A DNA stretch of 32,000 bases, from positions 2,040,001-2,072,000 of the forward strand of contig NC_007614.1 of NCBI RefSeq assembly GCF_000196355.1, written 5' to 3'. This document shows, in pieces, positions 1 to 32,000 of this stretch. The stretch is from Nitrosospira multiformis ATCC 25196. GTDB lineage: Bacteria > Pseudomonadota > Gammaproteobacteria > Burkholderiales > Nitrosomonadaceae. The notes below the pieces were generated by a model. It was given only the letters and a program-made list of their open reading frames with translations, had not been told where the DNA came from and made no database searches. A program made the position numbers and the translations under genes. Each line of letters begins with the position of its first letter. Position 1 is the first letter of the stretch.

Positions 1-379
1 TCATATATACATCAAGGCTGAGGAGCTCGAAAGTAAAAATAATACGGCTTGCAGAGGTGGGGGTAACGGGCTCGAAAAGGTAATCGCACCGATACGGATT
101 AGAAACGCCCTCAAAGCAAACGTGCCGACCTAGCTGAAATACTGTAACCCTGAATGTAGACTCCGAGCGCCTCCCCTGATCGATACGAACTTGACGACAC
201 GTCGTTCCTATTCGCACCGGTCCATCCGTCAACGGAATCAACTCTACAACTTCCCGCGACCACTTGGGATAGTTCACGAGTAAATTAGGGCCAACAAAAT
301 CGAAAACTTCTGTGGCCGGCCGCTGGATCACGGCGTCAGCTTTACCTGCCACGGGGGTGTCCTTAAGCAAACCGAACAT
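1..379 (-). CDS. SRPBCC (START/polyketide-cyclase-like) family protein, 3' end cut by window edge
   Basis: My own minus-strand translation from ATG 379-377 (GGAG 9 nt upstream) gives MFGLLKDTPVAGKADAVIQRPATEVFDFVGPNLLVNYPKWSREVVELIPLTDGPVRIGTTCRQVRIDQGRRSESTFRVTVFQLGRHVCFEGVSNPYRCDYLFEPVTPTSASRIIFTFELLSLDVYM. The frame stays open to position 2 with no stop, which is why it is absent from the ORF track. The pattern (RPxxEVFDFV, NYPKW, F.VT.F, Y.FEP) resembles SRPBCC proteins. Confidence 0.55.
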   Translation of the reverse strand, partial: MFGLLKDTPVAGKADAVIQRPATEVFDFVGPNLLVNYPKWSREVVELIPLTDGPVRIGTTCRQVRIDQGRRSESTFRVTVFQLGRHVCFEGVSNPYRCDYLFEPVTPTSASRIIFTFELLSLDVYM

Positions 380-478
380 AAAACTGACTCCGCTGTGTAA
401 TATCGATCAACTCCATTTCCACCCCAGTGAGTAACTCAGGACTGGCCGAAGCTTCCCCATATGGTAATTTCGTCAGAA

Positions 479-1273
479 TTATGTAAGACAGGGGAGATAA
501 GCTTCTATCATTGCAGATGACCCGGCAATAATCCCCTTCGAATGGATCGTCCATTCCATGCCCTCGTAATCAACCACTTTTCCTCCCGACACCCTCACCA
601 TGCAGACACCTGCAACCATATCTGCCGCTTTGGTCGAAGGACGAAAAAACAGGTCGAGCCTTCCCGCTGCCACTTCGGCCAGCGATAAAACAGGAACTCC
701 CAATACTTTTACTGCGCGCGCCTGTTGCAATATACGCGAAAGCTGCCCAAGTGTTTCCGGGCGCGTATGCATTTCAGAGGAAAAATCGAGTCCCACAACC
801 GCGTTTGCCGGTTCGGGCGAACTCCTTACCCGGGTAACTTCTCCATTTATTTTTAGCTGATGTTCTTCCTGTGCGCTATATAAGGTGTCATGGATGGGAT
901 CGTAAATGACGCCGAGAACAGGTTTTCCGTTGCGTAGAAGCCCGATGGAGACGGCAAGAAGTGGCGGATATCCCGTCATGTTTTCAGTCCCATCCAACGG
1001 ATCGACGACCCACTGGTCGCCCTGCTCGATAATGATTCCCCCGCTCTCTTCTCCATAAAAATGGCACGGGTGGAGTTTTAGAAGCGTTTCTTTCAGGAAT
1101 TGTTCGGATTCTCTGTCCGCAATGGTTACCACCTGCCGCCGGGACTTGAATTCACACCCCACACCTCGAGTATAGTGCGCTCTGATAATGCTCCCGGCTG
1201 ACCTTGCCACTTGCTCTATATCTTCTATAGGAAAGTCGTGCTGGGCGAAGCTTTTAAGCTTGAGGTTTTCCAT
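479..1273 (-). CDS. Inositol monophosphatase (IMPase/FBPase-like) family sugar-phosphate phosphatase
   Basis: 264-aa ORF. It carries the IMPase metal-binding motifs GEESGG and WVVDPLDGTENM. Its start lies 6 nt after the stop of the upstream GT2 gene, making it the last gene of the 8286->479 operon. Confidence 0.85.
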   Translation of the reverse strand: MENLKLKSFAQHDFPIEDIEQVARSAGSIIRAHYTRGVGCEFKSRRQVVTIADRESEQFLKETLLKLHPCHFYGEESGGIIIEQGDQWVVDPLDGTENMTGYPPLLAVSIGLLRNGKPVLGVIYDPIHDTLYSAQEEHQLKINGEVTRVRSSPEPANAVVGLDFSSEMHTRPETLGQLSRILQQARAVKVLGVPVLSLAEVAAGRLDLFFRPSTKAADMVAGVCMVRVSGGKVVDYEGMEWTIHSKGIIAGSSAMIEAYLPCLT

Positions 1274-1279
1274 ACGCGC

Positions 1280-2086
1280 TCATAACACCAGCTCTTTCGG
1301 AATATCGAAATTTCTGTTGACTACAGTGGTTGGTGCTTCCTGATGGTAGGCCCCGGAGGGGATAAGACCACAGCCGCCGTAGCGCTTCATGACTCTCAAC
1401 TGTGCAAGAACGTCTTCACCCGCATGTTCTTGCGGCACCTCCCGCCAGAATTCGAACCCGCCGGTTTCCCGCAATTTTTCGGTGTCATACAGCACGCAGC
1501 CTCCCACCCAGGCGACCTTGTATTTCTTTTGCGTGTCGGGGGTCAGTTTCAGTTTTTCCTGCACATGCAGGATATTGGCTGCATTATGCAGGCTATAACG
1601 CTGCCAATTCGCATGCTGGGGAGTAACGATCTCGGGCTCGACGCGCCCGTGCCATAGCTCTATCGCCTGTTCCGAAGGGCGGCAATCGTCCCGATATGAC
1701 AACCCGATGACTGCCTGCCCGACAAATCCGATCTCTTCTTCCCGATGCGCCTGCAGCATGTTTCCCAGAACGAAAGATTCCAGCAGAATGTCATCGTCGA
1801 GGTAAAGACAGTATGACGAATCGATCGTATCCAGCAGGAATTGCCGTTGTTGGGCCAGGCCGCGACGCGGCAGATTGGTCAGCTGCTGAACCGCATGGCC
1901 TTTTTTTTCCAGCAGGCGGATTGCTGTCTGCACAGAGGCATCCCTATAGACTGGGAGATCGCTCTGGTCGGAGATAACGACAGCAAAATCCTGGTGTTGC
2001 TGGAAACAAAGCGCGGTAAGGGTCACCGCCAAGGCAGTAGGGCGATTGTAGGAAGGAATGGCTACGGTAACGCCTGCCCGCATCAT
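1280..2086 (-). CDS. Family 2 glycosyltransferase (GT-A fold)
   Basis: 268-aa ORF. The N-terminus VTVAIPSYNRPTALAVTL is typical of GT2, and a DxD-type motif is present (YLDDDILLE). Confidence 0.8.
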   Translation of the reverse strand: MMRAGVTVAIPSYNRPTALAVTLTALCFQQHQDFAVVISDQSDLPVYRDASVQTAIRLLEKKGHAVQQLTNLPRRGLAQQRQFLLDTIDSSYCLYLDDDILLESFVLGNMLQAHREEEIGFVGQAVIGLSYRDDCRPSEQAIELWHGRVEPEIVTPQHANWQRYSLHNAANILHVQEKLKLTPDTQKKYKVAWVGGCVLYDTEKLRETGGFEFWREVPQEHAGEDVLAQLRVMKRYGGCGLIPSGAYHQEAPTTVVNRNFDIPKELVL

Positions 2087-2220
2087 GTAGCCCTAGTTAT
2101 TGATCCGGCGAATGAACTGCGGAATGCAGTAGCAGCCCGGCTTCGTTGTCGTTTCCGCCCTGGATTGCAGACCAGAGCCGGAACGATGCAATATAAATAC
2201 AACCGGGGTTTGTGCTGGCT

Positions 2221-3447
2221 TCATACATCCTCGCCATATCGAATAGGCGGGCACATGCCATATTCATTATGCGGAGTGAAACAGGCAGCCAGTGCAGTGT
2301 CAGGAAGGCTATTGCAGGTGGGGACTGGATTCCGGAGGGGGCTTGGAATGAAGGATCCGTGTTTTCTCCGTGGTGAAACAAGCTCACCTACAGCCGCCAC
2401 TATTGCCTCCGGTGAAGCCCTGGGTGTGGAGGATCCGGGGAAGGACTGAAGCAGCTGGTTCTTTGTCCTCAGTTCCGGCAGCACCTCGAAGTAGAGCACT
2501 TTGCTTGGCACTTGCCATGGCGTGTGCTGGGGATTTGTCATCGCGTACAGTACCACCACGGGGGTGCCGACGGCGGTGGCAATATGGACAGGACCGGTAT
2601 TATTCGAGATCAAGACGGGTGCCGCTTCGACCAGGACAATCAGTTCTGCAATGGATAGCTCGCCTGCGACATTTATCGCGGCATCACTGAGCTGGCGAGC
2701 GATCTGGTCTACATAATCGCGCTCGCTGCCGCTGCCTGTGAGCAGGATCTTATAGCCTTGCCTGATGAGCGATTGGCAGGCCGTTATATAATCTCTGGCC
2801 GGATAAAGACGCTTTTCTTCACTGACGCCCGCATGCAGCACCAGCCAGCCCATACCTGCCCGGATGCCGGCTACATTTAATATCTCCCATACCCTGTCCG
2901 TTGCTTCTTTCCGCGTTTCCTCTGGAATTTTCAGCAGGAGCCGGGTATCGGAGGTTTTTGCGCCGGCCATCTCGACCAGGCGAAGCTGCCGTTCGACCTC
3001 GTGGACGACGTAGTCCAGCGGTTCCCTGTCCGGCACCCACTGATTGATAAGCTGGTAAGGATTCTCGCGGCAATAGCCCAGAACGGCTTTGATACCCGCC
3101 AGATAGCACAACATGCCAGCCGGCAACGGGTTCTGGCTATAGACTGTAAAGATTACTGCGGCATCAAGCTGAAGGGCTAGCAATTCGCCGGCAAGCGCCA
3201 GCAACCGTTGCGCTCCATTGGTTTCGGTCGTCTTTACCCAGGGAACATCGAACGGAATCGTTTCGTCCACTTCCGGAATGAAGGGAGCAATGCATGCTCC
3301 CGCGGTGGAAGTCAACAGAGTGATTTTTCTGCCCGGAACCGATTCCTTGAGCGCCCGCATCGCCGGCTGGCTCATCAGCACATCGCCCATGTTGTCCGGG
3401 CGAACGCATAATATGTTCCTGTAATTTTTCCAGGCTCCGGCAAACAT
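2221..3447 (-). CDS. Family 9 glycosyltransferase (ADP-heptose-dependent heptosyltransferase-like) with an atypical ~50-aa C-terminal tail
   Basis: 408-aa ORF. It shows the N-terminal GT9 signature ILCVRPDNMGDVLMSQPAMRALKE and the C-terminal nucleotide-sugar half (ISNNTGPVHIATAVGTPVVVLY). Family-like sequence ends near ...PEAIVAAVGELV. The remaining tail (to 2221) is low-complexity, so the true stop is uncertain. Confidence 0.8.
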   Translation of the reverse strand: MFAGAWKNYRNILCVRPDNMGDVLMSQPAMRALKESVPGRKITLLTSTAGACIAPFIPEVDETIPFDVPWVKTTETNGAQRLLALAGELLALQLDAAVIFTVYSQNPLPAGMLCYLAGIKAVLGYCRENPYQLINQWVPDREPLDYVVHEVERQLRLVEMAGAKTSDTRLLLKIPEETRKEATDRVWEILNVAGIRAGMGWLVLHAGVSEEKRLYPARDYITACQSLIRQGYKILLTGSGSERDYVDQIARQLSDAAINVAGELSIAELIVLVEAAPVLISNNTGPVHIATAVGTPVVVLYAMTNPQHTPWQVPSKVLYFEVLPELRTKNQLLQSFPGSSTPRASPEAIVAAVGELVSPRRKHGSFIPSPLRNPVPTCNSLPDTALAACFTPHNEYGMCPPIRYGEDV

Positions 3448-3461
3448 TTTGATTTTCCGGC

Positions 3462-4937
3462 CTAGGCAACCTGTTTGTCCATGCTTTTGATCCTGGATAT
3501 GATGTTTGTCGTGGATCGGTCCTGAACAAAAGGCATGATTTCCACTTTTCCGCCGTATGCCCGGACAACCGGCGCTTCGGGAAGCGTTTCGATCGTATAG
3601 TCACCGCCTTTTACATACAAACTTGGCTGAATGACTTCGAGAAGATTGACCGGCGTGTCTTCTTCGAATGACGTCATGAGTGTTACCGACTCCAATCCCG
3701 AGAGGATGCGGATACGTTCATACAGGTTGTTGATGGGGCGATTGCTCCCCTTCAGACGTTTTATACTCGCATCGGAATTGAGGCCGAGCACCAGAACGTC
3801 ACCCAGAGCCCGTGCTTGCTCGAGATAGCTGACATGGCCGCTATGAAGGAGGTCGAAGCACCCGTTGGTAAACACGATGCGCTTGCCTTCTTTTCTGAAC
3901 GCATCCAGACGATTATCCAGGGCTTGCCAGTCCGCGACATATTTACTGCTGCTTCCCAGGTAATGCCGCAGTTCGTTCTGAGTGCAGGTGGCGGTGTGGG
4001 ATTTTTGAAGTATCACCATCGCGGCAGACTTGGCAATCTCACCCGCCACCTCAATAGATGATCCGCTGGCGAGAGCCAGCGTGAGCGCGCCTGCATAGGT
4101 ATCCCCTGCTCCGGCTGCCCGGGTGTTCTCTACCGGTTTGGAGAAGGTGCGATAAGGCTCCTTGCCGTGCTGAAACAGCAATGCGCCTTCGACATCGATG
4201 GTAGCCGCAACATATTTCGTTCCGGTTTTTTTGAGCAGCTTTTGTCCGTAGAGCCTGATCTGCTCCGAACGCTGGCCCACAGGCGCCGGTTCCGTGATGG
4301 CAAGCAGCGTGACGAGTTCCTGATAGTTCGGCTTGGCCACGGTCGCCCCAACCCGGCTGTATTTATCGAGCGATTTTGCGTCGATTACCAGAGTGTTTTC
4401 CTTTTTTTTCTGCAAAGCACGCAGAGCATCGATCACTGGGTCCGTGAGAATGCCATAACCATAATCGGAAACAACGACAGCATCCATCTCATGAAACTTT
4501 TCGTTCAGGGTATCGATCATCTGCTGCTCGTGCTTGTTGCATACCCGCTCTGTCGTGCCGGCATCAAAACGCACCAGCAGTTGGGTACCTGCGGCGACAC
4601 GCTGTTTGGTAAGCGTTCGACGGGCCGGATCGCAGATAACCAGGGAAATGTCGAGGCCATGACTGACGAGCGATTCTTTCAGCAACTCGGCCTCGTGATC
4701 ACATCCGACAACCGAAAGATAGTGGACTGTGGCACCCAGTTGTGCCAGATTTACTGCCGTATTAGCCGCTCCTCCCGGCACTGCCTTGACATCCCTGATA
4801 TCCACGATGGGAACAGGCGCTTCCCTGCAGATACGGTTTGCCGCCCCGTCGAGATAAACATCGAGCATCGCATCGCCGATTACAAGTACATTCAAACCGC
4901 TAAAGCGATCGATAGTGGCAAGATAACTGCTGTTCAT
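3462..4937 (-). CDS. hldE: Bifunctional D-beta-D-heptose 7-phosphate kinase / D-beta-D-heptose 1-phosphate adenylyltransferase
   Basis: The N-terminal half is a ribokinase-like domain (VLVIGDAMLDVYL..., PGGAANTAVNLAQLG). The C-terminal half is a cytidylyltransferase domain with the HxGH motif (FTNGCFDLLHSGHVSYLEQAR). I moved the start to the internal ATG at 4937 (MNSSYLATIDRF...) because AGGAGG lies 4-9 nt upstream. The ORF-track start at 5069 adds 44 non-homologous residues. Confidence 0.9.
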   Translation of the reverse strand: MNSSYLATIDRFSGLNVLVIGDAMLDVYLDGAANRICREAPVPIVDIRDVKAVPGGAANTAVNLAQLGATVHYLSVVGCDHEAELLKESLVSHGLDISLVICDPARRTLTKQRVAAGTQLLVRFDAGTTERVCNKHEQQMIDTLNEKFHEMDAVVVSDYGYGILTDPVIDALRALQKKKENTLVIDAKSLDKYSRVGATVAKPNYQELVTLLAITEPAPVGQRSEQIRLYGQKLLKKTGTKYVAATIDVEGALLFQHGKEPYRTFSKPVENTRAAGAGDTYAGALTLALASGSSIEVAGEIAKSAAMVILQKSHTATCTQNELRHYLGSSSKYVADWQALDNRLDAFRKEGKRIVFTNGCFDLLHSGHVSYLEQARALGDVLVLGLNSDASIKRLKGSNRPINNLYERIRILSGLESVTLMTSFEEDTPVNLLEVIQPSLYVKGGDYTIETLPEAPVVRAYGGKVEIMPFVQDRSTTNIISRIKSMDKQVA

Positions 4938-5025
4938 GCTGCCTCCTTTTACCTGGAATATGTCGCCCTGCAAGCTATACGGGGTCAAAGCAAATTCCAG
5001 GGAGCAATCGGGAAAACTGCCAGTA

Positions 5026-5634
5026 TCAGCAGTGTGCAACCTCCGTGCGCACGGCACCGCAATTGGCACCCTGACAAATAATTTCCGCTGCTTCCATCCA
5101 ATCCGTTACCGAATACACAGGTTCTCGATCATTGCCCTTTACCCACTCCGTCTCGTTACCGTTATCCAGATGAATCGTGCGGCAACCCGCACGATTTCCC
5201 GCTTCCACGTCGTTCAGGATATCGCCGATCATCCAGGAGGCCTGCAGGTGCACGCCCTGATCTTTGGCAGCCTTTAAAATCATTCCCGGCATCGGCTTAC
5301 GGCATCGGCAACCATCGCCCGGCGCGTGCGGGCAGTAATAAAAAGCGTCGATGGAAACATCATATTGCGCGAGCAAGGACTGGATGCAGCGGTTAACAGG
5401 AAACAAATCCTTTTCCTCGAACAAGCCCCGGGCGATCCCGGATTGATTGGAAATGACGACCAATTTATAACCCGCATTTTTCATATTCCGGAGAGCTGGA
5501 CCCGCACCCACGGTCAACCGGATATAGCGCGGATCGACGTTGTAGGGCACGTCGTGAACAAGTGTGCCGTCCTTGTCGATAAACACGGCCTTTCCAGGTG
5601 CAGTTTCTTCAGTTTTCTTAGCCACTACGGCCAC
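5026..5634 (-). CDS. gmhB: D-glycero-D-manno-heptose 1,7-bisphosphate phosphatase (HAD superfamily)
   Basis: It carries the HAD motif I FIDKDGTL and the GmhB zinc-loop signature YYCPHAPGDGCRCRKPMPGM. There is no in-frame ATG near the domain start. Candidate GTG starts at 5634 or 5625 overlap the TAG stop (5625-5627) of the upstream SDR gene. The rest of the 335-aa ORF-track frame overlaps the SDR gene and is rejected. Confidence 0.85.
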   Translation of the reverse strand: MAVVAKKTEETAPGKAVFIDKDGTLVHDVPYNVDPRYIRLTVGAGPALRNMKNAGYKLVVISNQSGIARGLFEEKDLFPVNRCIQSLLAQYDVSIDAFYYCPHAPGDGCRCRKPMPGMILKAAKDQGVHLQASWMIGDILNDVEAGNRAGCRTIHLDNGNETEWVKGNDREPVYSVTDWMEAAEIICQGANCGAVRTEVAHC

Positions 5635-6356
5635 GATGTCTCCCGCATCGGGAGAACCATAACTTCGGGAATCACCGTTTCGTCGGGTTGTGTCAGGACA
5701 AAGTGCACGGTGTCCGCCACGTTTTTTGGATCCTGGAGGACGTTTGGATCGGTATCGGGGAACCTGTCCATGATGAAAGGCGTGCGCATGCCGCCTGCTA
5801 TCACCGCAGTGACCTTGATATTGTCCCGGCGTCCTTCCGCATGCAGGGCATGACTGAAACCGAGCAGGCCCCATTTGCTTGCGTGGTAGGCACTGGCCTC
5901 CGTCCAGACCCGCTTCGCGGCTGTCGAGGCAATGTTGACGATATGACCCCTGCCCTGACGCTTGAGAAGCGGATAGACAGTTTTCGACAACAGGAAGGGA
6001 CCGCATAAGTTGACGTCCACCACCCGGTCCCAATCGGTCACGCTTAAATCTTCAATCCCCAGGGTCATGTCAGTACCGGCGTTGTTGATCAGGATATCGA
6101 TGCGGCCATGCTCGGCCATGATGTCATCGACAGTCTGCCGGATACCCTCCGCGTTGCGTACATCCAGCACGAATGGATAAGCAGCGCCGCCCCCGTCGTT
6201 AATGGCCTGGGCCACGTTTTTCACCTTGTCTTCCTTGATATCGCAGGCGCAGACGACCGCTCCTGCCGCGCCGAGCGTGTTTGCTATCGCCTCGCCCAAC
6301 CCCTGGCCTGCGCCCGTGACAATAACGACTTTGTCAGTCACACTTTGTTGATTCAT
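5625..6356 (-). CDS. Classical short-chain dehydrogenase/reductase (FabG-like SDR)
   Basis: 243-aa ORF with the cofactor motif TGAGQGLG, NNAG, and the catalytic YHASK (YxxxK). Its start overlaps the end of the upstream GT4-SIS gene by 23 nt. Confidence 0.85.
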   Translation of the reverse strand: MNQQSVTDKVVIVTGAGQGLGEAIANTLGAAGAVVCACDIKEDKVKNVAQAINDGGGAAYPFVLDVRNAEGIRQTVDDIMAEHGRIDILINNAGTDMTLGIEDLSVTDWDRVVDVNLCGPFLLSKTVYPLLKRQGRGHIVNIASTAAKRVWTEASAYHASKWGLLGFSHALHAEGRRDNIKVTAVIAGGMRTPFIMDRFPDTDPNVLQDPKNVADTVHFVLTQPDETVIPEVMVLPMRETSWP

Positions 6357-8286
6357 GCTTGATTTTCCTCTTATTAACGTTTTTAGCCATTTCCTGGACC
6401 TGAAAGTGCTTTATTGACCACTCTTCCGTTATCTGAACGGTATTCAGGTCATCCACCACGATTTGCTGCTCGATCAGATGACTGAGCACGTGGAGAACAA
6501 GCAGTTGTACTTCCTGGATGCGTGAAGTTTCGTTTGACGGAACAATGATGTTGATATCAGTCAGTTCGCTGGCAGGACCACCCTCCTTGCCAAGCAGGCC
6601 AATGCAGAACATCTCGTGCCGGCGCGCCGTCCGGAGCGCCTTGACCAAGTTGACTGACTGCCCGCTCGAGCTGATGACAACCAGAACGTCCCCCGGCTGC
6701 CCATGCGCTTCGACCTGTCTGGCAAACACATCGTCAAATGTATAGTCATTCGACCAGGCGGTCACAAAGGCGGTATCGGCAGTGAGTGCCATTGCGGGCA
6801 AGCCGCGACGACCACTTGCCTCAAACCGCCCCATGAGTTCGGCCGCAAAGTGCTGCGCTTCGGCGGCACTCCCGCCATTGCCGCAAACCAATACCTTTCC
6901 GCCGCGCGCCAACGAGCGGTATACAGCCTGGGCCGAATCGAGGATGGCAAGGCGGATTTTCCGCCTGGACTTTTCAATAGTCTCTATTAATGACCCGAAG
7001 GAGTCGTCGATGTAGGACAAGGAATCTTCTTCTTCGTCCGCTCGCAGGGGGCTCTGGGTTGCAATCCGCTCGTACATGTTGGCCGTGAGATGCGTTGCCT
7101 TCATCCAGGTGTAATTCTGATTGACATGGCGGATGGCGTTTTCCTTGAAATACGTCATGAGCTTGTTGCTGCTCAAAAGCTCTATGATGCGGCGCCCGAG
7201 TGACGCGGGATCGTTGGGCGGCACGAGAAAGCCCGTCCTGCCATCCATGACGGTGGATTTAATGCCCCCAACATTTGACCCGATCACGGGCGTCCCGCAG
7301 GCCATTGCTTCAAGCGGGGTGATCCCGAACGGTTCATACCAGGGCGTAGTCGTGAATACGTCGCACGCGCTATAGTAATAATGCAGCATGTCGCGCGGGC
7401 GGCGTCCGACAAACGTCACAAGATCGCCCGCACCCTCTGCTTCAGCCAGTTTTTGCAGGCGACCGATTTCAGGCGTTGTTTTTGGATCGGGCTCATCCGA
7501 CTCCCCGCCCACTATCAGAAGACGTGCTTCGAAGTTATGCTCGCGCCGCATGTAGCCCAGCGCTTTTATGACGTTATCGACACCCTTTCGCCGCACCATG
7601 CGCCCCAGTTGCAGGATAATCTTTTCCTTGGGATCGAGTTTCAGCGCCATGCGCGCGAACAGCTTGTCGAGAGGATAGATCTCATCCGGTCTGAATCCGT
7701 TTGGAATAACCGTGATTTTTCCGGGATCAGCTTCATAAAGATTGATCAGATCATCGCGGTCCTGCGGGCACAAGGCGACAATCTGGTCCGCTTCTGTTAT
7801 CACCCTTTCTTCGATGGCAAAGCCCTCGTCCGGGAACCAGTCATTCCCTCCCTGGTGAAGCCTCCGCACTTTTGCGAGAGCGTGAAAGGTAACGATGAAA
7901 GGAATACCCAGTTTTCGCTTGATATCCGCCGCCACCAGCCCGGACATGAAGAAATGGGCGTGAACGAGCTTGTAGCGATTGTTTTCCGACTTGATAAACC
8001 GCAGGATGTCGCGCGTGAAGGCGGGCATATAAGGCAGCAGCTTTTCCTTGGGAATGAACGTGACGGGCCCGGCTTCCACATGGACGATGCGTATGCCATC
8101 CCGCCAGTTGAGGATTTTTGGAACACGGCGGTCATCCCAGCGGGTAAAGACATCAATTTCGTAGCCGAGGGCGGCAAGATGCCGGGCCAGCTCGGCCACC
8201 GCTATATTTTGTCCGCCGGTGTCCGTACCTCCTATTGCCGCGATGGGTGAAGCGTGTTCACTGATGAGGGCAATTCTCTTCTTCAT
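6334..8286 (-). CDS. Fusion protein: N-terminal GT4 glycosyltransferase (sucrose-phosphate-synthase-like) + C-terminal SIS-domain phosphoheptose isomerase (GmhA-like)
   Basis: This is a single uninterrupted 650-aa ORF. Residues ~1-410 have the SPS/GT4-like N-terminus ISEHASPIAAIGGTDTGGQNIAVAELARHL and the EX7E region YEPFGITPLEAMACGTPVIGS. Residues ~445-610 align by eye with E. coli GmhA (GGKVLVCGNGGSAAEAQHFAAELMGRF..., ISSSGQSVNLVKA..., RIQEVQLLVLHVL). A strong RBS GGAAGGAG precedes ATG 8286. Confidence 0.85.
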   Translation of the reverse strand: MKKRIALISEHASPIAAIGGTDTGGQNIAVAELARHLAALGYEIDVFTRWDDRRVPKILNWRDGIRIVHVEAGPVTFIPKEKLLPYMPAFTRDILRFIKSENNRYKLVHAHFFMSGLVAADIKRKLGIPFIVTFHALAKVRRLHQGGNDWFPDEGFAIEERVITEADQIVALCPQDRDDLINLYEADPGKITVIPNGFRPDEIYPLDKLFARMALKLDPKEKIILQLGRMVRRKGVDNVIKALGYMRREHNFEARLLIVGGESDEPDPKTTPEIGRLQKLAEAEGAGDLVTFVGRRPRDMLHYYYSACDVFTTTPWYEPFGITPLEAMACGTPVIGSNVGGIKSTVMDGRTGFLVPPNDPASLGRRIIELLSSNKLMTYFKENAIRHVNQNYTWMKATHLTANMYERIATQSPLRADEEEDSLSYIDDSFGSLIETIEKSRRKIRLAILDSAQAVYRSLARGGKVLVCGNGGSAAEAQHFAAELMGRFEASGRRGLPAMALTADTAFVTAWSNDYTFDDVFARQVEAHGQPGDVLVVISSSGQSVNLVKALRTARRHEMFCIGLLGKEGGPASELTDINIIVPSNETSRIQEVQLLVLHVLSHLIEQQIVVDDLNTVQITEEWSIKHFQVQEMAKNVNKRKIKHESTKCD

Positions 8287-8789
8287 ACTCCTTCCCTTTC
8301 ATTGAAGCCGGCCAAAGTAAGCCGCTCGGTACTGAAACAGAAGAATGCCCCCTCATTCACACGGGAACACTCCCTGTTACAACAGACCGACGTCTGCATG
8401 GCCAACCAGAGTATGTCGGATGTCGAAACGATCGAGGGTTACGAGATTTTCCATGGAGACACATACTGCATTCGAATCCAGTGTATCCCTTTGATTCCAG
8501 ATCAATCATCGAGTCGAATTAGAGCAGATGCCCGAATTTTAAGAAGGAAAACGCGTGCGCTCTGTTCGGTACCACACTCATGCTGAGCGGCGAAGCCTTC
8601 CGGAGGGGAGCTTGCTTAAGGCAGGCAAAAGGGCGGACAAAAGAGTACTGGATTGTCCTAGGGACGTTCCGGTTCGGGGATTCGCAATTGAAGAAGAAGC
8701 AGGAAGGTATTCTTATGACGCGGATACGAGGTTTCATCCGGCAATCTGGTTGATTCCCGGCTTTTTTCGCCCACTCGGCGCGGATTCAA

Positions 8790-11700
8790 TCAATCGAAAC
8801 TGAGCGAATAAAGCACATCGATCGCATTATCCGTTCCCGCACGGGCAACTAACGTGATCTTGGGAGTTAGCGCATAAGTGAGCTTCGTCACACCCGCCGT
8901 CGCGGCGGCAAGCCCTTGTTCGTAGCTGATGTAAGCCTCCTTCGACAGGCGCTTGCCGATCGTGCCAATCTGGCCGGTCAAGGGATCGCTTCCTGCCTGC
9001 CGGATCGATAGCTCGTCTACTCCCAGCGCCCGGGTTATTTTATCGGTCACACCGCCGGATTGCCCTCCGAGAATGGAGCCGGCCGCGGCAAGCAATAAGG
9101 AGGCGTCCGCCTTGCCTCCCGGAGCTCGCCCCAGCGTAATCCACGAGAGTTTCTCCAGGTCGGACACGGCCGGCGTCGATACCAGCTGTATGACGGGATG
9201 ACGCACGCTGCCAGTCACTTCAACTCCTGCCACCACCGCCAACCCCTTGCGCACTGCACGCACGTTCAGGGCCGGATCATCGATCGGACCCTGAAAGCCC
9301 ACGATGCCTCGCTCCACCGTTAAATCCTGCCCATAGGCCTCGAACTTCGTATCCTGTGCCGTAATGGTGCCGACAGTACGAAGCTTCTGTCCGGGCTCGC
9401 CCCTCAAATGCAATTGTCCGGCCAGCCTGCCTTCCAGCCCGGATGCATGGATGTAGAACCGCTCACCCAGATCGAGAGTGGCTTTAACATCGATACGCAA
9501 TCCCCTGCGCTCGGATTGCGGTCCATCCGGTTCGTCCCGGCCGATGATAATCACGTCATCGGGTAAATGAGGACGACCCGCGGTAGGCTGCGCCAGCAGC
9601 CCTGCATTCGCCATGAGATTTCCCTTGAGGGTGAGCATATTGTGTTCCAGCATGGCATTACCGCTTCCCGAAGCAATAATCCAGCGATCAGGCCGTTGAG
9701 CCAACGGAACAAGATTGGCGGTAATCTCGACACTGCCGCGTTCTCCGGTAAAATCCAGGACTCCCGACGCCCGCAAGGTACCCGGTCCTTTTGCGAGTTC
9801 CAGGTGCCGCAACAGAGGATCCTGCGGAGGAGATTGATGCGGCGCCGAGAAATCGAGGATGTCCATGTGAAGGGACTTCTCGTTAAAATGCGCCGCGAGC
9901 TTTCCCTGTTCAAGCCGCACGCCATGCTCCAGCGAGGCAACCGCAAGGTTATCTCCTTGTATCTTTCCTTCCAGACGCGGCTTGCCAAACGTCCCGACCA
10001 CATCTGCCTGCAATGCAATTGCACCGCCCGTTTTGATGCTGTTGTCAATGGCGGGACCCGTCCAGGAAATATCCTGCATATTGACAAAGATGTGCCCGGA
10101 GAGGGCAGCCTCCTGCAAAATCGTCCAGTGCATCCCCGACTCGACTGCTTTTGCCAACGGCATGGCGACAAGAGCGTTCGCCTCGCCCAATCGCTTGCCT
10201 CTTGCCGTGAGTTCTGCGGTCAGTTGGCCGTTTGTAGCCCGAGCAGACAATTTGAGGACTTGCAGACCCAGCGGTAGCGGCGGCTCATCCGGCAATATCC
10301 AGTCGCCACCCTCGCGTTCGATGTCAATAAAACCTTTCAGTTGGCTACCGGCTGAAATATCCCATTCTCCGTGTAGCCGGAGAGCTTCATGACCCGCTCC
10401 CCGATCGGCTTCATACCGCCTGCGCCCGTCCGCACCTTCGGTTTCGTTTGCCCCTGCAGTCTTTGCGGTCTTCGCTGCCGCCACAGACTCCACAGCCGCC
10501 TCCGACTTTTTCCCTCCAGCCCCGGGACGCAGTCCAATCCCCGAAAAATGCCCCTTTGTGCTCCACCTTTCAGGACTCCAATCGATTTCACGAATCTGCA
10601 CTGTGCCTCCCGCGATGCCGATGTTCGATAAACCGAGTGATGCGTGGTTGAAGCCAACTTGTACGGGAGAGGTATTTTTGAGGCTAAATGGAACTCGCCC
10701 CGACCCGGACAACTCCATCAGTTCCCCTGCCCATTCGGCATCCCGCCTCTGCCCCCCCGTTTTGGCAAGACCCCCTCTGCCTCGGAGGGACAGCCTCTGA
10801 TCATCGACCAGTTGGGCAGAGACCTGGATCTCGTGTTGTGAAGTACTGCCTCCCATTTCCACACTGAGTTGTTGCAGACGTGGATTTGCCTGGAGCCGGT
10901 AGTCCGCAGCCAGGATCTTTAACGTGATCGCATCGCCGTGCAGCGTGCCATCGGCAGTGAAATTATCCAGATAATGCTCATTCGGGAGCTTGATGCCCTT
11001 TCCCGTGACGTAAAAGCTTATATCCGGCAATTCAAGCGGCTTCTCGATAAAACTGGCGGAACTGCTCCCCATTATTGCCTTCGCCATCAGTGAGCCCCCA
11101 AGCCCGTACCCAATTTGCGCCAGCGCAGGAGCATTCAATTCAAGCTGCAGTTGATCGCCTGGACGCCCGTAACCGCCACGCGCCAGAAGCCGGTTCGTGC
11201 CGAAGTTTAATTCGATCCCCCCTTTAGCCCGGCTGAGCCCTGCAAACTCGATGCGGCCATTGCCTGATACCGGTTGTTCCGCGACGTGACTGTTAGCGAT
11301 TGCAAACTGAGCCGTACCTGCCGGTTCTGAAACTTTTCGGGAGGATTCGGGCGTTCCGGTTGAACCCAGCTCACCTGTCAGTTTGAGTGTCGCGTTGAGA
11401 TCGGTTCGAGGCCCCTGCAAAAACACAGAAATATCAAAGCGCCGCAAGCTGCCCCCCAGGTCAAACTCCCGCTGCCCGTTCAACTCCATCCTGCCCTGAC
11501 CGGTAAACAGGGATTGCCCATGGCTGAGGCGCACTTTTTCCAGTGTCAGCACATCGTCCGCCAGTGTCATATGAACATCCGCACTCAGCTTCCGATCATG
11601 AAGCGCCAATATTCCCTGCTGGCTCTTCTCATCCCCACTGAGTCTCAGGGATCCACTGACATTCGTGGGCCGCATCCGCGTATCCAGCCCGGCCAGGTTA

Positions 11701-12851
11701 ACCTGCCGGATGCGCAAATCCGCCGATCCTCTTGCCTGCTTGAGTTGCCATACGACATCACCCATGATCGATCCGCCGCCTGGCAGCAGCAGTTTCAAGT
11801 CATGAAGCTGGAGCAGTTCCGCCGACAACACGGGGGCTGCGCGTGCTTCGAGCACCGGGAGACCGCCCGTATCCAGGGCGGAAGGCTTGCTGTTTTTGAC
11901 GGTCAGGGTGCCTTCGAGTTGGCCCGCCATTTTTTCATTCAAATCCGCCTGCAAATCAAGCCTGGCCTGAGGCGCCGTAGCGGAAAAAACATGAGGATCC
12001 AGGCCGCTCAGTGACAACCGCAGGCCTGCCACTGCGAACGGAGCAAAGGGACGCAATTGCGCATCTCCCTCCCCTGACAGCCCGGCGCCCTGCCCCTCGA
12101 TTTTCACGTCGATCTGTGCCAGATTACCGCCAAGGGTGGCAGAAATGCGTGCTTCCGATTTCTCTGTCAACGTGCCGGCTGGTTGTTGCGCTTTGGGAAC
12201 GGAAATTCCTGCCAGGGTTACATAGCCTTCCAGGGGAAAAGGCTTCTCGCCTTTCAGTTGGGCTGATGCAGTGAGGCGGCCATAGTCGAGCATGACGCGC
12301 AGTTCAGGAATCTGATGAATGTGTCCATCACTTGTCAATTTCGTGGCAAGGTCCAGCGCCCGAAAAAACGGAGCGCCCCCTTTTTCGCGCATCACACGGA
12401 GGACGCCAATCTCGAACTTGCGCACCTCCAGCGACAAGGGCAGTTCCAGATTATCCGGCTGTGTTGCCGGTTCCGGAGAAGGAGATGAAACCACTTCCAC
12501 TTCCCCCGCTGTCAAGGCGATGATCTTGAGCTGGCCCGAACGTAATGCACCGGGTTCCCAATCCAGTTGCACATCCCGTGCGACGATAAGCAGGTTTTCT
12601 CCGGAAAAGCGCATGCGCCGGACGCTGACGGATCGGGACAGTTTTCCTTCCAACCCTTCAAAAGAAATGCTATCCGCGCTCAGACGGGAGAGGGCCGACC
12701 CGAGCCAGACGAGACCCGAGTTGCTTGTGGCCAGCCAGAGGGCGGAGCCTGCGACCGCGAGGAGGATGAAGATCGCCGCCAGCAGCATCCATTGCCACCA
12801 GCGGAAGCTTGGGAAAGCATGTTGGATTCGCTGTTCGTTTACAGCCTTCAT
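8790..12851 (-). CDS. tamB: Translocation and assembly module subunit TamB (DUF490 family inner-membrane-anchored protein)
   Basis: 1353-aa ORF with an N-terminal membrane anchor (WWQWMLLAAIFILLAVAGSALWLA). The body is long and beta-rich, and the C-terminus is DUF490-like (...KITLVARAGTDNAIDVLYSLSFD). It starts 6 nt after the tamA stop. Confidence 0.85.
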   Translation of the reverse strand: MKAVNEQRIQHAFPSFRWWQWMLLAAIFILLAVAGSALWLATSNSGLVWLGSALSRLSADSISFEGLEGKLSRSVSVRRMRFSGENLLIVARDVQLDWEPGALRSGQLKIIALTAGEVEVVSSPSPEPATQPDNLELPLSLEVRKFEIGVLRVMREKGGAPFFRALDLATKLTSDGHIHQIPELRVMLDYGRLTASAQLKGEKPFPLEGYVTLAGISVPKAQQPAGTLTEKSEARISATLGGNLAQIDVKIEGQGAGLSGEGDAQLRPFAPFAVAGLRLSLSGLDPHVFSATAPQARLDLQADLNEKMAGQLEGTLTVKNSKPSALDTGGLPVLEARAAPVLSAELLQLHDLKLLLPGGGSIMGDVVWQLKQARGSADLRIRQVNLAGLDTRMRPTNVSGSLRLSGDEKSQQGILALHDRKLSADVHMTLADDVLTLEKVRLSHGQSLFTGQGRMELNGQREFDLGGSLRRFDISVFLQGPRTDLNATLKLTGELGSTGTPESSRKVSEPAGTAQFAIANSHVAEQPVSGNGRIEFAGLSRAKGGIELNFGTNRLLARGGYGRPGDQLQLELNAPALAQIGYGLGGSLMAKAIMGSSSASFIEKPLELPDISFYVTGKGIKLPNEHYLDNFTADGTLHGDAITLKILAADYRLQANPRLQQLSVEMGGSTSQHEIQVSAQLVDDQRLSLRGRGGLAKTGGQRRDAEWAGELMELSGSGRVPFSLKNTSPVQVGFNHASLGLSNIGIAGGTVQIREIDWSPERWSTKGHFSGIGLRPGAGGKKSEAAVESVAAAKTAKTAGANETEGADGRRRYEADRGAGHEALRLHGEWDISAGSQLKGFIDIEREGGDWILPDEPPLPLGLQVLKLSARATNGQLTAELTARGKRLGEANALVAMPLAKAVESGMHWTILQEAALSGHIFVNMQDISWTGPAIDNSIKTGGAIALQADVVGTFGKPRLEGKIQGDNLAVASLEHGVRLEQGKLAAHFNEKSLHMDILDFSAPHQSPPQDPLLRHLELAKGPGTLRASGVLDFTGERGSVEITANLVPLAQRPDRWIIASGSGNAMLEHNMLTLKGNLMANAGLLAQPTAGRPHLPDDVIIIGRDEPDGPQSERRGLRIDVKATLDLGERFYIHASGLEGRLAGQLHLRGEPGQKLRTVGTITAQDTKFEAYGQDLTVERGIVGFQGPIDDPALNVRAVRKGLAVVAGVEVTGSVRHPVIQLVSTPAVSDLEKLSWITLGRAPGGKADASLLLAAAGSILGGQSGGVTDKITRALGVDELSIRQAGSDPLTGQIGTIGKRLSKEAYISYEQGLAAATAGVTKLTYALTPKITLVARAGTDNAIDVLYSLSFD

Positions 12852-12857
12852 GCGCTG

Positions 12858-14714
12858 TCAGAACGCCACGGCAATCGAAAAATGAAAACGGAATTTCCCG
12901 TCCCGCTGCCCGCGGGCGACATCCACCGCCAATGGCCCTACAGGACTGCGCCAGCGTATCCCTCCCCCGTATCCGACAGCCGGGTTCAACCCGCCTATGG
13001 TATCGGCCGCATCCCCCACATCGGTAAAGATGGCAGCACCCCAATTACGTGTAAGCCAGTGATTATATTCAATTGAACCCGTGAACATTACCCTGCCCCC
13101 GACCACCGCGCTGCCTTCCCTCACGCCTAAACGCTGAAAAGCGTATCCGCGAACGGATTGAATACCGCCCGCTCTAAAGAGATATTCCTGGGGAATGCCG
13201 AAGCGCGAGGGAGCAAAGGTGTACCCCAGCTCGCCCCTCAGAAATAGCACGTCGCGCTTGCCCACCGGATACCAGAACTGATGCCTGGCATAAGTCCGCA
13301 AGAAGTCCTGATCGGACAACAGTTCCCGCTTGCCGCCACCGATGCGCAATTCGGAAACGCTGCCATCCCTGGGGAATAACGGGTTGTCCACGGAACGATA
13401 GCGTAGATAACCGTCCAGCACCAAGGTCTGGTTGATCTGCTCCAGGCCCCCTTTTGGATCCCGGTTTTCCCGCTGCCAGTTCAATGATAGTCTTGTTTCG
13501 GTCTTGTCCAAGAGCTGGTTGCGACTGACGCCGACTTTCTGGCGTATGGTTTCCAGTTGCTGGATAAAGGTTCTATCCGCTGCCGCCCCCAAGGAAAACC
13601 ATGTTCCCGAGGCATCCGCCACGCTGTCGATTGAGCCCGTCAAGCTCTGGCGTTTCTGCTCGATACGCAATCCACTGTTCAGTCTCAAGGCGTTATTCAG
13701 GAAATCGTTATTCATGTAAGTGACCTCGCCACGCGCACCCGTATTGGAACTGTACCCTGCGCCGAACCCTACCCTCTTCGACTTCGCCTCCGATAGCACT
13801 ACCTCTACCGGCGCCGCCTGATGCGTTACTTCGTCAGGTTGAATATTGACAGCCGCAGAACTGAATTGAGGCAGATTCTGCAATTTCGTCTGGAACGAGA
13901 GTAATTGATCACGGCGATAAAGGTCCCCCGGTTTAAATGGCGCAAGGCCGCTTATGAGTGAGGGTTCGTAGCGATTGAGCCCTTTTATGTCGAGCTCGCC
14001 AAAGTGGAATGCCGGCCCGGAGTTCACTATCACCCTCAACCGCGCCTGCGAAGAATCGGGATCTATCTCCGCCCTGCTTTCCTCGATCTGCGCTGCGACA
14101 TAATCCTCTCCCGCGACATTGGATAGCAATACCGATTTGGCCTCTTCCCAGGCAGGGGAGCGAAAGGGCTGGCCTTCCTTGAGGGACCAGGCAGAGCGCA
14201 GCTTTTCAATCCGTGCGCGCCGTCCAGGCTCATCAACACTCAGGTCTCCCTTGAACTCGATATGCACCCCGACAACCATTGTCCGCGGTCCCGGCGCGAC
14301 TTCCAGTTGCGGTACCTCGCCGGGGGTGGAGAGATGCAATGTTATCCTGGGCATGAAATAACCCTCGGTGGCGAGCAGTTCGCTAATTTCGCGCTGGGCG
14401 CGCCGCATGAAAGTAGCGCGCGCAGTTTCATCTTCCAGAGCTTCTGTCGGCAGACGGAAATGTGTTTTCAGCAGATCCGCCACGGGCTCCGGAGCGGAAA
14501 GGCTGATGGAGGGGGGAGGAGCATCGTCTCCGAAGAGGCCGCCGAAGAGACCCGCTTCGACCGTGTCGTTACTCAGCATGAGCAAAATGATCACCCCGAG
14601 ATAAAGACACGCTTTATCCGCCAGAAGAGAAAACAAGAATTTCAAGACGGGCAAATGCAAGAAGGGCTGTATAAACAATACTGGAAGCCCGCGAATGAAA
14701 GGCAGGCTTTGCAT
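12858..14714 (-). CDS. tamA: Omp85/BamA-family outer-membrane protein TamA
   Basis: 618-aa ORF with POTRA-like repeats followed by a surface-antigen (D15) beta-barrel. It ends in the OMP-type C-terminal motif FHFSIAVAF. The exact start is uncertain because the N-terminus before the hydrophobic signal-like stretch is unusual. Confidence 0.8.
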   Translation of the reverse strand: MQSLPFIRGLPVLFIQPFLHLPVLKFLFSLLADKACLYLGVIILLMLSNDTVEAGLFGGLFGDDAPPPSISLSAPEPVADLLKTHFRLPTEALEDETARATFMRRAQREISELLATEGYFMPRITLHLSTPGEVPQLEVAPGPRTMVVGVHIEFKGDLSVDEPGRRARIEKLRSAWSLKEGQPFRSPAWEEAKSVLLSNVAGEDYVAAQIEESRAEIDPDSSQARLRVIVNSGPAFHFGELDIKGLNRYEPSLISGLAPFKPGDLYRRDQLLSFQTKLQNLPQFSSAAVNIQPDEVTHQAAPVEVVLSEAKSKRVGFGAGYSSNTGARGEVTYMNNDFLNNALRLNSGLRIEQKRQSLTGSIDSVADASGTWFSLGAAADRTFIQQLETIRQKVGVSRNQLLDKTETRLSLNWQRENRDPKGGLEQINQTLVLDGYLRYRSVDNPLFPRDGSVSELRIGGGKRELLSDQDFLRTYARHQFWYPVGKRDVLFLRGELGYTFAPSRFGIPQEYLFRAGGIQSVRGYAFQRLGVREGSAVVGGRVMFTGSIEYNHWLTRNWGAAIFTDVGDAADTIGGLNPAVGYGGGIRWRSPVGPLAVDVARGQRDGKFRFHFSIAVAF

Positions 14715-14988
14715 GTAAAGCCGCGGAACAAGGCAAATCTTTGCCCCCGCAGGCGGACCGCCAGGATCAAAGAATAGCAGACCGGCGATATAAGCGATTT
14801 TCCTGAGTAAAGCGCATTCGGCCCGGTTGCGTCAAGCCTTTGCTTGGCAAGCTCTCTCCTGCCATCGTCTACACAACCTGGGGTCTACCCAACCTGCGTG
14901 CCTTGCGCTACAACCTCCGTATACTATGCTGAACAAAGTCAGGCATTTACTGTCTACGAATATAACAGTACGAGAGCAAGGATATCTG

Positions 14989-16896
14989 ATGGATAAAAAG
15001 GATAAAAAGACCCAACTTCCCATGGACAAAAAAACCCAGATCAACTTCTGGTACGTCATTATCGCGGTACTCGGCATTCTGCTCATACAAAGCATGTATG
15101 CCCGCTATACCAAGGTCGAGCCCATTCCTTATAGCCGCTTTCATACCCTGCTGGACGAGGACAAGATTGCGGAGATAGCCATCACCGAAAATCATATTTA
15201 TGGCACCCTGAAGGGGGAAGGTGCCGACGGGTTGAAGGATTTCGTGACCACGCGGGTGGAACCCGAGCTGGCTGATAAGCTCGATCAACATCACGTGACG
15301 TATACGGGCGTGGTCCAGAGCACATGGATGCGCGATCTGCTGTCGTGGCTATTGCCGATGGCGATTTTTTTCGGGATATGGCTGTTTATCATCCGCCGCA
15401 TGAATCCGGGCGGCATGACGGGCGGGCTGATGTCGATCGGCAAGAGCCGCGCCAAAGTTTTTGTGGAGAAAGAAACCAAGGTAACTTTTGCAGATGTGGC
15501 CGGAGTGGATGAAGCCAAGGAAGAGTTGGAAGAAGTCATCAATTTTTTGAAGGATCCTGCCGGATACAGCCGCCTGGGCGGGCGGGTACCCAAGGGTATC
15601 CTGCTGGTGGGGCCACCGGGTACGGGCAAGACGCTGCTGGCCCGTGCCGTGGCAGGCGAAGCGAATGTTCCGTTCTTCTCGATCTCCGGTTCCGAGTTCG
15701 TAGAGATGTTCGTCGGGGTCGGGGCCGCGCGCGTGCGCGACCTGTTTGAACAAGCGCGCCAGATGGCTCCCGCCATCATCTTTATCGATGAGTTGGATTC
15801 GCTTGGACGAGCCCGGGGCGCCTATGGGCTTGGGGGTCATGACGAGAAGGAGCAGACGCTGAATCAACTGCTGGCCGAGCTTGATGGTTTCGACCCTAAA
15901 AGTGGCGTGGTGCTGCTCGCGGCGACCAACCGGCCCGAAATCCTCGACCCCGCTCTGCTGCGGGCGGGGCGATTTGACCGGCAGGTACTGGTGGATCGGC
16001 CGGACAAAGTGGGGCGAGAACAGATTCTTGCCGTACATCTGAAGAAGGTGAAGCTCGATCCTGACGTAAAAAAAGAGCAGATTGCAGCTTTGACGCCGGG
16101 GTTTACGGGCGCCGATCTCGCCAACCTGGTCAACGAAGCTGCCCTGCTAGCCACCCGCAGGAATGGCGCGGCCGTGACGATGGGGGATTTCAATAACGCC
16201 ATTTTGCGGGTGGTAGCCGGCCTTGAGAAGCGCAACCGCCTGCTCAATCCGGCAGAGCGCCGGGTGGTCGCGTTTCATGAACTGGGACACGCGATGGTGG
16301 CACTCGCCTTGCCTGGAACCGACGCGGTACACAAGGTTTCTATTATCCCGCGTGGAATAGGCGCGCTCGGCTATACAGTGCAGCGGCCGACCGAAGACCG
16401 GTTTCTGATGACCCGGGCAGAGCTGGAAAACAAAATGGCGGTGATGATGGGCGGACGAGCAGCCGAACGTGTGGTATTCAACGAAATATCGACTGGCGCA
16501 TCGGATGACATCGTCCGCGCGACCGACCTTGCCCGTGCGATGGTGCTCCGTTATGGAATGACCGAGGCCCTCGGGAATGTTGCGTATGACCGCGAACGTT
16601 CGCAATTTCTGCAACCCGGCATTCCCATGCCGCAAAGCCGGGACTATAGCGAAGAGACGGCAAACACGGTTGACAGCACTGTGCGTGCGCTCGTCGATGG
16701 TGCATTGAAGCGGGCGATAGAGATATTGGAAAACAACCGCGCGCTGCTCGACCGGACGGCGGAGGAGTTGCTTCGGGTCGAAACGTTGAATGAACCCGAG
16801 ATAGAGAACCTGAAACGGCAGATCACCGCCAGGCCCGTGCTTCCTCGCACCGACACGCCCCTCCCGGAAAAGGACAAAGCCCTGGAGAAAGCGTAG
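14989..16896 (+). CDS. ftsH: ATP-dependent zinc metalloprotease FtsH
   Basis: It has Walker A GPPGTGKT, Walker B IIFIDELD, the second region of homology, and the zinc motif HELGHAMV, plus two N-terminal TM segments. The start is set at ATG 14989 (MDKKDKKTQ..., AAGGA upstream). The ORF-track start at 14827 is a TTG and adds 54 aa with no FtsH-like sequence. Confidence 0.9.
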
Positions 16897-16911
16897 GTTT
16901 CGAGTGCTGGC

Positions 16912-16973
16912 TTTTGCATGACGGGTTGCAAAACTGGAACAGGCTCCGCAGGTGTGTGCTGAATCTGTTCCAG
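16912..16973 (+). terminator. Two adjacent stem-loops just downstream of the ftsH stop (possible terminator/RNA-stability element)
   Basis: Two inverted repeats were read directly. The first is TTTTGCA (16912-16918) / TGCAAAA (16927-16933). The second is CTGGAACAG (16934-16942) / CTGTTCCAG (16965-16973). No clear U-tract follows, so intrinsic-terminator status is uncertain. Confidence 0.3.
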
Positions 16974-17710
16974 CCTGGCGATCTCACACTCCCGACCAAG
17001 TCGCGCATGCGCTCAATCTTGACGAGGCATGACACTCCGCCGAAGACTTCCAATGAGCCCCGGATTCCAAAGACTTGGTTTCACGGAAGTGCCCCGTAAT
17101 CTTCCCCCTCCTCAAGTCGCAAAGCTGTCTTTACAGAAAAACTTTTTCTGCTGAATGAGTTCTCCCGGGAACGAAATCACTCCTGCCCCCACCCATTCTC
17201 TTTTCCGTCCGCGCTTTTCATTCTCTCTTCATGCATTTATCCATATAAAAATTTCTATACAGGCTGCAGTTTCCTGTATACTCCGCGCTTCGACGAAAAG
17301 CCCTAATAGCATCACGGCTTTTTTCGGTCCATCGTTCCTGACCGTTTCAGAGCTTTTTCGATTTTCAAGTTTCCAGCGGAAATTGGCGGCACCGTGGTTA
17401 GCGGCGATGTTTGAAACGCCTGATCAATCCTTTACGGGTTCATCAAGCGGTTTCTTATGTATGTGCGCCGGCCGACCAGCAGCCCGTCCGTTTTCGAGGG
17501 TACGTCCTGCTTGCGCGCTCGAGAGCGCATCCAAGAATCAATTCAGGTCACCTGACTCAGACACAACATGGAATGAAAAACATTCCTGTGCAGAACTTGA
17601 CAGTTTTGTTGTAACTCTCTTGGTGCAAAATCCTTCCAAGTAGGGGCTGATGCAAGGAAACCGAGTTTTTTTGAGGATGCACACTTTTTCATTCAACAGG
17701 AAAAAACAAC

Positions 17711-19129
17711 GTGTCTTTTGAAAGTCTGAATCTCCATCCGCTCATTCTTAAAGCCATCAATGATGCGGGTTATACCTCGCCTACTCCCATTCAGGAACAA
17801 GCCATTCCCGAATTGCTGACGGGGCATGATGTCCTGGCATCAGCACAGACCGGCACCGGCAAAACTGCTGCTTTCATGTTGCCCGCTTTGCACCGCCTGG
17901 CTTCTCCTTCCCAGGTACGTAGCCGCGGACCCCGCGTGCTGGTATTGACACCAACGCGGGAACTCGCGCTCCAGGTATCCGAAGCCACTGCCAAATATGG
18001 GAAGTACCTCCCGCGGGCGAAAGTGGTGAGCATACTGGGCGGTATGCCTTACCCGCTGCAAAACAAGCTGCTCTCGCAGGTGGTCGATATTCTTGTGGCC
18101 ACTCCCGGGCGGCTGATCGACCACATCCAACGGGGGCGGATCGATTTTTCCCGCCTGGAAATGCTGGTGCTGGACGAGGCCGATCGCATGCTCGACATGG
18201 GCTTTATAGAGGATGTTGAGCGAATCGCATCGGCCACTCCTGCAACCCGTCAGACCCTGCTGTTTTCAGCCACCCTGGACAGTGCAATGGATAATGTGGC
18301 TGCACGTCTGCTGAATTCACCTAAACGCATCCAGGTAGCGACCTCCAAGGCCCGGTTGAACAATATCGAACAACGGCTGCATTACGTGGACGACATTTCC
18401 CACAAAAACCAGCTGCTGGATCACCTGCTTCGGGATATAGAGCTCAAACAAGCCATCGTTTTTACCGCCACCAAACGTGATGCGGATATGCTCGCCGACG
18501 GTCTTTCCGCCCAGGGTCATGCGGCAGCCGCCCTGCACGGGGACATGAGCCAGCGCGACCGCAATCGTACCCTCATAAAACTGCGCCAGGGCGGCATAAG
18601 AGTACTGGTCGCGACCGATGTAGCCGCGCGGGGAATCGATGTGGCAGGCATTACCCACGTCATCAATTTTGATCTGCCGAAATTTGCCGAAGATTATGTG
18701 CATCGCATCGGGCGGACAGGACGCGCTGGCGCATCAGGAATCGCGGTTTCATTCGCTTCCAGCAAGGATGGAATCCATCTGAAAAAAATCGAACGCTTTA
18801 CCGGGCAGCGCATTGCTTCGCATGTCGTTCCCGGCTTGGAACCCCGCGCTAAACCACGCCCTGGCGCGAGTGCCCAGCCCAGAAGTACGCCTAGTGTCGC
18901 CCATAAACGCAGTCGTACCTGGTCCAGCGATGTTCCGCACCGGAGCAGCGCTTACCGGTCCGATGGAGACTGGAAGGCCGGGCAGAGCCGTTCCCCTGCC
19001 GGTAATCGAGATACATGGGGTAATACAGCGGGCAGTACCAGAGCTGCCAGAGCCGGTAGCGGAGGCAATGGCAGGCGCGATTCATTTGGAAGCACGACCG
19101 GTTCTAGCGCTTATTTCAGGGGGAAGTAG
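17711..19129 (+). CDS. rhlE: DEAD-box ATP-dependent RNA helicase (RhlE-like) with a basic Arg/Gly/Ser-rich C-terminal tail
   Basis: 472-aa ORF with a GTG start. It shows the Q-motif/motif I (TPIQEQAIP..., AQTGTGKT), motif II VLDEADRMLD, SAT, and HRIGRTGRAG. Confidence 0.85.
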   Translation: MSFESLNLHPLILKAINDAGYTSPTPIQEQAIPELLTGHDVLASAQTGTGKTAAFMLPALHRLASPSQVRSRGPRVLVLTPTRELALQVSEATAKYGKYLPRAKVVSILGGMPYPLQNKLLSQVVDILVATPGRLIDHIQRGRIDFSRLEMLVLDEADRMLDMGFIEDVERIASATPATRQTLLFSATLDSAMDNVAARLLNSPKRIQVATSKARLNNIEQRLHYVDDISHKNQLLDHLLRDIELKQAIVFTATKRDADMLADGLSAQGHAAAALHGDMSQRDRNRTLIKLRQGGIRVLVATDVAARGIDVAGITHVINFDLPKFAEDYVHRIGRTGRAGASGIAVSFASSKDGIHLKKIERFTGQRIASHVVPGLEPRAKPRPGASAQPRSTPSVAHKRSRTWSSDVPHRSSAYRSDGDWKAGQSRSPAGNRDTWGNTAGSTRAARAGSGGNGRRDSFGSTTGSSAYFRGK

Positions 19130-19157
19130 GCGTTTCATCCATGTTCTGAAGGACAGC

Positions 19158-19180
19158 AGCGGGGCATTTCCCACCCCGCT
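19158..19180. terminator. GC-rich stem-loop between convergent rhlE and the globin gene (candidate bidirectional terminator)
   Basis: AGCGGGG (19158-19164) pairs with CCCCGCT (19174-19180) across a 9-nt loop. It sits in the 78-bp convergent gap. The flanking T/A tracts are weak. Confidence 0.35.
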
Positions 19181-19208
19181 ATTCGCGCAATCCTTCCTTG
19201 CATCAATT

Positions 19209-19595
19209 TTATTCCGGCTGGTTGCGCATGAAGTCCGCAGTCTGATCGAACGCCATGGCAAGCTTCTTGCGCAAGGCCTCATCCAGATCGATATCCACCA
19301 TGGCGCGATACATGCAGCCCAGCCACTGGTCGCGCTCCGAAGCGCCAATTGGAAAAGGCATATGGCGGCTGCGCAGGCGGGGATCGCCGTACTTGTCGGT
19401 ATAGAGTGTCGGCCCCCCGGTCCAGCCTGAAAGGAACATGAACAATTTCTCCCGGGAACTGGTCAAGTCCTGGGGATGAAGCTTGCGTATGCCGTAATAG
19501 TCGGGATCCTCATCCATCAGGTCATAAAAACGGTCTACCAAACGGCGGATGACCGCTTCCCCACCCATCCGTTCGTAAGCTTCTATAAGATGCAC
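19209..19595 (-). CDS. glbO: Group II truncated haemoglobin (trHbO-type 2-on-2 globin)
   Basis: 128-aa ORF. YERMGGEAVIRRLVDRFYDLMDEDP..., FLSGWTGGP..Y and RLRSRHMPFPIG..ERDQWL match the trHbO family pattern. Confidence 0.8.
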   Translation of the reverse strand: MHLIEAYERMGGEAVIRRLVDRFYDLMDEDPDYYGIRKLHPQDLTSSREKLFMFLSGWTGGPTLYTDKYGDPRLRSRHMPFPIGASERDQWLGCMYRAMVDIDLDEALRKKLAMAFDQTADFMRNQPE

Positions 19596-19645
19596 TTCCT
19601 CCTCCTTCTTTCCTTTAACCAGACTTTAACCAGATCGTCACATCG

Positions 19646-20464
19646 TTAGTGAAGACCGGAAGCACGAGGCATCGCTTCCTCCATTGTTCCCTGCAAGGGT
19701 TCGCGCTTCCTCAGCATGCGTAAAACCCAGTAGATGGCACAAGCGGCAAGCAGATGCTTTACGCTGTGTCCACTGATTGCGTGTCCCAGAGCATAAATCG
19801 GCCGGTCTGTGAATTCCGCAACCTTGGCAAGGGCATAAAGCCCCAGCGCAGTGTAGATGTCTCGTCCGCGGGTATAGCGCGAGCGGAAAAAAACACCCAG
19901 GAGAACGATGACCAGCAACGAATAGAACTGCACGACTACATAAAAGTTCAGATTGCCCACCCCCCGCTGTTCGCTCCAGTACCAGTTCAGTACGGTACCT
20001 GCTCCGATCGCAATCAGGACAGGCAGAAGGCGTGTCCCTGCTTTTGGACCGATCCGGTCGTTGATCGTTGCTGCCAGCAGCGCCATGATGCCGATTGCAA
20101 TGGGTAACCGGTCCCATATCAGACGATCGTTGTCAGGAGCCAGATGGTAGTAAGCTGAACCGAAGCATACCAGGGCCACGTTCAGGAACAAAATCATGAA
20201 AGGCCAGCGTTCGGACGGGAGGGTAAAGGTCTTTGCCGCGCACGAACCTCGAGAGTTCAGCAAAAATACCAGCCCTGCGACTCCAACGAAGAGAAAAGCG
20301 AAATTGGAGATTACATTAAAACAGTTTGGAATGCCGAAACAGTCCCGGCTATCGGCGAAATGGTGGTATGACGAGGGCTGTGGAATGGGCGGAACAATTG
20401 TCGCAAGCAACAACATGGCGACTGAAAGTATAGCCAGTATCCATAATTTGAATTTATTGCTCAA
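19646..20464 (-). CDS. Polytopic membrane protein, alkaline-ceramidase-like (PF05875-like) family, function unknown
   Basis: 272-aa ORF with about 7 hydrophobic segments. The motifs YHHFADSRDCFGIPNCFNVISNFAF and GHAISGHSVKHLLAA resemble bacterial ceramidase-domain proteins as I remember them. The family assignment is unverified. Confidence 0.6.
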   Translation of the reverse strand: MSNKFKLWILAILSVAMLLLATIVPPIPQPSSYHHFADSRDCFGIPNCFNVISNFAFLFVGVAGLVFLLNSRGSCAAKTFTLPSERWPFMILFLNVALVCFGSAYYHLAPDNDRLIWDRLPIAIGIMALLAATINDRIGPKAGTRLLPVLIAIGAGTVLNWYWSEQRGVGNLNFYVVVQFYSLLVIVLLGVFFRSRYTRGRDIYTALGLYALAKVAEFTDRPIYALGHAISGHSVKHLLAACAIYWVLRMLRKREPLQGTMEEAMPRASGLH

Positions 20465-20637
20465 TTACTCGTCCAAACTCGACTGAAGGGCTTTGCATGC
20501 AAATAAGGAAGTGAACCATAATATGACGCATGCAGCATGAAAAGAGAAGACCTGGTATGAGCACAAGTGTTTCAACCCATACAGAAACCTCGTGCGATGC
20601 CAAATCGCTACATCGATTTGAATATCAAGGAGAAATC

Positions 20638-21165
20638 ATGAAAGTACTGGGAGTACTTGCAACGTTAGCGACACTTATCATGACTTTTGGAAGTCGTGGC
20701 GTACTTGCCGAGCCTCTCAAGGTGGGAGAGGCAGCACCGGATTTCAATCTTCCCGATCAAAATGGCAAAAACCACAAGCTCTCGGATTACCACGGCAAAT
20801 GGCTGGCATTGTATTTCTATGTCAAGGACGATACACCCGGGTGCACCAAGCAGGCGTGTAAATTCCGTGATGACATTCACCAATTGAGGGATCTGGGCGC
20901 GGAAGTTGTCGGTGTAAGCGTGGACGATAGCGCAAGCCATGCCAGCTTTGCCAAAAAGTATGATCTTCCCTTTCCGCTTTTGGCGGACAGCAAAGGCGAG
21001 ACTGCCAAGCGTTACGACTCGATATGGAGCCTCATCGGCCTGGCCAAACGCAATACCTACCTCATTGACCCGGAAGGCAGGATCGCTAAAATTTATTTAT
21101 CAGCCAGCGCTTCGCGCAATTCTGCTGAAATAATCGAGGATTTGAAAAGAATGAAGGGTTCCTAG
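20638..21165 (+). CDS. BCP-type peroxiredoxin (AhpC/TSA family) with a predicted N-terminal signal peptide
   Basis: The active site PGCTKQAC has peroxidatic and resolving Cys 5 residues apart, as in E. coli BCP. The start is set at ATG 20638 (AAGGAGA 5 nt upstream), giving MKVLGVLATLATLIMTFGSRGVLA-EP. The ORF-track start at 20530 adds 36 aa with no RBS. Confidence 0.85.
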   Translation: MKVLGVLATLATLIMTFGSRGVLAEPLKVGEAAPDFNLPDQNGKNHKLSDYHGKWLALYFYVKDDTPGCTKQACKFRDDIHQLRDLGAEVVGVSVDDSASHASFAKKYDLPFPLLADSKGETAKRYDSIWSLIGLAKRNTYLIDPEGRIAKIYLSASASRNSAEIIEDLKRMKGS

Positions 21166-21302
21166 TTGCATTGCCAAAGATTTGAAGTGAATCCCGAAAT
21201 GTGAAGCCTTCTCAGATCCTTGTGACGGAAACCGGGAATCATGTCAGCCTATCTGAGATAAAGTAACAGATATTCCTGAAAGCGAATCTTTCGTGGGGTT
21301 CT

Positions 21303-22661
21303 TCATCGCATTCTTGCAACCGCCTCCTCCACCCGTTCCACCGCAATGATTTCGATGCCGGGAGGCGTCGCTTTCGGTTTGTTGGCCTTGGGAACAATGG
21401 CTTGCACAAAACCCAGCTTGGCCGCTTCTCTCAGTCTTTCCAGGCCGCGCTGGACCGGGCGCACTTCTCCCGCCAGACCCACTTCCCCGAACACCACCGT
21501 TTTTTCCGGCAGCGGCCGGTTCTTGAGTGAGGAAACGATTGCCAGCAATACAGCTAAATCGGCACCCGGTTCGGTAATTTTCACGCCCCCCACCGCATTC
21601 ACGAACACATCCTGATCGAAACAGGCGATGCCTGCGTGGCGGTGCAAAACCGCCAGCAACATGGCAAGCCGGTTCTGCTCCAGTCCAACGCTCAACCTTC
21701 TCGCGTTAGGCGAGTGCGCTTCATCCACCAGGGCCTGGATTTCAACGAGAAGCGGCCGGGTGCCTTCCTGTGTCACCATGATGCAGGAACCCGGGACCTG
21801 GCCGCCATGATGAGAAAGAAACAAGGCCGAGGGATTGCTTACCTCCCGCAAACCCTTTTCAGTCATCGCAAAAACGCCCAGTTCATTCACTGCCCCAAAC
21901 CGGTTCTTGAAGGCGCGGATCAGGCGAAAACTCGAATGCGTGTCGCCCTCGAAATAGAGCACCGTATCCACCATGTGCTCCAGTACGCGCGGACCGGCCA
22001 ATGCACCCTCCTTCGTCACATGGCCCACCAGAATCATGCCGGTACCGCTGGCCTTGGCGAGTCGGGTCAATTGCGCGGCGCACTCGCGTACCTGGGCGAC
22101 GGAACCGGGAGCGGATTGCAGCGCGTCGGAATAAACTGTCTGAATGGAATCGATGACGGCCACGTCAGGCTTGCGTTCGGCCAGCACTTCCTGGATTCGC
22201 TCCAGGCGAATTTCCGCCAGCAAATGCAACGCCTTTGCATCGACCCCCATTCGTTTGGCGCGCATCGCCACCTGCCTGGCCGACTCTTCACCGCTCACGT
22301 ACAACACGTTTCTCGCGAGCGGCAGCAAAGACATATTGCATAATGCCTGGAGCAGCAGCGTGGATTTGCCGATTCCCGGATCGCCCCCCAGCAATACCAC
22401 ACCACCCTGCACAAGGCCTCCGCCCAGCACCCGGTCAAACTCGAGCAAACCTGTCGAATAACGCTGCTCTTCCTCCGCTTCCACTTCACTCAAGCTCTGA
22501 ACTTCCCTGCTTTCTGAGACGGGAGTGAATCGCGCTGCCGCCTTTTCGCTCATCGCCTCGACAAGGGTGTTCCATGCCTGGCAATGCGGGCATTGACCCT
22601 GCCATTTCAAAGTCTGGCCGCCGCATTCGGTGCAGGAATAAGTAGATTTGGATTTAGCCAT
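21303..22661 (-). CDS. radA: DNA repair protein RadA/Sms
   Basis: 452-aa ORF with an N-terminal zinc ribbon CTECGGQTLKWQGQCPHCQAWNT, Walker A GDPGIGKST, a KNRFG motif and a Lon-like C-terminal domain. Confidence 0.95.
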   Translation of the reverse strand: MAKSKSTYSCTECGGQTLKWQGQCPHCQAWNTLVEAMSEKAAARFTPVSESREVQSLSEVEAEEEQRYSTGLLEFDRVLGGGLVQGGVVLLGGDPGIGKSTLLLQALCNMSLLPLARNVLYVSGEESARQVAMRAKRMGVDAKALHLLAEIRLERIQEVLAERKPDVAVIDSIQTVYSDALQSAPGSVAQVRECAAQLTRLAKASGTGMILVGHVTKEGALAGPRVLEHMVDTVLYFEGDTHSSFRLIRAFKNRFGAVNELGVFAMTEKGLREVSNPSALFLSHHGGQVPGSCIMVTQEGTRPLLVEIQALVDEAHSPNARRLSVGLEQNRLAMLLAVLHRHAGIACFDQDVFVNAVGGVKITEPGADLAVLLAIVSSLKNRPLPEKTVVFGEVGLAGEVRPVQRGLERLREAAKLGFVQAIVPKANKPKATPPGIEIIAVERVEEAVARMR

Positions 22662-22747
22662 GTATGGAAAACCGGAATTTGTTATCGCCCTGAAAGCTCA
22701 ATCATCGAAGTAATATATTTCATTTCCACGAACCACGTCATAGATAT

Positions 22748-22768
22748 ATGGCAGACAGCAGGTGCCAT
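22748..22768 (-). terminator. Weak stem-loop downstream of the FMN-protein gene
   Basis: ATGGCA (22748-22753) pairs with TGCCAT (22763-22768) across a 9-nt loop, about 30 nt after the stop at 22799. An A/T-rich sequence follows on the minus strand, but no clean U-run. Confidence 0.25.
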
Positions 22769-22798
22769 CCAGCGCAAGGATTACCTCAGTTTCGGCGG

Positions 22799-24121
22799 TC
22801 AGGGATTTGAGGGATCGACACCGGCATAGGGAATTCCAGCCAACCTCGATATTTCGGCTTTCCAGGTGCAAATATCATCCCGGCTAAATTCCCGCAGGGA
22901 ATGGTGGCCGCAGGCTCTTGTCATGATCTTCATCAGGTGTACACTGCCGTTGAAAAACAGCGCCAGGTCACGCGCCCTGGCGTCGACGTCGATCTTGTTG
23001 ACCAAGTGTTGGGCATGGGTTGCTATGCCGGCAGGACAATCGCCGGAGTAGCAGATGCGCGCACCGGTACAGCCAATTGCCTGCAGCGCACTATTGGCCA
23101 GCGCGATTCCGTCGGCTCCCAAGGCTAACGCCTTAATGAAATCGGAAGGAATGCGCAAACCGCCGGTAATAATCAGGGTCACGCTATTCTTTGCACCTTT
23201 CTCATGGCCTGCGACGTCGAGAAATTTTCTCGCCCGCGCCAATGCAGCGATCGTTGGCACTGAAATATGGTCCCGGAAAATCCCCGGCGCAGCACCGGTA
23301 CTGCCACCTCGTCCATCGAGAATGATGTAATCGGCCCCGGCATCGAGCGCGAAGCGCATGTCATCCTCGATGTGGTTTGCGCTTATCTTGAAACCAATCG
23401 GAATGCCGCCCATCTGGTCGCGGATCTGATCGGCAAAATCAGCAAAATCGCGGGGTGTGTGGAAATCGGCAAAGGTGGATGGGGAGATCGCATCCTTGCC
23501 GACTTCAATCTGGCGTGCCTTGGCAATCTCCTCCGTAACCTTGCCTCCCGGCAAATGCCCACCTGTACCGGTCTTGGCCGCCTGCCCGCCCTTGAAGTGA
23601 AACGCCTTGACTTTGCCTTTAAAATCCTTCGAAAACTGACTCAAGTCGCTGTTTTTCTTCAGGCCGTTGCGCGCGCTGCCCAATTCGAACATATAACTTT
23701 GATTCAGCTCGAGTTCATCCCCCAGAATGCCGCCCTCACCTGAACAGATCGCAGTGCCGGCCAGATCAGCCCCCTTTGACAATGCCTGCTTGGCCCTTTT
23801 CGACAGCGCGCCATAACTCATATCGCCAACCAGCAGCGGGATATCCAGAACCAGGGGTTTTTGGGCACGCGGACCGATCACCAGCTGAGTATCCACCGGG
23901 GCATCATCTATTAATGGTTTTTTATGGAGCTGCGCTGTCAGAATCTGGATATCGTCCCATTTGGGCAGCGTATCCTTCGGCACCCCCATGGATACCACCG
24001 GCCCGTGATGGATTTCATCGGGATAGTCGATAAGCTCACGTCCCAGTTCGATCATCTGCAAAATGTCGAACCGAGTGTTTTCGATGCTGGCCGCTATGCT
24101 CTTTTTCAATTCTTCGTTCAT
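22799..24121 (-). CDS. Stand-alone FMN-binding glutamate-synthase-domain (GltB domain 2-like) family protein
   Basis: 440-aa ORF. The TIM-barrel FMN-domain pattern is present (MSYGALS, GEGG, KISANHIEDD..., DYIILDGRGGSTGAAP, GGLRIPSDFIKALALGADGIALANSAL). No amidotransferase or GltD-like domain is attached. The start lies 11 nt after the stop of the upstream cytochrome-like gene. Confidence 0.85.
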   Translation of the reverse strand: MNEELKKSIAASIENTRFDILQMIELGRELIDYPDEIHHGPVVSMGVPKDTLPKWDDIQILTAQLHKKPLIDDAPVDTQLVIGPRAQKPLVLDIPLLVGDMSYGALSKRAKQALSKGADLAGTAICSGEGGILGDELELNQSYMFELGSARNGLKKNSDLSQFSKDFKGKVKAFHFKGGQAAKTGTGGHLPGGKVTEEIAKARQIEVGKDAISPSTFADFHTPRDFADFADQIRDQMGGIPIGFKISANHIEDDMRFALDAGADYIILDGRGGSTGAAPGIFRDHISVPTIAALARARKFLDVAGHEKGAKNSVTLIITGGLRIPSDFIKALALGADGIALANSALQAIGCTGARICYSGDCPAGIATHAQHLVNKIDVDARARDLALFFNGSVHLMKIMTRACGHHSLREFSRDDICTWKAEISRLAGIPYAGVDPSNP

Positions 24122-24132
24122 TATTGCATCCT

Positions 24133-25848
24133 TTAATTATTTGCTTTGCGCAGATAGTCGGACAAGACATTTAACACCGAACCTGGCAGTTGCCCGCTGG
24201 GGGGCATCGGATTGGTCGGTTCGTGCATGCGGCCTATGATTTTGTCAACCAGATCGGGGTGTTTGAAATCGGCTTCGGTCATTAAAACCGGCTTGGCCAT
24301 TTCCGACGCATGGCAATAGCTGCAATGTTCCTGCAAATACTTGAACGATTCCTTTTTGACCCGTTCCATCGTCCAGTGATCGTCCCATTGGCAATTTCCC
24401 GGCTGCCGGTCGCAATCATTGATCTTTCGCAAGGCCGTCTGATAGTGTCCGAGCGATAGTTTTTCCCGCAATTCGTTCTCTTCCTTGATCGATTTGGCGC
24501 TGACCCTGATCGGCAGGATGCCTTCGCTCTTTATCTTTTTATCGTGTGCGCTATCGCTGCGCTGAGCCTCGGAAACATTCGACAAAAACAAACGGGCACG
24601 CCAGTTTTCGCCGACCCCGGGATGAAATTTTTCATCCTTCAGGCTATGGACGGAAAACAGGGAATTAACAAAAGTGGCGTAGACACCATTTCCGAGTGCA
24701 TGGCATTGCGCGCATGCTTTCGCCTCGGGGCTGACCAGACGCTTGGGTTTTTCCCAGGGATACTGCATCAGATCTTCATAATATTTATCTTTTTTGTCGG
24801 CTTCGCTCATCGCCAGTAAAAATTTGTTGAGCGTACCGTCTCCATCAAAAGGAGAAATCACCGAATACAGCATTCCCGGCTGGCGGCGTGGTTTCAGAAC
24901 CCTGCACTGATATTTGATACGGTCGCCACGCGCATAGGTTTGCTCGAGATATTTGCCGCAAGCCTCGTTGCTGGAAAAACTTCTGAGACAACTGGTGGAA
25001 CTGCCGGCAACGAGGCAGACCGGTTCATTGAAAGGGTAGCGAATGAACGGACCGTTGGAATGACAACGGGTGCAGCCGCCAAAAGTCGGCACCGACCAGT
25101 GGATCACCATTTTTTCATCGAATTTACTGAAGCCTGGCGCAGGAATCTTTTCCCCCGGAATCAGGGCAACATCCGCTTCCGTCCTGATGGTTTCGACCGG
25201 CTCCCCTTTATTGTTCTTCTCGATGACCTTCCACTTCCCGTTGACCTTGAGGGTTTGCGTCGGCTGCCCGGCAAAATAGCAGGTTTTACCCGTATGCCGG
25301 TTATAGCCGATCAGGCCCAGTTCATTGTAATGACCCCCCTGCTTCGAAAAATTGCTATTCTTCCGGCATATGTAGACCCAATCGACGGTTTGCCCACCCT
25401 TGATCTGATTTATCAGATGTTTGATGCGATTGCCGGGGATACAGCCAGCATTACGCATGTCCCGAAAAACGCCGCTGGGCTTGTCGCAGGAGGTGATGTC
25501 ATCGAATAACTGGGTATCGGCATTCAACTTGAGCTGCCCTGTTTCGGAATTGCGGAACCGGGGGGTGCTCTCCGGCAAATCCTCATTCAGCTTGATCACC
25601 TTGCCGCCGGCAAGCGTACGCTCGGTTGGAATCAGCACTGCATCCGGACAATGGATGGTTTCCTGCGGAAATGGTCCCAGCTCTGCTTCACAAACCTCAA
25701 AATATTTCTTGTTGATCTCAATTCTGACCCTTGACGGCGCGGCCACCGGCGTCATGTCAGGCTCATCCTCATAGGCTTGTTGCGCAAAGAGCTCTGAGGC
25801 AAACGCAAGAAGCAGGAGAAAAAAGCTGGATAAAATCTTTTGCTGCAT
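24133..25848 (-). CDS. Exported Cys-rich protein with three CXXCH haem-c binding motifs (putative trihaem c-type cytochrome), family not recognised
   Basis: Signal peptide MQQKILSSFFLLLLAFASELFA-QQ. I verified the CXXCH motifs on the DNA: CTRCH at 25060-25074, CAQCH at 24700-24714 and CSYCH at 24310-24324. The last ~70 aa look like a class-I cytochrome c domain (CSYCH...PMPP). There are 12 further Cys residues. The start is set at ATG 25848 (GGAG 7 nt upstream); ATGs at 25863 and 25860 are also possible. Confidence 0.75.
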   Translation of the reverse strand: MQQKILSSFFLLLLAFASELFAQQAYEDEPDMTPVAAPSRVRIEINKKYFEVCEAELGPFPQETIHCPDAVLIPTERTLAGGKVIKLNEDLPESTPRFRNSETGQLKLNADTQLFDDITSCDKPSGVFRDMRNAGCIPGNRIKHLINQIKGGQTVDWVYICRKNSNFSKQGGHYNELGLIGYNRHTGKTCYFAGQPTQTLKVNGKWKVIEKNNKGEPVETIRTEADVALIPGEKIPAPGFSKFDEKMVIHWSVPTFGGCTRCHSNGPFIRYPFNEPVCLVAGSSTSCLRSFSSNEACGKYLEQTYARGDRIKYQCRVLKPRRQPGMLYSVISPFDGDGTLNKFLLAMSEADKKDKYYEDLMQYPWEKPKRLVSPEAKACAQCHALGNGVYATFVNSLFSVHSLKDEKFHPGVGENWRARLFLSNVSEAQRSDSAHDKKIKSEGILPIRVSAKSIKEENELREKLSLGHYQTALRKINDCDRQPGNCQWDDHWTMERVKKESFKYLQEHCSYCHASEMAKPVLMTEADFKHPDLVDKIIGRMHEPTNPMPPSGQLPGSVLNVLSDYLRKANN

Positions 25849-26831
25849 CTCAATCTCCATCATCTATCAATTAAACAAACTTATTATTCAGGTTGAAGTA
25901 CATAGAACCCTTGTCTGGGTGGCCATGTGATGGGATGGGGTTGCCAAAGCAGGCGAAAGCTTCTTCTGATGAGAAAACTGACGGCTGGCCTAGAGCGGCG
26001 ACTCCAGGAGTCTGAGGAGTTGCTTTTTCCCCAGCAAATATCGTTATTGGATTAAATAATCGGCAAACTGAGCGCAAACTTGAGTCGCGCTCCAGCCCTT
26101 GATCCTTCATCGAACTTGGAGCAGGAATTAGGTACGTCACCATGCCGCTCTTCGATGGCAGCACTCAACTCAAGCTGGGTGCCTTCGATGATTCAGCCAA
26201 TAAATTGCAACCACTCTACGGCTTGTATATCGCTCTCGCAGCGGAACATATTGATTCTTTCGAGATTGATCTCTATTGACTTCGCTATGAAAGAGAAAAG
26301 GCGCGGTTTGCAACAGCGCAGGGGAAACGCAGGCTTTCGTTCGGCACGCGGCTTTTTGGTGTCACAGAGGTTGAGACTGGAATATGGAAGTCCTATTTCA
26401 ACCCGGGCATGCCGGCGACCAAACCATCCGTGCCTGGACTGTTGTCTCCGATACCGGTTTTACTTTCCTCGCACTTCCTTGGTCGTCGCGGCGGGGCGTA
26501 AAAGCGGATATAGCCCGCGGTGATAAAATGGATTTGCAGCCAGTCTTGACGATCAAGCCGGCTCACGCTCTGATACTTGTCCTGGGCGGTATTTTTTGTG
26601 GAAACATCATAAGGAAGACGGGGTTTAAGCCGCCTGCCTCTTGGTGGCGATACGTGAAACAATTGGAACCAGTCGCCATATCGGCGACCCGATCAAATTG
26701 GAAGGTAATTATCGCCTTAGCCCGCAGTGAGAAATCCGTGCTGCTATCGTCCATTTTCGAGCAGGAAGTGGATTAATTCAGGCAGGCGGTGGGAATGTGA
26801 CTTTTCTTATGACAAGCCTGGGTTTTCGCTG

Positions 26832-28493
26832 GTGACCAAACAAGCCCGCAATAAAGAATCGAACCGGGGACGCTCCGGCACTTGGGAACCGCTCAAGATA
26901 CTGCCATTCAGGGCATTCTGGTTCGCCGCGCTTGGCTCCAACATCGGAACGTGGATCAATGGCGTATCCTCCGCCTGGGTAATGACCGACCTGTCTCCCT
27001 CACCGGTGATGGTGTCCCTGGTGCAGGCGGCCACTTCGTTGCCCATGGTACTGTTCGCGCTGGCTGCAGGTGCGCTGACCGACATTGTAGACCGACGGCG
27101 TTATCTTCTCTTCACGCAGATATGGATGGCCGCGGCTGCGGCAATGCTCACCGTACTTGCTGCTATCGATCAGATCGATATCTGGAACCTCCTGATTCTG
27201 ACCTTTGCTTTGGGCATTGGCGCATCACTGGCAACTCCCGCGCTGAATATCACTGCCCCCGAGCTTGTTCCCAGGAGTATGTTGCCGGAAGCGGTCGCAT
27301 TGAGTTCATTGTCGATGAACCTGTCGCGTTCCCTCGGCCCAGCCATTGCCGGCGTATTGCTGGCCCAGATCGGCCCATGGGCCGCTTATGGCCTGAATGC
27401 GCTCTCGTTTATAGGCATGATTGTCGTCCTCTGGAGATGGAAGCGCGAACCGGAAGAGCGGTCGCTGCCACCCGAACGCTTCTTCCAGGCATTGCGCGCC
27501 GGGGTACGTTATGCTCATGTAGCATCGCCTTTCCGAGCGGTGCTGATTCGTACCACGGCTTTTATTCTCTTCGCAGCTTCGGGATGGGCGCTTCTTCCGC
27601 TGATTGCACGGGTCGAACTGGGCGGGGGACCCGGAACTTATGGACTCTTGCTCTCCTTCGTCGGTATTGGGGCGGTGTGCGGTATCCTTGTTCTGCCCCG
27701 GCTGCATGAACTCGCCTCCCGCGATCGCCTGGTGCTGGCGGCAAGCCTGATTTATGGGGCAACGATCATGGCACTGGCAATCCTGCAGAGCGAAGAGATG
27801 CTTTACGCCATCATGACGCTTTCCGGCGCGGCCTGGGTTAGCGTGCTCTGGTCACTGCAGGTTACCGCACAAACCTCTGTTCCTGCCTGGGTTCGGGGAC
27901 GCGCACTGTCTCTCTATATCATGGTCTTCTCCGCAGGCCTGGCATTGGGAAGCCTGTTCTGGGGATGGGTTGCTGCCAGCACTACCGTTCCCACTGCCCT
28001 CCTGCTATCCTCGGCCGGGACGATGGTGGCGGCGCTGGCTGTTCGCAATTTCAGTCTGGGCTCCCGGGAGGCTCCGGATCTTGCTCCTTCATACCATTGG
28101 CGGCCGCATCCTCCAGCAATGGAAGAACCTGACTTGCGCCGGGGGCCCGTGCTAGTCACTGTCGAATATGAGATTGGGCTGGATCAGCGGCGAGCCTTCC
28201 TGGAAGCAATCCGCTCACTGGGAGCATCGCGGCGGCGCGATGGGGCGTTTGCCTGGGGGGTCTTTGAGGACCTCGAGAAGCCGGGGCGTTATATCGAATT
28301 CTTCCAGCAGGCCTCGTGGCTGGATCATCTGCGCCAGCATGCACGCGTTACCCGCGAGGACCAGCGAGTGCAGGAAAACGTCAACCGCTTTCATACGGGC
28401 AGCGAAGCCCCACGCGTTTCACACTTCATCGGTGGCACACCGACAGCGTCAACCGACAGCCCGGCGGCAACGGGAGGCATGACTGAAGCATAA
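26832..28493 (+). CDS. MFS transporter (EntS/MFS_3-like, ~12 TM) with an extra ~140-aa C-terminal soluble domain
   Basis: The N-terminus has the MFS_3-like LKILPFRAFWFAALGSNIGTWING followed by many hydrophobic helices. The C-terminal part (28065-28490) is hydrophilic. There is no in-frame ATG before the first TM segment. GTG 26832 is my preferred start and GTG 26727 (ORF track) is the alternative. Confidence 0.8.
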   Translation: MTKQARNKESNRGRSGTWEPLKILPFRAFWFAALGSNIGTWINGVSSAWVMTDLSPSPVMVSLVQAATSLPMVLFALAAGALTDIVDRRRYLLFTQIWMAAAAAMLTVLAAIDQIDIWNLLILTFALGIGASLATPALNITAPELVPRSMLPEAVALSSLSMNLSRSLGPAIAGVLLAQIGPWAAYGLNALSFIGMIVVLWRWKREPEERSLPPERFFQALRAGVRYAHVASPFRAVLIRTTAFILFAASGWALLPLIARVELGGGPGTYGLLLSFVGIGAVCGILVLPRLHELASRDRLVLAASLIYGATIMALAILQSEEMLYAIMTLSGAAWVSVLWSLQVTAQTSVPAWVRGRALSLYIMVFSAGLALGSLFWGWVAASTTVPTALLLSSAGTMVAALAVRNFSLGSREAPDLAPSYHWRPHPPAMEEPDLRRGPVLVTVEYEIGLDQRRAFLEAIRSLGASRRRDGAFAWGVFEDLEKPGRYIEFFQQASWLDHLRQHARVTREDQRVQENVNRFHTGSEAPRVSHFIGGTPTASTDSPAATGGMTEA

Positions 28494-28560
28494 AGAGGAA
28501 ACTGACAGGCAAATTGCCGATAGTCACCCTTTTTTCCATCTCACTGAAAGGAGCATTTAC

Positions 28561-29259
28561 ATGATCGAACTACGTCGCGCCCATGAGCGGGGTCATGCCG
28601 ATCACGGCTGGCTGAATTCCTGGCACAGCTTTTCTTTTGCAGACTATTACGATCCCGAGCACACGCAATTTCGTTCGTTGCGTGTGATCAATGACGACAC
28701 CGTCCAGCCTGGGCAGGGTTTTGGCACGCATGGGCACCGCGACATGGAAATTGTCAGCTATGTGCTGGAAGGAGCGCTGGCGCATAAAGACAGTACGGGG
28801 GGAGGTTCAGTAATTCGCCCCGGCAGCGTGCAGCGCATGAGTGCGGGCACGGGTGTACAGCATAGCGAATTCAATGCATCACAAAGTGAAAGAGTCCATT
28901 TCCTGCAAATCTGGTTTTTGCCCAACAAGACGGGTATTCCGCCGGGTTATGAAGAGAAATACTTTGATGAAGCGGAAAAGCGTGGGAAGCTATGTCTGGT
29001 TGCCTCGGCGGATGGCACCAATGGCTCTGTGAAAATACAGACGGATGCGAGGATGTTCGCTGCGCTGCTGGATGGGAACGAGCGAATTGAACAGAGTATC
29101 GGCGCAGGCAATGACGTTTATATCCACGTCGCACGCGGTCGTGTATCACTGAGTGGCGACACGCTGGAAACGGGAGATGCCGCCATGCTTACCGGCGAAG
29201 ATCGTCTGGTTCTCGATCAGGGTCAAAAAGCGGAAGTGCTGGTGTTTGAATTGTGGTGA
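28561..29259 (+). CDS. Pirin family protein (bicupin, YhhW-like)
   Basis: 232-aa ORF. RGHADHGWLNSWHSFSFADYYDP and GFGTHGHRDMEIVSYVLEGALAHKDS carry the metal-binding His residues of the pirin N-terminal cupin. RBS AAGGAG lies upstream. Confidence 0.9.
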   Translation: MIELRRAHERGHADHGWLNSWHSFSFADYYDPEHTQFRSLRVINDDTVQPGQGFGTHGHRDMEIVSYVLEGALAHKDSTGGGSVIRPGSVQRMSAGTGVQHSEFNASQSERVHFLQIWFLPNKTGIPPGYEEKYFDEAEKRGKLCLVASADGTNGSVKIQTDARMFAALLDGNERIEQSIGAGNDVYIHVARGRVSLSGDTLETGDAAMLTGEDRLVLDQGQKAEVLVFELW

Positions 29260-29266
29260 ACAAAAA

Positions 29267-30685
29267 TCAGGGTGAAAAAAGGTCCTGCCGCCACTCCACC
29301 ACGAGACCCTGTTCGTCGTCCGCTGCCTGAAAATCGCAATCCACGCCTATTCCCGGTACGCAGACCAGCTGCTCTCCGCTGAATATCAGCGGTAACCTTT
29401 GCCGTTGCCAGGGTGGGAGCGATGCTTCCCGCAGCAGGTTTTTAAGGCTCCGGCGTGGGCGCTTGCAGTCTGGACGCAGCCGTTCCCCCCCCTGGCGCAG
29501 ACGGATCGTTACGGGTTGCCCGTTGATCTTTTGCCAGCCGATCCCGGCGCCCATAGAACGTGTAAATCGAAGGGTTACGCCAAGCTCGGAAATGAAAAGC
29601 TGCTCTTCTCCTCGCCAGGGCAAATGCCAGCGGGCCTCGGGAATCGCTTCGACTATCGTTTGGGCTTTTCGTATATGTACCCGGCCTCTGAAGCACCGGA
29701 TTTCCGTATTCCCGAAAACGACATGCAGTTTTGTATCGGAATACGAGGAGACCAGCTGCCGCAGGATTTCTTCAAGCTTTACCGTGCTGGGCAGTACGAC
29801 GGCATGCTGCGCCAGCGTATAGCGCAACAGGTTCCGCGCACGCGGAAAACCCAGTTTCCGCAGATCTTCGACATGGAGTTTTCCGGGTACTGCACATCGC
29901 GCACTATCGACTTCGGCCAATTCATCCAGTAAAGCGGAAGCCTCAGCCATATGGCGGCTGGCGCGCAGGAAAGTCGTACGGTAAGCGGGGAAGCGCTTTT
30001 CCATGAGGGGAAAAAGTTCGTGACGCAGAAAATTCCGGCCGAAAGATATCTCGTCGTTGCTTTCATCGGTAATCCACCGCAAGGCATGCTTTCTCGCATA
30101 GTCTTCGATCTCCCGTCGCGAAACGTCGAGCAGAGGCCGAAGCAGCCTCGGTCTGCCCTCAAGTGCAGGGACGGAGTTCACCGGGACTGTCTCACCCATT
30201 TCTTTTCGCACGGTCCTCACGACCGGCATCGCGCTCAGCCCCTTTACCCCCGCACCACGCAGCAATTGCAGCAGCAGCGTTTCCGCCTGGTCATCCAGAT
30301 GCTGGGCCAGCACGATATAATCCGTTTGAAGACCCCTAAAGATGCGATAGCGCTCTTCACGTGCCGCGGCTTCCAGGCTGATACCGGGTCCTTGGGCAAC
30401 TTTTACCCTGGCAATTTCAAGAGGAATGTTTCGGAACTGGCACAGATTCCGGCAGAATTCACTCCATTTATCTGCATTGGGGCTGATACCGTGGTTGACA
30501 TGAACGGCCGAGAGCGGGAGTTGCATTTGCGAGGCAAGCGGGACAAGCAGATCCAGCAACACCACCGAATCCACTCCCCCGCTCAAAGCGATGGTCAGGT
30601 GATCGCCAGCTGGGACCTGGGTACGCAATACATGCTGCGCCCTGCGCGAGATATTATCTGACTTTGACTTCCTTGAACTGGCCAT
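29267..30685 (-). CDS. tilS: tRNA(Ile)-lysidine synthetase
   Basis: 472-aa ORF with the PP-loop ATPase motif [18 protein letters not shown] and a typical TilS substrate-binding C-terminal region. The annotated ATG overlaps the accA 3' end by 32 nt, and a downstream start cannot be excluded. Confidence 0.9.
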
Positions 30686-31622
30686 ATCCCATCAGCCGCT
30701 CAAAGCGTTTCTCCAGCAACATGTGGATGGAATATTCCTGCAGGAGCTTGAGCGAGTCCTGCAAGGCTTTCTTTACGGCTTGCATGGTAGCGGGCTGGTC
30801 GCGGTGAGCCCCCCCGGAAGGTTCATCGATGATCTTGTCTATCAGACCCAGGGTCTTGAGCCGGTGCGCCGTGATTCCCATGATCTCGGCAGCTTCAGGG
30901 GCTTTGTCAGCGCTTTTCCAAAGGATGGAGGCACAGCCCTCGGGCGAAATGACGGAATAGGTTGCATATTGCAGCATCTGGATTGCGTCGCCCACTGCCA
31001 CCGCCAGCGCGCCACCTGACCCACCCTCCCCGATAACGGTGCAGATCACGGGCACTTTCAACTCCGCCATTACATACAGATTGTGTCCAATCGCCTCTGA
31101 TTGACCGCGTTCTTCCGCCCCGATGCCCGGATATGCGCCTGGCGTATCGATGAACGTGAACAGCGGGATGGCGAATTTTTCTGCCAGACGCATCAGCCGC
31201 AGCGCCTTGCGATACCCTTCGGGCTTGGGCATGCCAAAATTGCGATGAATTTTTTCCTTGGTGTCGCGCCCCTTCTGGTGGCCGATAACCATGACTGTCT
31301 GGCCGTCAAAACGCGCCAACCCGCCTATTATGGCGTAGTCATCGGCAAAGCCGCGATCGCCGTGGAGTTCTTCGAAATCCGTGAAAAGATTCTGAATGTA
31401 GTCGAGTGTATAGGGGCGCTGCGGATGGCGCGCGACTTGTGAAATCTGCCAGGGCGTGAGCTTCCCGTATATGCTGTTGGTGAGGGACTGGCTTTTCTTT
31501 TGCAGACGCAGGATTTCGGCTGAAATATCGACCGCTGAATCATCCTGGGCAAAGCGCAATTCTTCTATTTTTGCTTCAAGCTCAGCAATCGGCTGCTCGA
31601 AATCCAGAAATGTAATCTTCAT
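30654..31622 (-). CDS. accA: Acetyl-CoA carboxylase carboxyltransferase subunit alpha
   Basis: [23 protein letters not shown] is the canonical AccA N-terminus, and the crotonase-like CT domain is present ([23 protein letters not shown]-like). The start is set at ATG 31622. The ORF-track start at 31703 adds 27 non-homologous aa. Confidence 0.95.
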
Positions 31623-31753
31623 AAAACACCGGTTTAAGCCGAAACGGTAATGATACAGGATCAGGCGAAAACCGAGGAATCTCTCAGTAAGCCGGATGTC
31701 CAAGAGTCCTATTTACCTGTCCCTGTTTGGCCCTGGGCAGGAGGATCATAATT

Positions 31754-31778
31754 CCGTTTCTGATCAGGAAACGTATAA
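31754..31778 (+). promoter_or_regulatory. Candidate sigma70 promoter for the ABC-F gene: perfect -10 TATAAT overlapped by an inverted repeat
   Basis: TATAAT lies at 31773-31778, about 48 nt upstream of the TTG start. The -35 is poor (TTCCGT-like). The inverted repeat CGTTTC (31754-31759) / GAAACG (31767-31772) flanks TGATCAG and occupies the -35/spacer region. Confidence 0.3.
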
Positions 31779-31826
31779 TGGAAGGTTTTTTCCAATCCCT
31801 TCCGGGAACAGAGAGAGGGAAAGACA

Positions 31827-32000
31827 TTGATTACAACAGCCAATATCACCATGCAGTTTGGGGCAAAACCCCTGTTCGAAAATGTTTCGGTCAAATTCGG
31901 CGATGGCAATCGTTACGGATTGATCGGCGCCAACGGGTGTGGGAAATCGACCTTCATGAAAATCCTCGGCGGCGATCTGGAGCCTACTTCCGGCAATATC
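31827..32000 (+). CDS. ybiT: ABC-F family ATPase (YbiT-like), 5' part only, continues past the window end
   Basis: My own translation from TTG 31827 (GAGGGA upstream) gives [58 protein letters not shown]. This is near-colinear with the E. coli YbiT N-terminus as I recall it, including Walker A GANGCGKS. It is absent from the ORF track because there is no stop in the window. Confidence 0.85.

Follow-up and report, generated by a model that had tools for sequence, protein, structure and literature searches.

A gene cassette shared by a dozen or more bacterial phyla joins ADP-heptose enzymes to a sucrose-phosphate-synthase-like glycosyltransferase in Nitrosospira multiformis

The window analysed here, a 32,000-nt stretch of Nitrosospira multiformis DNA, carries seven tightly spaced minus-strand genes between positions 479 and 8286, and every open reading frame proposed from the letters alone was present at its coordinates. 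In the order of transcription, they encode a GT4::GmhA fusion (8286-6334, 650 aa), an SDR (6356-5625, 243 aa), a HAD/GmhB-like protein (5634-5026, 202 aa by the public gene call), HldE (4937-3462, 491 aa), the GT9 protein GT9a (3447-2221, 408 aa), the GT2 protein GT2w (2086-1280, 268 aa), and an IMPase-family protein (1273-479, 264 aa). Direct reading of the sequence also bore out the junctions first described: GT4::GmhA shares 23 nt with the SDR gene, whose stop codon TAG (5627-5625) runs into an in-frame GTG at 5625, the HldE ATG at 4937 lies behind an 88-nt spacer and the SD sequence AAAGGAGG, and the spacers after HldE are 14, 134, and 6 nt, the last separating GT2w from the IMPase gene. 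The public gene call starts the HAD gene at the GTG at 5634 instead, giving a 10-nt overlap with the SDR gene. Such tight co-directional packing alone is ordinary operon architecture; the operon stands above chance expectation because it is conserved, with all seven genes in Nitrosovibrio Nv4 and the first five, in the same order, across phyla. The upstream intergenic region (8287..8789, minus strand), a presumed promoter region of 503 nt from the tamB stop to the operon start, yielded no Rfam match at E<=1 and no promoter-like site exceeding shuffle expectation.

Profile searches of all seven proteins against Pfam and NCBIfam upheld their family assignments. HldE (3462..4937, minus strand) is bifunctional, with a PfkB heptose-7-P kinase domain followed by a CTP_transf_like heptose-1-P adenylyltransferase domain; its best match is HldE (PRK11316, 392 bits, below the cut-off of 521), and domain II passes its own model (rfaE_dom_II, 203.6 bits, cut-off 181.5). 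Its C-terminal FVQDRSTT motif is not preceded by an Arg at the fifth position before it and thus lacks the STTR5 feature (PMC11461863). The GmhA domain of the fusion (6457..7014, minus strand, aa ~425-610), a sedoheptulose-7-P isomerase domain of the SIS fold, matches SIS_2 at 90 bits and the phosphoheptose isomerase models PRK13936 (199 bits) and TIGR00441 gmhA (186 bits), both below cut-off, with motif positions H479, E483, Q591, and H599 conserved (alignment A1). The GmhB-like HAD-IIIA phosphatase (5026..5634, minus strand) is proposed to act as heptose-1,7-bisphosphate 7-phosphatase and/or on the GT4 product. It scores 146.7 bits with PRK08942 GmhB (cut-off 178), exceeds the cut-offs of the HAD-IIIA and histidinol-ppase domain models, has E. 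coli GmhB 3l8e (93.6 bits) and the Bordetella bronchiseptica protein 3l8h (92.4 bits) as nearest solved structures, and keeps the CPH...CxCRKP loop. The complete ADP-heptose pathway read from the sequence thus stands at the family level only, since all proteins except HldE domain II fall below the NCBIfam equivalog cut-offs for the canonical enzymes. The SDR (5625..6356, minus strand) is a classical dehydrogenase (adh_short, 188 bits), for which NCBIfam and PDB searches gave no specific assignment, and is seen as an accessory tailoring enzyme in about 50 of 81 loci. Its catalytic S144, Y157, and K161 are invariant and intact in the window, and an Asp39 at the end of beta-2, kept in 35 of 37 cassette SDRs, leads us to predict a preference for NAD(H).

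GT9a (2221..3447, minus strand) represents a distinct subfamily of the heptosyltransferase family GT9 and always lies just after HAD/HldE. It matches Glyco_transf_9 at 87.5 bits and heptsyl_trn_II at 109.5 bits (below the cut-off of 134.6); its nearest solved structure is WaaF 1psw (60 bits), and its identity to E. coli WaaF is 25%. Orthologues of GT9a occur in about 67 loci, and 51 of 57 have Asn where the D[ST]GxxH motif has Asp. GT2w (1280..2086, minus strand) is a soluble GT-A glycosyltransferase (Glycos_transf_2, 34.9 bits). Its AF2 model (pLDDT 89) is a GT-A fold of the generic kind, for which Foldseek ranked chondroitin polymerase, GlfT2, and TarP highest. Homologues at 58-63% identity occur in Deinococcota, Cyanobacteria, Bacteroidota, and Chloroflexota, and GT2w lies inside the cassette in 13 scanned loci and in Deinobacterium. 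The IMPase (479..1273, minus strand; Inositol_P, 154 bits; nearest solved SuhB/IMPase, ~100 bits) behaves differently: it had no tblastn match in any of 80 cross-phylum loci, its named orthologues at >=60% identity all belong to Nitrosospira, Nitrosovibrio, or Nitrosomonadales (the rest being metagenome sequences), and its relatives at 44-51% identity sit outside cassettes. It is a lineage-specific add-on of the Nitrosospira/Nitrosovibrio type, not a conserved phosphatase.

The Nitrosospira operon is one copy of a cassette found in a dozen or more bacterial phyla, not a private oddity. Cupriavidus, Burkholderia multivorans, and Chitinophaga are among its carriers. With the taxonomic labels of MAG contigs taken as given, carriers include Cyanobacteria, Chloroflexota, Dehalococcoidia, Actinomycetota, CPR, Deinococcota, Myxococcota, Bacteroidota, Planctomycetota, and Burkholderiales, often with the gene order kept. 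The order GT4(::GmhA)-SDR-HAD-HldE-GT9 is shared by a Saccharibacteria-labelled genome, Anaerolineales, Deinobacterium, and dozens of further loci, whose proteins are 45-69% identical to those of the window, and the Nitrosovibrio Nv4 copy is flanked by different genes. ORF clustering of 81 loci recovered GT4 in 81, GT9 in 76, HAD in 66, a small GT in 64, SDR in 50, a carbamoyltransferase in 44, a membrane GT2 in 41, and HldE in 36. The conserved core is therefore the SPS/MshA-like GT4, the GmhB-like HAD, GT9a, a second GT9, and the small GT. The last two of these, GT9b and the small GT, lie in Nitrosospira with a third GT9 (GT9c) downstream of the operon, about 3 kb past the window start; the unit is thus larger than the self-contained seven-gene module that the sequence-only reading had suggested. 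HldD, already noted as missing from the operon, was found neither in the window nor in any of about 90 loci. A literature search found no paper on the cassette, which agrees with the earlier statement that no characterised pathway has this gene set.

Could the operon simply supply ADP-heptose and transferases for LPS core, outer core, O-antigen, capsule, or EPS, with its relatives doing likewise for the surface glycoconjugate of each host? The host is a Gram-negative betaproteobacterium, the operon adjoins the outer-membrane biogenesis genes tamA/tamB, and each of the three GT9s has a WaaC/WaaF/WaaQ model as its best match; to our knowledge, characterised GT9 activities are LPS heptosyltransferases apart from an LPS N-acetylglucosaminyltransferase. 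Moreover, the cassettes that we call type B carry the membrane GT2 and a NodU-type carbamoyltransferase, some with an ABC-type protein, so that the product may be membrane-linked or exported there, and carbamoylated heptose occurs in Pseudomonas LPS core. However, Chloroflexota, Dehalococcoidia, Actinomycetota (Thermoleophilia), and CPR (Roizmanbacteria and Saccharibacteria) carry the cassette and lack LPS, with no lipid A/Kdo acceptors, and the tamB adjacency is not kept, the upstream neighbour in Nitrosovibrio Nv4 being RelA/SpoT. The loci have in common no waaA, waaL, wzx/wzy, ABC O-antigen exporter, or initiating transferase for polyprenyl phosphate. HldD is missing, and the proteins, again with the exception of HldE domain II, score below the equivalog cut-offs for LPS enzymes; even in the best matches, the cassette GT9s share just 21-35% identity with E. 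coli WaaC/WaaF. We consider this envelope role unlikely, and the view that the operon does not look like a standard LPS-core locus is sustained by the LPS-free carriers, the lack of HldD, and the divergent GT9s. Whether the cassette is instead horizontally spread, cytoplasmic machinery for a non-LPS heptose glycan is, in our judgment, evenly balanced.

A cytoplasmic location would also suit protein heptosylation, with the GT9s modifying a protein as AAH/TibC do autotransporters and the other transferases extending the glycan. E. coli uses ADP-heptose for protein glycosylation via aah (PMC11461863). The seven window proteins match no family of membrane proteins, flippases, or ligases, nor do the loci share one, which counts for the cytoplasmic glycan model too. 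In Nitrosospira, Nitrosovibrio, and the Saccharibacteria-labelled genome, the downstream cassette half is accompanied by a PEBP-family protein. Nevertheless, just one cross-phylum locus of those scanned has this PEBP protein, no candidate substrate protein is conserved beside the cassette across phyla, and the tight coupling of an SPS-like GT4 to a phosphatase would be left unexplained, making protein heptosylation highly improbable.

That GT4 domain (7057..8286, minus strand, aa 1-410) is a retaining GT-B enzyme of the SPS/MshA clade and our candidate for the primer synthase, with a phosphosugar as its acceptor. It matches Glyco_transf_4 and Glycos_transf_1 in Pfam, its top NCBIfam match is MshA (269.8 bits, below the cut-off of 462.5), and with 135.9 bits it is far below the SPS cut-off of 576. 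Its nearest solved structures, Thermosynechococcus SPS 6kih (225 bits), Corynebacterium glutamicum MshA 3c48 (192), and H. orenii SPS 2r60 (115), all use phosphorylated acceptors. Of the 81 family members, all that are alignable have Q26, K80, H135, R229, R233, E318, and E326. The family as a whole retains the catalytic His/Glu, the UDP-phosphate Arg/Lys, and the basic residues for the acceptor phosphate. In TeSPS, Arg105 and Arg178 bind the phosphate of sucrose-6-P (PMC7264703); their equivalents in the family are Lys80 (79/79) and Arg155 (76/79), and Gln26, corresponding to the fructose-binding Gln51, is kept in 79/79. The description of the domain as sucrose-phosphate-synthase-like thus proved apt. 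Nonetheless, Arg155 is replaced by Gly in the window copy and its nearest relatives (L021 and L003), which weakens the phosphosugar-acceptor argument for Nitrosospira itself.

The MshA likeness raises another possibility, namely that the acceptor is no heptose but inositol-1-P or another phosphorylated or acidic small molecule, as for MshA/BshA, released by a phosphatase (IMPase here, HAD elsewhere), heptose being a later decoration and the GmhA fusion reflecting co-expression only. Besides the top NCBIfam match and the rank of C. glutamicum MshA as second-best solved relative, this small-molecule glycoside or cofactor would account for the IMPase gene lying only 6 nt from GT2w, for a PIG-L (MshB/BshB-type) deacetylase in 7 loci, and for the membrane GT2 of type-B cassettes, which is closest to MftF, a cofactor glycosylator. 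Yet only Nitrosospira/Nitrosovibrio-type cassettes have the IMPase and only Burkholderiales loci yielded PIG-L, the acceptor-site motif is the SPS-type GGQN and not the GGMN of MshA, and the families conserved in >=4 loci include neither an inositol-phosphate synthase nor a cysteine ligase nor any other thiol-pathway family. The recurrent GT4-GmhA fusion (26 of 56 full-flank loci), together with one to a GmhB-like HAD, points to heptose phosphates. We regard such a product as doubtful, a shade more so than an envelope role.

The phosphatase that travels with GT4 is the HAD, which is beside it in 49 of the 56 full-flank loci, versus 26 for HldE; 24 of these loci have HAD without HldE and one has HldE without HAD. 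In four loci, the GmhA domain and HAD are kept and HldE is not nearby, with GmhA fused to GT4 in L009, L010, and L026. Two Rosetta-stone fusions were also found, a stand-alone GT4::GmhB-like HAD (P0288) and, within a cassette, smallGT::GT4 (P0254). The synthase-plus-phosphatase idea therefore stands, with the GmhB-like HAD and not the IMPase as the conserved partner. As a counterpoint, the HAD is by sequence a good GmhB. Being the sole GmhB-like phosphatase in the fetched loci of LPS-free hosts, it probably does at least the canonical job, which could be all that its tight linkage to GT4 reflects. Fusing GmhA or HAD to GT4 may likewise do no more than keep pathway members co-expressed, as is the case in HldE.

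Altogether, we propose as best model, to which we give neither more nor less than even credence, a cytoplasmic cassette assembling a heptose-containing glycoside rather than LPS inner-core machinery. The cassette would make ADP-D,D-heptose, the D,D form being expected from the cassette by itself since HldD accompanies it nowhere. We infer the donor and acceptor of every transferase. GT4 would move a hexose or N-acetylhexosamine from an NDP-sugar to a phosphosugar, most economically the heptose-7-P supplied by its fused GmhA domain. The HAD, a member of the heptose 7-phosphatase family, would then strip the phosphate, so that GT4 and HAD act like sucrose-P synthase and sucrose-P phosphatase, and in Nitrosospira and Nitrosovibrio the added IMPase probably assumes one of the two phosphatase jobs. 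GT9a would add heptose from ADP-heptose to the dephosphorylated primer, GT9b, the small GT, GT9c, and GT2w would attach further residues, and the NAD-type SDR may oxidise or reduce one position. We expect the product to be cytoplasmic and rich in heptose, an oligosaccharide or glycoside with roughly 5-7 residues. The sequence-only reading had also allowed a small glycoside; five or six glycosyltransferases make an oligosaccharide more likely than a simple disaccharide osmolyte.

The cassette shares with the LPS inner-core heptose system (GmhA, HldE, GmhB, HldD, and WaaC/WaaF/WaaQ) the same four ADP-heptose activities by family and transferases of the GT9 family, which keep the N-terminal xGD motif. 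It differs in having no HldD, in the Asn that GT9a carries for a conserved Asp, in the divergence of its GT9s to below equivalog cut-offs, in its presence in LPS-free hosts, and in its coupling to an SPS-like GT4 that the LPS system lacks. SPS/SPP and analogous pairs (MshA with its phosphatase) resemble it in that GT4 is closest to solved SPS and MshA with key residues kept and that the phosphatase gene adjoins it, fused in one relative as in SPS::SPP. In contrast, the cassette GT4 scores far below the SPS and MshA cut-offs and carries a fused heptose-phosphate isomerase, its phosphatase partner is of the HAD-IIIA GmhB-like and not the S6PP type, and the several transferases following GT4 suggest a product larger than a disaccharide. 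The mycobacterial methylglucose lipopolysaccharide is primed with glucosylglycerate by GpgS/GpgP and then extended by a GT4. This pathway would follow the same logic as the one proposed here, a phosphorylated primer being dephosphorylated and then elongated by soluble cytoplasmic GT-B enzymes, although its GT81 synthase, its glucose in place of heptose, and its primer differ, and the cassette has no conserved methyltransferases or acyltransferases. We know of no use of the cassette's gene set by the septacidin-type or AAH/TibC systems. Like the cassette, these make and consume ADP-heptose outside the LPS core, in septacidin-type natural products of Streptomyces and in protein heptosylation (PMC11461863), whereas they are narrowly distributed and the cassette, its gene order conserved, is found in a dozen or more phyla.

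The seven genes of the operon lie on the minus strand, each as an open reading frame at exactly the coordinates first proposed: a 650-aa GT4::GmhA fusion (8286-6334), a 243-aa SDR of classical type (6356-5625), a GmhB-like HAD (5634-5026), a 491-aa HldE (4937-3462), a 408-aa GT9 hereafter called GT9a (3447-2221), a 268-aa GT2 called GT2w (2086-1280), and a 264-aa IMPase (1273-479). The junctions, read directly, bore out the short spacing: the GT4 and SDR genes overlap by 23 nt, an in-frame GTG overlaps the SDR stop TAG (the public HAD gene call starts at a GTG 9 nt further upstream), HldE starts after an 88-nt spacer with AAAGGAGG-N5-ATG at its end, and the remaining spacers are 14, 134, and 6 nt. 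The 134-nt spacer between GT9a and GT2w depends on the GT9a C-terminal tail being real; this tail of ~45 aa (2221-2370) is absent from the 359- to 375-aa orthologues of other phyla, the Nitrosovibrio orthologue having 397 aa. A search for a riboswitch or other RNA leader returned no Rfam match at E<=1 across window positions 1-9500, and a promoter and terminator scan gave counts not above the shuffle means.

Pfam and NCBIfam upheld the family calls of all seven proteins. The GmhA domain matches SIS_2 (90 bits), has the GmhA models as its best family (186 to 199 bits versus equivalog cut-offs of 209 and 276), and is assigned to the SIS-fold isomerases, as E483, Q591, and H599 fall in the alignment on conserved GmhA motif positions; we take these residues to be the counterparts of E. 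coli GmhA Glu65, Gln172, and His180. HldE combines PfkB (121 bits) and CTP_transf_like (59 bits) in Pfam; PRK11316 spans its residues 8 to 485 with 392 bits versus a cut-off of 521, and its domain II gives the sole equivalog cut-off passed in NCBIfam (203.6 versus 181.5). For the HAD, the best family is GmhB (146.7 versus a cut-off of 178 and 122.6 versus 149.6), the HAD-IIIA domain cut-offs are passed, and the Zn loop CPH...CxCRKP is present. GT9a reaches 109.5 versus 134.6 for heptosyltransferase II and 76.3 versus 185.3 for heptosyltransferase I. These scores below the cut-offs of the canonical LPS enzymes indicate divergent, paralogue-type members and not, by NCBI criteria, the housekeeping set. 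An arginine in the STTR5 motif of HldE confers CDP/UDP-heptose synthesis (PMC11461863); the window HldE ends in FVQDRSTT without this arginine, and its predicted product is thus ADP-heptose. The identical GT4::GmhA fusion protein occurs in the Nitrosospira multiformis-type assembly GCA_900108135.1 and in one Logan assembly, and relatives at 98% identity carry the name Nitrosospira multiformis.

The unit is larger than the seven-gene module first proposed and reaches outside the window. About 3 kb past the window start in the same genome (L087 11770-15535), on the minus strand and after a variable insert, lie a PEBP-family gene and three glycosyltransferase genes encoding a 335-aa GT9 (GT9b), a 325-aa small GT, and a divergent 380-aa GT9 (GT9c). 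The small GT is ~57 to 69% identical to its counterparts in other phyla, a conservation at least equal to that of GT4 and with the highest top identities. Nitrosovibrio Nv4 has all seven genes together with the downstream trio (L095 16725-20532). Its insert encodes a 1050-aa protein, the same 134-aa hypothetical protein, and DsrE, versus SRPBCC, PAS, lipocalin, and the hypothetical gene in Nitrosospira, and its upstream neighbour is RelA/SpoT versus TamB in the window; hence the tamAB genes beside the operon in the window are incidental neighbours. Elsewhere in the window, positions 22799-25863 encode a 576-aa protein that bears three CxxCH haem-binding motifs and what looks like a signal sequence, followed directly by a GltB-like FMN protein of 440 aa (Glu_synthase domain). 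For the larger protein, Cytochrome_CBB3 (24 bits, below cut-off) is nearly the only Pfam match; from these features the two would form an uncharacterised cytochrome-flavoprotein pair. Positions 19646-20464 encode a 272-aa membrane protein matching the ceramidase family PF05875 (36 bits), which to our knowledge is unusual in betaproteobacteria.

Conservation of the neighbourhood was confirmed well beyond this lineage. Full-length homologues of the fusion at 55 to 69% identity were found under the record names Methylococcales, Saccharibacteria, Chloroflexota, Dehalococcoidia, Anaerolineales, Limnocylindrales, and Leptolyngbyaceae, and the order GT4::GmhA-SDR-HAD-HldE-GT9 recurs three times in distant hosts, on a 1.29-Mb contig labelled Saccharibacteria, whose cassette (L003 10001-20307) is inserted between rpoC and rpsL/rpsG, on an Anaerolineales 2.4-Mb contig, and in Deinobacterium chartae. 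The Deinobacterium operon, GT9b-smallGT-GT4::GmhA-SDR-HAD-HldE-GT9a-GT2w-GT9c behind a PucR-like regulator, looks like the canonical arrangement of what we call type A. Outside the Proteobacteria, the nearest relatives of the Nitrosospira proteins are those of L003 (GT4 69%, small GT 69%, PEBP 66%), which suggests a recent horizontal transfer. A scan of a species-representative genome collection with GT4 yielded at least 600 stretches, of which 593 were confirmed, and the 80 loci retained extend the range to Roizmanbacteria, Actinomycetota, Thermoleophilia, Nannocystis, many Bacteroidota, Planctomycetota, Gemmatimonadota, Methylomirabilales, the anammox bacterium Jettenia, and many Burkholderiales.

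The content of 81 loci was established by tblastn with the window proteins and by all-against-all ORF clustering. The clustering found GT4 in all 81, GT9 in 76 (usually at least two per locus), HAD in 66, SDR in 50, a NodU-type carbamoyltransferase in 44, a membrane GT2 in 41, HldE in 36, the window-type GT2 in 13, the 330-aa small GT in 64, and IMPase in none; a separate count has the small GT in 69 loci and GT9b in 73. Type A, with the GmhA fusion and HldE, is self-sufficient; its carriers are Cyanobacteria, Chloroflexota, CPR, Actinomycetota, Deinococcota, Nitrosospira, and Methylococcales. In type B, carried by Bacteroidota, Planctomycetota, and Burkholderiales, the GmhA fusion is mostly lacking, as is HldE in most copies, and the carbamoyltransferase and the membrane GT2 are added. 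Five cyanobacterial loci (L007 17177-19393 and four others) encode a 738-aa tandem protein of two GT9 domains downstream of the cassette, bringing the GT9 domains encoded there to up to four.

Heptose nucleotides are chiefly known as precursors of LPS and as innate-immune agonists. The operon was compared with an LPS inner-core locus. Absence of an HldD-type gene, already claimed by the sequence-only reading, was confirmed by tblastn with E. coli HldD, which had no match in the window; the sole SDR of the operon is not an extended SDR. Across ~90 loci its only matches were a single 34-residue fragment and, in nine Burkholderiales-type loci, UXS-like extended SDRs of 25 to 27% identity. Even in their best matches, the cassette GT9s are no more than 21 to 35% identical to E. 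coli WaaC/WaaF; the three Nitrosospira GT9s remain below equivalog cut-offs, and the window GT9 is 25% identical to E. coli WaaF with no WaaC match. Moreover, the Asp of the D[ST]GxxH motif, required for WaaC activity, is Asn in 51 of 57 GT9a orthologues (L003-L086), whereas WaaC, WaaF, and GT9c have Asp; at this position GT9b has Asp in 47/63 and Cys in 15/63. By its sub-cut-off scores, 25% identity, and the Asn in the motif, GT9a is not classed as a WaaC/WaaF orthologue. No Kdo transferase, ligase, flippase, or polymerase was found among the conserved cassette neighbours. Nor does the cassette appear restricted to lipid A-Kdo makers: it is present on contigs labelled Chloroflexota, Dehalococcoidia, Actinomycetota, Thermoleophilia, Roizmanbacteria, and Saccharibacteria, groups not known to make lipid A or to have lpx genes. 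Altogether, the hosts, the lack of HldD in the loci, and the divergent GT9s give comparative support to the proposal that this is not a standard LPS-core locus.

The nearest solved relatives of the GT4 domain are Thermosynechococcus sucrose-phosphate synthase (TeSPS, 6kih, 225 bits), Corynebacterium glutamicum MshA (192 bits), and H. orenii SPS (115 bits), all of which glycosylate phosphorylated acceptors. In TeSPS, the phosphate of sucrose-6-P is bound by Arg105 and Arg178 and that of UDP by Arg249 and Arg253, the catalytic residues are His158 and Glu331, and Gln51 contacts the fructose moiety (PMC7264703). When transferred through a HMMER alignment, Arg105, Arg178, Arg249, Arg253, His158, Glu331, and Gln51 fall on K80, G155, R229, R233, H135, E318, and Q26 of the window protein. 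Among 81 family members, H135, E318, R229, and R233 are invariant, K80 and Q26 are each found in 79/79, and position 155 is Arg in 76/79. Gly155 (7822-7824) occurs in only 3 of the 79: the window, Nitrosospira Nsp11 (L021), and the Saccharibacteria-labelled L003; this clade also has the PEBP gene in common and, in its Nitrosospira branch, the extra IMPase, a coincidence with the loss of Arg155 that may or may not be meaningful. An SPS orthologue (135.9 versus a cut-off of 576) and MshA itself (269.8 versus the TIGR03449 cut-off of 462.5, with a GGQN motif versus the GGMN of MshA) were both rejected, and no MshC- or MshD-like family was found among the conserved neighbours. A known defence system was also rejected, PADLOC defence models giving no match for the seven proteins at E<=1e-5; a match to the Pfam model 'GT4-conflict' (46.8 bits) is far weaker than those of the general GT4 models there and reads as general GT4 similarity.

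The sequence-only reading had also suggested, as an example, a synthase-plus-phosphatase route with the IMPase as phosphatase. The logic of this route gained comparative support, and it is the partner that changes: the IMPase has no homologue in 80 cross-phylum loci and was rejected as conserved partner, which is instead the GmhB-like HAD. Named IMPase orthologues at 60% identity or more are all from Nitrosospira, Nitrosovibrio, or Nitrosomonadales, the rest being metagenome sequences; the next relatives, non-orthologous and 44 to 51% identical, lie in unrelated contexts. By this distribution the IMPase is a lineage-specific addition. Among 56 full-flank loci, the HAD, usually placed directly after GT4 or SDR, is present with GT4 in 49, against 26 for HldE; 24 times the HAD is there and HldE is not, against a single reverse case. 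Four loci have a GmhA domain and the HAD with no HldE nearby; in three of them, all Bacteroidota, GmhA is fused to GT4. The HAD is GmhB-like by every measure, and its linkage pattern suggests that it may have an additional or alternative substrate besides heptose-1,7-bisphosphate.

An exhaustive fusion search of 1.8 billion representative proteins added a 663-aa GT4::GmhB-like-HAD fusion, P0288 (L091 618-2609, JGI metagenome 3300034803), whose identity is 38% to GT4 and, over 187 aa, 34% to the window HAD; the Zn loop is retained. It lies beside GGDEF and histidine-kinase genes, with no GT9 nearby, and could represent the cassette system reduced to synthase and phosphatase. P0254 is a smallGT::GT4 fusion within a cassette; further out (35% identity), P0361 is a true SPS::SPP fusion with a phosphatase of S6PP type. 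Hence, in different lineages, GT4 is physically joined to a maker of heptose-7-P and to a member of the heptose 7-phosphatase family. The simplest reading, which we infer from these fusions, is that GmhA, then GT4, then HAD would act in sequence on a heptose-7-P acceptor; mere co-expression of the members of one pathway would also produce such fusions.

Among the accessory enzymes, the SDR retains its catalytic residues S144, Y157, and K161, and 35 of 37 cassette SDRs have the Asp at the end of beta-2 that is the classical NAD(H) signature; PDB and NCBIfam returned only generic classical SDRs as to its specificity. GT2w is 58 to 63% identical across phyla, and its confident predicted model matches only generic GT-A enzymes (chondroitin polymerase, GlfT2, TarP/TarS), too generic for its fold to serve as a functional clue.

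Type-B copies also lie on large secondary replicons: tblastn against plasmid records found GT4 at 48 to 51% identity on those of Burkholderia multivorans, B. cenocepacia, Burkholderia sp. RPE67 (from the bean bug Riptortus pedestris), Caballeronia, Paraburkholderia, Cupriavidus, and Ralstonia. The B. multivorans locus (L096, NZ_CP020399.1 304308-329528) adds a UDP-glucuronate decarboxylase, a PIG-L-type deacetylase, and sigma-54 regulators, the decarboxylase and deacetylase being confined to Burkholderiales-type loci, and is set among BON, CBS, PRC-barrel, DUF892, and DUF2795 genes, domain families that we take to be typical of stress-response loci. A BON gene also flanks the Anaerolineales cassette (L005 5581-5790) and a DUF2795 gene the Nitrosovibrio one (L095 20596-20790), a weak hint of a stress- or dormancy-related role.

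We propose a model in which the cassette would make a non-LPS, cytoplasmic heptose oligosaccharide, a reading that we consider about evenly poised between right and wrong. In a bolder and less likely version, the SPS-like GT4 would glycosylate heptose-7-phosphate supplied by its own fused GmhA domain, the GmhB-type phosphatase would find a second use on the glycoside 7-phosphate, and D,D-heptosyltransferases would lengthen the heptose counterpart of sucrose or trehalose formed in this way. Within the model, heptose-7-P as the GT4 acceptor is a tentative and rather doubtful step. Of the small glycoside or glycan first envisaged, the non-LPS character is retained and the simple small product gives way to what is probably an oligosaccharide. 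That such products form an undescribed class of cytoplasmic heptose glycosides, and that bacteria without LPS use ADP-heptose mainly for them, is possible, though we would not expect it. If true, ADP-heptose use in CPR, Chloroflexota, Actinomycetota, Deinococcota, and many cyanobacteria would be accounted for.

The purpose of NDP-heptoses beyond classical Gram-negatives was left open in a 2024 commentary on Tang et al. (PMC11461863). The cassette is a concrete and testable candidate answer, with a conserved gene set and dedicated heptosyltransferases, and GT4 relatives occur in at least ~590 stretches of the species-representative collection. Some carriers can be cultured, and for some genetic tools exist, among them B. 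multivorans and B. cenocepacia (replicons), Cupriavidus, Paraburkholderia, Chitinophaga, Dyadobacter, Deinobacterium, and Chlorogloeopsis PCC 6912. Their study would define new GT9 and GT4 specificities, with a possible second substrate class for GmhB-type phosphatases, and would reveal a new glycan in ammonia oxidisers and cystic-fibrosis Burkholderia; an LPS or EPS variant would be of modest interest.

Full-text literature searches returned nothing on this gene set, two apparent leads, Antarctic cold-tolerance clones (PMC9717686) and the Burkholderia lxa locus (PMC6127331), proving unrelated, and NCBIfam, PADLOC, and Rfam hold no dedicated model for the cassette. All enzyme families are familiar; what is new is their combination, its breadth, and the likely product, so that the system is not categorically new and belongs with nucleotide-sugar pathways coupled to glycosyltransferases, here with a synthase/phosphatase primer step. 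An LPS inner-core locus of the L,D-heptose type differs from the cassette in having the HldD epimerase, found at no cassette locus, and WaaC/WaaF orthologues, among which the window GT9 is not classed. The SPS/SPP system shares with it a phosphatase adjoining or fused to the synthase, although the phosphatase type differs, HAD-IIIA in the cassette versus S6PP in SPS/SPP.

What the first reader, a model, noticed from the sequence alone, without database searches (positions are those of the whole stretch)
6334..8286. In-frame fusion of an SPS-like GT4 glycosyltransferase to a GmhA phosphoheptose isomerase (SIS) domain
Seen in sequence: one 650-aa ORF has no stop or frameshift between a GT4 domain (aa ~1-410, DNA ~7057-8286) and a GmhA-like SIS domain (aa ~445-610, DNA ~6460-6950). 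An acidic linker (RADEEEDSLSYIDD) joins them. Established knowledge: GmhA is normally a free-standing ~190-aa tetrameric enzyme. SPS-type GT4 enzymes transfer an NDP-sugar onto a ketose-phosphate acceptor (fructose-6-P). Inference: GmhA binds sedoheptulose-7-P, which is also a ketose phosphate. The fusion could therefore channel or present a heptulose/heptose phosphate to the transferase as its acceptor. Alternatively it could simply co-localise the first pathway step with the last. Either way the architecture is unusual.
Basis: partly seen in the sequence, partly recalled or inferred. Interest (0 to 1): 0.65.

Follow-up and report, generated by a model that had tools for sequence, protein, structure and literature searches.

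The report
Glycosyltransferase fused to heptose isomerase
One real 650-residue protein joins a sucrose-phosphate-synthase-like sugar transferase to an intact heptose-pathway isomerase, and it opens a 7-gene module belonging to a widespread, uncharacterised gene cluster that probably makes a soluble heptose-containing sugar compound rather than outer-membrane lipopolysaccharide.

Summary
ORF 6334..8286(-) is an uninterrupted 650-aa protein with a GT4 domain (aa ~4-410), an acidic linker and a GmhA/SIS domain (aa ~429-610). Full-length relatives (55-98% identity) occur in Nitrosospira, Methylococcales, Cyanobacteria, Chloroflexota, Bacteroidota, Actinomycetota, Patescibacteria and Myxococcota. 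It is therefore not an assembly artefact and not rare.

Both domains keep their catalytic residues. The closest solved structures are Thermosynechococcus sucrose-phosphate synthase and MshA for the GT4 domain, and C. jejuni GmhA for the SIS domain.

The gene heads a 7.8-kb module: fusion, SDR, GmhB, HldE, GT9, GT2, IMPase. This is a reduced form of a cluster seen across many phyla: GT9b, small GT, GT4, [SDR], GmhB, [HldE], GT9a, [carbamoyltransferase], [GT2].

In 41 of 69 informative loci the orthologous GT4 is unfused and no GmhA lies nearby. In other lineages the same GT4 is fused to GmhB, and once to GmhA and GmhB together.

Best reading (inferred): GmhA makes heptose-7-P, the GT4 glycosylates a phosphorylated acceptor that is most plausibly that heptose phosphate, the GmhB-like phosphatase removes the phosphate, and GT9 adds heptose. 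The acceptor and the final product are unknown. I found no literature on this fusion or cluster. Interest is moderate.

The parts
6334..8286 (-). GT4-GmhA fusion gene (650 aa plus stop)
   Evidence: single ORF with no internal stop. Shine-Dalgarno GGAAGGAG upstream of ATG 8286; full-length homologues at 55-98% identity.
7057..8277 (-). GT4 retaining glycosyltransferase domain (aa ~4-410), SPS/MshA subgroup
   Evidence: TeSPS 6kih E 8e-66, MshA 3c48 E 7e-56. TM 0.93 and 0.92. Catalytic and donor-binding residues H135, E318, P319, E326, R229, R233 and K234 are invariant in 82 family members.
7003..7056 (-). Acidic inter-domain linker (aa 411-428, contains RADEEEDSLSYIDD)
   Evidence: for coordinates; pLDDT about 65; poorly conserved in the alignment.
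6457..7002 (-). GmhA (sedoheptulose-7-phosphate isomerase, SIS fold) domain (aa ~429-610)
   Evidence: C. jejuni GmhA 1tk9 E 1e-47. TM 0.94, rmsd 1.3 A, 43% identity. H479, E483, Q591 and H599 are present; their roles are taken.
6337..6456 (-). Non-conserved, poorly modelled C-terminal tail (aa 611-650); its coding DNA carries the RBS and start codon of the next gene
   Evidence: pLDDT 78 at aa 611-620, ~52 at 621-640, below 50 only for 638-650; no conservation. SDR ATG at 6356 overlaps the fusion ORF by 23 nt.
5625..6356 (-). Classical short-chain dehydrogenase/reductase (243 aa), translationally coupled to the fusion
   Evidence: adh_short E 2e-55. An orthologue (50-68% identity) lies directly after the GT4 in 35 of 69 loci.
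5026..5634 (-). GmhB-like HAD-IIIA phosphatase (heptose-1,7-bisphosphate 7-phosphatase family)
   Evidence: NF006506 147 bits. E. coli GmhB 3l8e E 1e-25, with the DxDGT, NQSGIARG, CPH..CxCRKP and GD motifs aligned. Present in 56 of 69 loci.
3462..4937 (-). HldE-like bifunctional heptose-7-P kinase / heptose-1-P adenylyltransferase (likely start ATG 4937)
   Evidence: NF008454 392 bits; domain II (TIGR02199) 203 bits, above its 181.5 cut-off. AAAGGAGG before ATG 4937.
2221..3447 (-). GT9 heptosyltransferase-like protein ('GT9a', 408 aa)
   Evidence: Glyco_transf_9 E 1e-24. WaaF 1psw E 2e-15. Orthologues (42-56% identity) in 60 of 69 loci.
1280..2086 (-). GT2 glycosyltransferase (268 aa)
   Evidence: Orthologues (52-60% identity) in 9 of 69 loci and in L085 and L086.
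479..1273 (-). Inositol-monophosphatase-family phosphatase (264 aa), last gene of the module in Nitrosomonadaceae only
   Evidence: Inositol_P E 6e-45. Follows the GT2 gene in Nitrosovibrio L086 as well, after a 57-aa ORF, and lies inside the block conserved at DNA level. Absent from the 69 other loci.
8287..8789 (-). 503-nt upstream intergenic region (presumed promoter and 5' leader); only 8287-8309 is shared with Nitrosovibrio
   Evidence: next gene upstream is TamB, ending at 8790. DNA similarity to L086 starts at 8309; no Rfam family; no convincing sigma-70 match.

Best explanation
The ORF encodes a genuine bifunctional enzyme. It is the first gene of a 7.8-kb, seven-gene module (window ~481-8309) that builds a soluble heptose-containing glycoside.

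Shown by sequence, structure prediction and comparative genomics:
- The C-terminal domain is a catalytically intact GmhA, which converts sedoheptulose-7-P to D-glycero-D-manno-heptose-7-P.
- The N-terminal domain is a retaining GT4 of the SPS/MshA subgroup. The solved relatives in that subgroup glycosylate small anionic metabolites.
- The module also encodes GmhB, HldE and a GT9. [quoted passage not shown] No HldD epimerase is present in the module.

Inferred:
- The GT4 transfers a hexose from an NDP-sugar onto a phosphorylated acceptor. The most plausible acceptor is the heptose-7-phosphate made by its own GmhA domain.
- The GmhB-like 7-phosphatase then removes the phosphate. This is the logic of SPS followed by SPP, or TPS followed by TPP.
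- GT9 and GT2 extend the product with heptose from ADP-heptose, and the SDR tailors it.

The GmhA domain is a modular supply-and-coupling element. It is fused, encoded separately or absent depending on the lineage. Because GmhA is a homotetramer, the fusion would place four GT4 domains around an isomerase core.
For: A real, conserved fusion:
-.

GmhA half intact:
- 1tk9 E 1e-47; TM 0.94.
- H479, E483, Q591 and H599 are conserved. The E-Q-H triad is required for activity according to PMC4697000.

GT4 half is SPS/MshA-like:
-. The next structural neighbours are GlgM (acceptor Glc-1-P, from my own knowledge) and BshA (acceptor malate; one search lists the malate complex).
- TeSPS His158, Glu331, Pro332, Glu339, Arg249 and Arg253 map to invariant H135, E318, P319, E326, R229 and R233. 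P319 is the near-exception, conserved in 81 of 82.
- The acceptor-phosphate ligand Arg105 maps to invariant K80. Arg178 maps to R in 79 of 82 family members.

Conserved neighbourhood, same order and strand across many phyla:
- GmhB-like in 56 of 69 loci.
- GT9a in 60 of 69.
- HldE in 28 of 69.
- SDR in 35 of 69.

Link between the GT4 and GmhB:
- 32 loci keep GT4, GmhB and GT9 with no GmhA nearby, and 35 of the 41 GmhA-less loci also lack HldE.
- The same GT4 family is fused to GmhB in roughly 95 database clusters.
- One 839-aa protein is GT4-GmhA-GmhB.

Not LPS-specific:
- The cluster occurs in Chloroflexota, Actinomycetota and Patescibacteria.

A discrete module:
- 74-78% nucleotide identity to Nitrosovibrio exactly over window 481-8309, with unrelated flanks.
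Against: - No biochemical data exist for any member. The acceptor, the donor and the final product are all inferred.
- The fusions with GmhA and GmhB could arise simply from stop-codon loss between adjacent operon genes, without any substrate hand-over.
- The GT4 works without a fused or neighbouring GmhA in 41 of 69 loci.
- The window protein, the one examined Saccharibacteria cluster (L001/L002) and the Nitrosovibrio and Methylococcales relatives aligned have Gly at position 155. Nearly all other members have the second acceptor-phosphate Arg there.
- Two positions that I recall as MshA phosphate ligands (Tyr110 and Thr134; roles from memory, not checked here) are Phe and Ala in this family.
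- The module already encodes a complete canonical ADP-heptose route. That is enough to explain GmhA and GmhB without any role for the GT4 on heptose phosphate.
- pTM 0.68 gives no evidence for a fixed interface between the domains.
- GT9a carries Asn where WaaF and the other GT9s have the conserved Asp. Its donor is therefore not certain.
Confidence: 0.45

Rival explanations
1. Supply-only fusion. GmhA, HldE and GmhB serve only to make ADP-heptose for the GT9 enzyme(s). The GT4 glycosylates an unrelated small phosphorylated or anionic primer (for example an inositol phosphate, fructose-6-P or another polyol or sugar phosphate) that is later heptosylated. The fusion reflects operon adjacency and co-expression, with no substrate hand-over.
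For: - The module encodes the complete canonical pathway.
- Fused GmhA co-occurs with HldE in 20 of 26 loci. Both are mostly missing together in Burkholderiales, which as LPS-heptose producers presumably have a housekeeping pathway (my inference, not checked here).
- 41 of 69 loci have an unfused GT4 with no GmhA nearby.
- Fused and unfused forms are interleaved on the GT4 tree, which implies easy gain and loss.
- The best NCBIfam match is MshA, and the Nitrosomonadaceae module ends with an IMPase-family phosphatase.
- The catalytic residues of the GmhA domain have decayed in Methylococcales relatives that keep the rest of the cluster.
Against: - It does not explain why a GmhB paralogue stays next to the GT4 in about 30 loci that lack both GmhA and HldE.
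- It does not explain why the GT4 is fused to GmhB in roughly 95 clusters.
- MshA and SPS equivalog cut-offs are missed by a wide margin.
- The IMPase is absent from all 69 other loci.
- No inositol-phosphate synthase or sucrose genes were seen in the neighbourhoods.
Confidence: 0.33
2. Cell-envelope role. The module is an LPS inner-core or other envelope glycoconjugate locus. The GT9 acts like WaaC or WaaF, and the GT4 acts like WaaG by adding a hexose onto lipid-linked heptose.
For: - GT9 family membership and weak similarity to WaaF and WaaC.
- N. multiformis is a Gram-negative bacterium.
- The module lies next to the outer-membrane biogenesis genes tamA and tamB.
- WaaG is a GT4 (rank 43).
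Against: - The orthologous cluster occurs in Chloroflexota, Actinomycetota and Patescibacteria, phyla generally considered to lack LPS (my own knowledge).
- The GT4 is far closer to soluble SPS and MshA (226 and 193 bits) than to WaaG (44 bits).
- GT9a is below all NCBIfam heptosyltransferase cut-offs.
- No Kdo transferase, flippase, polyprenyl-phosphate transferase or ligase is conserved in the cluster.
- The flank differs in Nitrosovibrio, so the tamAB adjacency is incidental.
Confidence: 0.1
3. The SIS domain is non-catalytic. Like DiaA, it serves only as a tetramerisation or sugar-phosphate-binding scaffold for the GT4.
For: - DiaA is a GmhA homologue and scores 139 bits.
- Some relatives have lost the catalytic Glu, or both His and Glu: P0045, P0053 and L028.
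- GmhA equivalog cut-offs are not reached.
Against: - In the window protein all four catalytic or zinc residues and the phosphate-binding Ser-rich loop are intact.
- E483 and H479 are at least 90% conserved, and Q591 and H599 are invariant, in 76 fusion proteins.
- GmhA models score above DiaA.
Confidence: 0.07
4. Assembly or annotation artefact: two adjacent genes joined by a sequencing error.
For: None found. The only candidates are the triple fusion P0367, which is a single observation on a short contig, and Elainella L054, where the GT4 is split across two ORFs.
Against: An identical protein is found on a 3.18-Mb contig and in other assemblies. More than 100 independent full-length clusters from isolates and metagenomes keep the same junction.
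Confidence: 0.01

Closest known systems
Sucrose-phosphate synthase (Thermosynechococcus Tll1590, PDB 6kih) with its partner sucrose-phosphate phosphatase
   Same: - Best sequence and structure match of the GT4 half: 226 bits, 32% identity, TM 0.93.
- Same catalytic His and Glu and the same donor-phosphate Arg/Lys residues.
- An acceptor-phosphate ligand is conserved as K80, and the second as R155 in most of the family.
- Genetically coupled, and in relatives fused, to a HAD phosphatase. This parallels the SPS-SPP fusions known in plants and cyanobacteria (my own knowledge).
   Different: - Scores 136 bits against the 576-bit cut-off of the SPS model.
- The window protein has Gly at the second phosphate-binding Arg.
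- The partner phosphatase is of the GmhB type (HAD-IIIA), not SPP.
- The partner domain is GmhA, and the neighbours are heptose-pathway genes and GT9s rather than sucrose genes.
- The acceptor is unknown.
MshA (D-inositol-3-phosphate N-acetylglucosaminyltransferase, PDB 3c48/3c4q)
   Same: - Top NCBIfam hit (270 bits) and second-best structural match (TM 0.92).
- A soluble retaining GT4 that acts on a phosphorylated cyclitol.
- The position equivalent to Lys78 is conserved.
   Different: - Below the 462.5-bit equivalog cut-off.
- The positions of Tyr110 and Thr134 are Phe and Ala. Their roles as phosphate ligands are from memory and were not checked here.
- No mycothiol genes nearby.
- The taxonomic range lies far outside Actinomycetes.
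Canonical GmhA (free-standing homotetramer of ~190 aa; PDB 1tk9, 1x92, 2xbl)
   Same: - 43% identity, TM 0.94, rmsd 1.3 A.
- E-Q-H triad, Zn-ligand His and phosphate loop are conserved.
- The long N-terminal helix that frames the tetramer is predicted (aa 417-460).
   Different: - The N-terminus is tethered to a 410-aa glycosyltransferase.
- It carries a 40-aa poorly conserved, low-confidence tail.
- It is below the equivalog cut-offs.
- It belongs to a horizontally mobile accessory module rather than the LPS core pathway.
Other multi-domain enzymes of the heptose pathway: HldE (kinase plus adenylyltransferase) and, from memory, septacidin SepB (GmhA fused to HldE-type domains)
   Same: Fusion of heptose-nucleotide pathway steps into a single polypeptide. 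An HldE fusion sits in the same module here.
   Different: In this protein the partner of GmhA is a glycosyltransferase, not another nucleotide-sugar biosynthetic step. I found no described example.
LPS inner-core glycosyltransferases WaaC/WaaF (GT9) and WaaG (GT4)
   Same: The same CAZy families combined with ADP-heptose supply genes.
   Different: - Weak similarity: WaaG 44 bits, WaaF 60 bits.
- The cluster is present in phyla generally considered to lack LPS.
- No lipid A or Kdo genes are linked.
- GT9a replaces the conserved Asp of the ND(S/T)G motif by Asn.

Membership tests
GmhA (sedoheptulose-7-phosphate isomerase) | SIS-fold domain homologous to characterised GmhA | tested here: met
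   1tk9 E 1e-47, plus 14 further GmhA/DiaA structures. TM 0.94, rmsd 1.3 A.
GmhA (sedoheptulose-7-phosphate isomerase) | Catalytic Glu-Gln-His triad and Zn-ligand His (E. coli E65, Q172, H180, H61) | tested here: met
   E483, Q591, H599 and H479 are present. The triad's role is taken from PMC4697000. The role of the Zn-ligand His is from my memory of Harmer 2010.
GmhA (sedoheptulose-7-phosphate isomerase) | Score above the curated equivalog cut-off | tested here: not met
   NF010546 199.4 bits against 276; TIGR00441 186 against 209.45.
GmhA (sedoheptulose-7-phosphate isomerase) | Isomerase activity and homotetramer formation | not testable with these tools
   Only a monomer model was made.
Sucrose-phosphate synthase (GT4) | GT-B fold with catalytic His158 and Glu331 and donor-binding Arg249, Arg253 and Glu339 | tested here: met
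   H135, E318, R229, R233 and E326 are invariant.
Sucrose-phosphate synthase (GT4) | Both acceptor-phosphate arginines (Arg105, Arg178) | tested here: inconclusive
   Arg105 maps to K80, a conservative change that is invariant. Arg178 maps to G155 in the window protein but to R in 79 of 82 family members.
Sucrose-phosphate synthase (GT4) | Score above the equivalog-domain cut-off; link to sucrose genes | tested here: not met
   TIGR02472 135.9 bits against 576. No SPP, sucrose synthase or fructokinase in the window or in 86 related loci.
MshA (mycothiol GT4) | Score above the equivalog cut-off | tested here: not met
   TIGR03449 269.8 bits against 462.5.
MshA (mycothiol GT4) | Inositol-phosphate phosphate ligands (Lys78, Tyr110, Thr134, Arg154; roles recalled from Vetting et al. 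2008, not re-read) | tested here: not met
   K80 is kept, but F112 and A136 (both invariant) replace Tyr and Thr.
[quoted passage not shown] | GmhA, heptose-7-P kinase, GmhB and heptose-1-P adenylyltransferase all encoded together | tested here: met
   HldE domain II passes its cut-off (203.4 against 181.5). The HAD-IIIA domain models pass. The HldE whole-protein, kinase-domain and GmhB equivalog models fall below their cut-offs.
[quoted passage not shown] | HldD (ADP-heptose 6-epimerase) for the L,D-heptose used in LPS | tested here: not met
   The only SDR in the module is a 243-aa classical SDR with FabG-like matches. It gave no epimerase-family match among the best 25 of 221 NCBIfam hits.
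LPS core glycosyltransferase locus (WaaC/WaaF/WaaG type) | Restricted to LPS-producing bacteria and linked to lipid A-Kdo acceptor enzymes | tested here: not met
   The cluster is found in Chloroflexota, Actinomycetota and Patescibacteria. No Kdo or lipid A genes are conserved nearby. GT9a is below the heptosyltransferase cut-offs.

The most novel reading that the evidence does not exclude
The fusion is the core of a previously undescribed, widely distributed cytoplasmic pathway. That pathway would be a heptose counterpart of sucrose or trehalose synthesis:

1. GmhA makes heptose-7-P.
2. The SPS-like GT4 glycosylates it.
3. A GmhB-type 7-phosphatase releases a hexosyl-heptose.
4. GT9, the small GT and GT2 extend this primer, and in many lineages a NodU-like enzyme carbamoylates it.

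The result would be a new class of soluble heptose oligosaccharide, such as an osmolyte, a storage compound or a signal. It would be made even by bacteria that have no LPS.
Probability: 0.3. Interest if true: 0.75.

Novelty: new variant of a known kind. Interest (0 to 1): 0.55.

Why it matters
Heptose-nucleotide synthesis is usually treated as an LPS-core pathway. It is also a source of the innate-immune agonist ADP-heptose.

Here the complete pathway is wired to an SPS-like transferase in a module that moves between phyla. At least 593 GTDB species representatives carry a relative of the GT4. Those phyla include Chloroflexota, Actinomycetota and candidate-phyla-radiation bacteria (Patescibacteria), which are generally considered to lack LPS.

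If the proposed synthase-phosphatase logic on heptose-7-P is right, it would define:
- a new family of sugar-phosphate glycosyltransferases;
- a new soluble heptose glycoside;
- a second job for GmhB-type phosphatases.

It would also correct automatic annotations. These proteins are currently named 'phosphoheptose isomerase', 'D-inositol-3-phosphate glycosyltransferase' or 'histidinol-phosphate phosphatase family protein'.

If only the supply-module reading holds, the finding is a routine Rosetta-stone fusion. It would still usefully link an orphan GT4/GT9 cluster to ADP-heptose.

Tried and rejected
- **Artefact or frameshift:** rejected because the junction is conserved in more than 100 independent clusters.
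- **Anti-phage defence** (prompted by the Pfam 'GT4-conflict' hit): no PADLOC match for any of the seven proteins. The Pfam hit is generic GT4 similarity.
- **Riboswitch or RNA element in the 503-nt leader or elsewhere:** no Rfam family at gathering threshold in the window.
- **Promoter and terminator scan:** no more hits than in shuffled sequence, so uninformative.
- **Literature:** nine full-text searches found nothing on a GT4-GmhA fusion or on this cluster. They found only papers on the individual families.
- **NCBIfam:** no specific family for the extra conserved genes (small GT, GT9b, carbamoyltransferase).
- **Junction query against the 50%-identity library:** of limited use for counting, because the family collapses into few representatives and many of those are fragments.
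- **Inter-domain geometry:** could not be judged. pTM is 0.68 and neither PAE nor coordinates are available.
- **MshA ligand roles:** could not be verified from an accessible paper.

Full report
**1. The observation**

- ORF 6334..8286 on the minus strand is 650 codons with one terminal stop. Its ATG is preceded by a strong Shine-Dalgarno sequence, GGAAGGAG.
- Pfam places Glyco_transf_4 (aa 24-201), Glycos_transf_1 (aa 212-386) and SIS_2/SIS (aa 434-601) on one polypeptide. The acidic linker RADEEEDSLSYIDD is aa 415-428.
- The identical protein sits on a 3,184,243-bp contig. Its cluster mates are named Nitrosospira multiformis.
- More than 100 clusters of about 640-aa proteins at 55-98% identity share the whole architecture.
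- A query spanning only the junction (aa 341-500) finds about 30 representatives at the 50% level that match across it in one stretch.
- The fusion is therefore real.

**2. The two halves**

*GmhA half.*
- It matches C. jejuni, P. aeruginosa and B. pseudomallei GmhA at E 1e-47 to 1e-43.
- The AlphaFold2 model has mean pLDDT 90.1. It superposes on 1tk9 with TM 0.94 and rmsd 1.3 A.
- The E-Q-H triad is required for activity according to PMC4697000. In the window protein it is E483, Q591 and H599. The zinc-ligand His is H479.
- Across 76 fusion proteins Q591 and H599 are invariant, and H479 and E483 are at least 90% conserved.
- Exceptions exist. The Methylococcales relatives P0045 (Glu to Lys) and P0053 (His to Gln, Glu to Thr) have lost catalytic residues. 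Locus L028 has a degenerate domain.

*GT4 half.*
- It is closest to Thermosynechococcus sucrose-phosphate synthase 6kih (226 bits; TM 0.93; 32% identity). Next comes C. glutamicum MshA (193 bits; TM 0.92). GlgM and BshA follow.
- As far as they are characterised, these are soluble enzymes that glycosylate small anionic metabolites. The acceptors I rely on are fructose-6-P for SPS and malate for BshA. Inositol phosphate for MshA and glucose-1-P for GlgM are from my own knowledge.
- I used the residue roles given for TeSPS and corrected for a +3 offset in chain numbering.
  - His158, Glu331, Pro332, Glu339, Arg249 and Arg253 map to H135, E318, P319, E326, R229 and R233.
  - The acceptor-phosphate ligand Arg105 maps to K80. 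Arg178 maps to position 155.
- In 82 family members all of these are invariant, apart from P319 (81 of 82) and position 155. Position 155 is Arg in 79 and Gly only in the window protein and in the Saccharibacteria loci L001/L002. The Nitrosovibrio and Methylococcales relatives also show Gly there.
- The protein fails the curated cut-offs for MshA (270 against 462.5), SPS (136 against 576) and GmhA (199 against 276).
- It is therefore a distinct family related to these enzymes, not a member of any of them.

**3. The surroundings in the window**

The fusion is followed on the same strand, with overlaps or short gaps, by six genes:

| Coordinates (minus strand) | Product | Note |
|---|---|---|
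| 5625-6356 | Classical SDR | Start overlaps the fusion's tail by 23 nt |
| 5026-5634 | GmhB-like HAD-IIIA phosphatase | |
| 3462-4937 | HldE | |
| 2221-3447 | GT9 ('GT9a') | |
| 1280-2086 | GT2 | |
| 479-1273 | IMPase-family phosphatase | |

- No HldD epimerase is present in the module.
- Upstream lie tamB and tamA. The rest of the window is housekeeping.
- Window 481-8309 is 74-78% identical at DNA level to a Nitrosovibrio sp. Nv4 locus, and the flanks there are unrelated. The seven genes therefore form a discrete module.

**4. Comparative genomics**

I kept 80 loci and added six from exact-protein look-ups.
- BLAST of the window proteins against all ORFs of these loci shows one cluster in the same order and strand across these groups:
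  - Cyanobacteria, Chloroflexota and Bacteroidota;
  - Actinomycetota and Patescibacteria;
  - Planctomycetota and Verrucomicrobiota;
  - Acidobacteriota and Gemmatimonadota;
  - Myxococcota, Burkholderiales and Methylococcales.
- Among the 69 loci with at least 5 kb downstream of the GT4:

| Component | Loci (of 69) |
|---|---|
| GmhA fused to the GT4 | 26 |
| GmhA as a separate gene | 2 |
| GmhA absent | 41 |
| GmhB-like | 56 |
| GT9a | 60 |
| SDR | 35 |
| HldE | 28 |
| GT2 | 9 |
| IMPase | 0 |

- Fused GmhA and HldE go together in 20 of the 26 fused loci. Of the 41 loci without GmhA, 35 also lack HldE, and 32 keep GmhB and GT9.
- Most loci across all 86 carry further conserved genes that the window lacks:
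  - a ~330-aa small glycosyltransferase, in 67 loci;
  - a second GT9, in 63 loci;
  - a NodU-like carbamoyltransferase, in 47 loci.
- NCBIfam has no dedicated model for these three.
- On a neighbour-joining tree of the GT4 domains, fused and unfused forms are interleaved. The window protein groups with the Saccharibacteria locus. This indicates repeated gain or loss of the domain, and horizontal transfer.

**5. Other fusions of the same GT4**

- In Gemmataceae locus L057 one 636-aa ORF carries GT4 plus GmhB.
- A database search with that protein finds roughly 95 clusters of 594-695 aa with the same GT4-HAD architecture.
- The same search finds one 839-aa protein, P0367, whose Pfam layout is GT4 (29-404), SIS_2 (456-584), HAD (675-820).
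- This GT4 family is thus repeatedly joined to the enzyme that makes heptose-7-P and to the enzyme family that removes a heptose 7-phosphate. I saw no fusion to HldE or to GT9.

**6. How it most likely works**

*Shown:*
- It is a real two-domain protein with both catalytic sites intact.
- The module encodes a complete ADP-D,D-heptose route plus a GT9.
- The cluster is not tied to LPS.

*Inferred:*
- The GT4 uses a phosphorylated small acceptor. The grounds are its nearest relatives and the conserved K80 and R155.
- The only phosphatase conserved with the GT4 is GmhB-like, and it stays with the GT4 where HldE and GmhA are absent. The most economical scheme is therefore three steps:
  1. GmhA converts sedoheptulose-7-P to heptose-7-P.
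  2. The GT4 adds a hexose.
  3. The GmhB-like enzyme removes the 7-phosphate.
- This is the logic of SPS followed by SPP. GT9 and GT2 would then extend the product, and the SDR would tailor it.
- I give the specific heptose-phosphate-acceptor version about 0.45. I give about 0.9 to the general statement that this is a bifunctional enzyme of a non-LPS heptose-glycoside cluster.

*Main rival (0.33):*
- GmhA, HldE and GmhB only supply ADP-heptose, and the GT4 primes on some other metabolite.
- Support comes from the dispensability of the GmhA domain, its decay in Methylococcales, and the MshA-like profile together with an IMPase in the Nitrosomonadaceae module.

*Minor rivals:*
- An LPS or envelope role (0.10) is disfavoured by the cluster's presence in phyla generally considered to lack LPS and by the weak similarity to WaaG.
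- A scaffold-only SIS domain (0.07) is disfavoured by the intact active site.
- An artefact (0.01) is excluded by conservation.

**7. Weak points**

- No activity, donor, acceptor or product is known.
- Fusions between adjacent operon genes can be mechanistically neutral.
- Gly155 in the window's subclade removes one predicted phosphate ligand.
- GT9a orthologues (38 of 38 matched by the motif search) have NN(T/S)G where WaaF and most other GT9s have ND(T/S)G. Even the heptosyl donor of GT9a is therefore an assumption.
- Three cyanobacterial loci have a kinase-only HldE.
- pTM 0.68 says nothing about a fixed inter-domain geometry.

**8. Novelty and verdict**

- Both domains are known kinds, and automatic annotation already lists the protein under generic or misleading names.
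- Nine full-text searches found no description of this fusion or cluster. PADLOC, Rfam and NCBIfam hold no specific model.
- I rate it a new variant of a known kind, with interest 0.55.
- The fusion alone is an ordinary Rosetta-stone event. What makes it useful is that it links an orphan, very widespread multi-glycosyltransferase cluster to heptose metabolism outside LPS, and that it suggests a directly testable heptose analogue of sucrose-phosphate synthesis.

Noticed in passing
L057 9911-11821; proteins P0274-P0366: The same GT4 family is fused to the GmhB-like HAD phosphatase instead of GmhA in roughly 95 database clusters (594-695 aa). These come from Gemmataceae and from other, mostly metagenomic, sources. 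Sources annotate them as 'histidinol-phosphate phosphatase family protein' or 'D,D-heptose 1,7-bisphosphate phosphatase'.
   Followed up: partly
protein P0367 (839 aa, ENA contig of 4,956 bp): A single triple fusion: GT4 (29-404), SIS_2/GmhA (456-584), HAD/GmhB (675-820). It could be real or an assembly error, because it was seen only once.
   Followed up: partly
window 481-8309 versus L086 9979-17971: The seven-gene module is 74-78% identical at DNA level to Nitrosovibrio sp. Nv4, but it sits in a different genomic context: relA/spoT upstream there, tamB here. The similarity stops exactly at the module's ends.
   Followed up: yes
window 479-1273 (-): An IMPase-family phosphatase closes the module in Nitrosospira and Nitrosovibrio. 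It is absent from all 69 other informative loci. The Nitrosomonadaceae module in turn lacks the small GT, GT9b and carbamoyltransferase found elsewhere.
   Followed up: partly
window 2221-3447 (-), aa ~281-288; GT9a orthologues in L001-L084: GT9a orthologues (38 of 38 matched) carry NN(T/S)G where WaaF and most other GT9s in these loci carry ND(T/S)G. The Asp corresponds, from memory, to the functionally important Asp261 of WaaC. The meaning for donor specificity is unknown.
   Followed up: partly
L004 8381-9427; L013 13662-14762; L026 13429-14523: Three cyanobacterial clusters encode only the PfkB kinase half of HldE, with no adenylyltransferase domain nearby.
   Followed up: no
proteins P0045 and P0053; locus L085 6576-8450; locus L028: In Methylococcales relatives the fused GmhA domain has lost catalytic residues (Glu to Lys in one; His to Gln and Glu to Thr in the other), while SDR, GmhB, HldE and the GT9s are kept. 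L028 has only a 31%-identical remnant. This suggests decay of the domain where another GmhA exists.
   Followed up: partly
most of L003-L084, for example L057 7769-9998 and 12960-14684: The wider cluster contains three further genes: a ~330-aa glycosyltransferase with an N-terminal LTWHVHGNY motif (67 loci), a second GT9 (63 loci) and a NodU-like carbamoyltransferase (47 loci). None has a specific NCBIfam model.
   Followed up: partly
window 19646-20464 (-), 17155-17643 (+), 24133-25863 (-): Three ORFs with little or no family assignment: a weak ceramidase-family match (36 bits), a 162-aa ORF with no Pfam match, and a 576-aa ORF with only a sub-threshold cytochrome c match.
   Followed up: no
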